Shown here: positions 1 to 64,000 of the stretch, piece after piece
Layout: the number at the start of each line of letters is the position of its first letter
How positions within the stretch are numbered: the first letter of the stretch is position 1
From: a virus
Length of the DNA: 64,000 bases
Direction: 5' to 3' (one strand)
IMG/VR virus record: IMGVR_UViG_3300045988_171958
Location: 1 to 64,000 of that record
Notes under the pieces: generated by a model
The model's database searches: none
Seen by the model: only the letters and a program-made list of their open reading frames with translations
What the model was told of the DNA's origin: nothing
Position numbers and translations under genes: made by a program

Positions 1-157
1 AATGAACATCACTTTCAGTTCTGCTCAAGAACTAAAGTTAATGAACATCACTTTCAGTTCTGCTCAAGAACTAAAGTTAATGAACATCACTTTCGGTTCT
101 GCTCAAGAACTAAAGTTAATGAACATCACTTTCAGTTCTGCTCAAGAACTAAATTTA
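1..157. repeat. Tandem array of a 39-bp unit (ATGAACATCACTTTCAGTTCTGCTCAAGAACTAAAGTTA), 4 copies, cut by the window edge
   Basis: Units at 2-40, 41-79, 80-118 and 119-157. Unit 3 has one A>G change and the last unit diverges near its end. Each unit carries the hairpin AGTTCT-N5-AGAACT. There are no spacers. Confidence 0.9.
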
Positions 158-159
158 TT

Positions 160-256
160 CACTAGGAACAATTAAAAATGGTCGAGCTGATAAATTATAT
201 CTCTCGACCATTTTCCGTTCCCTGACCGCCCCAGGCGCTTTCCTAGTGAATCCTTC
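160..256 (-). ncRNA. Conserved GC-rich structured 3'-UTR element, copy 1 (unknown family)
   Basis: Starts 2 nt after the stop of the 1310-aa gene. In the sense strand the core is AGCGCCTGGGGCGGTCAGGGAACGGAAAA (211-239). Flank CACTAGGAA (240-248) pairs with TTCCTAGTG (160-168). The inner hairpin GGTCGAG/CTCGACC is followed by a T-run. Confidence 0.55.
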
Positions 257-258
257 AA

Positions 259-3200
259 TTAAATATATATATCTTCATATTCATTAGCACCTAATTGTTG
301 TACTTTGACTGGAATTTCTTTCTTGGTCTTATTTTGTTTTAGTGTCAAAGACCAGTTTTTTCTTTCATTATCATAATTAGTAAATTTAGGAAGTATAGTA
401 ATGTTAGCTCCACTATGGTAGCAAGTAAACATACCATTAGCTTCAGTAATTTCATAATCTACAAATTCTCCATCAATCCTTGATGTAACATAATACATTG
501 ACCACAATTCATTTGCTTTAGGACTTAGAATCCAAACTATTTCTGATATATTGTCAGAAGAGCAACTGAATTGATAAGCATGCATAATGCAATAGATTTC
601 TCCAAGATATTGGTTTTTGTTAGATAATGCATATCTTCCAACCAACGGAATAGTTCCTTCCAAATCTGCTAAAGATACAATATCTATAGCATATTGAGAA
701 TCAGATATGTTTCTTGAAGTCAGCTTTATTTTTGTTGAATCAAGGGTACCATCACTTTGCCTTATTGTTATAGGTAATCCAACACCAGCTTGGTCAGAAT
801 ACAATTCTTTTACTGATTTTGCTCCTTTATAATATAAATCTACTGTACTTTCATCAAGTTCTGGATTTCTCCAAGATTCTTCTGATATTGTAAGGGTTTT
901 ATATATACCAGATTCATACTGGGTAAATCTTATTGTACATGATCTTGTTTTTGTAGAATCATTTATTTCAATACATTTGAATGTAAGCTTATTATCAGAA
1001 GTTCTGTATACCATTAGCCAATTTGGCAATGCATCCCAAGTGAAACCAAAGAAGTTACCACTCTTCAGAGATGTTACATTTATTGTAACTTCAACATTTG
1101 GTGTGATGTTTATAGAAGTCTCACTCAAGGAGAATTGGTAACAATGTTGTACAAAAGTTAATGAAATCTTCTTACTAGAAGTAGCTTGAGTAAAGCTTAC
1201 TTCCCAAGTTCTGTTTGTATCAGATATATTCAATGATGTAGGTGCAACAGTAAACTTATACCAGTAATCATTATGTGTACAACTCAATATCATATTGTTG
1301 AACTTAGTAGGTGTCCAACTCATATCTAATGGTTGCATCAAATCATCATCTAAGCTATATATCATGAATGAAGTACTATCAGTAGCATTCAGATATTTTG
1401 TTGTTCCTGATTCTAATGAAGAAGAGAACAAGAAATTCGTACTGGTTCCTCTTGGGTCTTGCTTTAATGTTAATTTCAGATTCTTCTGTTTTGAATCATC
1501 AAGATATAGAGTATCTGTCAAACCTAATCTTCTTGTACTAGAAGTACTGTTAGAAGAAGAAATCAAATTGTTTTGATTCAATGATATCCATTGTTGGTTG
1601 TAGTCAGATAATGTTAGAGAATAATCTTCTGATAAGTTAGATCTGTAAGTTTGGTCTCCTTGATATTTTATGCCAGTCCATGTATTTGTAATAGTCTTGG
1701 TTATTCCGTCAACAGATAATTTTACTGTTCTTGTTTTTTCTTCTCCTTGTCTTCTCCACCAAGAAGTGACAACAGTATACATGTTGTCATAGTTAGGTAT
1801 TGAATATTCTGGGGTTAGAGATACATCATCATAATTTCCATAGTCAAATGATTCAATATATTCTTCTGAACCAACAACAACATCATAATCATATTTTGTA
1901 GGTATATCATTCTTATTCAAAGTGACAGGTACACAGTACATTTCATCTGTTATCAGATAAGGTAATTTGTTTGTTGTTGCTTCACCAGATATCTTAATAG
2001 AAGAAACATCCAAATCTGTTACATTAGCTAAAGTATTGCTGTCTACTGATGGTGCCTTCTCTTGCAATATAGTATCTTCTTTAGAACCTATTCCAGCAAT
2101 TTCTAACTTTATCTTTACATTTCTGTCAATACCAATATATACATTCTTACCTTTTATTCTAATATAGAATGCTGCATTGTTGTAGTTGTCAAAATCAGAA
2201 ACTGACCAATCAGTTATTTCTGTTGGTTTTATGTAAGCAACTGTATTGTTATGATTAGAATTTTCATTTATTTTTATGGTACCAATATAGAAATTTCCAT
2301 TTAAAGAAATTTTTCCAGGCCCATCAACTGCAGTTGTTGATGAAGAAACAATATTGTCACTGATGTTATATAATTTTGATTTAGTTAAATAATTTTTATC
2401 AAATTTAGTCCCTTGAGCATCAGTAGAACCTGCTTGTGTCAAATCATAGTAATCTTCACATTTGTAATCTGGGATAGAGAATTTTATTCTCCCATAACGA
2501 GGTGATGAATTCAATTCACCGGTTATGATAGACCAAATTACTTCGAGATATTGCGCATTATGTGATATTGTCTTAGGATAAGAGTTTATCATCAATTCAT
2601 GGTTGAGTATCTTCTTAGGATTTCTTGTAACTGAAACATCAGCAAGCCACATGAGATAATTGTAATCATATCGCAAGTTTGTAATGCTAGTTATCATATC
2701 TGAATAGTAAGAATTAGGAACTATTCCTGCTACAGATATCTTTTTCTTATCTATATCTCTATCTGTAATTTTCTTAGAAGATGTATCAGAATATTCTATT
2801 TGAGTTAATTCTACAGATTTAGTATCAGAAACACAAGTAACATTTATGATACCCTTTCTTTCTGCATAATATCCTGTCTTTTTGAATATCATAAACATTA
2901 TCTGAAACAAAGTATCAGTTGCAGGAATTACGTCATCATCATAAGATGTACTAATGTTTTCAATATACATCTTTTCAGTAGCAGTTTGTGGATTGACAGT
3001 TACTTTAGCATAATAAGAAGAAGTAGCAGAGTTTATTTGAGGTTTTGATATGCTTATCCATTTTGCAACTTCTTTTGATACACCAGTAGCACATGTTACA
3101 TTAGTTACTTGGTTACTTACAGATCCACCTTCTTGCCAAACTTTAGTTGTTGAAGTATATGTTCTGCCAAGCAAGAAACCAACATTAGAATATCTTGTCA

Positions 3201-4191
3201 AAGTATTTGCTTCATTAAATACTTTCCAAGTCATAGTGACAATATCACCAGTATGGTCTACTCTATTAGATGACAATGCAAGATCTCTTATTACATTTTT
3301 ATAGTTAGCACTAGTAGGAACATTACTCTTCATTTTCAGATTTATCTTCCAGTTTCCATCACCAAGATATTCTGAACTTTCAAATGACATTGCATTCTTA
3401 TCTATGTTGAGTTCATTGATAGTAATTACATCCCCATAATGGTCCCCATAGAAACATCTTGCAGTATTTCCTGACATCATCTTTACTGTACCAGTTATGT
3501 TGCAATACAGAGAAATAGATTTGCCATTCACACCCACATAAGGATTGCTTTCAGTACCATATTCTTTTACTTCATCAGAAAACGTCTCATCTTTATACCA
3601 AGTGATTATTGCATTTGCATAAGATGGCCTAGCATTTGGGTCTTCTTCATCTTTATCCTGGACTATCTTTATCACTATTTGCTTGCCAGAATATTTAGAT
3701 TCAGAAGTATCTATCTGTTCATCTTTAGTATCAATTTGCCACAACGATACATAAGTAGTTCTAGAGCTAGAAGTAGATACATTACCAGATATGTTCAAAT
3801 CAAACAATGCATCATAATCATGCTTTTCTGCTGTCTTTATGTTCCATCCTATAGGATATACTATATTAGGAGCAGTTACCCAGTTATGGTAAGGTACTAC
3901 TTTGAATGGATATCTTCCATGCCAGTATTTTACACAAGATCTGACGTATAATGTTATGATATGGCTAGCTGCACTTACATGTATTCCATTTCTATCAAAA
4001 TCAGAATCAACAGAAATGAAATCATGGTTTTTGTTGTTTGAACTCCAAAAGAGATATTTTGAATCTCTTGGCCAAATCATCATATTTTTCCAAAAGACTG
4101 CATTTATATCTTTGAGCTTATCTGTCTTTGAATCTACTAACTTTATTGCACCAATATCTTGATTACCAGTTTTCTTAACGTATATTCCCAT
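259..4191 (-). CDS. Large fibre/receptor-binding-like virion protein with repeated BACON/Ig-like modules
   Basis: 1310-aa uninterrupted ORF. Repeated beta-sandwich-like segments end in W..LP.WL...N.L.F......TR.C.I.F patterns typical of BACON-type domains. The product call is tentative. Confidence 0.6.
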   Translation of the reverse strand: MGIYVKKTGNQDIGAIKLVDSKTDKLKDINAVFWKNMMIWPRDSKYLFWSSNNKNHDFISVDSDFDRNGIHVSAASHIITLYVRSCVKYWHGRYPFKVVPYHNWVTAPNIVYPIGWNIKTAEKHDYDALFDLNISGNVSTSSSRTTYVSLWQIDTKDEQIDTSESKYSGKQIVIKIVQDKDEEDPNARPSYANAIITWYKDETFSDEVKEYGTESNPYVGVNGKSISLYCNITGTVKMMSGNTARCFYGDHYGDVITINELNIDKNAMSFESSEYLGDGNWKINLKMKSNVPTSANYKNVIRDLALSSNRVDHTGDIVTMTWKVFNEANTLTRYSNVGFLLGRTYTSTTKVWQEGGSVSNQVTNVTCATGVSKEVAKWISISKPQINSATSSYYAKVTVNPQTATEKMYIENISTSYDDDVIPATDTLFQIMFMIFKKTGYYAERKGIINVTCVSDTKSVELTQIEYSDTSSKKITDRDIDKKKISVAGIVPNSYYSDMITSITNLRYDYNYLMWLADVSVTRNPKKILNHELMINSYPKTISHNAQYLEVIWSIITGELNSSPRYGRIKFSIPDYKCEDYYDLTQAGSTDAQGTKFDKNYLTKSKLYNISDNIVSSSTTAVDGPGKISLNGNFYIGTIKINENSNHNNTVAYIKPTEITDWSVSDFDNYNNAAFYIRIKGKNVYIGIDRNVKIKLEIAGIGSKEDTILQEKAPSVDSNTLANVTDLDVSSIKISGEATTNKLPYLITDEMYCVPVTLNKNDIPTKYDYDVVVGSEEYIESFDYGNYDDVSLTPEYSIPNYDNMYTVVTSWWRRQGEEKTRTVKLSVDGITKTITNTWTGIKYQGDQTYRSNLSEDYSLTLSDYNQQWISLNQNNLISSSNSTSSTRRLGLTDTLYLDDSKQKNLKLTLKQDPRGTSTNFLFSSSLESGTTKYLNATDSTSFMIYSLDDDLMQPLDMSWTPTKFNNMILSCTHNDYWYKFTVAPTSLNISDTNRTWEVSFTQATSSKKISLTFVQHCYQFSLSETSINITPNVEVTINVTSLKSGNFFGFTWDALPNWLMVYRTSDNKLTFKCIEINDSTKTRSCTIRFTQYESGIYKTLTISEESWRNPELDESTVDLYYKGAKSVKELYSDQAGVGLPITIRQSDGTLDSTKIKLTSRNISDSQYAIDIVSLADLEGTIPLVGRYALSNKNQYLGEIYCIMHAYQFSCSSDNISEIVWILSPKANELWSMYYVTSRIDGEFVDYEITEANGMFTCYHSGANITILPKFTNYDNERKNWSLTLKQNKTKKEIPVKVQQLGANEYEDIYI

Positions 4192-4240
4192 CTGAAAAGA
4201 TTTTCTTGTTTAAACTTTATATATAAAAATTGCAAAAATA

Positions 4241-4278
4241 ATTTGAAATTCTGTATATGTTTTCTATATTTATAATGT
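4241..4278 (+). promoter_or_regulatory. Extended Bacteroidota-type promoter (TTTGAAAT-N13-TTCTATATT-N5-TGT)
   Basis: TTTGAAAT at 4241-4248 and TTCTATATTTATAATGT at 4262-4278, 11 nt upstream of the ATG at 4289. Confidence 0.55.
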
Positions 4279-4288
4279 CAAACAAATA

Positions 4289-4711
4289 ATGAATATAATC
4301 ATGATGAATTTTGTATATCCTGAAATAGTAAATGTAGTTGAAAATGAAAAGGTGATTTTTGGTGAATATCCTACTGAAGGAATCACTTTTGAAGAACTTC
4401 TCAAGAAGATTGAGAATCATGAGGAAATTCTTCAAGGTACTCCTATTCATTTCAATATGCATGATATCATGCATGAAAATGGTTCTGTTTATCTTCAGGA
4501 TGAATTCATTCATATTCCTACTAACACCAAGATTTTTGTGAAGTATGATGATTCTGAAGATACTTGGTCACGTACTTCTATTGTTCTTCCTGGTCATAAT
4601 GATTCAGAAGCTATTTGGATTGCAGATGATGTAGAAGATGCTTGGTGGAAGGCAACACATGAAGAGATGCTTTCTGGATTTGAGTTAAATGCTTTTGTTG
4701 AATGGACTTAA
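4289..4711 (+). CDS. Hypothetical protein (start could be ATG 4301/4304)
   Basis: 140-aa ORF directly downstream of the promoter motif. No recognisable domain. Confidence 0.7.
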   Translation: MNIIMMNFVYPEIVNVVENEKVIFGEYPTEGITFEELLKKIENHEEILQGTPIHFNMHDIMHENGSVYLQDEFIHIPTNTKIFVKYDDSEDTWSRTSIVLPGHNDSEAIWIADDVEDAWWKATHEEMLSGFELNAFVEWT

Positions 4712-4792
4712 ATAATGTAAGAATGATTAATTTCTTATTTAGATTATTGAAAAAAATAGATTTCATAATAACTTGTAAATTCTTAAAATAAA

Positions 4793-5254
4793 ATGGAAAA
4801 TAAATTGACACATGATATTATTGTTGGTAGTGGATTGGCCGGTAATTTTATCAATTTGATGAAGTTAGAAGGATGGTTGCCAATTGAAGATTATTTTGCT
4901 ATGAGAAATAATGGAATTGAACTTGATTGGGTAACAGTTCTTACTATGGAAAACGATGGATTCATCGCAATTCCTAGCATAGCAGAATACCGTATTCCGC
5001 ATCCAGATAGTGGATGGAAACCAGGATGGTACAATTCTGAAGAGAAACGTCTTGATGATTGGACCAATGCAATCATGTTCAAACCAATTGAAACAAAGAA
5101 TGTTGCTGATCGTATTAGGGATGAGTTGCTTGATGAATATGAAGAAAAGGAAAACATCAAGAATGTACCAGACTTTGAAGATGCATTTACAGAAACCTTG
5201 ATTAAACTCTGTAAAGGTAATTCAGAACATTATATTAAAAAGTTGCCAGTATAA
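4793..5254 (+). CDS. Hypothetical protein
   Basis: 153-aa ORF, co-oriented with its neighbours. Confidence 0.7.
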   Translation: MENKLTHDIIVGSGLAGNFINLMKLEGWLPIEDYFAMRNNGIELDWVTVLTMENDGFIAIPSIAEYRIPHPDSGWKPGWYNSEEKRLDDWTNAIMFKPIETKNVADRIRDELLDEYEEKENIKNVPDFEDAFTETLIKLCKGNSEHYIKKLPV

Positions 5255-5275
5255 ATGAATTTCTGATTCAGATAT

Positions 5276-5293
5276 TTCTATATTATATATGTG
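5276..5293 (+). promoter_or_regulatory. Promoter-box variant (TTCTATATTATATATGTG) without a clear -33
   Basis: Matches the downstream box of the family. No TTTGAAAT lies upstream. Confidence 0.3.
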
Positions 5294-5345
5294 TATACAA
5301 TATGCACATGCTTTAATAAAATAATTTAATTAAATACTATTTAAA

Positions 5346-5945
5346 ATGCAGAATATTCCTTTAGAAGAGGCTTATGCAACTATTGCTGTTAAGCCAGATC
5401 CATTTACAATTCGTACAAAGAAGTTGGTTGATGAGTTTGTTGTTTCAGATATCCATACTGATCGAAGTTGTGAAAAGGAAACTGTGTTAGATAACGGACG
5501 AAGAGCTGTTATGAAGGGTACATATTGCGCAAGTACTTTCGTAGGTAAGCTCTATAAGATGAATGGTCCAAGTGAAAACCCTTTAGAGCGCTATGTATTG
5601 TTTGTAGGTGTAGCACGTCAGAATCCTATTGACAATCGACAGGATGAAGATTTAGCAGTAGAGATGGCTGCAGAGAATGCTATGGTCAATCCTATTATGA
5701 CAATTAAGTTGCCAACTGCAATCAGTGGTGATGATTTTGTTAGATTTGTAAGTCCATATTTGGATGCAATGCCAACTAAGTTTATTCTTACATCTAAACA
5801 GATTAAGGATAAGAAGGAGAGTGATTTGTATAAGGATTGGTATAGTCTTATTAAACCACGTGAAGAGGCAGCAAGTCTTCTTCTATATATGGAGAAGATT
5901 CGTCCAATGTTGGATGCTCAGATCAAATATATGTATGGTGAATAA
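5346..5945 (+). CDS. Hypothetical protein
   Basis: 199-aa ORF. Confidence 0.75.
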   Translation: MQNIPLEEAYATIAVKPDPFTIRTKKLVDEFVVSDIHTDRSCEKETVLDNGRRAVMKGTYCASTFVGKLYKMNGPSENPLERYVLFVGVARQNPIDNRQDEDLAVEMAAENAMVNPIMTIKLPTAISGDDFVRFVSPYLDAMPTKFILTSKQIKDKKESDLYKDWYSLIKPREEAASLLLYMEKIRPMLDAQIKYMYGE

Positions 5946-5948
5946 ATA

Positions 5949-6590
5949 ATGCAAGATAACGAATACATTAATCCAGTTGGATATTCAGAAATGTATGAGT
6001 GGGCAGAGATACCAGCAGAGAGTCCTTATGGACTCTTTGTTACATTCTCTTCTGAATATCCAGATAAGATAGAACCGGTAAAATCTGGTTCTGATGAACA
6101 TATTCTTGGTGTAACAACTATTCAAACAGCGCATACTTCAGATGATCCAAACAATTGGAAATATGCATATATGTGTAATGAAGTTGGTGATAAGTTTTTG
6201 AAGAATGATAAGATTGCTATTGGTGTAAAAGAGTATGACCAAGTAGAGGAGTTTTCATATATTCATACCAGACCTTATAATCATTATGTACAAGTACCAA
6301 GTCAATATTATGATCCTAAGCAAGAATATGTAAAGCGTAGCAATCGAAAAGAATGGGTACGTGTAAACTTGATTGGTAAAGTAATTGTACGTGATAATGG
6401 TAAGTGTAAGCCAGGAGAATATTGTCAACCTAATTCTACAGGAAAATCTAAGAAGGAGAGAGGATATGCAGTACCAGCTACTATGAAGGTTTATGGATGG
6501 AAATTCTATGTTACTCAACGTATTACAGAAAACACTATAGAGATAGTGATGTCACCTACTATGAACAAACTAAAAAAATTAGAAGTTTAA
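5949..6590 (+). CDS. Stand-alone Peptidase_G2 / intramolecular-chaperone (IMC) C-terminal-like domain protein
   Basis: Motifs GYSEMYEW, GLFVTF, ILGVTT and R.EWVRVNLIGKVIVRDNGKC..GEYC resemble the autoproteolytic C-terminal module of phi29 gp12-type tailspikes. Confidence 0.55.
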   Translation: MQDNEYINPVGYSEMYEWAEIPAESPYGLFVTFSSEYPDKIEPVKSGSDEHILGVTTIQTAHTSDDPNNWKYAYMCNEVGDKFLKNDKIAIGVKEYDQVEEFSYIHTRPYNHYVQVPSQYYDPKQEYVKRSNRKEWVRVNLIGKVIVRDNGKCKPGEYCQPNSTGKSKKERGYAVPATMKVYGWKFYVTQRITENTIEIVMSPTMNKLKKLEV

Positions 6591-6591
6591 C

Positions 6592-7587
6592 ATGGATAAG
6601 ATATCAATTATAACTACATTCTATAATGCACAGACGTTTATTGGTAATGCAATTGGGTCTGTTCTAGGGCAGAAAGTACCAGATGGTTGTGAAATTGAAT
6701 ATGTTTTAGTAGATGACAAATCACAAGACAATTCTAGAAAGCTTGTTGAGAATATCATAAACAACACATCAAAAGAGAATTTTGAATTTAAGTTAGTAGA
6801 ACCAGAAACTAATCTTGGATGTGGTGGAGCTCGTAAGTTTGGTATTGAAAATGCCACTGGTAATTATTTTATGTTCTTGGATGCAGATGATTACTATATT
6901 CATCTTGATTTTGTAGAAAATGCTTACAATACTATTACATCAGAAAATGCTGATGTCGTAGAATATGGTGTTATCTACAATCAACAGAATGGACAGCAAA
7001 CTAATTCTACAGCCCCACAGAAGATTGTGCTTACTGATCCTCATGATATGGAAATAGCTTTGTTTAAAGACAATCTCATCAAGTTCAATGTTTGGTCTAA
7101 GATATATACAAGAAAGATTGTAGAAAGCTATCCTTATTCTACAAGAAGAACATTTGAAGATGTAAGAACAATTCCAGTATGGATAAGCAATTGCAATAAA
7201 GTTGTGATTATGCCAATTCCACAAATCAATTACAGAGCTGCATCTAATTCTATTATCAGAACAAATTGGGTAGATACAAGACTTGGTACTATTTCAGCTA
7301 TAGCACAGTTGTTTCCGAGATTCAAAGATGATAGACAGCTTCTTAAAGCAATGTATACACGTTCTATGATTGATTTGGAAGCTATTATGAACAATAAGTC
7401 AAGTGAATGTGAAGGTTTTGATGAAATGTCGAAATTAAATACATATATGCTTAAGTTCATTTATCCTGATAAGTGGAAGGATCTTACATATAATGTAGAA
7501 ATGGATCCAGAATTAAATCCAGATTTGAATAAAGAGATGAAAGCAAAGTATATTAAAACTGATTTGAACAATTTGCCAGGTATGTAA
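6592..7587 (+). CDS. Family 2 glycosyltransferase
   Basis: ISIITTFYNAQ...VLVDDKSQDNS...GCGGARKFG...FLDADDY (GT-A fold with a DxD motif). Confidence 0.8.
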   Translation: MDKISIITTFYNAQTFIGNAIGSVLGQKVPDGCEIEYVLVDDKSQDNSRKLVENIINNTSKENFEFKLVEPETNLGCGGARKFGIENATGNYFMFLDADDYYIHLDFVENAYNTITSENADVVEYGVIYNQQNGQQTNSTAPQKIVLTDPHDMEIALFKDNLIKFNVWSKIYTRKIVESYPYSTRRTFEDVRTIPVWISNCNKVVIMPIPQINYRAASNSIIRTNWVDTRLGTISAIAQLFPRFKDDRQLLKAMYTRSMIDLEAIMNNKSSECEGFDEMSKLNTYMLKFIYPDKWKDLTYNVEMDPELNPDLNKEMKAKYIKTDLNNLPGM

Positions 7588-7610
7588 CTAATTTATGCAA
7601 AATAATGAAT

Positions 7611-7648
7611 GGGAAGTGGTTGATAAACTGCTTCCCATTCTTATTTTT
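7611..7648 (+). terminator. Intrinsic terminator after the GT2 gene
   Basis: GGGAAG (7611-7616) pairs with CTTCCC (7631-7636), followed by ATTCTTATTTTT. Confidence 0.6.
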
Positions 7649-7679
7649 AGATATAAGCATAGATTTACAAAAGCATAAA

Positions 7680-10289
7680 ATGGCAAACAAGCTTTTTTAC
7701 ACATACATACACGGTACAGATTATAAAAATGACAGCTTTGTTCCTAGTAAGATGATATATTCTTATTGGGATTCATTGATATTTGATGTAAATCATCGTA
7801 CTATATGGCATCAAGGTATGCCGTTTGGTAATGTATATCCAGGTACATTATCGTATGGTGAAATATTCAATGATCTTCAGAATAATATTGCACTTGGAGC
7901 ATATTCCCATGCAGAAGGATATAGCACTATTGCTAAATCAAATTATTCTCATGCAGAAGGATATAAAACATTTGTAGATGGAGTTAATGGGCATGTTGAA
8001 GGCAATTCTTCTTATTCTTTAGGAGAGAATTCTCATGCTGAAGGTAGCTTTTCTTATTCTAGAGGAACAAACTCTCATGCTGAAGGAAATAAATCTGAAG
8101 CACAAGGTAGAAATGCTCATGCTGAAGGTTTTCTTACTTATGCTATAGGTGAAGATTCACATGCTGAAGGAATCAATACTTATGCAAAAGCTAACTATTC
8201 ACATTCTGAAGGTAATATTACTAAAATAGAAGTTGATGCAGAAAACTCACATGCTGAAGGTTACAATACAATTGTAAGTGCTAAGAATGCTCATGCTGAA
8301 GGTAATACTACAATAATAGAGAATACTGGAGAAAACTCACATGCTGAAGGTTTGAAAACAAAAGTCAGATCAAAAAACTCACATGCTGAAGGTAATGAAA
8401 CATTAACCACAGGTGATAATTCCCATGCTGAAGGTTATAAATCAAAAGCATTTTCTACTAATACCCATGCTGAAGGTAATACTACACAAGCAATTGGTGA
8501 GAATTCTCATTCTGAAGGGCATAATACTGAAGCTAAATCTAAGAATTCACATGCTGAAGGAAATCACACTATAGCTGCAGGAGAGAATTCTCATACAGAA
8601 GGATCTGAAACAAGTGTAAATTCCCCTTATACACATGCAGAAGGAAATAATAATGCAATAAATACATTATCTGATTCTTCACATATTGAAGGATCAAACA
8701 ATAATATATCATTTTCAAAATCTTCACATGTAGAAGGTGATAACAATGTGAATGGTGGTAATATAGGTATCATAGCAAATTCACATTATTCCCATGTAGA
8801 AGGTTTGAACAATAAGAACTATGCTATAAATTCTCATGTAGAAGGAAAAGATTCATCTAATTTTGGTAAAGAATCTCATATAGAAGGTGTTGGCCATCTA
8901 ACTTATGCTTATACAAGTCATATAGAAGGATATGCAAATAAGATTGGAAAGACCATAGGTGATACAAAATATGTTCATGTTGGTGGTACCAAAAATACTG
9001 TATATCCAAACAGTGAGAATAATGTAATATATGGTCATTCAAACAAAGTAAAGGGTATATACTCTGAAGTAAATGGTGAATCTATAAACAGTTATGCAAA
9101 CTATTCTGTTTTAAGAGGTAGTTTATTACAAATAAACAGTAATGGCATTGAAAATAACCAAAAAGGAATAAATTTTGTAAATGTTTCGGGTAATAACATT
9201 ATAGTTGAAGAAAATGCAACCTATGGATTTGCCCATGGTTCTCACATAAGATTACAATCTCCTTATGAAGTTGGTTTTGGGAGATATACAAAATCTTATT
9301 TAGATAATCAAAAGCAAGATAAGGAAAATACAATATTCATCATAGGTAATGGCAATGCTAGTAAGGAATCAAATGCTTTAGATGTAAGAGAAAATGGAAT
9401 AAGCTATCTTTATAAAGGAATATATACTTGGGATTATGTAGAAGACTATCCTTATTCTACTGTTGCAGATAATCCATCATCATACTGTATTACTAGAAGA
9501 CAACTTGCTCAAGTAGCAACAGTTACTTATGTAATGAGAAATTCCGCTGGTAGAAGAAATTTCTATCCATTAGTAAATGATCCAGATGATCCAGGAAAAC
9601 TTAAACCTAAATTTGCTTATGCCGAGTATTTCAATAATTATGGTGATGGCAAGAGTGCTCCTAACAATGCTTATGCTGATTTCTGTCATGCAGAAGGATG
9701 GGGTACTTACTGTCATACTGGTGGTACTTATTCTCATGCTGAAGGTTGTGGTACAGAAACAAGAAATCCAGGAGAACATGCTTCAGGTAACTGGAACAAA
9801 TCATCAGACAATACTTTGTTTTCTGTTGGTTGGGGTACAAACAATGTAAACAGAGCAAATGCTTTTGAAATAAAGAGAACACCAACAACTGATGGTATAG
9901 CTTTCATAGATAAGAAACCAATAGTTACTTCTATATTGAATGGCACCGGTCCTACTTATATGTGGAAGGGTGATTATGATGACTATATAAAGATTAAACA
10001 AGTAGATCCAAATACCTTGTATTTCATATATGATGGAGATGCTTCTACAAGAAATGACTTCATCAGTATAGATCAGATGGATGATATAGTAAACAGAAAA
10101 GTAGAAGAAAAGATCAAACAATATACTCAAGGTATGCTTTACAATGCTAATTATAGTCCTAAATTCATTGGATCTGGTGGTGATTCTAACTTTAGTTATG
10201 TTTGGTCTGGTAATACAACAGACTTTGCTGGTCTTGGTTCTCTTGCTAATGATGTTAATACAATATTCATCATAAGAAACAATAAATAA
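7680..10289 (+). CDS. Tail fibre/spike protein with SHAEG-type beta-helix repeats
   Basis: 24 consecutive [ST]H[AVI]EG repeats with a ~14-aa period, then FIIGNGNASKESNALDV and RANAFEI motifs. The start was moved to ATG 7680 because a terminator hairpin lies inside the track's N-terminal extension. Confidence 0.75.
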   Translation: MANKLFYTYIHGTDYKNDSFVPSKMIYSYWDSLIFDVNHRTIWHQGMPFGNVYPGTLSYGEIFNDLQNNIALGAYSHAEGYSTIAKSNYSHAEGYKTFVDGVNGHVEGNSSYSLGENSHAEGSFSYSRGTNSHAEGNKSEAQGRNAHAEGFLTYAIGEDSHAEGINTYAKANYSHSEGNITKIEVDAENSHAEGYNTIVSAKNAHAEGNTTIIENTGENSHAEGLKTKVRSKNSHAEGNETLTTGDNSHAEGYKSKAFSTNTHAEGNTTQAIGENSHSEGHNTEAKSKNSHAEGNHTIAAGENSHTEGSETSVNSPYTHAEGNNNAINTLSDSSHIEGSNNNISFSKSSHVEGDNNVNGGNIGIIANSHYSHVEGLNNKNYAINSHVEGKDSSNFGKESHIEGVGHLTYAYTSHIEGYANKIGKTIGDTKYVHVGGTKNTVYPNSENNVIYGHSNKVKGIYSEVNGESINSYANYSVLRGSLLQINSNGIENNQKGINFVNVSGNNIIVEENATYGFAHGSHIRLQSPYEVGFGRYTKSYLDNQKQDKENTIFIIGNGNASKESNALDVRENGISYLYKGIYTWDYVEDYPYSTVADNPSSYCITRRQLAQVATVTYVMRNSAGRRNFYPLVNDPDDPGKLKPKFAYAEYFNNYGDGKSAPNNAYADFCHAEGWGTYCHTGGTYSHAEGCGTETRNPGEHASGNWNKSSDNTLFSVGWGTNNVNRANAFEIKRTPTTDGIAFIDKKPIVTSILNGTGPTYMWKGDYDDYIKIKQVDPNTLYFIYDGDASTRNDFISIDQMDDIVNRKVEEKIKQYTQGMLYNANYSPKFIGSGGDSNFSYVWSGNTTDFAGLGSLANDVNTIFIIRNNK
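7900..8935 (+). repeat. Degenerate ~42-bp (14-codon) periodic repeat encoding G.NSHAEG..T
   Basis: tc(a/t)catgc(t/a)gaagg recurs about every 42 nt. Confidence 0.8.
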
Positions 10290-10309
10290 AATTGACTTAA
10301 TATAAGGAT

Positions 10310-11797
10310 ATGGTAGTTATACGAAATGGTAGATTCATATCTAGAAAGAAAACCTCATCTGATGAAGTACATCAGATGAGATATAAATCTAATGGAGATA
10401 ATGGATATGGATATGAATTGAAATATAATAAGAAAAGAATATGGCCTTCATTTAATGTCAATTGTTTAGAGAATACATTGTCATTTCATTGGGATACAAC
10501 AGATGGTTTAGGAGGTATTCAAGGAAACAAACCAATTCCTGACAATTCTTCTAGTGATAAAATCCATGAATTTGATCCTAATGGGGGTAATGGATATGTG
10601 AATTTGATTGATAGAGAAACATCATTATGGCATAGACCTGAATTGCAAATATTGGTAATTGGTCCTAATGATAGTAGTAACATTCAAATTGGTTCTATAG
10701 ATTCTATAAAGTTACCAGGAAATGTTGATAGTGCTGGTATAATAAAAGCATCTACAGATTTTTCAAATGATGATATTACTAAAGTAAAAGAACTTTATAA
10801 GAAAGAATTCAATATTTCTACAAACAATATTGTCATAAATAAGTATAAGATAAAACCAAAGCAACCAGATGAATTTTATGATGGCAATGGTAATTATACT
10901 GATGATTATAAATACACACCTTGTTATAAAAGTACAGAAGATTTTTGGACACATTTTACAGTTAATCCTAACAACTCAACAAACAACAGATATGGTATGA
11001 TAATCATATCTAAGATTTATACTAAGATTGGAGAAACAATAAATTTACTAGAACTTGGAAAATCTGTAAAGTTAGCATCTTGGTACCAAAAACCTAACAT
11101 TCTTTATTATTGCCATGCAAACTGGGTTAACCCAACAGATATTAAACGTATAACAAATGATAGTTGTGAATATAATGATCTGAATGCTAGTGTTTACTTA
11201 CATATAGAATTAGGAATATCACCTGATGGTGGAAATACAATATTTTGGAATGATTCACATAAAGATTCTGTAAAATACCAAGCCATAAAAAATTTGAATG
11301 CTTCTATACCTGATGTACTAACAACAAGTGCTGTAACTGTTAAGATATCTGGAACAGATTCAAATCGATTCTTATCTAATTATGGTGTACAAGTAATTAA
11401 TGGAAAATCTGCTGATAAGATAGTAAGAATATTATTATATCCAAAATATATAAATAATGAGGATAATAATACAAATTATAGTAAAGAAACATATTACATA
11501 GGTTATACTTCTGATGATTACAATAACTCAGCAAACCCTTCTAATAAAAAACATGATTCCGATATAGTTGGAATAGATGGGAAGAATTGGGCACAATCTG
11601 GTTATATGTCACAATCAGAAGATAATGTAGATACACCATCAAACAATGCTTTTAATGATGTTTCAACATCATTTAGAATAAAAAGAATGATATCTACATC
11701 CAATTGGAATATAAATCTTAATGTAGAAGTAAATATAAATAAAGAAACATGTCCTGGGTATATGACACAAGAAAAATATACCACAGTGAAAAAATAA
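10310..11797 (+). CDS. Hypothetical virion-module protein
   Basis: 495-aa ORF between fibre-like genes. Confidence 0.75.
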   Translation: MVVIRNGRFISRKKTSSDEVHQMRYKSNGDNGYGYELKYNKKRIWPSFNVNCLENTLSFHWDTTDGLGGIQGNKPIPDNSSSDKIHEFDPNGGNGYVNLIDRETSLWHRPELQILVIGPNDSSNIQIGSIDSIKLPGNVDSAGIIKASTDFSNDDITKVKELYKKEFNISTNNIVINKYKIKPKQPDEFYDGNGNYTDDYKYTPCYKSTEDFWTHFTVNPNNSTNNRYGMIIISKIYTKIGETINLLELGKSVKLASWYQKPNILYYCHANWVNPTDIKRITNDSCEYNDLNASVYLHIELGISPDGGNTIFWNDSHKDSVKYQAIKNLNASIPDVLTTSAVTVKISGTDSNRFLSNYGVQVINGKSADKIVRILLYPKYINNEDNNTNYSKETYYIGYTSDDYNNSANPSNKKHDSDIVGIDGKNWAQSGYMSQSEDNVDTPSNNAFNDVSTSFRIKRMISTSNWNINLNVEVNINKETCPGYMTQEKYTTVKK

Positions 11798-11819
11798 GAA
11801 TATCATAGAGAAGTACAAA

Positions 11820-14800
11820 ATGGCAACAGAATATGGCAAACCAAAATTCGAAGATTCTAGTAAAAACTTAATGTTTACTATGAAGGGCCAACCTAGTGAT
11901 GATGAGTTGGCCAGAGTAGTAAATGTTGTAAGTAAAAACAATATTTCTATATCTAATTTAGGATTCACTTCTAGTTCTGAGTATTCTAAGTCACATAATA
12001 GTGATGTCACTTATGATATAGTTGTAAATACTAAAAATAATACTTATAGGATAGATTGGAAACTTAAATCAAATATTGGTAAGCATCCAAATAAAACAAC
12101 TTCTCTTAAATATGGGTTGCTAAGTTGGTTTAATAATGGTAATGAGGGTACAAAAGGAAATCCAGTAACATATACTTCTACTAAACACCAAATGTATGGA
12201 GAAACTAATTTCAATTCTTCATCAAGTTTAGCAGCTTTACGTTATTTTGACGCCAAAGTTAGGGTACATGGATTAGATGGAGATTCTAATAAAGAAGTTG
12301 TATTCAATACAGCATCTTCATTTGCTGGGGATAACAAACAAATAAAAGGTGTTGCTCAAGGATTCTATAATTATGATAATCCTTATACAGTATTTAAAGC
12401 TAAAGCTGGATATAAAGATAAAAATGGAAATTGGATATATCCTAATTGGATATCTTTCCAAACAGCAAATGGTGGAATAAGTAAAGAAATATCTATTACT
12501 TCATCATCAGGAGATATATCTACTGATGACAATGCCCATTATCTTATAGTAAGTGATAACTCCCCATCTGTAAAATATGGTGATATTTCTGGTACACAAA
12601 CGGTTCATTATAATATAGATAAGGATGTTAATGGAAATTCTATATCTAATACACATGCAGGATCTGTAACATTTACTTCTGATAACAATGGTAAAGCTTT
12701 TACAAACACAGATACGAATAAATCTAATGCTACTTCTACAGATAGACATACTACTATAACTTATTTATTAGAAGATTATAACACTTCTTCCAGTGGTTTA
12801 TCTAATACTATATCTGGTTCATTTACTTTATATCAAAAGGGTGGTAATATACCACCTAAAGATCCAGAATTGACTTATGATTGGAGTATAATAAATGGTA
12901 CTGAAAAATATGTTTCTAGCACAAAAGTTGTAAAAACAAATGTTACTGCTATTACTCAAGATGATAAAGGTAATAAGTATACTCAATATTACTCTTATGC
13001 TAACAAATATATAATAAATGTTAAAGATAATAGTGGTACTATTGGTAGTATAACAGGTACTCCATCTATATCGGCTATATTTAATCCTAAGCCAGTATAT
13101 AAGACTGGAACATTTACAATTAGTGGTTTAACTATGACTCCAGCTGTTAATACAAGTAGTAGAGATATAACTGTACGTACAAAAGTATCTGGTAATTATT
13201 GTACTAATTTTAATGTTTCAAATACTTATGTAGATACAACTGTTACACAAGCTGGATCTAATTGGTTGCCAAAACCTACTGTTGTTGGTAAATTATCAAT
13301 AACATGTGAAAACCCGCAAACAGATAAAATAGATCAAAGTAGTCCTGCATCATTCAAAATAAAGCAATCAGTTTCTGGTACTTATTCAACAAGTCTGAGT
13401 AACGTATTATTGAATGGAAATACAAGTAATGAATTTTATTATGAATTTGGTACTATATCAGCTTCTTCTACTAATATAAAAGTTTCTGGTGATATAAAAG
13501 TAACAGAACCATCAAATAAGACTTTTACATATAAAGGTGGATCTATAAATGTTACCATGTATCCTGGATCTCTTACATTTGATGCTGGATATTCAAAGAA
13601 AGTTGATGATATAAAATGGAAACTTAAATTTACACCGGATTCTACCCAAAATAATAAACAGTATACCAATGTAAAAAGTACAGAAATAACAGTTACTCAA
13701 ACTGGTATCACAGAAGGTTCAGAAAAAACTTATAATCCATTGATAATAACTGGTAAATCATCAAGTAATTGGTTAACTGTAGGAAATACTTGTACATTTA
13801 ATTATAATGATTATAATAATTATATAAGTACTAAACCAGCTAAAATGGCTTTAAGTGCTAATCCTAATAGAACATCTGTAAATAAAATTACTGTTACTGA
13901 TACATATGCTAGTAATGTATATAAAGTAAAGATAACCGATGTTGATGAATCCGTAGAACAAACCGCAAGTTTGGCTTTAAGCAGTTCTGATTCTAATACA
14001 ACTTTAAATAAGACTTCTATAACAGGATTCAAACAATCCACAGAAGCAATAAACTGTAATGTTTCATTATCTTATAAAGATCCAAATGGAGCTTCTAATA
14101 AGTATGTAAATTTAATAGGTACTGGTTTAAGTATATCTGATACTAATGAACATAATTTATCTATACCAAGAGGTACTACTGGGCATACAAACAACACACT
14201 TACAGGATTAAGTGCAGTTGTTGATGGGGATAATGATAAATTGACAATTATTACAAGTGATGGTAAAGTTTTATGGTGGTCTCCTAATCCTGATACTTCT
14301 GTATATTTAAATGTAAATGCTTCTGGAAGTAATCTTGGAGAATATACATTATCCAAATCAAGTATTACTGTTAGTATTCCAGGAGATTTGAAACAAACCC
14401 CTTGGGTAAAATGGTATTCTAAAGCTGAAGGTGGAAGTTGGACAAAAATATCAGATGAAGCTTCTAATCCAAGTATATCACAAAGTGGTAGTGCTGCTTC
14501 TGCTACTTCTTCTAGTCCATCATTAACTGCAAGAGGTACTGGTTATGGGTTAACAAACAAACCATTCAAATTAACCAGAGGTAAACCATCTTCTGCATCT
14601 ACTAAAGTATATTATAAAGTAGAATCAAGTGCCGGAAGTGCAGGAACTGATGATAGTGTGTATATAGAAAGAACAGATGGTTCTACGGGATTTGGACAAG
14701 TATCTGTAACTGCTTCTTCTACTAATATATCTATTACTGCAGATAGTTCTATATCTGTTGGATCTGAAAATTTGCAAGTACCTGGTTCTACGCAGTATAC

Positions 14801-16829
14801 TGATTGGTATGTTTATGGTCCTACCGTTACTTTAGGAACTCCGTCCATAACTACAGAAGCTGGGCTTTCAAAAATTACCACATGGAAAGTTGGTGCTAAA
14901 AAATCTGGTGTCACTATACCAGAAACAATATCTGCATTTGCAAAACCAAAAGATAAAGAATTCAAAATATCTGTATCTGTTAACCCATCAGTTACAGCTA
15001 GATGGGAAGCTTCAATATCTGTTGGTAGTTTGACATCATCTGATTCTGGTACATTTGATACATCAAGTTATGGATCTGGTAAGATATATTCTAGTATAAC
15101 TTATAAATGGAATAATAGTGATGAAGAAGTAACAAAAGAAATAACTTGGAAACCAGATGTACATGCTGCTAAAGAAGATTATGAAGAATCAGTTTCATGC
15201 ACAGTAACAGTAACATATCAGGATGGGACAAAAAAATCAGATACATTGACTTGGAAAATAAAAGTTCTTAAGACAGATGTTACATTTGCTGGTACTTTGA
15301 AATGTAGTGATGATAAGACAATAAATGCATTTGATCCACAAACTTATGATACATCTGCTTGGGTTGATAAATATAAGGTTACTGCTACTTCAGGTACATT
15401 AACAGAAGATTGGACAAAATCTTATCCTCCGGTTTTAAATGCAACAGAACATAAATTAACTGCAGTACAAGGTACCGATGCAACTACTACAGGTAGTACA
15501 TCATTTAAGTATACTTTCAAAACACCAGAAATTTCAAATGCTAATGCTAAAAATACTCTTGAGGATGAACATACAGTTTATTTATATTGCTATGGTGTAA
15601 CAGTTGACTTTGCTGGTACTTTGAAATGTAGTGATGATAAGACAATAACTGCATTTGATCCACAAACCTATGATACATCTGCTTTTGTTGATAAATATAA
15701 GGTTACTGCTACTTCTGGCTTACCAACTGTTGATGAAAATGGAACTGTTACAAAACCTGCACCAACAGAGGATTGGACAAAAACTTATACTTATACTTTG
15801 AATGATACAACACATAAGTTGACTGCAGTACCAGGAGCTAATGCAACTACTCTTGGTTCTTCAACTTATGAATATACATTTGCATGTCCTGTTAGTAGTA
15901 TTCCAAATACCATTGCTATTGGTAATAATGCTTCTAGTAAGCATACGGTTAAATTGTATACTTATGGTGTATCTCTTGACTTTACTGGTACTTTGAAATG
16001 TAGTGATGATAAGACAATAACTGCATTTGATCCACAAATTTATGTTACTACATCATCATGTCCAGATTATACTATTACTGCTAGATCAGGTATCAATTCT
16101 GATAATGAATATTTGAATGGTATAAATGGAAATAATGTAACAACACAAAATTGGACTAATATTAAAGTTAATGGTGTATCAACAGCTAAGTCATATAGTG
16201 ATACATATCCTCCTGTATTTAATGCTACAACATATAAGTTGACTGCAGTACCAGGAGCTAATGCAACTACACTTGGTTCTTCAACTTATGAATATACTGT
16301 TACATCAACTTATCCTAGTGTAGAAAGTAAGTTAGTTGTTAATACTAAATTACAAGACAAGAAAGAAGTTACTTTATACACTTATGGTGTATCTCTTGAC
16401 TTTGCTGGTACATTAAATGTTAATGCCCCTAAGACAATAACTGCATTTGATCCACAAATTTATGTTACTACACCATCATGTCCAGATTATACTATTACTG
16501 CTAGATCAGGTATTAATTCTGATAATGAATATTTGAATGGTATAAATGGAAATAATGTAACAACACAAAATTGGACTAATATTAAAGTTAATGGTGTATC
16601 AACAGCTAAGTCATATAGTGATACATATCCTCCTGTATTTAATGCTACAACATATAAGTTGACTGCAGTACCAGGAGCTAATGCAACTACACTTGGTTCT
16701 TCAACTTATGAATATACTGTTACATCAACTTATCCTAGTGTAGAAAGTAAGTTAGTTGTTAATACTAAATTACAAGACAAGAAAGAAGTTATTTTATACT
16801 GTTATGGTAAATCTTATTACAATAAATAA
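11820..16829 (+). CDS. Giant fibre-like/decorating structural protein with tandem Ig/BACON-like domains
   Basis: 1669-aa S/T/N-rich ORF. Four C-terminal repeats begin D[FV][AT]GTLKCSDDKTI.AFDPQ.Y. Confidence 0.7.
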   Translation: MATEYGKPKFEDSSKNLMFTMKGQPSDDELARVVNVVSKNNISISNLGFTSSSEYSKSHNSDVTYDIVVNTKNNTYRIDWKLKSNIGKHPNKTTSLKYGLLSWFNNGNEGTKGNPVTYTSTKHQMYGETNFNSSSSLAALRYFDAKVRVHGLDGDSNKEVVFNTASSFAGDNKQIKGVAQGFYNYDNPYTVFKAKAGYKDKNGNWIYPNWISFQTANGGISKEISITSSSGDISTDDNAHYLIVSDNSPSVKYGDISGTQTVHYNIDKDVNGNSISNTHAGSVTFTSDNNGKAFTNTDTNKSNATSTDRHTTITYLLEDYNTSSSGLSNTISGSFTLYQKGGNIPPKDPELTYDWSIINGTEKYVSSTKVVKTNVTAITQDDKGNKYTQYYSYANKYIINVKDNSGTIGSITGTPSISAIFNPKPVYKTGTFTISGLTMTPAVNTSSRDITVRTKVSGNYCTNFNVSNTYVDTTVTQAGSNWLPKPTVVGKLSITCENPQTDKIDQSSPASFKIKQSVSGTYSTSLSNVLLNGNTSNEFYYEFGTISASSTNIKVSGDIKVTEPSNKTFTYKGGSINVTMYPGSLTFDAGYSKKVDDIKWKLKFTPDSTQNNKQYTNVKSTEITVTQTGITEGSEKTYNPLIITGKSSSNWLTVGNTCTFNYNDYNNYISTKPAKMALSANPNRTSVNKITVTDTYASNVYKVKITDVDESVEQTASLALSSSDSNTTLNKTSITGFKQSTEAINCNVSLSYKDPNGASNKYVNLIGTGLSISDTNEHNLSIPRGTTGHTNNTLTGLSAVVDGDNDKLTIITSDGKVLWWSPNPDTSVYLNVNASGSNLGEYTLSKSSITVSIPGDLKQTPWVKWYSKAEGGSWTKISDEASNPSISQSGSAASATSSSPSLTARGTGYGLTNKPFKLTRGKPSSASTKVYYKVESSAGSAGTDDSVYIERTDGSTGFGQVSVTASSTNISITADSSISVGSENLQVPGSTQYTDWYVYGPTVTLGTPSITTEAGLSKITTWKVGAKKSGVTIPETISAFAKPKDKEFKISVSVNPSVTARWEASISVGSLTSSDSGTFDTSSYGSGKIYSSITYKWNNSDEEVTKEITWKPDVHAAKEDYEESVSCTVTVTYQDGTKKSDTLTWKIKVLKTDVTFAGTLKCSDDKTINAFDPQTYDTSAWVDKYKVTATSGTLTEDWTKSYPPVLNATEHKLTAVQGTDATTTGSTSFKYTFKTPEISNANAKNTLEDEHTVYLYCYGVTVDFAGTLKCSDDKTITAFDPQTYDTSAFVDKYKVTATSGLPTVDENGTVTKPAPTEDWTKTYTYTLNDTTHKLTAVPGANATTLGSSTYEYTFACPVSSIPNTIAIGNNASSKHTVKLYTYGVSLDFTGTLKCSDDKTITAFDPQIYVTTSSCPDYTITARSGINSDNEYLNGINGNNVTTQNWTNIKVNGVSTAKSYSDTYPPVFNATTYKLTAVPGANATTLGSSTYEYTVTSTYPSVESKLVVNTKLQDKKEVTLYTYGVSLDFAGTLNVNAPKTITAFDPQIYVTTPSCPDYTITARSGINSDNEYLNGINGNNVTTQNWTNIKVNGVSTAKSYSDTYPPVFNATTYKLTAVPGANATTLGSSTYEYTVTSTYPSVESKLVVNTKLQDKKEVILYCYGKSYYNK
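15961..16800 (+). repeat. Two tandem 420-bp near-identical copies inside the 1669-aa gene
   Basis: 15961-16380 versus 16381-16800 differ at about 16 positions by manual count, 11 of them within ~30 nt near the unit start. Older, more diverged copies lie at ~15277-15960. Confidence 0.9.
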
Positions 16830-16852
16830 TTTTTATAACAAAACAATCTTAC

Positions 16853-16886
16853 AAAGGGAAGAATTAGTTCTTCCCTTTTAATTTTT
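16853..16886 (+). terminator. Intrinsic terminator
   Basis: AAAGGGAAGAA-TTAG-TTCTTCCCTTT, an 11-bp stem followed by TAATTTTT. Confidence 0.75.
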
Positions 16887-16914
16887 ATATAAGTAAGAAA
16901 TCAAAATAATTAGC

Positions 16915-19900
16915 ATGGCAAAAATATCAGATGAAGCAGTACGTAGAAGTAAAGGAGTAAATTTACCGGGAGGTATACCACAAAAGGACAATAATTCTAT
17001 TACTGGTGAATTGTCTTCAATTGTAAAAGAAGTATCTAAAGATATAATTAAGCACATTGATGAAGTTTATTCTGGGGTAGATCTGATATTTAATGGGTTA
17101 TTGGATCCAAGCCAATATAAGCTTTCCCAAAGTGATATGGCGTTAATGTCTTTTATATCTGGGGGTCAATCTATATCAAAAGATCAATCATATTCTTCTA
17201 GGCAAACAAATATTCAACAATTTGCTAAATCAATATCTGAAAATCTTAATAAGACTAATAAGATATTGACATCTGATGGCATGCAAGTTATTGTGACTAA
17301 TTTTAATGAACAGAAATTAAAAAAAGAAAAACCACAGAATGTAGAAGTAAAAGTACCTGAAATAAAACCTGTCATAAATATACCTGATTATAGTAAACAA
17401 TTAGATGTATTAAGATTTACAATAGAAAGATCAAGTAAAATTGCATCAGATAATATAATAAAGGTTTTAACTACTAAAAATGAAATAAAAGAAAAACCAC
17501 AGAATGTAGAAGTAAAAGTACCTGAAATAAAACCTGTCATAAATATACCTGATTATAGTAAACAATTAGATGTATTAAGATTTACAATAGAAAGATCAAG
17601 TAAAATTGCATCAGATAATATAATAAAGGTTTTAACTACTAAAAATGAAATAAAAGAAAAACCACAGAATGTAGAAGTAAAAGTACCTGAAATAAAACCT
17701 GTCATAAATATACCTGATTATAGTAAACAATTAGATGTATTAAGATTTACAATAGAAAAATCAAACAAAACTGCATCAGATAATATAATAAAGGTTTTAA
17801 ATAGCAATACCAATAATCAAACTAATCCTGTTGATTTAAATAATTTACAGATAAAGATAGATGACTTGAACTTATCTAAAGAGTCTAAAGATGTATTGAA
17901 AGATTTGTCAAATGCATTAAATAGTGTTGCTAAAGTAAAGTATGAAGTTAAAGATCAAAATATAGTACAATATCTTATAGGAATAGATAAAAGTATATCA
18001 AAAATAGATATAGATAATCTTAAGAAGAAAATATCTAAAGTCAATAAGTTGTTGACAAATGACTTTGCTGGTCTTTGTAAAGCCATAAATTCTGCATCTA
18101 TAAACTCTAAGAAAAATATGTCTCAGTTATCAAGTATAGTTGAACTGATGAACGGTATTCCTTCTATAGGAGAAATAGATAAGCAGAAAATGAAAACCCT
18201 GAAGAAAAATCTTCATTCTATATATTGGATGACATCAAAATCAAACATTCTTACAGGGCTTGGTATCACTTCTAAAGGTATCATATCTGCTATTATAGAG
18301 AATATAGTAGCTAGATCAAAAGAAGCCGGACAAGGCGGATTCAAATCAGTAGGTGCTTTAGCTAAATTTATAGAGTCATTAGTTTCTTTAGGAGAAGATA
18401 CAAATGTAGACAGAACCAAGATAATGAAGAGCCAAATGGCTCTTTGGTCACTTCTTAGAATATATGATGTAAAAGGTCCTATTGCTTATCTTACTTTACA
18501 AATAAAAGAACTTGGTGATAATATACTTAAGGACAATGTTGTTGGAAAGAACAATTCATCACTTAGTGCTATAGAAGATATGATAGAAGACATTAGTACT
18601 ATTGGGAATTATATAAAGTTTAAAGATGTTGTCTATAGCCAGTTGTTAGCAACTTATGCTTTAGGTTCTGCTTGGCTTTACATAGGTATTGTTAAGTCTC
18701 TTTCTAAGATAGATGACACTGAGCTCAAGAAACTGATAGGTGATAATGGAAAGCTTGCATTTGTCATGCAAGTTGTACAGAGACTTTCTGCTAATGAATC
18801 AACTTCTAAAGATATAAAGAGCGCTACAAAAACTTTGGTTCAACTTGTTATTATGATGAGTGTAGCAAACATGATATCTAAAGTAAGTAAAAATGGAATA
18901 GTTGGGATATCAGATGCTTTAGTTTTCTTAGATAAGCTTGACTTCTTAGGTCAAAAAATATTCACTATGCAAGATTCTGCTATCAATGATGAATCAGTTC
19001 CTAACATAATGAAGAATTGTGAAAATATGGTTCTTAGTTTAGGAAAGATTGCAGTTGTCAGTACTATAGCAGGAATGTTTGTTGATAAAGGAAAAGAAGG
19101 AGTGTCAAATATGAAGACTATGGTCACTCAACTTAAATATTTAGTCAACAACATAAATAATAAGAAGAATCCACTGATTGCTTCTAAAGATGATGTATCT
19201 AAGATAGAAAGTTGCCAGAAGATAGTAGAAAGTCTTACTAAATTATCAATATTAGCTGCTGTAGGAGGGTTGTTTGCTGTCAAAGGACAAGATGGAATAA
19301 GAGAATATAAGAAAGTAGTAACTAAGCTAAAGAGTTTGATAAAGAGAATTCAATCTGATGGTCTTGATATAAACCAAGAAGATTTGAAGAAAATAGACAA
19401 TATAGAGAAATTAATAGAAAAACTAACTATAGTGTCCATGCTTGGATCTGCAATGGGTATAACTGCACCTTTATCAATATTAGGATTTAAGTCTATGCAA
19501 TTATCTGCTGTAGCAGTAGGTAAGATGATAGATACTCTTGGTAAAATAGAAATAAATGATGATTTCTTTGATAAACTTAAAAATATAGGTATTGTTGTAG
19601 CTATAGCATCAGCAACAATGTTAGTTGGTGCAGTCATAGGAAAGATTGTTCTTCAGAGAATGCCTGAAATACTTGGATTTACATTTGCTTTAGGAACATT
19701 CATACTTGGTGTGATAGGAGCTTACAATCTTGCTACTAAAGGAATGGATGAAGCTTTGGAGCAAACTAAGAAAGTAGCTCTTTTAATATATATGTCAGGA
19801 GCTACTCTTTTGCTAGGAGCTGCTGTTATGATGATACCAGGTATCTTTACTAATGCTGTTCTTTTCACACTTTCTCTAGCAGCATTTATAGGTGCTGTTA

Positions 19901-22900
19901 CTTTTGCTTATACTCTAGCTAGTGAAAGAATAGAAAGAACTATAGAAATATCAGATTCATTTATAAAGTTAGTAGTGAAATCTGGTTTGATATTAGCTTT
20001 TGGTGCTGCAGTCAATGCATTCCTTCCTACTGGTAGTGTTCTTGGGTTTGCATTTTCATTAACTCTACTGATAACTGGTGTTATAGGTGCTTATACAATA
20101 GCTAGCAATATGATAGAAGAAACTATGTCATCAGCTGAAGAGTTTGCTTGGTTGATAGGTATAGCAGGATTGACATTACTTCTTCCTACTATATATATGA
20201 CAAAACATCCAGTTCTGTTTGCAACTGCATTACTGTTTGCTTTTGAACTTGGGGTATTCGTCTTCTTAATGAAGTTGGCATACTCTGGTGGAGATTTTGC
20301 AGCTAATTATATAGGTGCTAAGTTAGGTGTTGTTCAAAGCACTGACAAGGCTATAGATGATGCTAAGAATTTTGCAATTTTAGTAGGAATATCTGGAGCT
20401 ATACTTCTGTTAGGTGCTGCTATCATGAATATAGATGGAATGTTCTGGTCTGCTATAGGATTTACTCTTACTTTAAGTGCATTTTTGTTAGGAATATCTG
20501 CAGCTTACTGGGGAGCTAACAAAATGCTTGGTGGGCAAAAAGGAATGATGATAGCACATGAGTTTTCTAATTTAGTTGCATTGTCAGCAGCAACTCTATT
20601 GGTTGGTGGATTGTTTATGATGATACCTAATATGGCGGTTGCTACTGTATCATTTGCCGGAATATTAGGTGGTTTTGTAGCTGGAATAACATTAGCTTAT
20701 GGGTTTGCAGGAAAAATAATTAATGAGAAAACATTATTCTTAGGATATGCATTATCTGCTTTAGTATTAGTTTCTTCTATAGCATTGCTTACTGGTGGAA
20801 TGTTAATGATGAACTACCCAGACTTAGATATCAACATACTCAAGTTCTTAGGATTAGAATTTGTGTTAGTAGGTGGTACTGCTGTCATACTTGGTATACT
20901 AGGTGCTGTCAAAAGCAAGCTTAAGACAGGTGCTTTAGCATTGATAGGTGTTATTGCTTGTGTTGGACTTGCCGGATATGCAATGATGGAGATAGTGAAA
21001 CTTCGTGACAAAATAGGTGACGACTGGGGTGGAATCTGGGCTACTATAGGTACTACTGTAGCTGTACTATTCACATTTGCCGCTGGTGTAATAGGTCTTG
21101 GATATCTATCAGCTGGTACTGGTGGTTTAGGAGCTTTAGCTTTAGCAGCAGGTGAAGCTGCTTTAGCCGGAATCATTGGATGTGTCTTATTAGCTGGAAA
21201 AGCTATGCAAGAGATAATAAAAGTAATGGATATGGCTTCTAAGCTTGAAAGAGTTGACACTTCTATTATAACAGATGATATTAAAGCAATGTTATCTATA
21301 ATCTGGGAACTTAAGCCATTTATGAATCCATTGATTGATATGCTGATAGTTGCTGCAAGTGGAACTATTACTAGTTTAGGATATATGATGTCTAAACTAT
21401 CAGAAGGAATTCAAGACTATGCTAATCTCTCTATACCTATATATGGAGAAGGTGGAAAGATAGTTGGAAGAAGAAACTTGACAGATGCTGATTTTACAGA
21501 TGCTGCTGAAAATATAAAAACAATTATCACTATACTTGGTGGTACCATTCTTGATACATACAAAGAGAATCCTGATATATTCTCTAATGGAATGCTTGGT
21601 GACTTCTTAGGTATGGATACTCCATTTACTAGAGTAGTAAAGTCATGTACTGGAATGGGTAAGATGATTGATAATATAGCAGAAGGTGTCAAAGACATGG
21701 CTGATCTCAAGATAGCTATCTACAAAGGAACAGATAAAGTAGGATATAGAAGATTGACAGATGCTGACTTCAATTCTGCAGCGGCTAACATATCTACAAT
21801 TGTTACATGTTTAGGATATGCAATATTAGACTTATATGATAATGCTCCTGAAGGAATGTTTGATAGTGGATGGCTTGGAAATATGATAGGAGTAAAGACT
21901 CCATTTGGTCGTGTTGTAACTGGATGTACTGGTTTAGGAAAGATGATATCTAGTATAGCTAAAGGTGTGAAAGATGTAGCTGACTTGAGAATACCTATAT
22001 ATAGTAGTGATGGAAAGCAAAAAGGAACAAGACCACTTGATTTTAAAGATTTTATTAATGCGGCATTCAATACCCAACTCATAGTATCATGTCTTGGAAA
22101 CGCTATTATGTCTCTTGGAAGTAATCCTAAGACTGCTTGGATGTTTGAAGATCAGTCATTAATATTTAAAGATGGAACTTGTTCTAGATTTGCTCAAATA
22201 GTAACGGCATTAAAAGGAATTGGATCATTAATATCTGAAACTGCAAAGGGTGTGAAAGATGTAGCTTACTTGAGAATACAAAAGTATGACCCAAATGGAA
22301 AGCTTCTCAAAGGACAATATGAGAAAATACCAGTAGAATCATTGAGACCTAAAGGTGCTGTATACAAGAATGTTACTGCTTTGATGTCATGTATACCAGC
22401 AGCTGTCATGTCTATATATGATGCTCATAGTAAAGATTGGTTTGAAGATGCAGGATGGTTTTCTAATGATGGTAGTACTAGTCCATTCGCTAAGGTGAAG
22501 AACTGTTTAAGTGGACTTGACAAGCTTGTTGCTGCTAATGTAAAATCAATAAAGAGTATTCTTGAATTGAAGTTAGATCCTCTCAAAATGATTGAGCTTT
22601 CAAATATCATCACTGTAATGATTAGCTCAGTTCCTGATGCTGTAATGAAAGCAACAATGGATGAGAATCAAGAAGAACTTAAGCCATTCTTTGAAAATGC
22701 TGAAGACAACATTAAGAAAATATCTTCTAGCTATAGCTCTTACACTAAGCTTCTGAATAATATAGTATCTTCTTATAGTGACATACTTAAACTAAAATCT
22801 AAGTTTGGAAAGGAAGATGACATACATGAATTAAACAAAATAGTAGATGCTGTTCTAACACAACTTCCATTTAGCATGTCTAGAGCTATTCAGAAGATGC

Positions 22901-23754
22901 CTAATATTAAAGATGATGAGTTATCTTCTATACAAGAACAGTTTGATATATATACTGATATACTGAATGATGCCATCAAGTCTTATAAGAAGATAATTAA
23001 ATTCAAACAGAAGTTAGAGAAAGAGACTAAAGATAATGCCGCAAGCATAGTGATATCACTCTCTGACATACCTAAAGAGATGGTCAAAGGAATATCAGAG
23101 ACATTTGTCTACTTGAATACCAAAAATTTGTCTAAGAACATACTGATGTTTGGTCCTATGATGGAGGATTACTATAGTGGAATGAAGATGTTGTTTGATG
23201 TTTATGATGAGGCTCCAAAAGATACTTCTAAATATGATAATGTCATAAATGCAGTAAAGGGTATCAATGTAGAAATAAGTAAAGTAAAGAATACATCCCA
23301 GTTTAGAACAGAAACTCAAGATGTATCTAAGTTTACTAGATCTATAAATACTTTGGATGTGGCTAAAGCTCAAACAATGACTAATCTCATAACTGCATTA
23401 GACCAAATGGCAAGAAGATTAGGTGGTCTTGACAAATTAACAAATACTTTGGCAAATAAGTTAGCTGTTGTATTGGATAAGCTTGTAAGAGAACTTAAGA
23501 TATCTGCTAAGACTATAAATCAAGCTGATGAAATGCAGAAGAAACGTCATGCTGCTATAAAGGATTCTATTTCTAAGATAAGTACATTGTTAAATAAACC
23601 AGTAGAAGTAAATGTAAAGCAAGTACAGGATACAGAAAATTCAACTATGCAATATGGTGACACTTCTACTCCTGGACAAAACAGTGCTGAAAGAGATGAA
23701 ACCCCAGCAGGAGGTAATCCATTAAATAGTCAAACTCAACAATCTAAAGAATAA
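16915..23754 (+). CDS. Tape-measure-like giant protein (coiled-coil N-terminus, multi-TM core, repeated C-terminal modules)
   Basis: 2279 aa. It has 3 x 55-aa tandem repeats, about 20 hydrophobic G/A-rich helices (~19660-21200), and four ~95-aa modules of the form ..L.IPIY...GK..G.R.LTDADF..AA.NI (21420-22580). Confidence 0.6.
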   Translation: MAKISDEAVRRSKGVNLPGGIPQKDNNSITGELSSIVKEVSKDIIKHIDEVYSGVDLIFNGLLDPSQYKLSQSDMALMSFISGGQSISKDQSYSSRQTNIQQFAKSISENLNKTNKILTSDGMQVIVTNFNEQKLKKEKPQNVEVKVPEIKPVINIPDYSKQLDVLRFTIERSSKIASDNIIKVLTTKNEIKEKPQNVEVKVPEIKPVINIPDYSKQLDVLRFTIERSSKIASDNIIKVLTTKNEIKEKPQNVEVKVPEIKPVINIPDYSKQLDVLRFTIEKSNKTASDNIIKVLNSNTNNQTNPVDLNNLQIKIDDLNLSKESKDVLKDLSNALNSVAKVKYEVKDQNIVQYLIGIDKSISKIDIDNLKKKISKVNKLLTNDFAGLCKAINSASINSKKNMSQLSSIVELMNGIPSIGEIDKQKMKTLKKNLHSIYWMTSKSNILTGLGITSKGIISAIIENIVARSKEAGQGGFKSVGALAKFIESLVSLGEDTNVDRTKIMKSQMALWSLLRIYDVKGPIAYLTLQIKELGDNILKDNVVGKNNSSLSAIEDMIEDISTIGNYIKFKDVVYSQLLATYALGSAWLYIGIVKSLSKIDDTELKKLIGDNGKLAFVMQVVQRLSANESTSKDIKSATKTLVQLVIMMSVANMISKVSKNGIVGISDALVFLDKLDFLGQKIFTMQDSAINDESVPNIMKNCENMVLSLGKIAVVSTIAGMFVDKGKEGVSNMKTMVTQLKYLVNNINNKKNPLIASKDDVSKIESCQKIVESLTKLSILAAVGGLFAVKGQDGIREYKKVVTKLKSLIKRIQSDGLDINQEDLKKIDNIEKLIEKLTIVSMLGSAMGITAPLSILGFKSMQLSAVAVGKMIDTLGKIEINDDFFDKLKNIGIVVAIASATMLVGAVIGKIVLQRMPEILGFTFALGTFILGVIGAYNLATKGMDEALEQTKKVALLIYMSGATLLLGAAVMMIPGIFTNAVLFTLSLAAFIGAVTFAYTLASERIERTIEISDSFIKLVVKSGLILAFGAAVNAFLPTGSVLGFAFSLTLLITGVIGAYTIASNMIEETMSSAEEFAWLIGIAGLTLLLPTIYMTKHPVLFATALLFAFELGVFVFLMKLAYSGGDFAANYIGAKLGVVQSTDKAIDDAKNFAILVGISGAILLLGAAIMNIDGMFWSAIGFTLTLSAFLLGISAAYWGANKMLGGQKGMMIAHEFSNLVALSAATLLVGGLFMMIPNMAVATVSFAGILGGFVAGITLAYGFAGKIINEKTLFLGYALSALVLVSSIALLTGGMLMMNYPDLDINILKFLGLEFVLVGGTAVILGILGAVKSKLKTGALALIGVIACVGLAGYAMMEIVKLRDKIGDDWGGIWATIGTTVAVLFTFAAGVIGLGYLSAGTGGLGALALAAGEAALAGIIGCVLLAGKAMQEIIKVMDMASKLERVDTSIITDDIKAMLSIIWELKPFMNPLIDMLIVAASGTITSLGYMMSKLSEGIQDYANLSIPIYGEGGKIVGRRNLTDADFTDAAENIKTIITILGGTILDTYKENPDIFSNGMLGDFLGMDTPFTRVVKSCTGMGKMIDNIAEGVKDMADLKIAIYKGTDKVGYRRLTDADFNSAAANISTIVTCLGYAILDLYDNAPEGMFDSGWLGNMIGVKTPFGRVVTGCTGLGKMISSIAKGVKDVADLRIPIYSSDGKQKGTRPLDFKDFINAAFNTQLIVSCLGNAIMSLGSNPKTAWMFEDQSLIFKDGTCSRFAQIVTALKGIGSLISETAKGVKDVAYLRIQKYDPNGKLLKGQYEKIPVESLRPKGAVYKNVTALMSCIPAAVMSIYDAHSKDWFEDAGWFSNDGSTSPFAKVKNCLSGLDKLVAANVKSIKSILELKLDPLKMIELSNIITVMISSVPDAVMKATMDENQEELKPFFENAEDNIKKISSSYSSYTKLLNNIVSSYSDILKLKSKFGKEDDIHELNKIVDAVLTQLPFSMSRAIQKMPNIKDDELSSIQEQFDIYTDILNDAIKSYKKIIKFKQKLEKETKDNAASIVISLSDIPKEMVKGISETFVYLNTKNLSKNILMFGPMMEDYYSGMKMLFDVYDEAPKDTSKYDNVINAVKGINVEISKVKNTSQFRTETQDVSKFTRSINTLDVAKAQTMTNLITALDQMARRLGGLDKLTNTLANKLAVVLDKLVRELKISAKTINQADEMQKKRHAAIKDSISKISTLLNKPVEVNVKQVQDTENSTMQYGDTSTPGQNSAERDETPAGGNPLNSQTQQSKE
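17324..17818 (+). repeat. 165-bp tandem repeat x3 (55 aa each)
   Basis: ACCACAGAAT recurs at 17331, 17496 and 17661. Copies 1 and 2 look identical; copy 3 diverges near its end. Confidence 0.9.
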
Positions 23755-23776
23755 AAATATTCATATATTATAGAAT

Positions 23777-24628
23777 ATGTTTTCATTACCAGGAAAGAGA
23801 GATGGGTTCAGATTGATATTACCAGATGAATTCATTCCAGATGAGATACAAGAAAAATATACTAAGATATTGCAAGATTCACATAGTTTCATAACTAAAC
23901 CAATAGAATTCTTGAATGAGACAATACAGAAAGTAGAAGTACTTGGATTCTCATCTGGTACTGTAGCTCAACAGCAAACTAATCATGGAAATCCAGTAAG
24001 GCTTCCAGGAAGAACTGAACAAAATTGGATGCAAGGAGGTGCTAGTGATGTAAATTACAGAAGTGTTGCTAGTCCAGCAGCTTTAGTGGACCATACATTG
24101 AACATAGATTTCAGGCATACTTTAGGATATGTAAATTATTTCTTATTATTTGAAAGCTTTTGCTATCAATACTGTAGAGATACAGAAAATTTAGATAAGA
24201 ATCTTGACTACACCTTTAATGTTGATCTGTTAAATGAAAATGGATGTGTATATTCTAGAATTGTATTAGATCACCCAGTTATAGATGGAGTAGATATGCT
24301 GCAATTTGACTATACTCAACCATTAGCACAATCTGCTACATTCAGATGTGTATTCAAATATTCTAACTTTGACTATCAGTTCATTCAAACTGATGCTAAC
24401 AACAGATTTGAAGAAGAACAACCATTTGACAAACCTATAGAGGAAAGTGTAATCATTAAAAAGAAAGATGATACAGGGTTTAAGAATTACCCTTATTCTA
24501 AGGTATCAGTACATGGTAATACAACAGATAATCTTGATTTGAATCATGACCCAGAATTAAATGATGATTGTGGGCCATCTGATAATTCTAAAACTTATAT
24601 TGATTATGATGGTTCACCAATAAAATAA
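23777..24628 (+). CDS. Hypothetical protein (last gene of the long + strand virion module)
   Basis: 283-aa ORF. Confidence 0.75.
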   Translation: MFSLPGKRDGFRLILPDEFIPDEIQEKYTKILQDSHSFITKPIEFLNETIQKVEVLGFSSGTVAQQQTNHGNPVRLPGRTEQNWMQGGASDVNYRSVASPAALVDHTLNIDFRHTLGYVNYFLLFESFCYQYCRDTENLDKNLDYTFNVDLLNENGCVYSRIVLDHPVIDGVDMLQFDYTQPLAQSATFRCVFKYSNFDYQFIQTDANNRFEEEQPFDKPIEESVIIKKKDDTGFKNYPYSKVSVHGNTTDNLDLNHDPELNDDCGPSDNSKTYIDYDGSPIK

Positions 24629-24732
24629 CAGGGTTCCCCTGTTAAGCGCCTGGGTCACACAGGGAGCGGATAATTGTTTATAAGTATAATTTATAACCTA
24701 CTATATTATAAACGTTCCTGTGTGACTTTTTG
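24629..24732 (+). ncRNA. Conserved GC-rich structured 3'-UTR element, copy 2
   Basis: Starts immediately after stop TAA 24626-24628. Core AAGCGCCTGGGTCACACAGGGAGCGGA at 24644-24670. GTCACACAGGGA (24654-24665) pairs with TTCCTGTGTGAC (24715-24726), followed by TTTTTG. Inner hairpin GTTTATAA/TTATAAAC. Confidence 0.6.
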
Positions 24733-24743
24733 TTTAAATAGAA

Positions 24744-24780
24744 TTTGAAATTTTTAAAAATCATTTCTATAATATATTTG
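24744..24780 (+). promoter_or_regulatory. Extended Bacteroidota-type promoter
   Basis: TTTGAAAT at 24744-24751, N13, then TTCTATAATATATTTG at 24765-24780. Confidence 0.55.
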
Positions 24781-24802
24781 AACAATTTAAATAAGAAATA
24801 AC

Positions 24803-25174
24803 ATGAAACGTGAGGATCGAAAGAAGTTTGAAAACGTCAGTTTGTTTACATTTGATGAAATGTTGAATGGAAAATTAGATAGATGGGAATCTTGCACATT
24901 GAATGGAAGAAACAGTCCAGCATTAGTATATTCTTTAGTAATTGATATGTTCAGATATATTGGAGATACAAGACCTGAAGAACAATTGCTTAATGAATGT
25001 AAAACCGATAGAGATTGGTTCCAGAAACATACTTGGACTACAATTCAACATAACAAATGGAGAGAAGAACATCTTATCCCTGTAATTATGAAAAGAATGA
25101 GATTGCCAAAGTATCGTGCAGAACGAGAGAGTTCTTGGTTTATGTTGCAGTGGTCATTCAAAATTGAAGACTAA
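24803..25174 (+). CDS. Hypothetical protein
   Basis: 123-aa ORF. Confidence 0.7.
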   Translation: MKREDRKKFENVSLFTFDEMLNGKLDRWESCTLNGRNSPALVYSLVIDMFRYIGDTRPEEQLLNECKTDRDWFQKHTWTTIQHNKWREEHLIPVIMKRMRLPKYRAERESSWFMLQWSFKIED

Positions 25175-25195
25175 GATTAAATTAACATTTTTTAA

Positions 25196-25227
25196 TTTGA
25201 AATTCATGAAATCAATTTATATATTTG
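25196..25227 (+). promoter_or_regulatory. Bacteroidota-type promoter (TTTGAAAT ... TATATTTG)
   Basis: TTTGAAAT at 25196-25203. TATATTTG at 25220-25227 matches the -7 consensus TAnnTTTG. Confidence 0.55.
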
Positions 25228-25265
25228 CACATTTTTATTTATAAGTAAATATGTAAATTGATTTC

Positions 25266-25880
25266 ATGAATGTTTTTATAGGAATTGATCCATCAATCAA
25301 CAGTACTGGTATGGCAATAAGAACTGATACTGGCTACTGTAGATTTTTCATAATAAAAGGAGATAAGCTTACAAAGAAAGAAAAGAATGCTCAATTAGAT
25401 AATTCTGAAATTTTTGAATACTGTTTATATCAAAAAGAAAATGTAAAAGATACAAACAATGCACATGAACGTGAACTAGCGAAAGCTCACAACTTGTCAA
25501 CTATAGCTGATACAATATATAATATCATAGAAGAACTATTACAGCAATTCAGAAAAACCAGTTCTATTGATTCAGTAACAATATGTATGGAAGGCATATC
25601 TTATGGTTCCATTCATAGTGCTGCAGTAATGGATCTTGCTGGATTGAACTATCTGATAAGAGACAGATTGCATCATCATACGGTTGTTGGTACTCTTCTT
25701 GTAACACCACCTGCAGAAATAAAGAGATTTTATACTGGGTCTGGCAATGCAAATAAGGGCTTAATGATTTCAACATTCAAAGGTTCATTTCCTGATTTTG
25801 AATTACCAAAGATAGACGATATTTGTGACAGTGAGGCAATGGCAAAATATGCAAGAAATTGGTTTGAAAAGAATCAGTAA
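25266..25880 (+). CDS. RuvC-like Holliday junction resolvase
   Basis: FIGIDPSINSTGMAI, ICMEGISYGS and DDICDSEAMAKYA give the RuvC-fold acidic residues. Confidence 0.65.
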   Translation: MNVFIGIDPSINSTGMAIRTDTGYCRFFIIKGDKLTKKEKNAQLDNSEIFEYCLYQKENVKDTNNAHERELAKAHNLSTIADTIYNIIEELLQQFRKTSSIDSVTICMEGISYGSIHSAAVMDLAGLNYLIRDRLHHHTVVGTLLVTPPAEIKRFYTGSGNANKGLMISTFKGSFPDFELPKIDDICDSEAMAKYARNWFEKNQ

Positions 25881-25898
25881 TGTTTCTATCTTAATAAC

Positions 25899-27779
25899 AT
25901 GATAAATGAGATAGAATATAATATAGAAAATATAGCAAAAGAAGTACTTGGTGATGATTTTAAGTTTAGAGAGAATCAACTTGAAATTATTGCAAAGATA
26001 GTACGTAATTGCATAGACGAGAAAAGTAATCACCAGACTCATTTGGTTCAAGCACCTACTGGTACTGGTAAGTCAATAATCTTAATAATATCTGCATTAG
26101 TACTTGCAGAATGTTACAACAAGAAGAGTTTTCTTCTCTGTTCTGATCTTTCTTTGTGGAAGCAATATGATGACTTTATTGATTCACATAAAAAGCTGAA
26201 ATATAAGATTGGAAGAATAAAAGGATCTGCAAATTATGTTTGTCAGAAAAACAACAAAGAAGTCAATAAAGGAGAATGCAAGATAGCTAAGGTTTCTTGG
26301 AAAACTTTGATTAATCCAGAATTAGCTGATGATTGCGGATATGATTGTGCAAGATGGTGCCCTTACATTAAAGCAAGAAAGCAAGCTATGCGATCTGATA
26401 TTACTATCATGACGTATCAGATGTATTTCAGAGCAGTAGCTGGTCATATAGAAGTAAATCCAAATGCTTGGTATGTTCGTCCTATTGTATTTTGTGATGA
26501 GTGCCATAATATTCCTAATTTGCTTCAAGGTTCATATTGTCCACAATTGAAAGATACAAATCTTTCTAAGTTGTTGCACATATATGATTATGCAATAAGT
26601 TTGAACAATGATATGTTTGCTGATGAATGGCAAGAAGAATTGTCAAGTCTTTCAACAGATATTTCTTGTTCACATAATCAGTTGAAGGATAATCTTGAAG
26701 CTTTATTCAATTCTATATATGAATGTAATGACAATACTGTTCTTGACAGAATAAAAGAATATGCTTATAAGATTAGTATGTTCAATGGTGTTGTAGATAA
26801 GATAATGGAAAAACTTTCTGCAAACATCAAAGGAAAGGGTTATGTTTCAAGTACAGAATATGAAGTATATGAAGAATGTGAATGGCAAAAGAGGCATGAA
26901 ACTATGCTTAAAAATTACTTCAATATTGTTGCTGTAGAAGAAAATAAGGATTATGTTGTTGTAACACCAAATGAACATACTATAGAAATGTTCAACCATA
27001 AAACTGGAAAGGTTGCTAAAAAGAAGGAAAAGACTATCGATTTACAATGTGCAAAAGAAGATTATATTGCACAAGCATTTTTGTTACAAGGGCCAGAACA
27101 TGTTGTTATGACTTCTGCAACTATAGGAAATATGGGTAGTTTTTCTGAAAACCTTGGTATTGTTGATCCATTAGAGGATAATCTTCCATCATTGTTTGAT
27201 TTTACGAACAGTCCTATATATGTTCTTTCAAGATGGAAAATGAGTCAGAAATTCAAAGATGAAAGTTTTCCACATGTACAAGCTGCTACTTATGAGCTTT
27301 GCAACAGATATAAGAATAAGAAAGGAATAATCCAGACTTGGACTTATGATCTTGCAAAGAAGATATATGAAGAAGCTCCACAAGAATTGAAGGATAGAAT
27401 GCTTTTGTATAATGATGCAAAAGAAAAGAGAGATTTGATAGATTACCATAAGAATACCGATTCTGATACAATATTGGTTGGTCCAACATTGAATGAAGGT
27501 ATTGATTTACCAGGAGATGAATGCAGATTCATCATTATGATTAAGATGCCATATCCATATCTTGGATCTAGACTAGTTCAACGTAAGAAAGATTTGTATG
27601 ATGGGTGGTATCAAAATGAAACATTGCGAACTATTATTCAAAGTATTGGTAGAGGTGTAAGATATGATGGTGATTGGTGTCAAACCTATATCTTGGATGG
27701 CAGTTTTAACTTCTGGTTTTATCAGATGAAATCTTCAATCCCATTAGAAACACAAAAGAGATTCAAATTCTATAGTTAA
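25899..27779 (+). CDS. DinG/XPD (Rad3)-family Fe-S helicase
   Basis: Walker A QAPTGTGKS, DEAH-like box FCDECHN, a four-Cys cluster (C..C...CGYDCARWC) between motifs I and II, and C-terminal GPTLNEGIDLPGDECRFIIMIKMPYP. Confidence 0.75.
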   Translation: MINEIEYNIENIAKEVLGDDFKFRENQLEIIAKIVRNCIDEKSNHQTHLVQAPTGTGKSIILIISALVLAECYNKKSFLLCSDLSLWKQYDDFIDSHKKLKYKIGRIKGSANYVCQKNNKEVNKGECKIAKVSWKTLINPELADDCGYDCARWCPYIKARKQAMRSDITIMTYQMYFRAVAGHIEVNPNAWYVRPIVFCDECHNIPNLLQGSYCPQLKDTNLSKLLHIYDYAISLNNDMFADEWQEELSSLSTDISCSHNQLKDNLEALFNSIYECNDNTVLDRIKEYAYKISMFNGVVDKIMEKLSANIKGKGYVSSTEYEVYEECEWQKRHETMLKNYFNIVAVEENKDYVVVTPNEHTIEMFNHKTGKVAKKKEKTIDLQCAKEDYIAQAFLLQGPEHVVMTSATIGNMGSFSENLGIVDPLEDNLPSLFDFTNSPIYVLSRWKMSQKFKDESFPHVQAATYELCNRYKNKKGIIQTWTYDLAKKIYEEAPQELKDRMLLYNDAKEKRDLIDYHKNTDSDTILVGPTLNEGIDLPGDECRFIIMIKMPYPYLGSRLVQRKKDLYDGWYQNETLRTIIQSIGRGVRYDGDWCQTYILDGSFNFWFYQMKSSIPLETQKRFKFYS

Positions 27780-27786
27780 AATATTC

Positions 27787-28140
27787 ATGAAACTTACAAC
27801 ACTTGTAAAATTAAATGAAATGAAGGCAACTATGATATTTAATGATATTGTAGTTGAAGGAGATGAACAATCTCCATTACAAAAATTTTTCAATAAGCAT
27901 GGTATTGTACCAGAAAAAATAAGTCCAGATTCTAAAGTAAATCAAATTGGATTTTCAGAAAAGGAACAAGCTTGGTATGGGTGGAGTCACCGAGCTATCT
28001 ATGGATTCAAAATTGGAGCTAAAGCAGGTCCTGGTAAAGTTGGATATGAAACATTGAAACAAGAGAATGGACCATTAGAAGCAAAAACATTAGATGATTG
28101 TAAGAAGATGGCTATGGCTTTTGCTAAAGAAATATCATAG
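27787..28140 (+). CDS. Hypothetical protein
   Basis: 117-aa ORF. Confidence 0.7.
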   Translation: MKLTTLVKLNEMKATMIFNDIVVEGDEQSPLQKFFNKHGIVPEKISPDSKVNQIGFSEKEQAWYGWSHRAIYGFKIGAKAGPGKVGYETLKQENGPLEAKTLDDCKKMAMAFAKEIS

Positions 28141-28145
28141 AAATT

Positions 28146-28182
28146 TTTGAAATTTCATATAAAAAATCTATATTTATTTTGT
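28146..28182 (+). promoter_or_regulatory. Extended Bacteroidota-type promoter
   Basis: TTTGAAAT at 28146-28153 and ATCTATATTTATTTTGT at 28166-28182. Confidence 0.5.
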
Positions 28183-28220
28183 ATATTATTTCATAAGTTA
28201 ATTTTTAAAACAAAATAAAT

Positions 28221-29027
28221 ATGGATTTTTTGGATTTTATTAAAGAAAGTTCACCAAAGTTAAATAAGATTCTTGAAACAGAATATCAGAATTATCTGAA
28301 TTTTCAGAAACCATTGGAATTCTTGAAGGTAGGACATATCTATGAATGCAATTCTATCAGGTATGGAGGTGGCGGTGGTAGATTCATTATTACTGCGGTT
28401 GCTCCATTCCTTAAGAAAGGTTGCAATATCTCAGATCCTGAACCTATATATCATATCATTTCATTGAATGAATTGGATGAATATGACCCAAGAGAAGATG
28501 ATGTTCATTGGGAGACAATAGATAAGATTTATGAAATGGTCTTGACAGATGTTACAGATGAATATGAAGATAATGATAAGATATTCAATTGGATTCACCC
28601 AAAACCATTCTGGGAATTCTATTGGGATGTAGATAAGAAAAGGATATTCAAAGTGCATACATCAACTTGGTCTTATCCTGATGGATGGTGGAATGGTGAC
28701 AGATACAAACCAAAGAGATGCCACAGAGCAGAATGTTATGTGCAACCATTATATGTAGATGAAGTAAACAATACAATTGAAGCAGAATGTTCTTATTCAT
28801 TAATTAGATTAGGTGCAGACAATACATGTTGGTGTGTCGATACTGGAAAGAAAAGAATGGGTGGATATTGTGATGGAAGATTTGAAGGTAAGTTCAATAA
28901 GAGAAGTGCTTGTTCAAGAGTAATTGGAGTACCTTACTTCAGAATGCTTGATAAAGTGTTTAAGACAAAAGAAATTGAATATGTTACATCATTCAAACCT
29001 TATCCATTTACTTCATTGTCACTTTGA
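28221..29027 (+). CDS. Hypothetical protein (Cys-rich C-terminal half)
   Basis: 268-aa ORF. Confidence 0.75.
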   Translation: MDFLDFIKESSPKLNKILETEYQNYLNFQKPLEFLKVGHIYECNSIRYGGGGGRFIITAVAPFLKKGCNISDPEPIYHIISLNELDEYDPREDDVHWETIDKIYEMVLTDVTDEYEDNDKIFNWIHPKPFWEFYWDVDKKRIFKVHTSTWSYPDGWWNGDRYKPKRCHRAECYVQPLYVDEVNNTIEAECSYSLIRLGADNTCWCVDTGKKRMGGYCDGRFEGKFNKRSACSRVIGVPYFRMLDKVFKTKEIEYVTSFKPYPFTSLSL

Positions 29028-29053
29028 TTCATTATATATAAAAACAAAAAGAA

Positions 29054-29698
29054 ATGCAAAAGAAAGTATTATATATCTATGGTTATGGTAGTTCACCAGA
29101 ATCAAGTACATGCAAATGGCTAAAGAATAATCTTCCAAATACAATTGTATATAGTTTTGGATATGTTCAGACAGATCCAGAAAATTCTATTCCGTATTTA
29201 TGTTCTTTAGTAGAAGAATTAGATATCGATATTATGATTGGGTCAAGCCTTGGTGGGTGGTATGCTATGCATGTTGCAAGTATTTGTTCATTACCAAGTA
29301 TTCTCATTAATCCTGTTACAGATTCTACTTTAGAGCAAGTTGTAAATTATGTTTCAAATCATGATAGTCATGTTGTACGGAAATTAGTAAAATATTCCAA
29401 AGAACATCCATTATTTGAAACAAAAGAACATTGGACTGGATATCGATGGGATAATGCAGAAAATGGATATTATTCTGTGTTAATTTGGAGTGATAATGAT
29501 GAAGTTATTATTAATAGCAATGATATTTCAACAGAATTAAAAGAGAATTTCTTAACCAAGTGCATAGTAAGAAATGGTAAGCATCAACTTACAAATGAAG
29601 AAAAGGAGAAGTATATTATTCCTTATTACAATAAATTAGTAAATGAAATTATTCCAAAAGTGAATAATTTTTATAAAAATACAATGATAATGCCATGA
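29054..29698 (+). CDS. YqiA/UPF0227-like alpha/beta hydrolase (esterase)
   Basis: LYIYGYGSSPESS plus the nucleophile elbow IGSSLGGWYA. Confidence 0.55.
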   Translation: MQKKVLYIYGYGSSPESSTCKWLKNNLPNTIVYSFGYVQTDPENSIPYLCSLVEELDIDIMIGSSLGGWYAMHVASICSLPSILINPVTDSTLEQVVNYVSNHDSHVVRKLVKYSKEHPLFETKEHWTGYRWDNAENGYYSVLIWSDNDEVIINSNDISTELKENFLTKCIVRNGKHQLTNEEKEKYIIPYYNKLVNEIIPKVNNFYKNTMIMP

Positions 29699-30387
29699 TT
29701 AAGCTGTCAGAATATGTGAATGAACATTTCGTAAATGGCACAAACAAAACACAAATAAAAGAATTGTTAGACAAATACTATCCTCAAATAAAAGAAGTGA
29801 TAGATGATGGATATAGAGATATTGGTGGTGCTATAGGATTTGGTGATAAAGAAAGTATATTGAATGAATCAGATTTTTGTAAATTATACAGAGATAAAGA
29901 GGGAAACATTTTAGCTGTATCATTCTATGCAGATAAAAGACATCCTAATCGCCACCAATTATGGCTTAAAGATGATAGAAAACAGAACAGAGGAAGAAAG
30001 ATATGTTGTTGTGCTGCTAGAAAAGGATATTCTGAATACTTGAAGAAAATATTGGTTGAAGATTTTAAAATCACAAATAGAAATGTATGGGGTGAATTCT
30101 CATCAAAAGCAGCGACATTTGCAATGAAATGTGGAGCATTGCCTATTCCAGTAAATGCAGCACAATCAATACTTTCTGATAAGATATTTTCTGATAAGAA
30201 GGATGATGGATATTTCTATACAAGAGAAATAGGTGATGAGAAACAAAAGCATACAAAAATTCTTATGGGAAATCATCTTTTCTATAGTCATAATATTGAT
30301 GAGAAGCTTACTGAAGAAGAAATTCAGAAGTTTAAAGAATTGGCAAAGAAATATGAAGTAGAAGATAAGGAACTAAACCATATTTAA
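29695..30387 (+). CDS. Hypothetical protein
   Basis: 230-aa ORF overlapping the upstream stop by 4 nt. Confidence 0.75.
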   Translation: MIKLSEYVNEHFVNGTNKTQIKELLDKYYPQIKEVIDDGYRDIGGAIGFGDKESILNESDFCKLYRDKEGNILAVSFYADKRHPNRHQLWLKDDRKQNRGRKICCCAARKGYSEYLKKILVEDFKITNRNVWGEFSSKAATFAMKCGALPIPVNAAQSILSDKIFSDKKDDGYFYTREIGDEKQKHTKILMGNHLFYSHNIDEKLTEEEIQKFKELAKKYEVEDKELNHI

Positions 30388-30388
30388 T

Positions 30389-31414
30389 ATGACAGAAAAA
30401 CAATTGAGATATACTCCTACATTATTTATATTGATAATGGGAGCTAATGCTGAAATTTGTAAAGATTTTACATTTGAAGATGAGTTTAATTTAGCATTAG
30501 AAACATGGGCTAAAGAGCTTCCAGAGAATGTTAGTATTGTGTATTATGATGGTGGAGCTTATATGAAATCTGAGTTCAAACAATATAAAGATCATGAAAA
30601 TGTTTGGTATTTGCATCTTGCTTGTGAAGATGATATGCAATATACATTTAAGAAAACTTGGATGGCATATAGTTTTATTGCTGATAGGTATTCTCCAGAT
30701 TGGATATTCAGAACTAATACAAGCACTTATGTGAATATCAGAGTTTTAAATGATTTCATAATGAAATATGCTGATCCAAAAATTACTTATGGGTCTGATT
30801 TGTATTCTCTATCTGAAGCTTGTTGTCCTTATCCACTTTGCATATATCCAAGAGGAAATGGAATTCTTACAAGTAAGGAAGTATATGATAAAGCAATTAT
30901 AAAGAATGGTATTTCTTTTTCTTATCAGACTATTTGCGATGATATCGTATTTGGAAATCTGATCAACACTTACAACATCAATGAAGGTAGAAAATATATT
31001 GACTATATTGGTGGATTACCACATGCATGGTATAAGTGTGTAGACCAAATATTTGACAATGGTCATAAATGGAGTAAATATGGTGATTATAATTTGAATT
31101 ATAATGACTTTGTAACTATTACTGTCAAGAAATATCGAGAAAGAGAGAAGGAAAAAGAACATTATCTTGAACTCCATAAAGAGATAAAATCAGATCATTT
31201 GATGAATATTGTAGAACCAATATGGACAAATGAAATGCTTGAATACACTAAGTCACCTAGTATTTTTATAGGTTCTATTATTAATTATATAAACCTAGAA
31301 GAATGGAAAAATTTTGATAAAAATAAATTATTCTTAATGGAAATTTGTAATAAAGCTTCTGATGATGCTGAACATTACAAATATAAAGAAATCCAAGGAT
31401 ACAATTTTTTCTAA
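30389..31414 (+). CDS. Hypothetical protein (weak Fringe/GT31-like resemblance, DDD motif absent)
   Basis: 341-aa ORF. DWIFRTNTSTYVNIRVLNDFI only loosely resembles ..DDDtYvn..L. The product is not supported. Confidence 0.7.
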   Translation: MTEKQLRYTPTLFILIMGANAEICKDFTFEDEFNLALETWAKELPENVSIVYYDGGAYMKSEFKQYKDHENVWYLHLACEDDMQYTFKKTWMAYSFIADRYSPDWIFRTNTSTYVNIRVLNDFIMKYADPKITYGSDLYSLSEACCPYPLCIYPRGNGILTSKEVYDKAIIKNGISFSYQTICDDIVFGNLINTYNINEGRKYIDYIGGLPHAWYKCVDQIFDNGHKWSKYGDYNLNYNDFVTITVKKYREREKEKEHYLELHKEIKSDHLMNIVEPIWTNEMLEYTKSPSIFIGSIINYINLEEWKNFDKNKLFLMEICNKASDDAEHYKYKEIQGYNFF

Positions 31415-31418
31415 AATT

Positions 31419-31455
31419 TTTGAAATAAACAATAAAAGTTCTATATTCATAATGT
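31419..31455 (+). promoter_or_regulatory. Extended Bacteroidota-type promoter (overlaps a terminator hairpin)
   Basis: TTTGAAAT at 31419-31426, N12, then TTCTATATTCATAATGT at 31439-31455. Confidence 0.45.
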
Positions 31456-31481
31456 TAATGAATGTAGAACTTTAATTTTTT
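31435..31481 (+). terminator. Intrinsic terminator
   Basis: GTTCTATATTCAT (31438-31450) pairs with ATGAATGTAGAAC (31458-31470), giving 13 bp with one G.U. Flanking AAA/TTT extend the stem, followed by AATTTTTT. Confidence 0.65.
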
Positions 31482-31487
31482 ATAAGT

Positions 31488-31733
31488 ATGAATATTTTAA
31501 ATGTAGATAAAATTTTCACTGATGCAGTAAATTCAAATATTGGACGTGCTGTTACTATAAAGAGAGTAAATGAAGAATGGAATGGTAAGGAGTTCATTGG
31601 TAATGATGTTACTGGTATTTTAGAAGGATGTGAAACTTATACAGATTATGTAAATGATGGTTCAATATCATTCTATTTGAAGGTAGATGGAAATACTTAT
31701 AATGTAACAGATAGAGATTTTTATTTTGTATAA
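31488..31733 (+). CDS. Hypothetical protein
   Basis: 81-aa ORF. Confidence 0.65.
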   Translation: MNILNVDKIFTDAVNSNIGRAVTIKRVNEEWNGKEFIGNDVTGILEGCETYTDYVNDGSISFYLKVDGNTYNVTDRDFYFV

Positions 31734-31755
31734 GTAATTATAGAGAAGTAAAAAT

Positions 31756-32130
31756 ATGAAGAATTGTACAGAATTAGATAAATTTAATTTGGAATTAGTA
31801 TTGCAAGCAATTTTATGGTATGGCACAGGTTATCATAGTCGTAATACTACCATCAAGATTGATTTGCTAAAGGATATTTTTGAAATAACTACAGCAGAAG
31901 ATTTACAGAAGCTATATAATTTGTTAGGTGATAAGTCGAATAGAATTTATGGTGTATGTTTTGCAGATGGTACAGTAGAAATGTATCCTATTAATGAATG
32001 TCCTATCTATTTTCTTTCACATGATCCGGCATTGACTAATCGTTCTATCATATATTCTTTTAAGGATGATCTTGATGATGCAGGTATTTTTGTTACAGAA
32101 TTCTTTACGGATTTACGAGATTGCCTATAA
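31756..32130 (+). CDS. Hypothetical protein
   Basis: 124-aa ORF, the last gene of the + strand module. Confidence 0.7.
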   Translation: MKNCTELDKFNLELVLQAILWYGTGYHSRNTTIKIDLLKDIFEITTAEDLQKLYNLLGDKSNRIYGVCFADGTVEMYPINECPIYFLSHDPALTNRSIIYSFKDDLDDAGIFVTEFFTDLRDCL

Positions 32131-32222
32131 ATTCTCCAGGGAAGCGCCTGGGTCACACAGGGAGCGGAAGAATATGTTTCAGTATATTCTATCAGCTAAG
32201 ACAATTTTAACGTCCTTGGCAC
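32131..32222 (+). ncRNA. Conserved GC-rich structured 3'-UTR element, copy 3
   Basis: Starts immediately after stop TAA 32128-32130. The core at 32142-32168 is identical to copy 2 over 27 nt. CCAGGGA pairs with TCCTTGG (32213-32219) with one G.U. Inner hairpin AGAATAT/ATATTCT has no T-run. Confidence 0.6.
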
Positions 32223-32224
32223 AA

Positions 32225-32256
32225 TAATTTAAGTTCTTGAACAGAACTATGAAAAC
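32225..32256 (-). repeat. Solitary partial copy of the 39-bp unit (inverted relative to the array)
   Basis: TAATTTAAGTTCTTGAACAGAACTATGAAAAC compares with the reverse-complemented unit TAACTTTAGTTCTTGAGCAGAACTGAAAGTG. Confidence 0.7.
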
Positions 32257-32257
32257 A

Positions 32258-32296
32258 AAAAAGAGAACCTTCAATTGAAAGTTCTCTTTTCTTTTA
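32258..32296. terminator. Bidirectional intrinsic terminator between convergent genes
   Basis: AGAGAAC (32262-32268) pairs with GTTCTCT (32281-32287), with an A-run upstream and TTTTCTTTT downstream. Confidence 0.65.
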
Positions 32297-32310
32297 TATT
32301 ATTTATCCTC

Positions 32311-33591
32311 TTATTTATTTTCAAGCATTGCAAGTTCTTTACTTAATGAAGAAAGAATAGCAATTTTTGTAGGATCATTCTTATAAGATTCTGCAAGTTG
32401 CTGTATCTTCATACGGCGAGATTCAATCTTTGCATCTTTATTTGCTTGCAGTTGTTCATGTATCTGTGCATAAGAATCAGGGTCTTCTTTCTTCAAATCT
32501 TCATCAATACGAGCTTGGTAGTTTTCACGAAGATTTATGTTAGTCAAAGACTTGATTTGATCTAATGCTTCATGCATGTATTCAAAATTCTGGCATTCAT
32601 TACACTTTACTTGTGCACTACGATTCCAAGTCAGTGTAACATTCTCTTTACCTTCTACAATTGTAGCAATACTACCATCTGCACATTCAAGAACTTTAGC
32701 TGTATCTACTTCACAAATGTTATTCATACCTTCTTGTACAGTAGCTACATTTGCTACAATATTCATGAAGTTAGTCTTTGTTCCACCAAACATAGTAGTA
32801 GAAAGGTTGTCACAATAAACTTTAAAGTCTACTGTATTGTTGAATGATTCATCTACAATACCATCCTTCTTAAGTTGAATACCAGATTCAGCAAGAACAA
32901 AAGTAAATGGCTTTTCACCAAAGTTAGGAGTCCAAGTAAATACAAGACTTTCATCTACCTTTTCAAAGTTAGGAAGAAGATAGTTGATAGTATTGAAAGT
33001 CTGATCTTCACACATCTTATTCTCTACTTTACCTTCTTTGATACAATAAGTAAGTCCATTTACACAGAACCAAGTTTCATCTTCATTCACAATAGCATAA
33101 GACAATGGATTGATCAGAGAATACTGTTGTGTACGTACTTCATCAACATGCATTGTACCATATACTTCTTTACAAATGTTTCTGAATTCTGGAATGTACT
33201 GGATGGATTTTAATGCTCCGGCCTTAATATACTGTACTACTTCTGATTCATTCATTTCAAGAAGCTTTTCTGCTGTCTTACAACCTTCCTTAGCAATATA
33301 ACCATAAGGATCATTAGAATTTTCAATGATCTCACATGCACTTGCAATCTTCCAACTTATCTTGTTTTCTGTTACATACTTCAGAACGGACTCTAAAATA
33401 GAAGCAATGCCATTGTCATACTTGTGGTTGCATGCTTCAGATATGAAACCATTGACAAGGCCGTAGCTTGCTGGATTTGTGTAAAGATAGCCACGATAAG
33501 ATTTCAAGAATTCCTTACCTGACTCGGTAATAGCCTCTGTCATATTGAGCTTTTCAGCAAATTGAAGGCCTTTAATCAAATTTAGATTCAT
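32311..33591 (-). CDS. Hypothetical protein (coiled-coil C-terminus)
   Basis: 426-aa ORF, monocistronic on the - strand. Confidence 0.8.
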   Translation of the reverse strand: MNLNLIKGLQFAEKLNMTEAITESGKEFLKSYRGYLYTNPASYGLVNGFISEACNHKYDNGIASILESVLKYVTENKISWKIASACEIIENSNDPYGYIAKEGCKTAEKLLEMNESEVVQYIKAGALKSIQYIPEFRNICKEVYGTMHVDEVRTQQYSLINPLSYAIVNEDETWFCVNGLTYCIKEGKVENKMCEDQTFNTINYLLPNFEKVDESLVFTWTPNFGEKPFTFVLAESGIQLKKDGIVDESFNNTVDFKVYCDNLSTTMFGGTKTNFMNIVANVATVQEGMNNICEVDTAKVLECADGSIATIVEGKENVTLTWNRSAQVKCNECQNFEYMHEALDQIKSLTNINLRENYQARIDEDLKKEDPDSYAQIHEQLQANKDAKIESRRMKIQQLAESYKNDPTKIAILSSLSKELAMLENK

Positions 33592-33706
33592 TTTAGTTTT
33601 TGGTATAATTTATTTATGACTAGGTTCGGATGAAACCGAAACACTTAATTTCTATTTTATTAAAGTACAAGATTTAATTCTTAGTTGTTTAAAAATAAAA
33701 TAATTT

Positions 33707-34360
33707 ATGATAAATTTCAATTTCATAATTGATTGCTTAGCTTCATTAAATACTATGAGGAATGATGTTGGGTCTATGAAAAACATCAATATTCTTTCTG
33801 ATATGATTAAAGAAGCTATATTGGACAATCAAACAATATATATTACAGGAATAGGTAAGCCAGGATATATAGCTCAAAAGAATGCTGCCACATTGAAATC
33901 AATAATGGTTGATGGACAATTCATAGATGCGTGCTTAGCAGGACATGGAGATTTAGGACCTATTTCAACTGACAAACCATCTTTGTTGATTGCTATGTCA
34001 AAATCTGGATGTTCAAATGAACTTTATGTGTTGTTCAAATACATGAAACAATTGCGACCAAAATGTAAAATTGCAATGATTTGCATGTCAAATGAAATGC
34101 AATTGAATAAAGTAAGGTCATGTAAAGATATTGATTTTATTTGCCATATAAAGACAGATCCAGGAGAGTTGGATGGATTTGGAATTGTACCGGCTACATC
34201 AAATATAATATTTGAAGCAGTAATGTCCACAGCTATATCTGGGGCATTCAATTCAGAAGAGCTTGGTATGGTAAACATGTGTGAAAGATTGCAAAAGAGT
34301 CATCCATCAGGAACATTGCAATCAAAAGTTACTAATCTTTTGAATACTTTAAGAAATTAA
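33707..34360 (+). CDS. SIS-domain sugar-phosphate isomerase, KpsF/GutQ-type (D-arabinose-5-phosphate isomerase-like, no CBS domains)
   Basis: ITGIGKPGYIAQKNAATLKS...AGHGDLGPI...IAMSKSGCSNEL matches G.GKSG.I..K.AAT..S...HGDLG...IS.SGE..E. Confidence 0.7.
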   Translation: MINFNFIIDCLASLNTMRNDVGSMKNINILSDMIKEAILDNQTIYITGIGKPGYIAQKNAATLKSIMVDGQFIDACLAGHGDLGPISTDKPSLLIAMSKSGCSNELYVLFKYMKQLRPKCKIAMICMSNEMQLNKVRSCKDIDFICHIKTDPGELDGFGIVPATSNIIFEAVMSTAISGAFNSEELGMVNMCERLQKSHPSGTLQSKVTNLLNTLRN

Positions 34361-34376
34361 TCTATATTAATATTGT
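34339..34376 (+). promoter_or_regulatory. Promoter-family variant
   Basis: TTTGAATA at 34339-34346 and ATCTATATTAATATTGT at 34360-34376, overlapping the SIS stop codon. Confidence 0.4.
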
Positions 34377-34401
34377 CTATATTAGTATTGATTTAAAATT
34401 G

Positions 34402-35727
34402 ATGAAAATGAAAAAGAATTGTTTATTTGTTGTTCAGTCACATTATCCAGAAAGCCATTATATGGAGCTTAACTTAGAGTTAGTTTTTCCATTCTATTTG
34501 GTTACAGATGGAGAAAAAACTATAATTGAGAGAAAGATTGATGAGTTGCTTAATAAATATGATGGGGATATTTATGTTTATGAGGCATTTCATGAATATG
34601 CCGAGTTGCTAAATTCATTTCTTTGCCACAATAGAGAATCTTATGATAGAGTGCATGTAATTTCCGAAATTGATCGAATGGGTGATTTGACAAAAACTTT
34701 TTCTATTGAATGTTGGGATAAAGGTATCAGAGAAGAATTTGACCAAAAGAAATATCTTAGGGATTTGTCAACTAAAAATACATGCAGATATTTCAATCAG
34801 ATTAAAATTGAAGATGATAAAGTAATTAAGATTGCAAAGACAGAAGATGCTATCAAATTACAAAAAATTGAAAATGATTTCTACGACAAATATAGCAATA
34901 TACCATGTTTGTGCGGAAAACAAGGATATGATGAAAATAAACATGAATTGATTTTGAATAAAATCGACGGAGTAACAGCTCAAGAATGGTATTATAAAAA
35001 TGGTGATTTTAAGAAATTGATTTCTAATGTAATCAAAGCTTTACATACCATTAATGATGTTGATATAGATGTAGATGATGAAGATGAAGATATCAGAAGA
35101 GCATTCTACAATGAATTGATTGGAAAGGTATATACTAGGGTAAATCCATGTAAGAAATTGATTGATTATTTCATTGAAGAAACAGAAGTAAGGTGTATTG
35201 ATTACATGCCAATTACAACACATTTTAATGTATTGATGGATGCATTAAAGAAATGGTATGAAAATAATGAAATCAATTTCAATGCATGTCTTTGTCATGG
35301 TGACCCAAATACAGATAATACAATGATTGATAAAGATGGTAATGTAATCTTTATTGATCCTCGTGGATATTTTGGGAATCTTAAGACAATTGGATTAGGA
35401 ATGGCAGAATATGATATTGCAAAATTCTGCTATGGACTTAATGGATATTCAAGATTCAACAGTGCTCCTTATGTCACAATTGAAGAAATTGATTATTCTG
35501 ATGGTATGAATCTTAAATTAGAATATCCATCTGGTGATTTTTCTTCAATTACACAAATTGATTTGGATGATATGCCAATTGATACAAATATAAAGATTAT
35601 CGTTGGTATTATTTGGATGAAATTGACTTCATATATTATAAATGATCCAATGAAGAGTGTAATTGCTTATCTTTATGGAAATGCAATTTGTACAAAATAT
35701 TTAAAGGAATTAAAATATCTAAAGTAA
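34402..35727 (+). CDS. APH/choline-kinase-fold kinase (putative sugar kinase)
   Basis: CLCHGDPNTDNTMIDKDGNVIFIDPRG gives the HGD..N catalytic loop and the D of DxG. The track start at 34399 is TTG, so ATG 34402 is used. Confidence 0.6.
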   Translation: MKMKKNCLFVVQSHYPESHYMELNLELVFPFYLVTDGEKTIIERKIDELLNKYDGDIYVYEAFHEYAELLNSFLCHNRESYDRVHVISEIDRMGDLTKTFSIECWDKGIREEFDQKKYLRDLSTKNTCRYFNQIKIEDDKVIKIAKTEDAIKLQKIENDFYDKYSNIPCLCGKQGYDENKHELILNKIDGVTAQEWYYKNGDFKKLISNVIKALHTINDVDIDVDDEDEDIRRAFYNELIGKVYTRVNPCKKLIDYFIEETEVRCIDYMPITTHFNVLMDALKKWYENNEINFNACLCHGDPNTDNTMIDKDGNVIFIDPRGYFGNLKTIGLGMAEYDIAKFCYGLNGYSRFNSAPYVTIEEIDYSDGMNLKLEYPSGDFSSITQIDLDDMPIDTNIKIIVGIIWMKLTSYIINDPMKSVIAYLYGNAICTKYLKELKYLK

Positions 35728-35763
35728 TGAACATCACTTGGTTCTGTTCAAGAAATAAAGTTA
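35727..35763 (+). repeat. Solitary copy of the 39-bp unit (2-nt shorter)
   Basis: ATGAACATCACTTGGTTCTGTTCAAGAAATAAAGTTA. Its first A is shared with stop codon 35725-35727. Confidence 0.75.
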
Positions 35764-35767
35764 AAAT

Positions 35768-35803
35768 AAAAATTGGGATATCAAATACTGTATCCCAATT
35801 TTG
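35768..35803. terminator. Bidirectional intrinsic terminator between convergent genes
   Basis: AATTGGGATA (35771-35780) pairs with TATCCCAATT (35791-35800), flanked by A-runs and T-runs. The 3' arm overlaps the last codons of the - strand 93-aa ORF. Confidence 0.65.
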
Positions 35804-36062
35804 CTCCAACTGCTGTTAAAATTAATCGACTTGTCATTAAACTACCTAATGGACCCTTCAAATCAATTCCAAGAACATTAGCAACAGCTTTCATTATTGT
35901 AGGGCCAACAGTAAAAGCTGCAGCACCAGCAAATAAACCAGTAAAAAGTCCTTCTTCTATTGGTTTACCTTGTTCTTTAGATTCTTGAAGTGACTTAATG
36001 ATGTCATCATAAACTTGAGATTCATTTATAGGTTTCTCAAGATACTCATTTATTTGTTTCAT
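35781..36062 (-). CDS. Small membrane protein
   Basis: 93 aa with the hydrophobic segment GLFTGLFAGAAAFTVGPTIM. Confidence 0.6.
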   Translation of the reverse strand: MKQINEYLEKPINESQVYDDIIKSLQESKEQGKPIEEGLFTGLFAGAAAFTVGPTIMKAVANVLGIDLKGPLGSLMTSRLILTAVGAKLGYSI

Positions 36063-36166
36063 TGGATCACCTTAATTAATCTGAAATTATATCATTTGTT
36101 GTTTTCTTTTTCTTAGAATCTTCTGTTACCATTCCTTCACAATAAGTATGAATATGGTTAGTTTGA

Positions 36167-36709
36167 TTACATGGTACCTCCGTTATTACTGTTTCCATTG
36201 TCTTTATTGTCATTATTTTTGTTTTCTTCAGAATTACCTGATTTAGCTTCAGCCTTCATAGATTTGATAATATCCGCAATTTTTGGACCTTTTGTCTTGG
36301 ACCAACCAGATGATTGATATCCATAAGGTTTCAAATTATCTAACAAGAAACTGAAATCAGATGAAAATTCTGTTATCAAAACTTTACAAGTTGAATCAAG
36401 TTGCTTAGTTAATGTGGCAACCTTTGCTTGTGTATTAGCAAGACATCCAGCCACAGTAGTTGGTATCAAGAAACCTCCATCAAAGAAACTGTCTTTTGCT
36501 TCTTCTTGACCAGACATTACTTTAATCCATCCTTTAACTGTTGTTTCAAAAGCTGGCCATTGCTTGAATGTACCGGCATCACCCTTTACTGATTTATCTT
36601 TATTATCTTGCTGATCTTGGTCGTTATTCTGATCATTATTCTGACCATTATTTTGATTGTTATTTTGCTGATCTTCTGCTTCCAAAATCAAATCACTTAA
36701 GCTTTTCAT
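36167..36709 (-). CDS. Hypothetical protein with N/Q/D-rich low-complexity termini
   Basis: 180 aa, with QNNNQNNGQNNDQNNDQDQQDN at the N-terminus and NKNNDNKDNGNSNNGG at the C-terminus. Confidence 0.7.
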   Translation of the reverse strand: MKSLSDLILEAEDQQNNNQNNGQNNDQNNDQDQQDNKDKSVKGDAGTFKQWPAFETTVKGWIKVMSGQEEAKDSFFDGGFLIPTTVAGCLANTQAKVATLTKQLDSTCKVLITEFSSDFSFLLDNLKPYGYQSSGWSKTKGPKIADIIKSMKAEAKSGNSEENKNNDNKDNGNSNNGGTM

Positions 36710-36734
36710 CTTTTAATTTTCTATAAGTTTGGAA

Positions 36735-36764
36735 AGTTGGCAATGTACCGGTACATTGCCAACT
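36735..36764 (-). other. Perfect 30-nt palindrome between two - strand genes
   Basis: AGTTGGCAATGTACCGGTACATTGCCAACT forms a 14-bp stem. It is unusually GC-rich for this genome and has no strong T-run. Confidence 0.8.
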
Positions 36765-36772
36765 CTATAGAT

Positions 36773-38416
36773 TTAGAATTTCTTACCTCCTCGTATTGCT
36801 GAATTCCTCATCTGCTCTGCAATCATCTTTTCAGCAAGTTGTAATGCTTCATCATCTTCGGCATTCTCATAAATTCTTGCGCAAGTAATAAATGATCTAC
36901 AACTAACTTCAATAGGTTTTCCTTCTTCAACTAATTTTTCAAGATAATTCATAGCTTTAGCTTTTGATGACATTGAAAGATGATTAGATTCAATATTTGG
37001 CATAATACCACGAATTATTTCAAGCAAATCCTTAGTAGAGAAATCAAGTGATTGTGTAAATGCTCTATTTCGTAATGCTGTATCAATTTGTCCAACACTA
37101 TAGTTTGTAATGACAATCATACCGCATTTATTGTAATGTGATTTAGGGACTGGAACACCTTCATCATCTTTAAGTTCACCGGAAACTTTATATGATACAA
37201 GACGACCTTCATCATCTGCTGTTGAATCAAGGGCCGCCTTAAGAATATTGATACAATCTTCTGGTGCTTTTGGACCTACCAATGAATCAGCATCATCAAC
37301 TAAAACAATATCACCCTTACCTTTATTGTTATAAAGTGTTAAATAAAGCTGTCTAGGTGTACATTTACCTTTTACAGTATTATCGGCAGTCATAGTATAT
37401 CCTGCTGCCTTCAATTGTTGCTTTACACGGAAAGTCTTACCGATACCAGGAGCACCACAAAGAATTACAGCAGGTTGAATTCCTTTAATAACCATCTTTA
37501 TATATAACTGCATTTCCTTAAATGCTGTCTTAGGATCTGACTTAGCAGTTTCAATCTTCTTTTCTGCTTCTGCAGCACCGGCAATAGTAGATGATACTGA
37601 AACATTTTTCTTTACAGAGCATTCAAGATCATCTAAAGATGTTGCACCACCTTTAATAGCATTCAATATCTGACGATATTCTTTATAAAGAGCTTTACCA
37701 AGATCTGGGTCAGTATTTGTTTTCATTTGGGCATATACTTCTTTCTTACGATCTTCAAGTTCTGTTTCATTGATCCACTGATAAGATTCTCCAATCTTCT
37801 TATATTTATGACCAAGATTTAAATGGTACTTTTCAATAACCTTATCTTCAGAAATTCCTTCATAAATATGATATTTCTGGGCACCAAAATACATGTCACA
37901 AGAAATACATTCATTCTTGGTATCATATACTTTACGTCCAAGCTTTACTGCTTCTTCTGATGAAATATCAAACTTACCACTATTTATTACATTTGCAATT
38001 ACTGGAATATAATAAACAATACTAGCACCCATCATTTTGATTTCCAGTTGTGCTTTAATTGGTTTATTGTCATCACCACCAAAAAATAATGAAGCAGTAT
38101 TTGTTTGATTGAAGAAAGCAACTGAATAAGGTACCATAGATTGGCCGCTCTTCAAGAAGTTGATACTGAATGATGATTTTGGAATGCTTCCACCCTTATC
38201 TGATACAATATACATTACAGAGCTGCAATCATTACCATCTACTTTCAAATCAGATACACCTAAAGACCATACATGTCCTATGGTAATTTCTTTCTTCAAT
38301 ATGTTGAGAATTGTCTTCTTTGCTTTATTATAATCTTTCTCTTTAAATGCCTCATTCATCCATTGAGAAGATTCTTCTAATAATGTTTTCTTATTTACAA
38401 AATCTAAAAATGACAT
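36773..38416 (-). CDS. AAA+ ATPase with a large unknown N-terminal domain
   Basis: Walker A ILCGAPGIGKTF, Walker B IVLVDDAD, and sensor-like TALRNRAF. Confidence 0.7.
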   Translation of the reverse strand: MSFLDFVNKKTLLEESSQWMNEAFKEKDYNKAKKTILNILKKEITIGHVWSLGVSDLKVDGNDCSSVMYIVSDKGGSIPKSSFSINFLKSGQSMVPYSVAFFNQTNTASLFFGGDDNKPIKAQLEIKMMGASIVYYIPVIANVINSGKFDISSEEAVKLGRKVYDTKNECISCDMYFGAQKYHIYEGISEDKVIEKYHLNLGHKYKKIGESYQWINETELEDRKKEVYAQMKTNTDPDLGKALYKEYRQILNAIKGGATSLDDLECSVKKNVSVSSTIAGAAEAEKKIETAKSDPKTAFKEMQLYIKMVIKGIQPAVILCGAPGIGKTFRVKQQLKAAGYTMTADNTVKGKCTPRQLYLTLYNNKGKGDIVLVDDADSLVGPKAPEDCINILKAALDSTADDEGRLVSYKVSGELKDDEGVPVPKSHYNKCGMIVITNYSVGQIDTALRNRAFTQSLDFSTKDLLEIIRGIMPNIESNHLSMSSKAKAMNYLEKLVEEGKPIEVSCRSFITCARIYENAEDDEALQLAEKMIAEQMRNSAIRGGKKF

Positions 38417-38419
38417 ATC

Positions 38420-38620
38420 TTATTTTACGTAATTTGATTTTTTATCTTTAACAATTTCATAATTGTTTCCTTTTTCTGCATCTGACACAGCCTTTTTAGC
38501 TTGACCTTCAGTGTCACAAACCGTGATGATGGTACCATCATCTTTGTCTTTTACAACGAATACTTCAGCTTCTTCTTCAAAAACTAAAGCATCATTTAAT
38601 GACTCTAATAAACTTTTCAT
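38420..38620 (-). CDS. Hypothetical small protein
   Basis: 66-aa ORF packed tightly within the operon. Confidence 0.6.
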   Translation of the reverse strand: MKSLLESLNDALVFEEEAEVFVVKDKDDGTIITVCDTEGQAKKAVSDAEKGNNYEIVKDKKSNYVK

Positions 38621-38662
38621 TTTATTTATTCTAAAGATATCTTTATAGATAAAAATATTGAT

Positions 38663-39562
38663 TTATTTAATAGCACCACTATCAAATTTTCCATTTTTCA
38701 TTCTATTTAAAGCAGAACCTTCTTTATCTGGATAACTGCTTGGTTTAGAACCCTTTTCTTGCCCAGCTTTATCAGTTTGTGGCATTTCACCTCTAGAAGG
38801 AGCATTATCTTCTGGGTAATTATTTATCTTTACATTCCAAATATTGTCACAAATAACTTGCAAAGCTTTCTTTCTTATATCTTCACCTTTATCTGTATCA
38901 ATATTCATTTTCTGTAAGAATATCTTAGCTGGTTCTTCTTGTAATTTATCATCCACATAATCATGAATCTTTTCTCTATCCCATTCTTTATCATATAAGT
39001 TAGGACCATTTGTCTTTCCTGATGGTATTTCAGGATCTTCATCTCTAGCTGCTATAGCTGCAGCAATATTACCTTGTACAGCTTTCAACATCTGGATAGG
39101 ACTTATATCGGCATCATAATCAAAGCATACCATTTCACCTTCTGGATTAATCATAGCACACTCTGACCAACGATGATGTCCATCTATTACATAATTACCT
39201 CTAAATGTTACTAATGGCATGCCAGCAGTAATGATTTCATCTTTAAACAAATCTTTCATGTTGTCAGGATTAGTAAGACTATGTTTTACAGATTTGTCAA
39301 CATCTATTTCATTTTGTGTTGGTCTCAATTTCAATGGTTTGATAAGCTTTACTTTAAATACAAACTTTGTATCTCCTAAATCTCCACCAAAACCATCCTC
39401 AAGCAAAGTCTTTGCTTTGGGGTCATCAAGCATTTTGTTAAGTATCTTTACATAATCAGGATATTTCTTTCCCTTAAGCCACTTTTCTAATTCTTCTTTA
39501 CGTTCTTTATTAGAATGTGTTGTTCTTGCATTTTCAAATATGTAATCTTCTAATCCTACCAT
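38663..39562 (-). CDS. ParB-like nuclease domain protein
   Basis: LRPTQNEIDVDK and VIDGHHRW motifs (ParB/sulfiredoxin fold). Confidence 0.6.
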   Translation of the reverse strand: MVGLEDYIFENARTTHSNKERKEELEKWLKGKKYPDYVKILNKMLDDPKAKTLLEDGFGGDLGDTKFVFKVKLIKPLKLRPTQNEIDVDKSVKHSLTNPDNMKDLFKDEIITAGMPLVTFRGNYVIDGHHRWSECAMINPEGEMVCFDYDADISPIQMLKAVQGNIAAAIAARDEDPEIPSGKTNGPNLYDKEWDREKIHDYVDDKLQEEPAKIFLQKMNIDTDKGEDIRKKALQVICDNIWNVKINNYPEDNAPSRGEMPQTDKAGQEKGSKPSSYPDKEGSALNRMKNGKFDSGAIK

Positions 39563-39563
39563 T

Positions 39564-40481
39564 TTATTTACCTATCAAATCTGATTTTGTCTTTTCTGCC
39601 CAATATTCAGAATTGTCATATATTTTCTTTATGAATTTTTTATTTCCTAAATATTCAAACAGTTCATAATTAAAATATAGATAATGATCTTTATCATTTA
39701 ATTTTTCTGATTGGAATCTTATGGCACATATATTTTCACTAAGCTTATCTACTGTTGCAAGTATGTATATCTTTTCTGTATTTCCATCTTCATAAGAATA
39801 CCTATATGAATAATGTCCCAATTTATTCATATCATGTTTCTTACATCCATAAAATATGATATCAAGCAGATTAGAAGGTACTTTCTTATTGATTAATGGG
39901 AAACTTACTTTATATATCAATGGATCTAGATAAATAGACTTCAATTCTTCCACTTTAGAATTTACTATTGTCTTATCTTCTGATCCTAAAATATCTTCAG
40001 ATAACCCTTTTAAAGTATCTATTACTGGTATACCTAATGGCTTATAAAATTCAATCAGATTTTTCCAATTTACAACATAAGTAATATCTAATCTTTTTAT
40101 TTGCTTAGTATATCTTTCAAAATAATCATTTTCAAATATCTTTTCAGAAACTTCTAATTCTATCAAAAGATCATTATTCTTAAGATATTCTATCTGTTCT
40201 TTCCAGTAATTATCTATATTATCTAAATCTCCTACAAACAACAGATATCCATCAAGTTCTCTAAGTTCATCAGTTAACCAATAACAGCAATCTTTAGCTG
40301 CTCTACTCAATAATGAATATTCTACTTCATTTATTGATTTATAACATAAATGTATAGCTGTAATGTCTATATTGGAAGTATTTTGATCTGAAGAAATATT
40401 GTTATTTTCATCATTTATTCTTTTCCATACATCCCTATTTACTAAAACTGGGGATGATTTTTTCAGTTCTTCTACTGTCAT
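39564..40481 (-). CDS. Hypothetical protein
   Basis: 305-aa ORF. Confidence 0.75.
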   Translation of the reverse strand: MTVEELKKSSPVLVNRDVWKRINDENNNISSDQNTSNIDITAIHLCYKSINEVEYSLLSRAAKDCCYWLTDELRELDGYLLFVGDLDNIDNYWKEQIEYLKNNDLLIELEVSEKIFENDYFERYTKQIKRLDITYVVNWKNLIEFYKPLGIPVIDTLKGLSEDILGSEDKTIVNSKVEELKSIYLDPLIYKVSFPLINKKVPSNLLDIIFYGCKKHDMNKLGHYSYRYSYEDGNTEKIYILATVDKLSENICAIRFQSEKLNDKDHYLYFNYELFEYLGNKKFIKKIYDNSEYWAEKTKSDLIGK

Positions 40482-40502
40482 AGCATTTCATATTCATATA
40501 TT

Positions 40503-42155
40503 TTATAAGAAGAAGAACTGTATTGGTTCTACTTGCTGTTGAGTCATATCATCATAAGTCATAGTACATTTATGGATGATTGGCATTTCTAAATTTGTTT
40601 TAAGTCTTATATTTCCAACTTCATCTAATCCAATCATATCTGACTTATCATATATTGTTCTTATATCAACATAACTTAAATCTTTAGATGATGTAAAATG
40701 AAGTTCCTTCTTATTCCAATAACCCTTGTATCTAGCTATCTCATCTGCTTCTGATATGAAATCTAAATCAAAACTAAGTAATCCTGTGGTATTTTCTATA
40801 ACATACGATATCAATTCAGATTTACTTATAAATAATGTATCAGTAGGTAATGACATGAAGTAATTAGATATTACATTAGTTATGCTATTTTTTATAGAAT
40901 CTTTTATTGTAGATGTCGATAGCTTTATATAACACATGATAGAATATCTTCTTATTATTGGATCTACAAAAGTAAGGGAAGTACCAACAAAAGCCTTATT
41001 TGATTGTTCTAAAGCCTGAATAATCATAGATTTTTGATTATCAGTCAATAACATAGATTCTTTACTTAATTTCAAATAATCACTTGGGGTGGATAAATGA
41101 TCTTTAAATTTAGAAAATGCAATACAAGTTATCTTTGTAGAATTTCTAGATGACATCAAATTGAATTGTCCAACAAATGAAAATCTCTTTAAGAACATTT
41201 TGAAATTGTCTTCACTTGCTAATACTAAAGATCGAGAATTCATACCAACTAATTCTTTTACATTTGCGATAGTATCGGCATCTGTACCTCCACATATATA
41301 GCTTGTTATTGTGATATTTAGCAAATCATTAGCTTCTACTAAATCTCCAATAGAATTTCTTATGGAAGATTTGAATTTTAAAGTAACATCATCTGATGGT
41401 GAAATATTTCCAAGACTTCCATCATGTGATATGTATTTTACAGTTATTTGGTCTCCTTCATTCAAATTGTGACCATGATATCCATTACCAAACATAACAG
41501 AGAAACCTCCATCATATCCATTCTTTACTACACAGCTATGTTCATCTTCTATCATATCATACAAACAACTTGATATTGACCATCTTTCTCCATTCACATA
41601 TACTTTCATGTGATTGATATCATACAAGCTATTTACTTCTGCCTCTATTGTTTCCAATGGTTCTCCTTTAGCTGTAGCTGTTGCTCTTTTCCAAGTACCT
41701 TGTAAAATAGATATGGAATGTGTTACTAATGGCTTGCTCATATCTATTACTATAGAATCAACTGGTAAATCAACTGAATATGTTACACCGGTTGACTCAT
41801 TCATCAACTGACATTCATCTTCTATAACTATCTTATCTGTTGAATTAGATATCTTATTAGAAATAAGCACAGTACCTGAAGCTGAAGCGCCATAATATGC
41901 ATCATATCCGCTTATCTTTGCTAAACTATATATTGATTTCTTTCTAGTAGCAGTAAATATATTCTGTTCTGTCATAGCATCTTCTATGTAGAACATCATA
42001 TTTTGCATGACACCCTTTATTCCTTCTAATACGGATCCAAATATTGATGATTGAGAATATGCTTGTCCTAAACCACCAAATGATTTGTTGAGAAAATCCT
42101 GCATGGTTTCAGAAAAATTCTCATAAGATGTCTTTAATATTTCAAATAGTCTCAT
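40503..42155 (-). CDS. Baseplate_J-like (T4 gp6 / P2 gpJ family) baseplate wedge protein
   Basis: 550 aa immediately downstream of the gp25-like gene. The N-terminal region ATRKKSIYSLAKISGYDAYYGASASGTVLI resembles the Baseplate_J signature. Confidence 0.5.
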   Translation of the reverse strand: MRLFEILKTSYENFSETMQDFLNKSFGGLGQAYSQSSIFGSVLEGIKGVMQNMMFYIEDAMTEQNIFTATRKKSIYSLAKISGYDAYYGASASGTVLISNKISNSTDKIVIEDECQLMNESTGVTYSVDLPVDSIVIDMSKPLVTHSISILQGTWKRATATAKGEPLETIEAEVNSLYDINHMKVYVNGERWSISSCLYDMIEDEHSCVVKNGYDGGFSVMFGNGYHGHNLNEGDQITVKYISHDGSLGNISPSDDVTLKFKSSIRNSIGDLVEANDLLNITITSYICGGTDADTIANVKELVGMNSRSLVLASEDNFKMFLKRFSFVGQFNLMSSRNSTKITCIAFSKFKDHLSTPSDYLKLSKESMLLTDNQKSMIIQALEQSNKAFVGTSLTFVDPIIRRYSIMCYIKLSTSTIKDSIKNSITNVISNYFMSLPTDTLFISKSELISYVIENTTGLLSFDLDFISEADEIARYKGYWNKKELHFTSSKDLSYVDIRTIYDKSDMIGLDEVGNIRLKTNLEMPIIHKCTMTYDDMTQQQVEPIQFFFL

Positions 42156-42509
42156 TTATCTGTATTGATATTTCTTTTCTTTAACTAGATTACCAGTATT
42201 TGGTGCTTTTAAACCTATCTTAACCTCATATATGTCTCGCAAAGATCCTTTTATGACGTTTACTTCTATGCTTACATTCAACTTATTGCACCAATAGGTA
42301 TTTTCTATTATCTTTCGTTGTATGTATGATTGTACTTCCATAGGAGATGGAGTCATTTGCCATAAGAACTGTTCCATGTTTACCCCGAATCCTGGGTTTC
42401 CTAAAACTTGAGTACAATTAGTTCCAAGCAACAAATCTAATTCTTGTATGGCAGCATCATAAGGGGATTCTATTACTTTGCTATTATCTAATGCAAGATC
42501 TATTTCCAT
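42156..42509 (-). CDS. GPW/gp25-like baseplate wedge protein
   Basis: 117 aa. IQELDLLLGTNCTQVLGNPGFGVNMEQFLWQ matches the i..i..lL.T..Ge....p.fG..l..l.f pattern. Confidence 0.65.
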   Translation of the reverse strand: MEIDLALDNSKVIESPYDAAIQELDLLLGTNCTQVLGNPGFGVNMEQFLWQMTPSPMEVQSYIQRKIIENTYWCNKLNVSIEVNVIKGSLRDIYEVKIGLKAPNTGNLVKEKKYQYR

Positions 42510-42511
42510 TC

Positions 42512-44323
42512 TTATTCTATAGTATAATTTCCAGTAGATATGTATTCATTTTCAGAAGTCAGAATATCATATTTTCCAGTTGCTTCATTTATAAGCTTAG
42601 AATTTATATTGAATATTACAAATGAAGATGTTCTTGAACTTTCATGCCACTTGTTTTCTCCTATTGACAATATGAATTCATCTACTTTGTTTACATAAGA
42701 AGATAATGATATTCCAATGTTTTGTGCCATGTTTGAACGCAATACTATATTCTGCAACTCTTGAACTTTAAAGAATATTGGTTTGTAAATTATTCTTGGT
42801 TGAACAGAATTCTTTTGTATTTGCTGTTTGTCATCATTACTCTTTACTATACGGCAATTCATATTGCTTATGAAGTTGAAATTCTCTTTATTCATATCAT
42901 CAATATCTGTTTCTTTTTTCTTTATAGACAATCTAGTATACTGTTGTTCATTTATTGTATATTTCAATTTGTCTTTGGTAAATAATACAGTAGGAGAAGA
43001 ACAGTTCTTACCAATAGCTCTGTCTTCCATTATGAGTCTTACATAAACATTATCTGGTACTTGTGACCATTTAGAAAATAGGTCTTTCATAGGAAACAAA
43101 AAGTCATCAACCCTATCAGAATATGATATTTCTTCATGTATTATGTTTTTTGACAGATAGTCAGAAGAAACAATACATGTATATTTTACCATTTCTAAGC
43201 TATCACCTAAAATTTCTTTCAAATCTTCATAATCTTTAGCCTTTTCTGATAATAGCTTATATTTAGAAAAATCAGTACTATATATTCTTTGCCAAGCAGA
43301 TTCTATAGAAGAAAATGATTCTGGATAGCAAAATCTACCAACTACTGATATTGTACCATCTATAAATTCAAATGATGCTTTTATTGACATTTTAAAGTCG
43401 TCGACAAAATAACAAGAAGCCGGTTTAGCATATTTGTTTATAGTGAATATTCCATTATCTGATATTGATTTCCATGGATATAAAGTCATGTTTAATGAAA
43501 TCATTTCAGGAATAGAATATGGATTTTCAACGTATTCTTTCATTTCTGTTCCATCATCTTCCTTATGATATTTCCAATAATGCAACAGTAAGTTCATATC
43601 TGCTAATTGTATGCATCCATTTTTTGGATTTTCTAATTCCCTATATACCTGGTAATCCGTATCTTTATGAATGGTTCTATTTAAAGCATTAGTTTCTTCA
43701 GCATATTTTATCTTATCTTGTGAATATTCATTTCTGAATATCAATGATGGTTCTTCTATATATGTAGAACCATATAAAACATCTCTAAAGTCAGGAATTT
43801 CTATTTCAAAATACTCATTGTATATATCCTGATTTAATCGTCTTTCTTTACCAGTATGTTTATCCTCACATTTTATCATATCACAGTACCAATGGATATG
43901 TAAAGAGTTTACCCAGCTATCAACATACAATATCATGTTACGATTCAAATCAGTTGTTGGATGCCATATTCTAAGCTTTATTGTTTTAACATTCTTTATA
44001 TATAGATCTTCATCAAGCAATCTGTTGTATGAATATCCACCCAATGTAGAATCATGTTCTGGAATTGAGTATTCATGTTTAATAGATTCAGAAAATGCAT
44101 CTGAATTTGTTGACATCAACGGAATTCCTGTTGTATTAGTAGATGGCCATATTTTAGGGGTACCCCTATCTATTGGAGCTAAGTATATATCTGTATCTAT
44201 GGTCATATCATTTATGACATCAGTATTTCTGAATGCAACATATTGTTTAGTAGAAATTATATCAGAATCAATCATTTCTACTAAATATTTATCTCCATTT
44301 ATTATGATTGTGTTGCTTTTCAT
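42512..44323 (-). CDS. Hypothetical baseplate-module protein
   Basis: 603-aa ORF, the first gene of the - strand baseplate operon. Confidence 0.75.
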   Translation of the reverse strand: MKSNTIIINGDKYLVEMIDSDIISTKQYVAFRNTDVINDMTIDTDIYLAPIDRGTPKIWPSTNTTGIPLMSTNSDAFSESIKHEYSIPEHDSTLGGYSYNRLLDEDLYIKNVKTIKLRIWHPTTDLNRNMILYVDSWVNSLHIHWYCDMIKCEDKHTGKERRLNQDIYNEYFEIEIPDFRDVLYGSTYIEEPSLIFRNEYSQDKIKYAEETNALNRTIHKDTDYQVYRELENPKNGCIQLADMNLLLHYWKYHKEDDGTEMKEYVENPYSIPEMISLNMTLYPWKSISDNGIFTINKYAKPASCYFVDDFKMSIKASFEFIDGTISVVGRFCYPESFSSIESAWQRIYSTDFSKYKLLSEKAKDYEDLKEILGDSLEMVKYTCIVSSDYLSKNIIHEEISYSDRVDDFLFPMKDLFSKWSQVPDNVYVRLIMEDRAIGKNCSSPTVLFTKDKLKYTINEQQYTRLSIKKKETDIDDMNKENFNFISNMNCRIVKSNDDKQQIQKNSVQPRIIYKPIFFKVQELQNIVLRSNMAQNIGISLSSYVNKVDEFILSIGENKWHESSRTSSFVIFNINSKLINEATGKYDILTSENEYISTGNYTIE

Positions 44324-44380
44324 GTAAGTTAGATATATGCTTAAGTAAAAATATCATCAATTGAATATCTTTTAAGAGTT

Positions 44381-44478
44381 CACCAGGAACAACAAAAAAT
44401 GCTTTAGACATATAATTTATAGTCTAAAGCATTTTCCAATCCCTGACCGCCCCAGGCGCTATTCTAGGGAATCCATGA
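44381..44478 (-). ncRNA. Conserved GC-rich structured 3'-UTR element, copy 4
   Basis: Starts immediately after stop 44479-44481. In the sense strand the core is AGCGCCTGGGGCGGTCAGGGATTGGAAAA (44432-44460). Inner hairpin ATGCTTTAGAC/GTCTAAAGCAT is followed by TTTTTT. The distal box GTTCCTGGTG lies at 44381-44390. Confidence 0.55.
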
Positions 44479-46245
44479 TTATGAATCTATTGATACTACT
44501 AATGGGTCACCAATAGTAGATGGAGCAACAGTTATTTCATCTTCTGGTCTTGGCAATACACCTGAAGAAATGAGTTTTCTAACTAAATGATCTGTCTTTT
44601 CTCCTAAAGCATCTGTATCAATATTCTTTATTCTAAAGAAGTACTTGAAGTGTGAATAGTCAGATAGTTGTACTCCATAAAGATAAGAAGTATCAAACCA
44701 TTTTCCTGCACCCGCATATATACCACAATGATTCAATATAGTAGATTCATTCTTTACACCTATATCACCAGGTTTAAGATCATCAACAGATATTCTTTCC
44801 CAATCATTATCACTGAATAAAGTGAAGAAGTCAACACACATGTTAGGTGTCTTTACATTCAATGCCTTCTTCATTACATATTTGATATATCCAGAACAAT
44901 CCAATCCATATTCTGGTTTGTCTTTACCATGTATCTTATAGAAAAGACCTGGTTGCATAAGTAAGCAGTTGTACATTACTTCTTGTCTCTTACTAGATAT
45001 AAGTGACCAGTCATGTTCCCAAAGTTCAAGAATAGTATTTTTGTCGTATGATGTAAAGCATCTGCCTTTGTCTTGGCCAAATTCAAAATCATCAGTATGG
45101 TAGATAGCATTCTTCTTCATGTATGCTTCTATCTTATCTATCACAATGTCAAACATATTATGCTTGATTTGTTGTGATATTCCTTGAACACCCGGACTTG
45201 AATTATATTCTATTACAAAGTCACCATCAGTACAAGCCATCAAGTCAATACCAACCCATCTGCATCCAGAAAGCTTAGCAACCTTCAATGCAATTTCTTT
45301 TTGCTTGTCTGTCATCTGGTATTCTTCTGTCTTAGCTCCTAATGAGACATTGCTTCTGAAGTCGCCACTTATCTTATCACGTTTCATACAAGCAAGTATC
45401 TCATAATTAGCACCATCAACGGAAAATGCATGTACACGAATGTCACCAGTATTCTCTTTATATTCTTGTATGATGAATTCTGCTTCTTTATCCACAGCAA
45501 ACATAGCTTGCAGTATTCCTTCTATTTCATCATGATTGCAGATGAATACACCAATACCAAGACTACCATTCAGTATCTTTACTACGTATTGTCTGTTTTC
45601 TTTCAGTTCATTTATGTTCTCATTATCTTTATAGATAGAATCAAGCATCTTCCAGAAACTTTCTCTAGTATCGTGGCATTCTGTATTCAAGTCCTCCATC
45701 AATTCTCTTGTTATCAGTACATATCCTGGCTGTGGAATATTTTCTTTAGCCAATAAGTTAGATGCAAGATACTTGTCAGATGCCATGATGATTTCATCTA
45801 TAGTATTCAGCATGAAGAAACCTTCATATTCAAATGCCCTCATCAACCCAATATAGTTTTTCTTATTGTCATCATTAGCTTGACCTTGGAATATGATAGT
45901 ATCATGAATGTTAGAATGTTTCAATGAGAAATGCATGTCTGTTATATCATCATCTATAGATATGATATGATTAGAATAAGTAAATCGTACTGTTGCTTTG
46001 TTCAACCATACAAGATTCAGCTTTCTCTTATGACAGCAAATAGTCAAATAATCTTGATAAGACCAATCTTCTTCTTTTTCTTCTGCCGCTTCATCGTAAC
46101 TCTTTACTTTCTTTTCTCCAACATAGAAGCATATTACATTCTTTATTTCTAACTTGGTATCATTTTTCAGAAGCGTCATTGCTTCATTTATGTTTGCATG
46201 CCCTATGTTCTTATATTCTTTTTCCATTTTATTTACAAAGTTCAT
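44479..46245 (-). CDS. RimK-like ATP-grasp ligase fused to a C-terminal NlpC/P60 cysteine peptidase domain
   Basis: ATP-grasp motifs: KILNGSLGIGVF, GDIRVHAF, GDFRSNVSLGA, VIEYNSSPGVQGI. NlpC/P60 motifs: GLDCSGYIKYV ... PGDIG ... NHCGIYAG. Confidence 0.7.
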   Translation of the reverse strand: MNFVNKMEKEYKNIGHANINEAMTLLKNDTKLEIKNVICFYVGEKKVKSYDEAAEEKEEDWSYQDYLTICCHKRKLNLVWLNKATVRFTYSNHIISIDDDITDMHFSLKHSNIHDTIIFQGQANDDNKKNYIGLMRAFEYEGFFMLNTIDEIIMASDKYLASNLLAKENIPQPGYVLITRELMEDLNTECHDTRESFWKMLDSIYKDNENINELKENRQYVVKILNGSLGIGVFICNHDEIEGILQAMFAVDKEAEFIIQEYKENTGDIRVHAFSVDGANYEILACMKRDKISGDFRSNVSLGAKTEEYQMTDKQKEIALKVAKLSGCRWVGIDLMACTDGDFVIEYNSSPGVQGISQQIKHNMFDIVIDKIEAYMKKNAIYHTDDFEFGQDKGRCFTSYDKNTILELWEHDWSLISSKRQEVMYNCLLMQPGLFYKIHGKDKPEYGLDCSGYIKYVMKKALNVKTPNMCVDFFTLFSDNDWERISVDDLKPGDIGVKNESTILNHCGIYAGAGKWFDTSYLYGVQLSDYSHFKYFFRIKNIDTDALGEKTDHLVRKLISSGVLPRPEDEITVAPSTIGDPLVVSIDS

Positions 46246-47287
46246 TTATAGCTTCTACTAACTTTTCAAAGAACTTACAATTAGTTTCTTCTATGTTAGG
46301 GTCATTGATAGGAGAGCTCGGTCCAGGTGCACCATTCAATTCTACTACTATAGTGTTTCCATTCTGTAATGGTAGCATGTCAACACCACACCATTCAAGA
46401 CCAGATGCTTTAGCAGCTGCTAAAGCCAGCTTTTCTTGTTCAGAAGTCATCTTGTAGTCATCTTCCATGTCACAACCAAGACTGAGATTAGTTCTGAAGT
46501 CTTTACCTTTCTTTCTCATGATAGAAGACAATATCTTTTGCTTACCATTCAATGTAAGTACATGAGCTCTGATATCACCATCTTTTATATCTTGAAAGTC
46601 TTGTATGAGTATTGGACAGTTTTCCTTCAATTTGAACAAACATTGCAATATAGATACAATGTTTTTGCCACGACAGCAAAACACACCTTTGCCACCATGT
46701 CCATTCAGAATCTTACAAACATATTTTAATCCATCATCAAGCTTACCATAGAGTTGCTTTAGCTTTTCATCTAGCTTCTTATGATCTTCTTTATCTATAT
46801 CACCAGAAGTTGCAAGTACATATTTTGGTTGTGGAAGTTCTGCTTTTGTCAAGAAACATGCAGTTGCATATTTATCAGATGACATAGCTACTGCTTCTGG
46901 ATTGTTCAATATCAGTATATCTAATTCTTGTATAGCATCAAGTAAAGCTGATATCACTTCCTTAGTATATCCACTACGCATCAATACTACTGTGTTCTTA
47001 GAATCTGCTTTAGTAAGTACTACATCTGGCAAGTCTTTCTCTCCACTATATATGTGTACTTTATCATCTTTGAAAGAAAAGTTGAGCTTGGTAGGATCTG
47101 CATATTCTACTTTTATCTTATCTCTCTTAAGCATCTTTACAGAATTCAAGTAAAGTTCACCTATCAATATTATTCTTTCTACTTTCTTAAGCTTAGTATG
47201 ATTTTCTACTTTACTGTTACTGTTTTTTTCTACTATATATTCTATAGATTTCAGTTCAGTAATGTAGTTTGTTCCATTGTACTTCAT
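46229..47287 (-). CDS. RimK-like ATP-grasp ligase
   Basis: KILNGHGGKGVFC, GDIRAHVL, KDFRTNLSLG and VVELNGAPGPS. The track start at 47293 is TTG, so ATG 47285-47287 is preferred. The ORF overlaps the downstream gene by 17 nt. Confidence 0.7.
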   Translation of the reverse strand: MKYNGTNYITELKSIEYIVEKNSNSKVENHTKLKKVERIILIGELYLNSVKMLKRDKIKVEYADPTKLNFSFKDDKVHIYSGEKDLPDVVLTKADSKNTVVLMRSGYTKEVISALLDAIQELDILILNNPEAVAMSSDKYATACFLTKAELPQPKYVLATSGDIDKEDHKKLDEKLKQLYGKLDDGLKYVCKILNGHGGKGVFCCRGKNIVSILQCLFKLKENCPILIQDFQDIKDGDIRAHVLTLNGKQKILSSIMRKKGKDFRTNLSLGCDMEDDYKMTSEQEKLALAAAKASGLEWCGVDMLPLQNGNTIVVELNGAPGPSSPINDPNIEETNCKFFEKLVEAINELCK

Positions 47288-47324
47288 TTTCAAATTGAAT
47301 AAATCTTATATATGTAAAAATACT

Positions 47325-47365
47325 TTTGAAAAGTTTATGCACACTTTACTATATTGTAAATATGT
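47325..47365 (+). promoter_or_regulatory. Promoter-family variant
   Basis: TTTGAAAA at 47325-47332 and TACTATATTGTAAATATGT at 47347-47365. Confidence 0.4.
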
Positions 47366-47381
47366 TAACTATGTTATAAAT

Positions 47382-47675
47382 ATGAGTAGAATAATAGAAA
47401 TAGAAAGAGATAGCAGACCAGTAAATATAAAAGTAGGATATCTTCCAACAGAAGAAACTACTGTATATATCAAATGGGCCATATATAAAAAGAAGCATAA
47501 GTTTCTTTGGAAGACTTGGTATACATTTGATTATGACTTGACTGTACCATATATATCAGAAAAGCCATTGTCCGCAGCAGAACGTGAATCTAACATCAAA
47601 TTAGAATTAGCTAGTATAGAAGTAAGGCATAGTATCTATCAGAGAATTTTAAGTAAAAAGATGCAATTAAATTGA
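47382..47675 (+). CDS. Hypothetical protein
   Basis: The track ORF starts at 47277, inside the divergent gene and promoter. Internal ATG 47382 (MSRIIEIERD) is preferred. Confidence 0.6.
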   Translation: MSRIIEIERDSRPVNIKVGYLPTEETTVYIKWAIYKKKHKFLWKTWYTFDYDLTVPYISEKPLSAAERESNIKLELASIEVRHSIYQRILSKKMQLN

Positions 47676-47707
47676 AATTTTCTATAAAGATTCTATATTT
47701 ATTATGT
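47671..47707 (+). promoter_or_regulatory. Extended Bacteroidota-type promoter
   Basis: ATTGAAAT at 47671-47678, N12, then TTCTATATTTATTATGT at 47691-47707. Confidence 0.5.
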
Positions 47708-47737
47708 ATTATTTAAAACATTTAAAATTTGATTATT

Positions 47738-48247
47738 ATGGTTATTGCAATTATTTTAATATTGTTATCAGTTTGCTTGTTCTTGGGTTATTGCATTTAC
47801 TCAACATTTAGTGAAAGCAATTTTGATATTATAAATGATATCAGATATGATAAGAAAGGTTTCTTTGGAAGTATTGCTGTTATCATTGTATGTTTGGTAG
47901 GAATTTACTTCTGCTTTGTAACACCTACTTCATTTATCAGAAATGAGTATGTACATAAGAATGGTACAATGACAGTAGTTGAATATTCACTTACAGGTGA
48001 TTCTACAACCAATACTAATGTTAAGTTGCCAAAGACTACTTATGGAACTGTAAAAGAAGTAAAATTCCATTCAAGACTTAATGGTAAGATTTGGAATTAT
48101 TATACTGATGTTACTGTTCACCTTAATGATGGTAGAGTACTTTATAAGGAGCTTAGTGGTAAGAGAAAGTCTATTAAGGAAGGCAATGGAATGTCATTGA
48201 CAGAAACATTCTATCCTTATTACGAAATGGAATTTACATTTAATTAA
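47738..48247 (+). CDS. Membrane protein (two N-terminal TM helices)
   Basis: MVIAIILILLSVCLFLGYCIY and GSIAVIIVCLVGIYFCFV. ATG 47738 is preferred over TTG 47729. Confidence 0.7.
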   Translation: MVIAIILILLSVCLFLGYCIYSTFSESNFDIINDIRYDKKGFFGSIAVIIVCLVGIYFCFVTPTSFIRNEYVHKNGTMTVVEYSLTGDSTTNTNVKLPKTTYGTVKEVKFHSRLNGKIWNYYTDVTVHLNDGRVLYKELSGKRKSIKEGNGMSLTETFYPYYEMEFTFN

Positions 48248-48254
48248 TATATAC

Positions 48255-48503
48255 ATGGAAGCAGTTGGATTTATCTTAGTAGGAATATTGATAGGTGCAT
48301 GTTTAGTCACTTTAATGTCATTATGGGTATATCATCAATCATGTCCAAATTATACAGAAAGAGAAACTGGAGTTATTTGGCACTTGAAAACAGTAGCAGC
48401 AGATGCATTTTCTGGTAAAGCTGTCTATATAATGCAATCTACTAAGACAGCAGAAGTATTAGCAATGAATATGCAAGATTTTAACAACAGGTTCAGACAA
48501 TAA
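48255..48503 (+). CDS. Small membrane protein
   Basis: 82 aa with the N-terminal TM segment VGFILVGILIGACLVTLMSLWV. Confidence 0.65.
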   Translation: MEAVGFILVGILIGACLVTLMSLWVYHQSCPNYTERETGVIWHLKTVAADAFSGKAVYIMQSTKTAEVLAMNMQDFNNRFRQ

Positions 48504-48518
48504 GTTTGAACCTGTTTT
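48488..48518 (+). terminator. Intrinsic terminator
   Basis: CAGGTTCA (48488-48495) pairs with TGAACCTG (48507-48514), followed by TTTT. The stop codon lies in the loop. Confidence 0.6.
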
Positions 48519-48543
48519 AGTCTAATTACTATATTAATATTAA
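48505..48543 (+). promoter_or_regulatory. Promoter-family variant driving the modification island
   Basis: TTTGAACC at 48505-48512 and TACTATATTAATATTAA at 48527-48543. Confidence 0.4.
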
Positions 48544-48576
48544 TATTAAAGTTTAATTAAAAAGAAAGAAGTAAAT

Positions 48577-49722
48577 ATGAGTTGGAAACCTAATTTTGAT
48601 TACAGCAACAAGAACATGAACTTTTATAAAGTTGGTTGTAATTTCGATCCTAAATTGATTGATGTTGCTGTAGAGTTGAATAAGAAATATAAGGGTAAGT
48701 CACAGATTGTAGAATTTTTTGGATCTGATGCAAGTAATGAAGTAGTAACTGCAAGACCAGGTTGGAGATTGCCAGATATTGATAAAGAATTCTTTGCAAA
48801 TTATGTAAAGAAGTTGAAGGATAACAATATCGCATTCAACTATACAATGAATTCAATTCAGCCTTATGGTTCAAAAATGGAAATGCTGAATCATAAGAAA
48901 GATATTCAGGATCTTGTAAAATGGCTAGAAAATATTGGTGTAGCACGTATTACTGTGGCAAACCCAATGATGTTACTTTTTATTAGAGAAGTATCAAATA
49001 TTGAAATTGAGATGTCATGTATTTCTCATATTGATACTGTGACTCAGTTGAAGTATTATCATGAAACATTTGGAGTAAATAAGTTCTGTAATTCAATTCT
49101 TAAGAATCGTAATAAGCATTTCTTAATTAATGCACAGAAGTATTGTGATGAAAATGGTTGCATATTAGAATGTATGGCAAATGAATTTTGTGGAGTAGCT
49201 GGTGTTGATGGAAATGGTACTCATTATGCCACACATTGTGTATTTAGAGATTCTTGCTATCTCTGTCATGCAACAAACAAGACAAAAGAGGATAGTATGT
49301 CTTACAATAATTATCCAATGGGATATTGTATGTCAGCACGTTCATCAACTCCAGAAGCTTGGCTTCGTATGAGATTCATTAGACCAGAGGATCAAAAAAT
49401 TTATCGTGAAAATACTGGTGTAAATTATTTTAAACTTTCTGGTAGAACTGGTACCACAGATTATCTTGAATACATTATGAATGCATATATGTCAGAAAAC
49501 TATGATGGTAATCTTCTTGGTTTGTGGAAACCTCTTTCATCAATTTATGATGGAAAAACAGAATTGAAATCTAAAACAGATATTGATATTCCAAATAAGA
49601 AGCTTGATGGATTCATCAATAAGTGGATGGATGGAAATGGATGGGAATGTGCTGACCAGATGTGTGGTACAACCTGTGATTATTGTGCAAAATTTGCTAA
49701 AGAACATAACTTATATGACTAA
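48577..49722 (+). CDS. Peptidase-U32-family-like protein (putative Fe-S, prephenate-dependent hydroxylase of the RlhA/TrhP/UbiU type)
   Basis: TIM-barrel-like order resembles U32 proteins: ..IVEFFGSD...R......F...V..L...NIAFNYTMNS ... VARITVANPMMLLFIRE ... IEMSCISHIDTV. A Cys cluster follows: LECMANEFCGVAG...HCVFRDSCYLCH. The PROSITE U32 pattern matches only approximately. Confidence 0.4.
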   Translation: MSWKPNFDYSNKNMNFYKVGCNFDPKLIDVAVELNKKYKGKSQIVEFFGSDASNEVVTARPGWRLPDIDKEFFANYVKKLKDNNIAFNYTMNSIQPYGSKMEMLNHKKDIQDLVKWLENIGVARITVANPMMLLFIREVSNIEIEMSCISHIDTVTQLKYYHETFGVNKFCNSILKNRNKHFLINAQKYCDENGCILECMANEFCGVAGVDGNGTHYATHCVFRDSCYLCHATNKTKEDSMSYNNYPMGYCMSARSSTPEAWLRMRFIRPEDQKIYRENTGVNYFKLSGRTGTTDYLEYIMNAYMSENYDGNLLGLWKPLSSIYDGKTELKSKTDIDIPNKKLDGFINKWMDGNGWECADQMCGTTCDYCAKFAKEHNLYD

Positions 49723-50038
49723 TATAACTAACTCTGATTTGAAACTTCTCAAATCATGCAGAGCAGAAATTACAAGAGGTGACCGGTCATTGGTCAACCT
49801 CTTGATTTCTAGAATGAATAATGCTATATTGATAGGAAGAATCAAGAAGAAAGCAGATGAACCTATTGTACAACCAGACAGATGGAATCATGTAATGAAA
49901 AATGTGCATAAGCAATTAGAAGGTTCAAGACTTAGTACTGAATATAAAGAAGAATTTGACTATCTTATTGATAGTATATTCAATATTATTCATGAAGTAT
50001 CATGTAAATTGCAAGAAAAGGATCATGACAATAGATAA
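49715..50038 (+). CDS. Chorismate mutase type II (CM_2)-like protein
   Basis: 107 aa from ATG 49715, overlapping the upstream stop in ATGACTAA. LKSCRAEITRGDRSLVNLLISRMNNAILIGRIKKK...QPDRWNHV...HEVSCKLQ aligns with EcCM R11, R28, K39, D48/R51 and S84/Q88. The E52 position appears to be W. Confidence 0.5.
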   Translation: MTNITNSDLKLLKSCRAEITRGDRSLVNLLISRMNNAILIGRIKKKADEPIVQPDRWNHVMKNVHKQLEGSRLSTEYKEEFDYLIDSIFNIIHEVSCKLQEKDHDNR

Positions 50039-51137
50039 GAAATTTGTAGACGACCACATGCAAGATAAGAATATCTTGTACATACCTATTATCTCTTCTA
50101 TAAATAGAGAGACAAACAAGTATAATTTGGATAGTGATGGAAATGTAGTACGTTTTATTACATTTTTTGAACATCATAAGAATTTCAATACTTTGACAAT
50201 ATTGCTTCCAAAGAATAATGAATCACATGATATCATTGACAGGTGGGTAAAAGACAATGATAATATTGAAATCATTTGGTCAGATAATTTTGGTAAGCAT
50301 GCTGGTGAACAAAGAAGTGATTCTGATGTTGTGAGTAAGATGGAGATGGAATTGTTTGAACTTATAAATAATCCAGATAATGATAATGATTTCAATATTG
50401 TAATGTTTGAAAGTCAATTTTTAGGAAATTTATTGGTTGACCCATATTGGTTTAAAGGATTTGAAAAGGTTTTCTGGTGTCCAGTTTGTAAGATTGATAA
50501 TGAGCATACAAGAAATTTCTTAGAGGGATATGATAATTTGAATAAGAAATTGTTTCAACTTTCGGATTGGTCAATTGTAGAAAGTCCAACACAACTCAAG
50601 AAATTCTCTTTACCAGAATGTTCAATATACCCTTATTATATGATGATGGATCGCAATCTGAAATATTTTGATTATATGACAGATTTTGGATTGAAAGATA
50701 CTATTAAAACAGTTAAGAATCTTGATACAGGTACTTATTCTATTTATTATATTCCTTATAGATTGACTGATGAAGGATATAAAGTAGATGATGTTATTTC
50801 ATATATTAATTATGACTATGCTGATGTGGTTGTTGTGTATTATACAGATCCAAACAATAGTGGAGCAATGGAAGATTTGAAGAAAAAATTCAATTCAAAT
50901 GTTGTTTTCATCAAATTATCAACAGATAGAAATACACATTTTACCATGTTGTCATCAGAAGATGTTGTTGTACCATACTTTGAAGATTTAGATTTCATCA
51001 ATCATGCAACTTTATGGGAAATGATGTCATCAAAATCAAGATGTCAATTTGGAATAACTAAGGAACAATATGATATGAATTCATATAATATGAAATCTTG
51101 TGATAGATGTTTCTATATTGATTTAAAGAATTTATAA
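50025..51137 (+). CDS. Divergent T4 beta-glucosyltransferase (GT63)-like protein, paralog A
   Basis: Phage YSIYYIPYRLTDEG compares with T4 BGT LDVIYGGSFRSGQRE, and FINHATLWEMMSSKSRCQF with FITLRVWETMASDAVMLI. ATG 50025 overlaps the CM stop. Confidence 0.4.
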   Translation: MTIDKKFVDDHMQDKNILYIPIISSINRETNKYNLDSDGNVVRFITFFEHHKNFNTLTILLPKNNESHDIIDRWVKDNDNIEIIWSDNFGKHAGEQRSDSDVVSKMEMELFELINNPDNDNDFNIVMFESQFLGNLLVDPYWFKGFEKVFWCPVCKIDNEHTRNFLEGYDNLNKKLFQLSDWSIVESPTQLKKFSLPECSIYPYYMMMDRNLKYFDYMTDFGLKDTIKTVKNLDTGTYSIYYIPYRLTDEGYKVDDVISYINYDYADVVVVYYTDPNNSGAMEDLKKKFNSNVVFIKLSTDRNTHFTMLSSEDVVVPYFEDLDFINHATLWEMMSSKSRCQFGITKEQYDMNSYNMKSCDRCFYIDLKNL

Positions 51138-51147
51138 ATGAAATAAA

Positions 51148-52371
51148 ATGAATCATGATAGTATTTTATTAAAAATCTTTTTTAATAAAGAGAATAAGAT
51201 AATTGGAGGAAAAGTAGCAAGGATAAAAAGAATATTCCCAAACATATTGTCTTATTTAAATAAAAGATATCCTGATTCATTTTCTTTAAAAGAAACTCTA
51301 ATTAGGATGAAATATCATATTGATGTTCATCCAAAATGCCCGGTTTGTGGAAATTTTACAAAGTTTTATGGGTTTAAAAATTTGATGTTTGCAAATCATT
51401 GTTCTAACAAATGTACTCAATTAGATAGTGAAACTAAAATAAAATTTAAACAAACTTGCTTTAAAAAATATGGGGTTGATGCTCCAATGAAATCTTCTAA
51501 AATAAAAGAAAAATCTAAACAAGTTTGTTTAGAAAAATATGGTGTGGAAAATATATCACAATTTTTTGAAACTAAAGAAAAATATAAACAAACTTGTTTA
51601 GAAAAATATAATGTTGATAATCCATTTAAATTAGAAAAAACGAAAATAAATTCACATTCAAAAGAAGCTAAAGAAAAGCAAAGAAAAACTTGTTTAGAAA
51701 AGTATGGAGTAGAAAATTCATTCCAATCAAAAGAAGTTAGACAAAAATATAAAGAAAATTATAAAAGAAAATATGGAGTAGAAAATCCATTTCAAAACGA
51801 AATAATAAAAGAAAAGATAAAACAAACTTGTTTAGAAAAATATGGTGTTGATAGAGCAATTAAAAGTGATTTGGTAAAAGAAAAATGTAAACAAACTTGC
51901 TTGGAAAAATATGGAAGTAGTTCACCAATGAAAAACCCATATATTGTAAATAAATCTATAAATAAGAGAATTCAAAACAATACTTGGTCTACTTCAAAAC
52001 CAGAAGAAGAATTGTATCTTTATATAAAAGAAAGATTTCCATCTGTAAAAAGACAGTATAAAGATAAAGAAAGATACCCATATTTTTGTGATTTCTACAT
52101 TCCTGAATTAGATTTGTTTTTAGAATTGAATGGGACTTGGACACATGGAAACCATCCTTATGATATGAATTCTAAAGAAGACAATTCTATATTAAATATA
52201 TGGAAAGAAAAATCTAAAGAACATCCTATGTATTTAAGTGCAATAAAAACATGGGTTGTAAGTGATGTAAATAAGAGAAATAAAGCAAAAGAAAATCATT
52301 TAAATTTTAAAGAAGTTTGGAATTTAGATGAAGGAAAAGAATTTATAAATAAATTAACTAGAAGAGAATAA
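51148..52371 (+). CDS. Homing-endonuclease-like protein: Zn-ribbon, 7 C.EKYGV.N repeats, and a C-terminal PD-(D/E)XK/Vsr-like motif
   Basis: CPVCGN...HCSNKC at the N-terminus. The ~30-aa repeat K..C..KYGV.NP.Q occurs 7 times. The C-terminus carries YFCDFYIPELDLFLELNGTWTHG. Confidence 0.55.
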   Translation: MNHDSILLKIFFNKENKIIGGKVARIKRIFPNILSYLNKRYPDSFSLKETLIRMKYHIDVHPKCPVCGNFTKFYGFKNLMFANHCSNKCTQLDSETKIKFKQTCFKKYGVDAPMKSSKIKEKSKQVCLEKYGVENISQFFETKEKYKQTCLEKYNVDNPFKLEKTKINSHSKEAKEKQRKTCLEKYGVENSFQSKEVRQKYKENYKRKYGVENPFQNEIIKEKIKQTCLEKYGVDRAIKSDLVKEKCKQTCLEKYGSSSPMKNPYIVNKSINKRIQNNTWSTSKPEEELYLYIKERFPSVKRQYKDKERYPYFCDFYIPELDLFLELNGTWTHGNHPYDMNSKEDNSILNIWKEKSKEHPMYLSAIKTWVVSDVNKRNKAKENHLNFKEVWNLDEGKEFINKLTRRE

Positions 52372-52373
52372 AG

Positions 52374-53846
52374 ATGAATGTGATATTAGTAAGTGGTGGA
52401 TTACAGACTAGATTTAATGAACTTTCTTGTTTTCCTAAGATATTGTTGCCATCAAAAGATGGAACACCAATTTTGATTAAGCAATTAGATTATTTTGATG
52501 AAGCAAATACAGTAAGTATCGTTGTAAATCAAAAATTTGCAAAGATCATGAAAGCTTATATTGAAATCAATCATCTTAATGTTGATGTGATTGTATCTGA
52601 TAATACTAATGGTTCAGGCAATACTTTAGCTTCTGTATATGATTGGCTTCCAAAAAAGAATGTTTTGTTTTTCTGGTCAGATATTTTGTTTGATAATGAT
52701 GAATTCAAATTGGATAGAAAAATTGAAGATAAAGACAATTGTGTGATTTTTACTGTAAATGATGCAAAATATCGATATAAGATAGAAGATGGTAAGATTG
52801 TAAACAGATCATTTGCTTATGATGGAAATATCCCAGGTATCTTTTGGATCAAAGATATTTCAGAGGTTATTCCAACTAAACCATGTGATGAAAATAAAGA
52901 TTTGATTGATATCATTCAAGAAAAAGTGAATGATGGTATGATTACTTTTGTTGAGTCAAATATCAATACAAAGATTACTGAATATAAGTCATTATCAGAA
53001 TATAAGAAGATTATGTCAACTTCTTATCAGAAAGATTTAGTTTTACCTACTGATATGGAAGTTTCGTATACTGATAAAGAATCCATGCAATATGTAGCAA
53101 AAACAAATGAGCATTTGAATTATCAATATGACTGGATTTCTTTTTTATCTTATAATCCTGGAATTAGTGATTATGTTGTAGATATGCCAGTAAGTAAGAC
53201 AGAAGACGGATACGTTTGTGATATGCACAATCTTGAAGGATATACACATGCATCAAAGGTAAATCTTACTAATCTTTTAAACAATTTTGTAAGATATAAA
53301 GTAGATGTACCATTGTCAACATCTGTAAAATTTTTGTTAGAAGAATATAATGGTAAACCACTGAAGGGGATTTGTGATACATGCAGACTTTTTGAAAATA
53401 ACAGAACATTTGCAGAAGTTCAAACACTTATAGATAATGCATGTAATCTTCTTATAGATGGTTTAGCGAATGATGAATGGGTATTAACTCATGGAAACAT
53501 CAATTCTCATAATGTTCTTGTAAATATGACTGGTGATATCAAATTGTATAATCCAGTATCAAGAAGAAATGGATCTTTTTTCTGCCATCCAATTGTCGAC
53601 CAATCAGAAGCTTATATGGTAGAGATTGGATTAGATGAAGCTTTGAGAAAGGAAATGACATATAAAGTAGATGAACTTCCAAAGATAGAAGATTGTGATG
53701 TGTTTATTGAAACTGCTATCTATCTTCATTTACTTGGTATGCTTCCAATGTTTGCAAAAGATATTATGAAATTGAATATTGTATTGGAGTATGCTATTTC
53801 AGGATTGTCTAACATAATTAATGAATGTATTGATGGAAACAAGTAA
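52374..53846 (+). CDS. Bifunctional sugar-1-phosphate nucleotidyltransferase / APH-fold kinase
   Basis: The N-terminus ILVSGGLQTRF...FPKILLP is an NTP_transferase G-loop. The C-terminus LTHGNINSHNVLVNMTGDIKLYNP is a kinase catalytic loop. Confidence 0.6.
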   Translation: MNVILVSGGLQTRFNELSCFPKILLPSKDGTPILIKQLDYFDEANTVSIVVNQKFAKIMKAYIEINHLNVDVIVSDNTNGSGNTLASVYDWLPKKNVLFFWSDILFDNDEFKLDRKIEDKDNCVIFTVNDAKYRYKIEDGKIVNRSFAYDGNIPGIFWIKDISEVIPTKPCDENKDLIDIIQEKVNDGMITFVESNINTKITEYKSLSEYKKIMSTSYQKDLVLPTDMEVSYTDKESMQYVAKTNEHLNYQYDWISFLSYNPGISDYVVDMPVSKTEDGYVCDMHNLEGYTHASKVNLTNLLNNFVRYKVDVPLSTSVKFLLEEYNGKPLKGICDTCRLFENNRTFAEVQTLIDNACNLLIDGLANDEWVLTHGNINSHNVLVNMTGDIKLYNPVSRRNGSFFCHPIVDQSEAYMVEIGLDEALRKEMTYKVDELPKIEDCDVFIETAIYLHLLGMLPMFAKDIMKLNIVLEYAISGLSNIINECIDGNK

Positions 53847-53931
53847 GTTTAAGACATCAAGAAGAGTATTGAGAGAAGGTTTGACTTGGGCTGATTATTT
53901 TAAGTCCAAGCATACCTTAGAATATATCAAT

Positions 53932-54414
53932 ATGAAGAAAATCATAATTTCTGACTGTGATGGTATCTTGACTGATGGAAATATGACTTATGATGACAAC
54001 AGAAAACGATTTAAAACCTATGGTTGCCATGATAAGGAATTATTCAATATTGCTAAAGACCTTGGATGGGAATTCTTATTTGTAACAGATGATAGGACTG
54101 GATGTGATATTACAGACAGAAGAATAAGTAATTCTTTCATGTTACATGTTACAGAAGCTGATCCAAATGAAAGAGAAAAATTAGTTAAGAAATATAGGGA
54201 TAATGGATACATTGTTGCTTTTATTGGAGATAGTCCAAGTGATGTATCAGCTGCTGTAGCGGCAAATATATGTGCTACTACAGATAATTGCTTTGAATAT
54301 ATAAAACCATTTTTTCATTATGTTTCTAAATATCAAGGTGGACACGGAGGATTTGCTGATATATTATATCAACTAATGCTAATGGATAAAGATGATCTTG
54401 AAATCTATAAGTAA
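53932..54414 (+). CDS. KdsC/YrbI-type HAD phosphatase
   Basis: IISDCDGILTDGNMTYD...FKTYGCHDKE and IGDSPSDVSAA (HAD motifs I and IV of the YrbI subfamily). The start was set at ATG 53932; 53821 or 53833 are possible. Confidence 0.65.
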   Translation: MKKIIISDCDGILTDGNMTYDDNRKRFKTYGCHDKELFNIAKDLGWEFLFVTDDRTGCDITDRRISNSFMLHVTEADPNEREKLVKKYRDNGYIVAFIGDSPSDVSAAVAANICATTDNCFEYIKPFFHYVSKYQGGHGGFADILYQLMLMDKDDLEIYK

Positions 54415-54425
54415 ATCATAAAATC

Positions 54426-54470
54426 AATACTGTATTTTTAATTTAGAAATAAATTTAAATACAGTATTTT
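54426..54470 (+). terminator. 12-bp hairpin ending 2 nt before the next start codon (terminator, attenuator or processing site)
   Basis: AATACTGTATTT (54426-54437) pairs with AAATACAGTATT (54457-54468), followed by TT and then ATG 54471. Confidence 0.45.
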
Positions 54471-55700
54471 ATGATTAAACATATAGAAGAACCTAGTGGA
54501 AAGGGAAGAATAGCATGCATATCTTTACCAGTAAGACATATACTAGTGAATAGAGACAATATCACCATGTATAATGTATATCATTATTGGAAGTATTTGA
54601 CAGAATTTTTGAAATATGATAAAGTATATATATTGACAACATCGTTGTCTAATTCTGGTGAAAAATATAATAACATATTGAAAGATTGCCCATTGATATA
54701 TGGAATTGAAAAGAAAGACTTGTTATTAGATTATCATATAAATGACATGTGGATTGTTCCAGCTCAGACAAATATATTTGGTGGAATGGCTATTATGACC
54801 TTTCCATTTTGTATGAATAGAATATATGAATGGTGGAAATCAAAATCTGCATCAGATAAGATGATATTCATTAATGATGATCCAGAAGTATGTAAGCTTT
54901 GGTTTTTCCGATATCATACTAATCGTTATGCTATTAAGAAAGATGCAAGGATAGTGTGGAAACAAGGAATAAATCAAGATAATTGGAATACAGAAATTGA
55001 TTTGTTAGAATCAAGATATGATGATATATGCAATATGGAAAATGATTTTGATTTGGCATTTTGTGGATTAGATTATGATAAATATGTTAAAGAGTATGGG
55101 ATAAAGGTCTTGCCAAAATCTTGGTTTAATTTCAATGTTTACTATTACATTACATTAAATGATGATTTAGATTTGAGAATGAGAAATTATGACTTTAATG
55201 ATAAGAAATATTCTGCTTGCTATTATGGATATATTAAAGATTTAGATAGAATAGCTAGAACAGAAGAATTTTACAGTAAAGTTGATAAGCCATTTTTAGT
55301 AATTAAAGGAGGTAGTAAGAATTTCTTTAAACATGTAGATTTTGACCATGATATAGATCTTGTAAAAAATATGCCTTATTCAGATTTGCTAAAATTTGTT
55401 CCATCAAATGCTAAGTCTTCATTAATAACACATAACAAATGTATATTGGGTAATCAAGTATCACCAAGATGGTTTGATTTGATGCTTATGGATATTGTAT
55501 GTTTTGTTGACGAAGCTTTTGATCCAAACCATGAATTGTGTGATGATTGGCTTTATGAACATACATATTGTAAGAATGGACAAGATTATGCAGACAAGCT
55601 TAAGAAAATAGAAAACAACGAACCATTATATAGAGAGATTGTTCAAAGACAACGTAAGTTTGTATTTGAAAAGTATGAAAAATATCTCCCGAAATTCTAA
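54471..55700 (+). CDS. T4 beta-glucosyltransferase (GT63)-like DNA glycosyltransferase, paralog B
   Basis: Phage versus T4 BGT (recalled from memory): PAQTNIFGG / VNSSINFFGG; KMIFINDDPEV / KIYYLFTDIRLPF; YSACYYGYIKD / LDVIYGGSFRSG; VSPRWFDLMLMDIVCFVDEAFDPNH / ITLRVWETMASDAVMLIDEEFDTKH. Confidence 0.6.
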   Translation: MIKHIEEPSGKGRIACISLPVRHILVNRDNITMYNVYHYWKYLTEFLKYDKVYILTTSLSNSGEKYNNILKDCPLIYGIEKKDLLLDYHINDMWIVPAQTNIFGGMAIMTFPFCMNRIYEWWKSKSASDKMIFINDDPEVCKLWFFRYHTNRYAIKKDARIVWKQGINQDNWNTEIDLLESRYDDICNMENDFDLAFCGLDYDKYVKEYGIKVLPKSWFNFNVYYYITLNDDLDLRMRNYDFNDKKYSACYYGYIKDLDRIARTEEFYSKVDKPFLVIKGGSKNFFKHVDFDHDIDLVKNMPYSDLLKFVPSNAKSSLITHNKCILGNQVSPRWFDLMLMDIVCFVDEAFDPNHELCDDWLYEHTYCKNGQDYADKLKKIENNEPLYREIVQRQRKFVFEKYEKYLPKF

Positions 55701-55731
55701 TTTATATATAAAGTATATTAAATTGATTAAT

Positions 55732-55821
55732 ATGAAATGGGTAGAAAATAAAACACAGATTCCTATTTATGGATATCAAATATCTACAGATGGTAAGAAG
55801 TATATTTATGTTTGTAAATAA
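55732..55821 (+). pseudogene. Possible remnant of a NUMOD4-type homing endonuclease N-terminus (29 codons)
   Basis: MKWVENKTQIPIYGYQISTDGKKYIYV resembles the E.W..I.g...Y.vS..G.v motif. It is too short to be a functional HNH enzyme. Confidence 0.25.
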
Positions 55822-55823
55822 AA

Positions 55824-56426
55824 ATGGAAAAAATTCGGATCATAGTTCTTGAAGGTTGTGATAGAACCGGTAAAGGAACATTATTGGAAAATTTAAAGAA
55901 TAGATTTGATGATTTTTTAGTATATAATCCAGTATCAGCAGAGAAGGAAAAGGTAGATTATAAAAATCCACAGAAATTTGAAGAGTGGATTAAGAAAACA
56001 ATTCGTAAAGTACTTGATGACTTATATACTATGTCAAAGTTGAATGGTACTGATAGACCTATTGTAATGGATCGTCTTTTACTTACAGATAACGTATTTG
56101 CAGATTTATTTGATCGTAAACATGTAGTGGAAAAGTATTTTGGTAGAGAAATTGAAGCAAACTTCAAATTGACTAATTACATTATGCTTTGGAGAAATCC
56201 AGAAGAGTATAAAGATCGAGTAAATTTGTTGAAAGAAAATCAAGATTTTACAGAAAAAGAAATTGATGATATTCTAAGTTTATTCAATGAATATAAGAAA
56301 TCAAATGATATAGTAAAGTTGATTGACAATACAGATACACCAGAAGATATATTAGATGATTTTGTATCAACATTTATTGAAGAAACCCCTAAATGGAAAT
56401 TAGAACATGATAGTACAACACACTAA
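55824..56426 (+). CDS. Thymidylate-kinase/dNMP-kinase-like P-loop kinase
   Basis: IIVLEGCDRTGKGT (EG.D..GK.T P-loop) and MDRLLLTDNVFA (DR..S..aY-like). Confidence 0.55.
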   Translation: MEKIRIIVLEGCDRTGKGTLLENLKNRFDDFLVYNPVSAEKEKVDYKNPQKFEEWIKKTIRKVLDDLYTMSKLNGTDRPIVMDRLLLTDNVFADLFDRKHVVEKYFGREIEANFKLTNYIMLWRNPEEYKDRVNLLKENQDFTEKEIDDILSLFNEYKKSNDIVKLIDNTDTPEDILDDFVSTFIEETPKWKLEHDSTTH

Positions 56427-57009
56427 AACATTGAATTATACAAAACCTACAGATTTGTTCAATTATATTATAGATACATATAAGGATGAACAGTATATGA
56501 AAGATTATGTTCTTAGTGCATCTAGAACAGAAATTTTAGAAGATTATACAAGTAGGAAGAAGGTAATGGTAACTGATGTTTTACCGTTAGGTGAAAAGGA
56601 CTATGATAAAGATGCATTAGATTTTGCTACACAACTTGGATGGGAATTTACATTATATTCAGATAATAGTATATGCCCATTATATGATGAACAGGATTGG
56701 TTAGCAAGTTGGAATTGCTACCATTATGATGATGTAGAAAAAATATGTACTTATATTCGTTCAAAGAGAAATAATGGATATACAACAGCATTCATTGGAT
56801 ATAAGATGGAAGATGTATTTGCAATGTTTGAAGCAAATTATAGTGGTACTTGTGTTGATGCATTACAATATACAAAGCAATATTGTGATTTTGTATCTGA
56901 TAGGACATTCAATTCATTTGCCTTTGCTGAATTGTTAGTACATATAGTAAAACAAGATGTGAAGAAATTCTTAAGAGAAAATTTCCAAAAATATTTTATT
57001 AAAAAGTGA
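56407..57009 (+). CDS. Degenerate KdsC-like HAD-fold paralog (nucleophile motif lost)
   Basis: It shares LGWEF, IGYKMEDVFA and the C-terminal F.FAELL with the 53932 gene, but SDCDGILTDG is replaced by VTDVLPLGE. Confidence 0.45.
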   Translation: MIVQHTKTLNYTKPTDLFNYIIDTYKDEQYMKDYVLSASRTEILEDYTSRKKVMVTDVLPLGEKDYDKDALDFATQLGWEFTLYSDNSICPLYDEQDWLASWNCYHYDDVEKICTYIRSKRNNGYTTAFIGYKMEDVFAMFEANYSGTCVDALQYTKQYCDFVSDRTFNSFAFAELLVHIVKQDVKKFLRENFQKYFIKK

Positions 57010-57015
57010 AAAATA

Positions 57016-57052
57016 TTTGAAATATTCTTGAATAATTCTATATTATATATGT
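57016..57052 (+). promoter_or_regulatory. Extended Bacteroidota-type promoter
   Basis: TTTGAAAT at 57016-57023, N12, then TTCTATATTATATATGT at 57036-57052. Confidence 0.55.
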
Positions 57053-57081
57053 TAATTTTAATTATTTAATTTAATTTAATT

Positions 57082-57450
57082 ATGATGACTACATTTGTTA
57101 AGAAATATAATTTTGCTAAGTTCATTAACTTCATTAGATCAATTGATGGAGATTTCAATAATGCTTCTATTGAATATATTACTGATGCAATATATGATGA
57201 TACATACGATAATAATGAAGATGAACTTGTCAATTCTGACAAGTCTGGTATCATAGATGTATTAGATATCATTAAGACAGCAATGACAAAGAAAAGAGCT
57301 AAGAACATTACTGTTACTATTGCTGATGATGAATATATTGATGATGTAATTAATGTTTGGATGAAACTTGACAATAATCCTACTTATGTTTTGTCATTAT
57401 GTAAAGGAATTTATGAAGAAAAGATAAATGAATGGTTAGAGCTTAATTAA
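57082..57450 (+). CDS. Hypothetical acidic protein
   Basis: 122-aa ORF downstream of the promoter. It is preferred over the antisense 102-aa ORF. Confidence 0.6.
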   Translation: MMTTFVKKYNFAKFINFIRSIDGDFNNASIEYITDAIYDDTYDNNEDELVNSDKSGIIDVLDIIKTAMTKKRAKNITVTIADDEYIDDVINVWMKLDNNPTYVLSLCKGIYEEKINEWLELN

Positions 57451-57505
57451 GTTCTGCCATTTCTAATTGATGTTTAATAATTTAAAAAGTAAAATTAAAA
57501 GAAAA

Positions 57506-58639
57506 ATGAAGAAGTTTATTTTAACAATGTTGCTGGCTTTGACAGCAGTATTTAGTGTTAATGCTCAGACACAGTCTAATTATGCTGGTAGTTCTAAGTT
57601 TATGGACAATGTTTCTGTCGGTGTAGTTGGTGGTGTTGAGACTAATCTCAATCAGTGGAATTGGCCACATGGTGCTGTAACTGGTATTGTTATCAATAAG
57701 GAAATTACTCCAGTATTTGGTGTAACACTTGAAGGTACAACTGGTATCAATAACATTACTAATTGGAATAATGGATATCGAACTAGTTGCAGCAATGCAT
57801 TTGATACTTGGTCAGTAATGATTGCAGGACGTGTAAATCTTACTAATGCTATTTGGAAGTATAATGGTAAGCCACGTAAGTTCGAAGTAGAGACTAATAC
57901 AGGTATTGGATACGGTAATATGCACCATGCTTATCATATTGATGGTCTATGGAATGATCCAGAGCATCTTGCAAACCATTACATGTGCAAGCTTGGTCTT
58001 AATCTGAATTATAACGTAACAGATGCATGGACTATTACTTTGCGACCAGCAGTTATTTATGCTATTAGTGAATATAATGGAGCAAATTTTGATACACGTA
58101 CTTCTGTAGCACAGCTTACTGCAGGTATTGTATATCACTTCAAGACAAGCAATGGTACTCGATCATTCAATAAGGCTAAGCTTTATGACCAGGCAGAGGT
58201 TGATATGTTGAATGGAAAGATCAATACACTTCAGAAGAATCTTAATGATGCAAATGCAACTATTGAGGTAATGCGTGATTCTCTTACAAAGACAAATACT
58301 TTGATTGAGACAAATGAGGTAACTAAGATGGTATATCCAAAGATTCAGTTTAAGAAGGGTACAGCTAAGATTGAGTCAACATCTATGGCTAATATTTATG
58401 ATATTGCTGATGCATTAAAAGATGTTGATGGTACTATCAAGGTAACTGGATATGCTTCTACTGAAGGTTCTACTAAATATAATAAAGAACTTTCACTCAA
58501 GCGAGCAGTAGCAGTTAAGAATGCACTTATCAAGGCAGGTGTTGATGCATCAAAGATTAAGACTATCGGTGCTGGTCCTGTAAATAAGTTCTCTCCTGAT
58601 AACCTTGAGTTGAATAGAATTGTTACAACAGAGAAGTAA
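57506..58639 (+). CDS. OmpA-family outer-membrane protein (signal peptide, beta-barrel-like N-domain, coiled coil, OmpA_C domain)
   Basis: MKKFILTMLLALTAVFSVNAQ, then C-terminal FKKGTAKI...VTGYASTEGSTKYNKELSLKRAVAVKNALIKAGV. The gene is visibly GC-richer than its flanks. ATG 57506 is preferred. Confidence 0.75.
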   Translation: MKKFILTMLLALTAVFSVNAQTQSNYAGSSKFMDNVSVGVVGGVETNLNQWNWPHGAVTGIVINKEITPVFGVTLEGTTGINNITNWNNGYRTSCSNAFDTWSVMIAGRVNLTNAIWKYNGKPRKFEVETNTGIGYGNMHHAYHIDGLWNDPEHLANHYMCKLGLNLNYNVTDAWTITLRPAVIYAISEYNGANFDTRTSVAQLTAGIVYHFKTSNGTRSFNKAKLYDQAEVDMLNGKINTLQKNLNDANATIEVMRDSLTKTNTLIETNEVTKMVYPKIQFKKGTAKIESTSMANIYDIADALKDVDGTIKVTGYASTEGSTKYNKELSLKRAVAVKNALIKAGVDASKIKTIGAGPVNKFSPDNLELNRIVTTEK

Positions 58640-58666
58640 CATTAAATAAATCCTCTGAGAATTGTA

Positions 58667-58703
58667 AACAAAAAAGCTCAGACCCAGGGTCTGAGCTTTG
58701 TTC
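58667..58703. terminator. Bidirectional intrinsic terminator
   Basis: AAAGCTCAGACC-CAG-GGTCTGAGCTTT (58673-58699), a 12-bp GC-rich stem with an A-run upstream and TTTGTT downstream. Confidence 0.8.
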
Positions 58704-58721
58704 GTATATAGATTAAATAAA

Positions 58722-59192
58722 TTAATACAATTGAATATGTTTTTCATTATCTGAGTCTTTTCTCATGATACTTGAAAAATTAGAATATCTACCGACAGTT
58801 TTTATTATCACATTACATTTTTTGAATCTAGGATCTGCCCAAGAAACGAACCCAACAACAGTCAACGGTAATTTTCTATCTGTTCTTGCATCCATGATAA
58901 CAAAAGTCATAGGTTCTTTTTCTCCATAATGAGATACCTTCAACTTACCATCTTTCAACATCTTCAATATATCATCTTTAGCGCCCATTACAGCTTCAAT
59001 AATTTCAGGATCTTCAATTTTTCTTTCAGATTTTTTATCCTCAACATGAGTTCCTGTCATTATGCTTATAGGAGAATACTTGTATGTTCCTTTGCTTTTA
59101 TCAAATACAGGCCAAATTTTCTTGTTAGCTTCAAATACGAAACCCAAGTCAATTTCCAAAGATTCTGATATATATTGTGAAAAATTTATCAT
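58722..59192 (-). CDS. Hypothetical protein
   Basis: ATG 59190-59192 (MINFSQY) is preferred. The track's longer N-terminus would run through the divergent promoter. Confidence 0.65.
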   Translation of the reverse strand: MINFSQYISESLEIDLGFVFEANKKIWPVFDKSKGTYKYSPISIMTGTHVEDKKSERKIEDPEIIEAVMGAKDDILKMLKDGKLKVSHYGEKEPMTFVIMDARTDRKLPLTVVGFVSWADPRFKKCNVIIKTVGRYSNFSSIMRKDSDNEKHIQLY

Positions 59193-59196
59193 AGTG

Positions 59197-59233
59197 TTTG
59201 AAATTTTCGAAAGAAATTCTATATTTATTATGT
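59197..59233 (+). promoter_or_regulatory. Extended Bacteroidota-type promoter
   Basis: TTTGAAAT at 59197-59204, N12, then TTCTATATTTATTATGT at 59217-59233. Confidence 0.55.
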
Positions 59234-59253
59234 AAAAATAATAATGATTAATA

Positions 59254-59586
59254 ATGATAATTAAAATGAAAAGAAACATGAACACTTCAGTAAATAAAAT
59301 CGAGAATACAGTACGTCACTTCGCTAATAAGATGGGTATCAAGTTGACAGAAGTAGAAGTTGGATTTGTACCTTCTTATGAATATGAAGTTTATGATAAT
59401 GAAACAGATGAAACTGACAATACTTATTCAGTTTTGGTAACTGTTGCAGATCCTCAGACCATTTCAAACAAGAAAGCAAAAAAGTTTATTGCCCAGTTGG
59501 AAGGAATGTTCTATGCAAATAAGAAGTGCAGAAAAAACAATGAATCATTATTTGTTTACTTCGATAACTATGATGTTGAAGACTAA
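59254..59586 (+). CDS. Hypothetical protein
   Basis: 110-aa ORF. Confidence 0.7.
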   Translation: MIIKMKRNMNTSVNKIENTVRHFANKMGIKLTEVEVGFVPSYEYEVYDNETDETDNTYSVLVTVADPQTISNKKAKKFIAQLEGMFYANKKCRKNNESLFVYFDNYDVED

Positions 59587-59613
59587 TGTTTTATTCTTAA
59601 ATAGAAAATAGAA

Positions 59614-59883
59614 ATGGCATCAGCAAAGATAAGAAATATAGAAAAGTGTAAAGAAGAAGTATTAGGTATTTGTTCTAAATACCAATTGAATGTACTTGAT
59701 ATATCATCAAAAGAAGTTCAATTAGATGATTTGCATAAAGAATATGTAATTGATATTTCTACTGATTGTAAAGATGATGATATCTATGACAAAGTCTATA
59801 CAAGATGTGGATTCATTAATGAAGAGCGTTTGCCTGATGCTGATCTTACAATAAATTTAAATGAAGTCAATATATTAAAATGA
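59614..59883 (+). CDS. Hypothetical protein
   Basis: 89-aa ORF. Confidence 0.65.
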   Translation: MASAKIRNIEKCKEEVLGICSKYQLNVLDISSKEVQLDDLHKEYVIDISTDCKDDDIYDKVYTRCGFINEERLPDADLTINLNEVNILK

Positions 59884-60203
59884 ACAAGTTAAAGAAGAAT
59901 TGGAAAGAAATTTTGATTGCAATCTTGATATTGTTTGGAATGAACAAATGTACAGTAAGTTGCAATAGAGGATCAAAATTGAACAAAGCTAATCAAGAAA
60001 TTGCATATAAGGATAGTTTGAACAAAGTAATGGCAGATTCTATTAAGTCATTGAATGTTACTATTGCTAATTTATTGGATAAGAATGGTATGTTGTCAGA
60101 ATTTAATCGCCAGCAAACTAAGTCTGATTCTCTCAATAGAGCTACACAGAAGGAACAGCTCAATCAAGTAAAGAACATGGTTAATCGTCTAAAAAGAAAG
60201 TAA
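59880..60203 (+). CDS. Membrane-anchored coiled-coil protein (spanin-like architecture, function unproven)
   Basis: N-terminal TM segment ILIAILILFGM followed by a coiled coil. It overlaps the upstream stop by 4 nt. Confidence 0.6.
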   Translation: MNKLKKNWKEILIAILILFGMNKCTVSCNRGSKLNKANQEIAYKDSLNKVMADSIKSLNVTIANLLDKNGMLSEFNRQQTKSDSLNRATQKEQLNQVKNMVNRLKRK

Positions 60204-60205
60204 TT

Positions 60206-60967
60206 ATGGCACGAAGATGTAACAAGTCACCAAAATACATGTCTGAATATGAACATGATTTGACATGGATGGCAATGAGATATGCCATCGGAAGACATAC
60301 AATTGCTGCACATTCTATTTGTTGTGATATGGGAAAGAATGTTTATGGGAGATTATCACAGAGGGATTGTGAATTCTTATCTTCTGATATTCGGAGAGAG
60401 ATTGCAATGAAATTAGGATGCTATCCATTCAATTTTGTAATGAGTTATGATATTCCAACAAATTCTGATGACTATAGACCATTGTCACGATTGATTGAAT
60501 GGATGATGGATAACAATATTGAAACCCCAGAAGACCTTACTATTTGGGATGAAATTAGATATAAAGGAAAGGATTTTTCTGGTAATTCATCATACGAAGC
60601 TACACAGATTGATGGACCTAAGCATTATGAGACTTCTGACTTTTTAGATATGCTTGAATGGGAGAACTTGTCAGATCTTCTTGATGTTAAGAATCATAAG
60701 TTTTGTATTGTACTGCAAAATGGTAAGATGGAATTTAACATTGTTGAATACTTTGAAACTTATGTAAGAGAATCATATAAGTCTTTGACATTCAAGAAAG
60801 TTAAGGTACCAGTTGCGGAGTACTCCAAGAATCCTTATGTACTTCCTACTATTGATCCCCATACTATCATCGAGGCAGATCTTACAAAGGAACAGATTTA
60901 TGCAAAACAGAAGGAGTTAGAGAAGAAAGGCAATGTTGTAGAAATGCCAAGTTTGAAATACAGTTAA
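60206..60967 (+). CDS. Hypothetical protein
   Basis: 253-aa ORF. Confidence 0.75.
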   Translation: MARRCNKSPKYMSEYEHDLTWMAMRYAIGRHTIAAHSICCDMGKNVYGRLSQRDCEFLSSDIRREIAMKLGCYPFNFVMSYDIPTNSDDYRPLSRLIEWMMDNNIETPEDLTIWDEIRYKGKDFSGNSSYEATQIDGPKHYETSDFLDMLEWENLSDLLDVKNHKFCIVLQNGKMEFNIVEYFETYVRESYKSLTFKKVKVPVAEYSKNPYVLPTIDPHTIIEADLTKEQIYAKQKELEKKGNVVEMPSLKYS

Positions 60968-60978
60968 AATATTAAAAT

Positions 60979-61347
60979 ATGTTAAATAAACTAAAGAATT
61001 TTTGGACAAAAATTTGTCTTGCATATTACATTATCAAAGCAGACAATAATCTTGTATTGACAGATTCTTGTTTCCATACATCAGTAAAGAATTTGGATAT
61101 CTTATCAGATGGACACCATTATATCTGTTTAGAAAATGCAGATGGTGGATTTGATATTTCATATATGATTCCATGGAATATGGGTAAGAAGTGCTTTACT
61201 ATTACTGTTTCAAGATTGAAAGGCGACAATGCAGGTGCTATAGCAGATGCAACACTTGATTTGTTGAACAATCATACAATGTCTGGTATGATTACAGGAG
61301 ATAGTAAGAATCAACCAAAACCAACAAACTATATTTCTTATAAGTAA
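60979..61347 (+). CDS. Hypothetical protein
   Basis: 122-aa ORF. Confidence 0.7.
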   Translation: MLNKLKNFWTKICLAYYIIKADNNLVLTDSCFHTSVKNLDILSDGHHYICLENADGGFDISYMIPWNMGKKCFTITVSRLKGDNAGAIADATLDLLNNHTMSGMITGDSKNQPKPTNYISYK

Positions 61348-61352
61348 TATAT

Positions 61353-61781
61353 ATGGCTACTATAGATGATATTAAAGAGGCAGTAAAGAATCATAACGAA
61401 GGTTTCTATCTTGATGATTATGAATTTGAATGGTCTGCAGTATCCGGAAGAAATACTTTGGTTATAACACCATTAAAGGGAGCACAGATCATATCGATGT
61501 ATGTTGATGCTAATGACAAACTTCATGCAATTGTTAAAGAAGAGCCTTATAAGCAATATAATCCTATCAATATTACTGTAAGAGTACAGAAATGCCCAAT
61601 TCCTGGTAAGGAATATAGTACAGAATTGAATCCAGATTTTAGTAAGGATAAGATTATTTTTACAATATTCAACAAGTGTGGATATCCGGAGTACTATGTA
61701 TATATGGACCTTAGGAATGAATATTGGATGAATGAATATAATTTAAAGAAAGCTAGTAATTTACTTGGTTCAATTTTTTGA
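61353..61781 (+). CDS. Hypothetical protein
   Basis: 142-aa ORF. Confidence 0.7.
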   Translation: MATIDDIKEAVKNHNEGFYLDDYEFEWSAVSGRNTLVITPLKGAQIISMYVDANDKLHAIVKEEPYKQYNPINITVRVQKCPIPGKEYSTELNPDFSKDKIIFTIFNKCGYPEYYVYMDLRNEYWMNEYNLKKASNLLGSIF

Positions 61782-61813
61782 AATTATTAAAGATTGTTCT
61801 ATATTATAATTGT
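61777..61813 (+). promoter_or_regulatory. Extended Bacteroidota-type promoter
   Basis: TTTGAAAT at 61777-61784 (overlapping the upstream stop), N12, then TTCTATATTATAATTGT at 61797-61813. Confidence 0.55.
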
Positions 61814-61833
61814 AATGATTAAAATATAAAACA

Positions 61834-62205
61834 ATGGAGACAATAAAGATTAAGAAAGCCAATGGTTCAGAAAAGACAGTTATATTGCCTGTACGTGGTA
61901 TGGTAGGTACTTTACATGTTGGATCTGATCGATATGTTGTATGTTGTAATGCTGTCATAAGTAACAAGAAAGTACGTCTTGTGAATATTTATGATATTAC
62001 TGAAGATAATAAAACCCAGTATATATATGAAAAGGATGGAGCAGAATACTTGACAGATGAAGCATTCAATAAGTTCGTACGTGGTGGAGAATTATATTCA
62101 TTAAGAAAGAATGGAACTTGGAGAGAGGTTGGAATTCCAACACGAGAATCATGTTGTATTGTGACGTTTGGACATGCCAATCCACATCTTGATCCTGACT
62201 TTTAA
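61834..62205 (+). CDS. Hypothetical protein
   Basis: 123-aa ORF. Confidence 0.7.
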   Translation: METIKIKKANGSEKTVILPVRGMVGTLHVGSDRYVVCCNAVISNKKVRLVNIYDITEDNKTQYIYEKDGAEYLTDEAFNKFVRGGELYSLRKNGTWREVGIPTRESCCIVTFGHANPHLDPDF

Positions 62206-62250
62206 TAAATAAAATAAATTAAATTAACAAATAAATAAAATTAAATAATC

Positions 62251-62661
62251 ATGGGAATTTTTGATATTTTTGGAGACGTTGTAAAGTTGACTGAGTCTGA
62301 TAATGTTACTAAGTTGAATGATGTTGATATGAGTAAAGTTACACAGGAAGAGTTTAATGATGCAATGGATTTTCTTGATGGTTTGAAGGATAATGACTTT
62401 GTAACATTGCTGATTGGTGATGAATATATTGACAACTTCAAGGAAGAACTTCAGACTAAATGGGATATGACTCATGAGTCTCCAGAGCCAGAACCTAAGA
62501 ATGTACCTACAGGTAATACTGTAGATTCACAGATTGATAAGTTGGTTGATGAGTATATGGGGTCACTTGATATTCCAGATAATTCACTCATGAAGAAATT
62601 GGTACCTATGGCAAAGGCATCTTATAAGAAGTTTGCAGAATTCATTTACAATCACGAGTAA
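62251..62661 (+). CDS. Hypothetical acidic protein
   Basis: 136-aa ORF. Confidence 0.7.
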   Translation: MGIFDIFGDVVKLTESDNVTKLNDVDMSKVTQEEFNDAMDFLDGLKDNDFVTLLIGDEYIDNFKEELQTKWDMTHESPEPEPKNVPTGNTVDSQIDKLVDEYMGSLDIPDNSLMKKLVPMAKASYKKFAEFIYNHE

Positions 62662-62664
62662 TTT

Positions 62665-62994
62665 ATGCTTGTAGTATCTGATTTAGAAAAAGCATTGACA
62701 AGATCTCTTGAAGAGGTCTTGCCATCTGCTTTAGAAGAAGGTTTCAAACATGTATTGCCATGTACTTCTAAAGCTGGAAATAAAGCTGCTAAAGAATTTG
62801 GTGAATCTATTACTAAAATGATTGCAGAACCTCTTGGGGTTAGAATGGCAAATGCAATAGATTATTATATCAAAAATGCTGATATATATGGGCAAATTAT
62901 AACAGTCGGTTCTCCTACAACACAAACTGCTAAAATTGAAAGTCCTAGTCCATTGACTAATGGAAAAGTACCAAATACTTTAGGTATTAAGTAG
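62665..62994 (+). CDS. Hypothetical protein
   Basis: 109-aa ORF. Confidence 0.7.
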   Translation: MLVVSDLEKALTRSLEEVLPSALEEGFKHVLPCTSKAGNKAAKEFGESITKMIAEPLGVRMANAIDYYIKNADIYGQIITVGSPTTQTAKIESPSPLTNGKVPNTLGIK

Positions 62995-63010
62995 AATATT
63001 TTATTGTATT

Positions 63011-63049
63011 TTTGAAATTTAAAATATAAAGGTTCTATATTATAATTGT
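63011..63049 (+). promoter_or_regulatory. Extended Bacteroidota-type promoter
   Basis: TTTGAAAT at 63011-63018, N14, then TTCTATATTATAATTGT at 63033-63049. Confidence 0.55.
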
Positions 63050-63064
63050 AAGATAAATATAATC

Positions 63065-63126
63065 AAATGTGTTGCAACACACATTTTAACAAGTAAAATT
63101 AACAAAAACATTTAAAAGTAAAATTA
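63065..63126 (+). promoter_or_regulatory. Candidate translational operator in the SSB 5' leader
   Basis: Hairpin AAATGTGTTG/CAACAC(AC)ATTT at 63065-63086, then an A/U-rich tract with the direct repeat AAGTAAAATTA at 63091-63101 and 63116-63126. The second repeat abuts the ATG. Confidence 0.4.
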
Positions 63127-64000
63127 TGGCAAACGAAAATTTGAATTCAGTTGAAAATGACATTCTTGGTTTTGACCCTAGTCAGTTGACAGTTTATCAG
63201 GAGCAACCACAGCAAACTTCAGGTGGAAATCCTAACATTTATCACCCAAAGCCAGCTCTTTCTAAGGCAGAAGATGGAGTTTACCGTTCTCAGATCAAGG
63301 TTATCTATAATCCATGGGATCTTCGAAACAGTATTCTTGAACAGCAATCTTATGCTTTGCAGGATAGCAATGGTTTCTTCTCTGTTGTAAGTTCATTGAC
63401 AAACAATGACAAGAATTGCCCAGTATTTAAGGCATGGAAGCAGTGTCATTTCTCTAAGGATGAAAAGATGCAGAAGCAGGCTTTGACCAAGGACAAGGGT
63501 GGACGTGGTTTGTTTGACAAGCGTTATGCACGTTATGCACTTATCCAGGTGATTGAAGACAATAACCAGCCGGATCTTGTAGGAAAGTACATGTTCTGGA
63601 AGCTTCCTAAGGCTATTTGGGAGACAATCAACGCTAAGATGGCTCCAAGCCCTGAGTCTAAGAAAGCTAGTATTCCTGTTATGGATTTCTTGTTTGGTCG
63701 TGCTATTGACCTTGAGGTAACACCAGGTCCAGATGATCCTAAAGCACCTGAGCGTAAGACTCGTGAGATTAGTTACAATACTTCAGAACTTACTGATGAT
63801 GTAGTTAGTTGTACTAATCCTGATGGAAGTCCATTGCTTGATGATGATCAGCAAGCTGTACTTGACCAGTACGTTGAGGAAATGACAAAGAAGGTTTGGA
63901 AACAGAAGGATCCAGATGTTCGTGCTACAGCTCTTGCAGAAATCAATGCCGAAGAGAACACAAAGAAACTTCGTGAGTTGTATCATGGTGTAATTGAGAA
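63126..64000 (+). CDS. T4 gp32-like single-stranded DNA-binding protein (3' end outside the window)
   Basis: The ORF is open from ATG 63126 to the window end and is missing from the track because it has no stop. VGKYMFWKLPKAIWETINAKMAP compares with T4 gp32 [23 protein letters not shown]. It has an acidic, linker-like C-terminal part and GC-richer codon usage. Confidence 0.75.
   Translation, partial: MANENLNSVENDILGFDPSQLTVYQEQPQQTSGGNPNIYHPKPALSKAEDGVYRSQIKVIYNPWDLRNSILEQQSYALQDSNGFFSVVSSLTNNDKNCPVFKAWKQCHFSKDEKMQKQALTKDKGGRGLFDKRYARYALIQVIEDNNQPDLVGKYMFWKLPKAIWETINAKMAPSPESKKASIPVMDFLFGRAIDLEVTPGPDDPKAPERKTREISYNTSELTDDVVSCTNPDGSPLLDDDQQAVLDQYVEEMTKKVWKQKDPDVRATALAEINAEENTKKLRELYHGVIE

Follow-up and report, generated by a model that had tools for sequence, protein, structure and literature searches.

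A large phage carries a full-length, very divergent homologue of the beta-glucosyltransferase (BGT; GT63) of phage T4, as confirmed by profile alignment and a predicted structure. The gene (ORF 54471-55700) is located in the window, that is, in the whole stretch of 64 kb of phage DNA that was analysed, and belongs to a cluster of genes with homologues in phages that arabinosylate their DNA. We consider it likely that its product is an inverting GT-B glycosyltransferase (GT) of the BGT (GT63) superfamily, from a divergent subfamily, that acts in a BGT-like manner on an acceptor most likely located on the phage DNA, within the pathway of a hypermodification cluster with two GTs. The subfamily, which is carried by large phages, is previously undescribed.

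54471..55700, + strand: focal gene, ATG start, 409 aa; divergent GT-B glycosyltransferase of the T4 BGT (GT63) superfamily, second GT of the cluster

Homology, fold and active site of the BGT-like protein

The NCBI gene call for the focal gene has the identical length (409 aa). Searches with the single protein sequence gave a weak signal. The sole match of phmmer against the PDB was T4 BGT (E 0.0014, C-terminus only), tblastn returned 43 phage records, all of them T-even b-gt (residues 312-402, ~30% identity), and PHROG 7922 ('beta-glucosyltransferase') matched with E 1.4e-7. The characterised relatives found in these PHROG, PDB and tblastn matches are, without exception, DNA glucosyltransferases. 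From Pfam, only Glyco_trans_1_2 was obtained, below the threshold, and PF09198 (T4-Gluco-transf, a model of the N-terminal domain) did not match the focal protein even at E<=10. The single-sequence searches (Pfam, PDB, tblastn) cover only the C-terminal ~90 residues and are insufficient as proof on their own; the weak signal was settled by profile-profile comparison and structure prediction.

When a profile of 17 sequences of the clade of the window protein was aligned by hhalign with a profile of 10 sequences of the T4 BGT clade, the intermediates being left out, the probability was 99.9% and the E-value 1.2e-33 over 340 columns, with residues 13-409 of the window protein corresponding to residues 1-344 of BGT (the BGT sequence used is identical to PDB 1bgt_A at 351/351 positions). 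The pairwise identity between the focal protein and BGT is ~15-17%. Intermediate sequences match both the window clade and T4 BGT through transitive HMMER links, and one relative from the intermediate group (contig L103) passes PF09198 with 34.1 bits (cutoff 27). Given that PF09198 missed the focal protein although the homology is significant, the protein belongs to the superfamily without being captured by the curated family model.

The AlphaFold (AF2) model of the focal protein (pLDDT 93.0, pTM 0.91) has a GT-B fold. In a Foldseek search of the PDB, ranks 1-6 were all T4 BGT entries (E 2.8e-13 to 1.4e-10, TM 0.75-0.77, BGT-normalised), and the first match other than BGT followed at 1.3e-6, ~7 orders of magnitude off, with T4 AGT among the later matches. 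The best matches in a BFVD structure search were BGT-sized proteins. A preliminary description of this DNA had taken the gene to be T4 BGT-like, with HMM alignment and a predicted structure as the proposed checks; the alignment proved collinear and highly significant, and the fold nearest to the model is that of T4 BGT. A chance resemblance or a generic GT-B signal would fit the Pfam results and the low pairwise identity. However, it is effectively refuted by the full-length hhalign result together with the Foldseek gap between BGT and every other GT-B protein, and BGT as the sole PDB sequence match and the intermediates joining both clades also speak against it, and we assign it a negligible probability.

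The preliminary description had rested on four blocks said to be collinear with T4 BGT, and all four were recovered in that order in the alignment. The NxFGG loop is N101-I-F-G-G105, aligned with N70-F-F-G-G74 of BGT; the segment with the catalytic Asp, given as NDD here and FTD in T4, is N135-D-D137, aligned with F98-T-D100; and the C-terminal, near-diagnostic block V330-S-P-R-W-F-D-L-M...D341.V...D347-E.F-D351..H354 is aligned with I265-T-L-R-V-W-E-T-M...D-E-E-F-D..H290. The remaining block was found at Y251-Y-G253 (Y186-G-G188 in BGT), but its letters are YYG and not the YGG by which it had been described. The similarity to T4 BGT exceeds chance by far. Columns that are invariant or at least 90% conserved in 49 sequences of both clades (G104, G105, D137, Y251, G253, R260, R333, D351 and Y366) fall within the blocks of the preliminary description.

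D137 occupies the column of D100 of BGT, with an Asp in 17 of the 18 window-clade, 21 of the 22 intermediate and all 10 BGT-clade sequences, and is the predicted catalytic base. The counterparts of the diphosphate/ribose-site residues R191, R195, R269 and E272 of BGT are K256, R260, R333 and D336, which are predicted to bind the diphosphate; the replacements are conservative and fixed in the clade, and R260 is invariant in 50 sequences. Other positions have diverged in the window clade: E22 of BGT is not kept (N/A/T/V), Y261 is replaced by I/V and S189 by Y, and, near the donor site, G187 is replaced by H/Y and T99 by D. Retention of the UDP-binding residues would be expected of a conventional T4-type enzyme, whereas the donor-site changes at G187, S189, Y261 and T99 argue against one.

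The dN/dS ratio of the focal gene is 0.095-0.122 (about 0.1), indicative of purifying selection and thus of a functional gene. The 90%-identity cluster of the protein has 1556 member sequences on contigs of up to 294 kb, and its clade forms a distinct subfamily on phage contigs of 160-380 kb. The focal protein thus has in common with T4 BGT (CAZy GT63; PDB 1bgt, 1j39, 1nzd) the full-length homology, the GT-B fold, the catalytic Asp and the diphosphate constellation, and both are encoded by phages with modified-base genes. In contrast, it is only ~15% identical, 58 residues longer and missed by PF09198, and its gene is part of an NDP-pentose/U32/chorismate-mutase cluster, whereas BGT resides in a T-even genome with gp42.

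A cluster with U32, chorismate mutase and sugar-nucleotide genes

The focal gene is embedded, with short gaps, between AfhE-like/HAD genes and a Tmk-like gene, and the cluster genes are co-directional. The following features of the window are relevant here:

33707..34360, + strand: SIS-domain arabinose-5-phosphate isomerase (Ru5P to Ara5P), 217 aa; Pfam SIS; NCBIfam KdsD 3.6e-16, GutQ, KpsF
34399..35727, + strand: APH-fold sugar kinase, 442 aa; Pfam APH, Fructosamin_kin; homologue of the AfhE kinase domain
44479..47293, - strand: two RimK-type ATP-grasp ligase genes, one fused to NlpC/P60; Pfam RimK 1.8e-31 and 1e-20; they flank the cluster
48577..49722, + strand: U32-family protein, 381 aa; Pfam Peptidase_U32 26.2 bits (cutoff 22.4); phrog_5757 5e-115
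49715..50038, + strand: type II chorismate mutase, 107 aa; PF01817 CM_2 E 2.9e-14, 53.5 bits (cutoff 27), profile 1-80/80
50025..51137, + strand: GT-B glycosyltransferase, 370 aa, first GT of the cluster; homologue of the HY126/RB69-type 'arabinosyltransferase 1' (RB69 gp46:47, HY126 GT)
51148..52371, + strand: homing-endonuclease-like gene; Pfam DUF7487 2.4e-40; PHROG homing endonuclease
52374..53846, + strand: AfhE-like nucleotidyltransferase (N-terminal) with a sugar kinase-like domain (C-terminal), 490 aa; similar to HY126 AfhE
53821..54414, + strand: HAD phosphatase of the KdsC/KDN-9-P phosphatase type; Pfam Hydrolase 2.5e-6; NCBIfam KDN-9-P phosphatase 9e-14, KdsC 2e-9
55824..56426, + strand: thymidylate-kinase-like (Tmk-like) P-loop nucleotide kinase, 200 aa; phrog_761 thymidylate kinase 1.2e-9; weak Pfam dNK/AAA
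56407..57009, + strand: second HAD-like protein, 200 aa; paralogue of the HAD at 53821-54414 (24-31% identity, E 1e-7 to 2e-11, from cross-matches in L002-L006)

The preliminary description had made no mention of the first two genes of the cluster, which encode the U32 protein and the chorismate mutase. RB69-like phages, HY126, 92A1 and DLP3 have arabinosyl-5-hydroxycytosine DNA, made with 'Afh' genes (PMC13326640). Proteins from 222 phage records, HY126 and 92A1 among them, are 46-49% identical to the window U32 protein over ~96% of its length (for HY126, 47% over 96% of the length, E 4e-118), and on this similarity it is classified as an orthologue of the U32 protein of the arabinosyl-5-hydroxycytosine phages (RB69 gp50 type). 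The top ten genera for U32 include neither Acinetobacter nor Rhizobium, two aerobic genera whose phages carry the ThyA-type 5hodCMP synthase, and an Acinetobacter phage cluster (L097) has no U32 at the syntenic position; in the Afh/RB69 system, the U32 protein is confined to the enterobacterial members. RB69-type phages combine U32 with an active ThyA-type synthase and have no chorismate mutase, and the RB69 authors' guess for the U32 gene was a 'sugar or heterocycle reductase' (PMC13326640).

Hydroxylases are known in the U32 family, namely RlhA, TrhP and UbiU/V; prephenate is the oxygen donor for TrhP and UbiU/V (PMC5727448, PMC6599085, PMC10990095, PMC6747719), and the site hydroxylated by TrhP and RlhA is C5 of pyrimidines. 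The window U32 protein passes the Pfam threshold of this family, and its Cys motif (C199x5C205x15C221x5C227) is near the CX6CX15CX3/4C motif of these enzymes; among five phage U32 homologues, nine Cys are invariant, and three of the four motif Cys are kept. However, the phage proteins are remote from E. coli TrhP and RlhA (hhalign E 0.013 and 0.043), so that direct homology is marginal only, and an additional Cys cluster, CX4CX3CX2C, is found at the C-terminus of the window protein. TrhP, RlhA and UbiUV are known to act on RNA or quinones and not on DNA or deoxynucleotides. The window U32 protein is a putative hydroxylase, proposed to be prephenate-dependent, and is coupled to a prephenate-making enzyme.

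This enzyme, the chorismate mutase, whose product is prephenate, matches PDB chorismate mutases (3rmi, 1ybz, 6al9), and its NCBI gene call was independently labelled CM_2. The gene is translationally coupled between U32 and the 370-aa GT: its start codon overlaps the stop codon of U32, and its last 14 nt are shared with the beginning of the GT gene that follows. Homologous chorismate mutase genes are present in contigs L002-L006, L102 and L103, the L103 copy being a fusion with DAHP synthase. Another phage use of prephenate is the CmoA/Cx-SAM route (PMC12783734); carboxymethylation by CmoA/CmoX was rejected for the window, in which Pfam scans and precomputed labels showed no CmoA-like or C5-MTase-like gene.

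Also missing from the preliminary description was the 370-aa GT, the real homologue of the RB69/HY126 arabinosyltransferase. Its AF2 model (pLDDT 92.8, pTM 0.91) has GT-B matches in Foldseek (LmbT 8il0, 2e-8; UGT89C1; SPS 6kih). In a direct comparison with the HY126 GT it gives two weak but collinear HSPs, and its L103 homologue matches the HY126 GT with E 5e-9 over 342 aa; altogether, 48 homologues were found. The focal BGT-like protein, by contrast, shares the GT-B fold with the Afh GTs and no homology beyond that. The DUF7487 gene is missing at the same position in L002-L006, L014 and L015 and thus appears to be a recent mobile insertion that is no functional part of the pathway.

The sugar-nucleotide genes also point to the Afh system. 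The isomerase gene, 14 kb upstream of the cluster, encodes a protein that is 29% identical to the HY126 isomerase (E 9e-11), and the 442-aa kinase is 30% identical to residues 195-508 of HY126 AfhE over 339 aa (E 2.5e-31). The N-terminus of the 490-aa protein is 27% identical to residues 4-155 of AfhE (E 1.7e-10) and matches NCBIfam sugar-1-P nucleotidylyltransferases. For its C-terminal domain no similarity to AfhE was found directly, but a 507-aa protein of L103 bridges the two, matching residues 1-483 of the 490-aa protein (1e-50) and residues 4-505 of AfhE (8e-40), and bridging of this type is also provided by contig L100. The HAD at 53821-54414, for which the NCBI call begins four codons later (193 aa), has 40% identical counterparts at the same position in L100 and L103. 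No similarity of the two window HADs to HY126 AfhF was found, and, being KdsC-type, they look like an analogous, non-orthologous replacement for AfhF; the HAD at 53821-54414 would presumably take the 5-phosphate off the sugar bisphosphate. The second HAD-like protein has no family match of its own in Pfam or NCBIfam. Homologues of the Tmk-like kinase are found in the L100, L102 and L103 clusters (E 1e-24 to 2e-33), and analogous kinases occur in the RB69, DLP3 and RL38J1 clusters (PMC13326640); presumably, the kinase acts on a modified dNMP. ATP-grasp genes homologous to the RimK pair flank cassettes in L012, L102 and the P0238 contig, but their tie to DNA modification is uncertain.

Two other sugar pathways were rejected. 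A heptose pathway (GmhA/HldE/GmhB) follows the same logic, but the PDB matches of the SIS protein are exclusively arabinose-5-P isomerases (2xhz, 3etn, 5uqi), with no GmhA. For a Kdo pathway (KdsD with a KdsC-like HAD), KdsA and KdsB were not seen, and the nucleotidyltransferase, a homologue of AfhE, belongs with the sugar-1-P (GxGxR) enzymes. The isomerase, the AfhE-like kinase/nucleotidyltransferase and the HAD phosphatases justify the earlier caution that the donor may not be UDP-glucose. Since the arabinosyltransferase homologue is the 370-aa GT, however, the phage-made NDP-pentose may feed that enzyme, and the BGT-like enzyme need not use it.

Compared with the Afh/RB69 system, the window has homologues of U32, the arabinose-5-P isomerase, the AfhE kinase and nucleotidyltransferase domains and the first GT, and both systems have a Tmk-like kinase, at least two GTs per cluster and, presumably, a HAD phosphatase step. 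The window differs in that it lacks the ThyA-type 5hodCMP synthase (D169N signature) and has an added chorismate mutase, in that its HAD is KdsC-type and not AfhF-like, and in that its extra GT is BGT/GT63-like instead of GT4-like. Furthermore, the genome is not T4-like (~294 kb), and the host setting appears to be anaerobic (NrdD/NrdG). Anaerobic NrdD/NrdG genes lie close by, downstream, and the only hints to the host are these genes, an OmpA-domain gene and the binning of a related contig into an Erysipelotrichales MAG. GT2 and Peptidase_G2 genes are also present in the window.

A BGT-fold GT might instead have a target other than DNA, for instance a protein of the virion, a polymer of the host envelope or some small molecule, with the neighbouring sugar genes serving that target. 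The isoelectric points would fit this, as the focal protein (pI 6.23) and the 370-aa GT (pI 4.8) are unlike the basic T4 BGT (pI 9.05); moreover, GT-B folds are versatile, the 370-aa GT resembles LmbT and plant UGTs, and the OmpA-domain, GT2 and Peptidase_G2 genes lie in the same window. Nevertheless, we regard a non-DNA target as improbable: the only characterised members of the superfamily modify DNA, the linkage to nucleotide/DNA C5-modifying enzymes and Tmk-like dNMP kinases has arisen repeatedly and independently, and the homologues of U32, the isomerase, AfhE and the GT are part of a system for which DNA arabinosylation has been demonstrated by experiment (PMC13326640). The gene context thus lends good support to the earlier proposal that the phage DNA is glycosylated.

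Related contigs and the possible origin of the modified base

The set of U32, 370-aa GT, AfhE-like, HAD and Tmk-like genes recurs in L100 and L103, two unrelated gut-phage contigs, and is accompanied in L103 by the BGT-family protein of a different subfamily that matches PF09198. Other lineages of the focal GT clade that were inspected are all of the hmC type. The distant members L007 and L012 encode a gp42-type dCMP hydroxymethylase, 46-49% identical to T-even gp42, as well as a GT4-like GT and a C5-MTase-family gene. In L008, a C5-MTase gene is located directly upstream of the BGT-like gene and a gp42-like gene is found elsewhere on the contig; in L008/L009, the gp42-like gene is ~100 kb from the GT gene. 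The P0238 contig, from a relative of the L012 type, has a ThyA-based cassette between RimK and OmpA flanks, the position that the U32/chorismate-mutase cassette occupies in the window and in L102. The neighbours of the BGT-like gene in L011 had no Pfam matches.

The hmC modules with two GTs in L007, L012 and P0238, like the T-even alpha-/beta-GT pairs, have in common with the window a BGT-family GT and a second GT-B protein next to a Tmk-like kinase, and the L012-type phages also the flanks, from RimK ATP-grasp to OmpA. However, these modules encode a gp42-type hydroxymethylase and a member of the C5-MTase family but lack a sugar-nucleotide pathway, whereas the window has U32, chorismate mutase and arabinose-pathway genes instead. 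Because the other inspected lineages of the clade are all of the hmC type, 5hmC and UDP-glucose are favoured as the ancestral substrates.

The lack of a nearby gene for hmC synthesis had not been mentioned in the preliminary description. No ThyA-family ORF was found by hmmsearch --max in the 64-kb window, and none in the 10 kb downstream of it or in L100, L102 and L103. As ~220 kb of the ~294-kb genome lie beyond the inspected DNA, an hmC or 5hoC synthase gene of the ThyA family may be located there, at a distance like that of the gp42-like gene in L008/L009. In a gp42-type scan of IMG/VR, no contig of the present phage was among the best 80 of 162 matches, and a ThyA search of 5.8 billion proteins yielded none assignable to this phage among the matches listed (120 of 923).

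These results bear on the T4-type enzyme mentioned above, which would transfer glucose from host UDP-glucose to 5hmC made with a gp42-like gene elsewhere in the genome, while U32, the 370-aa GT and the genes of the arabinose pathway would belong to another modification, either separate from it or added to it. It is in agreement with the hmC-type context, free of sugar-pathway genes, of the distant clade members L007, L012 and P0238, with the remote gp42-like genes of L008/L009 and with the assignment of the known arabinosyltransferase's homologue to the other GT. In contrast, the lack of a ThyA-family ORF in the window and the 10 kb downstream and the lack of contigs of this phage among the best 80 of 162 gp42-type matches, together with the tight embedding of the focal gene between the AfhE-like/HAD and Tmk-like genes, argue against it, and we judge it unlikely, although less so than a non-DNA target.

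Proposed pathway and implications

For the preferred BGT-like enzyme acting on phage DNA, the NDP-sugar would sit in the C-terminal Rossmann domain (K256, R260, R333, D336), and D137 would deprotonate the acceptor hydroxyl, which would attack C1 of the sugar to give a beta linkage. A C5-modified pyrimidine may offer its hydroxyl as the acceptor, or this role may fall to a first sugar that the base already bears. In the proposed pathway, chorismate mutase would provide prephenate, with which the U32 protein would hydroxylate a pyrimidine nucleotide at C5 independently of O2. Phosphorylation by the Tmk-like kinase would then lead the modified dNMP on to the triphosphate that is incorporated. From ribulose-5-P, a donor of the NDP-arabinose type would be made by the isomerase, the AfhE-like enzyme and the HAD phosphatase, and the DNA would be glycosylated by the 370-aa GT and the BGT-like GT. 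The analysis establishes the family, the fold, the conservation of the catalytic residues, the purifying selection, the make-up of the cluster and its recurrence in other phages; the DNA target, the donor, the acceptor and the parts played by U32 and chorismate mutase are proposals.

We infer glycosylation on a C5-hydroxylated pyrimidine, of which a U32 hydroxylase using prephenate is a possible source. The ThyA-type 5hodCMP synthase of RB69 and DLP3 depends on O2 and flavin, and, to our knowledge, the only known phage enzyme for 5-hydroxypyrimidines requires O2. More specifically, and tentatively, anaerobe-associated phages may produce glycosylated 5-hydroxypyrimidine DNA without O2, C5 hydroxylation of dCMP/dUMP (or DNA) via chorismate mutase, prephenate and U32 replacing the ThyA-type synthase, and the GT63/BGT-like enzyme being recruited for an arabinose-type sugar or for extension of an arabinosyl stub. 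The coupled chorismate mutase, the negative ThyA results for the window, L100, L102 and L103, the nearby NrdD/NrdG genes, the genera in which U32 and the ThyA-type synthase occur and the exchange of cassettes between the RimK and OmpA flanks speak for the U32/prephenate step. Points against the proposed pathway and target are the non-basic pI of the focal protein, its lack of E22 and Y261, the miss by PF09198, the hmC-type setting of the other lineages, the remote similarity of phage U32 proteins to TrhP/RlhA, the pairing of U32 with an active ThyA-type synthase in RB69-type phages and the other phage use of prephenate. The cluster thus suggests an O2-independent route of glycosylation that has not yet been described for DNA. 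In a literature search, no earlier description of the U32/chorismate-mutase/BGT-like arrangement was found, the original HY126 Afh papers being outside its scope.

In the records and papers searched, enzymes of the BGT/GT63 type were annotated solely as T-even-like hmC glucosyltransferases. The BGT family is much wider, with distinct subfamilies in metagenomic phages of 160-380 kb and with at least two kinds of base-modification cassette. DNA hypermodification governs the escape of phages from restriction and CRISPR, and their targeting by defence systems. In view of the 1556-member protein cluster, which indicates an abundant phage, the modification would be widespread in the communities sampled, which are apparently those of the gut. 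The cluster also suggests a testable role for the U32 gene in RB69-type arabinosyl-5-hydroxycytosine clusters and a testable route to 5-hydroxypyrimidines in strictly anaerobic phage-host systems. If true, this would be the first prephenate/U32-dependent hydroxylation that feeds DNA modification and would give a reason for shikimate-pathway genes in phages; the U32 protein (RB69 gp50) of the enterobacterial arabinosyl-5hoC phages would then be an anaerobic back-up, like the dual pathways TrhO/TrhP and UbiIHF/UbiUV of E. coli.

Similarity of the BGT-like protein to T4 beta-glucosyltransferase

The open reading frame at 54471-55700 (+ strand, ATG start, 409 codons), which the preliminary description had read as a gene resembling that of T4 DNA beta-glucosyltransferase (BGT, family GT63), was recovered at equal length in a second, independent gene call on the matching NCBI record CACVDK010000001.1 (293,853 bp), and its G+C content of about 28-30% is that of the remaining window. 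Judged by sequence comparison, the signals from the single protein are weak yet very specific. The sole match in a Pfam scan was a sub-threshold one to Glyco_trans_1_2 (E 0.0027), and PF09198 was not matched. The PHROGs family 7922 (beta-glucosyltransferase) matched residues 312-399 (E 1.4e-7), and phmmer against all PDB sequences returned only T4 BGT and its D100A mutant (E 0.0014), a further sub-significant segment aligning NIFGG of the window protein with NFFGG of BGT. By tblastn, 43 of 50,697 phage records were matched, all through T-even-type b-gt genes, over residues 312-402 only and at about 30% identity.

A word-indexed search yielded only five close relatives (68-92% identity). An exhaustive HMMER search with the alignment of these relatives retrieved 66 proteins. 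About 14 of them are full-length (400-450 aa); behind these comes a tail of proteins of 350-390 aa that are genuine BGT relatives, with E values down to 1e-49 for BGT as query (a sequence identical to PDB 1bgt_A at 351/351 positions). An intermediate group matches both the window clade and BGT. With these intermediates left out, alignment of the window-clade profile (n = 17) to the BGT-clade profile (n = 10) gave a probability of 99.9% and an E value of 1.2e-33 over 340 aligned columns, joining window residues 13-409 to BGT residues 1-344. The four sequence blocks initially proposed as collinear with BGT are thus embedded in a collinear, full-length alignment. The anticipated GT-B/GT63-like fold was likewise borne out: for the AlphaFold2 model (49-sequence alignment, mean pLDDT 93.0, pTM 0.91), Foldseek ranks 1-6 in the PDB were all T4 BGT entries (E 2.8e-13 to 1.4e-10, TM 0.75-0.77 normalised to BGT), followed by the next GT-B protein at E 1.3e-6 and T4 alpha-glucosyltransferase at E 4.4e-6. 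A search of a viral structure library agreed with this result.

Correspondence of active-site residues in T4 BGT and the window protein
BGT D100 (catalytic base; D100A mutant, PDB 1nzd): window D137, Asp in 48/50 sequences
BGT R195: window R260, invariant
BGT R191: window K256, conservative
BGT R269: window R333, conserved
BGT E272: window D336, conservative

Compared with BGT, the window clade has an invariant D-D in place of T-D, H/Y at G187, Y at S189 and I/V at Y261, which is invariant in BGT, and no acidic residue at E22. The window protein has 58 additional residues and a pI of 6.2, versus 9.05 for BGT. Values of dN/dS between the gene and four relatives (0.095-0.122) indicate purifying selection, and the 90%-identity cluster of the protein comprises 1556 member sequences on contigs of up to 294 kb. 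Taken together, alignments and model show a BGT-superfamily GT-B enzyme in which the predicted catalytic Asp and nucleotide-diphosphate site are intact; by these sequence criteria it is a functional member of the superfamily, although the curated Pfam model does not capture it. The gene represents a divergent, new subfamily of a familiar enzyme type.

The gene cluster and the arabinosyl-5-hydroxycytosine phages

Between 48577 and 57009, all genes run in one direction, with overlaps or small gaps between them. The ATG of the chorismate mutase (CM) gene overlaps the stop codon of the U32 gene, and its 3' end overlaps the following start by 14 nt.

Genes of the cluster and associated genes in the window
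33707-34360, +, SIS isomerase, 14 kb upstream of the cluster
34399-35727, +, APH-fold sugar kinase, neighbour of the SIS isomerase and 14 kb distant from the cluster; gives the best match with the kinase domain of AfhE
44479-46245 and 46229-47293, -, two RimK-type ATP-grasp ligase genes flanking the cluster, one fused to NlpC/P60
48577-49722, +, U32-family protein, above the Pfam threshold; phrog_5757, 5e-115
49715-50038, +, type II CM, 107 aa; PF01817, 53.5 bits versus a cutoff of 27
50025-51137, +, GT-B protein of 370 aa (370-aa GT); AlphaFold model with GT-B fold, pLDDT 92.8
51148-52371, +, homing-endonuclease-like gene (DUF7487), between the 370-aa GT and AfhE-like genes
52374-53846, +, nucleotidyltransferase/kinase-like (AfhE-like) protein, 490 aa
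53821-54414, +, KdsC-type HAD phosphatase
54471-55700, +, BGT-like gene, between the HAD phosphatase and thymidylate-kinase-like genes
55824-56426, +, thymidylate-kinase-like kinase
56407-57009, +, second HAD-like protein

The SIS isomerase matches arabinose-5-P isomerases only (KdsD, GutQ and KpsF in NCBIfam; 2xhz, 3etn and 5uqi in the PDB). Since the APH-fold kinase is present besides the 490-aa protein, the pathway appears to hold two kinase-like domains. The best structural matches of the 370-aa GT model are LmbT, UGT89C1 and sucrose-phosphate synthase. The RimK-type ligases might ligate an amino acid to a modification or may merely mark a syntenic island. Elsewhere in the window, three very large ORFs of 1310, 1669 and 2279 aa (259-4191, -; 11820-16829, +; 16915-23754, +) have no Pfam annotation; together with a Peptidase_G2 gene and a GT2 gene at about 5.9-7.6 kb, they probably form a tail or fibre region.

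The DNA of phages RB69 and DLP3 contains 5-hydroxycytosine carrying one to three arabinoses (Lee et al., NAR 2026, PMC13326640). A ThyA homologue bearing the signature D169N is the source of 5hodCMP, and the clusters add a Tmk-like kinase, GT4-like arabinosyltransferases, the HAD phosphatase AfhF, the bifunctional kinase/nucleotidyltransferase AfhE and an arabinose-5-P isomerase; the U32-like gp50 of RB69, labelled 'sugar or heterocycle reductase', was left unexplained (PMC13326640). When the corresponding cluster of phage HY126 was compared with the window by blastp, homologues were found of the isomerase (E 9e-11), the kinase (2.5e-31) and nucleotidyltransferase (1.7e-10) domains of AfhE, and U32 (4e-118); none was found of the ThyA-like synthase, GT, kinase or AfhF. 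A related locus, L103, bridges two of the proteins. Its 507-aa protein aligns with all of the window 490-aa protein and all of AfhE, identifying the 490-aa protein as an orthologue of AfhE. The 370-aa GT itself gives two weak, collinear HSPs with the HY126 GT, and its L103 homologue matches that GT over 342 residues (E 5e-9). The 370-aa GT therefore corresponds to 'arabinosyltransferase 1', and the BGT-like gene is an additional GT, from a family unreported in RB69/HY126-type systems. A ThyA-type enzyme adjoins the GTs in every characterised system but is lacking from the window: no ThyA-family ORF was found in the window (64 kb of the 293,853-bp genome) or in the related loci L100, L102 and L103. 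The reading as a T4 BGT-like gene is supported, and a second GT, the U32/CM pair and the lack of a ThyA-type gene in the window are added to it.

These alignments show that the other parts of the cluster have homologues in a system for which DNA glycosylation is proven. The BGT-like enzyme would accordingly be expected to act on phage DNA, with inversion of configuration, its acceptor being either a base hydroxyl or a first sugar. Of the two GTs, the 370-aa one is more likely to use the phage-made NDP-pentose, because it is homologous to a known arabinosyltransferase and because at L100 a GT of this type lies beside the sugar-pathway genes and a BGT-like gene is lacking for 10 kb around it. 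If so, the BGT-like enzyme may add a second, beta-linked sugar, much as beta-arabinosyltransferases 2/3 do in RB69 and DLP3; another possibility is that it transfers glucose, with host UDP-glucose as the donor.

Gene neighbourhoods in related phages

Contexts of the BGT-like clade were taken from an IMG/VR scan (coordinates are those of each locus). The close relatives L002-L006, on contigs of 194-283 kb, keep the cluster without the endonuclease, and the homing-endonuclease-like gene was not found at the matching site in L002-L006, L014 and L015. More DUF7487 and GIY-YIG copies occur at other sites in relatives, one of them between the two NrdD gene fragments of L015. The U32 gene of L002 (5258-6466) encodes a protein only 75% identical to that of the window, compared with 96-98% identity elsewhere, which suggests allele replacement via recombination inside the cluster.

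At L007 (35% identity), a gp42-type dCMP hydroxymethylase, a C5-methyltransferase-family gene and a GT4-like GT gene are followed by the BGT-like gene. The gp42-type enzyme is 46-49% identical to T-even gp42, and its motif FRSND indicates that D169 is retained. L012 comprises genes for a Tmk-like kinase, a gp42-like and a second ThyA-like protein, a GT4-like GT, the BGT-like protein and a C5-methyltransferase-like protein, with a RimK ATP-grasp gene adjoining. Its tandem ThyA-family genes (7322-8092, gp42-like, 256 aa; 8096-8671, a shorter paralogue of 191 aa) both encode RSND, with D169 retained, and the same pair is carried by the P0238 contig (NCBI, 245,817 bp), where the genes are arranged as in L012 and bounded by RimK ATP-grasp and OmpA genes, the flanks also seen in the window and L102. 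At L008, the C5-methyltransferase gene lies directly upstream of the BGT-like gene, and a gp42-like gene is located about 100 kb away on the same 364-kb contigs. The C5-cytosine DNA methyltransferase-family genes adjoining the BGT-like gene in these three distant lineages (L007, 828-2114; L008, 8373-9605; L012, 11277-12566) could encode ordinary methylases or CmoX-like carboxymethyltransferases.

The relatives of the 370-aa GT include L100, which has a GT of this type, SIS isomerase, AfhE-like protein, Tmk-like kinase, HAD protein and U32 (58% identical to that of the window), and close by a dCMP deaminase. Directly after its U32 gene comes a TnpB-like gene (17366-18622) with a Cas12f1-like_TNB domain. 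L102 has a RimK ATP-grasp protein, U32 (70%), an RmlC-like protein, CM, a Tmk-like kinase, a GT and OmpA; the RmlC-like dTDP-sugar isomerase replaces the arabinose genes, and further on (15309-16031) another shikimate-pathway gene encodes a protein with a shikimate-dehydrogenase N-domain. This 90-kb contig (GCA_022508565.1, JAFLUY010000008.1) is clearly phage-like and related to the window phage, and is filed under an 'Erysipelotrichales bacterium' MAG. L103 has NrdD, U32 (70%), dCMP deaminase, a DAHP-synthase/CM fusion (7757-8824, beside the cluster), a BGT-family protein of the intermediate group (PF09198, 34.1 bits), a GT, SIS isomerase, AfhE-like protein, Tmk-like kinase, HAD protein and NrdG. 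Thus, two BGT-family subfamilies recur in the pentose-pathway/U32-type cluster.

RimK-type ATP-grasp homologues flank the modification cassettes of L012, L102 and the P0238 contig. An island with RimK ATP-grasp and OmpA-domain genes as its borders (about 44.5-58.6 kb in the window; L102, L012 and the P0238 contig) seems to be common to related large phages, with cassettes swapped inside it: a ThyA-family/GT4/BGT-like/methyltransferase set versus U32/CM/GT/sugar-pathway sets.

U32, chorismate mutase and a possible origin of the acceptor hydroxyl

The U32 and CM genes form the head of the operon. The U32-family proteins RlhA and TrhP are needed for the formation of ho5C and ho5U in RNA, UbiU/V perform an O2-independent hydroxylation of quinone precursors, and prephenate, the product of CM, is the oxygen donor or a required co-substrate (PMC5727448, PMC6599085, PMC6747719, PMC10990095). 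The acceptor hydroxyl in the window phage could be generated analogously, via U32 and CM on an O2-independent route. The cysteines of the window U32 (C199x5C205x15C221x5C227) are near the family Fe-S motif CX6CX15CX3/4C; the resemblance of the phage U32 proteins to TrhP and RlhA is no more than remote. At L100, U32 is present without CM. A different phage DNA modification also draws on prephenate, via CmoA (PMC12783734); neither a CmoA nor a C5-methyltransferase gene was found in the window.

Just past the window end, at about 16-20 kb of the loci L013, L014 and L015, lie genes for the anaerobic ribonucleotide reductase NrdD (a single intact gene in L014, split into two calls in L013 and in L015) and its activase NrdG, together with those for a lysozyme and a DHH protein. 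The NrdD/NrdG pair points to an anaerobic host. A ThyA-type synthase was found in 378 phage records, including 57 of Acinetobacter and 22 of Rhizobium phages. Proteins 46-49% identical to the window U32 over about 96% of its length come from 222 phage records, the top ten genera of which are mostly enterobacterial and include neither Acinetobacter nor Rhizobium, a pattern that is confounded by phylogeny. U32 is lacking from the Acinetobacter phage cluster L097, which shares synteny with that of HY126. NrdD/NrdG, the host-genus pattern and L097 all fit an O2-independent role of U32.

In the literature searched, nothing linked GT63/BGT-type enzymes to pentose clusters, or U32 or CM to phage DNA hydroxylation; the RB69 study names tRNA hydroxylation pathways only as unrelated to the ThyA-type synthase (PMC13326640). 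The cluster differs in a new way from the known glycosylated-hydroxypyrimidine systems, and it yields a specific, testable hypothesis of an oxygen-independent route.
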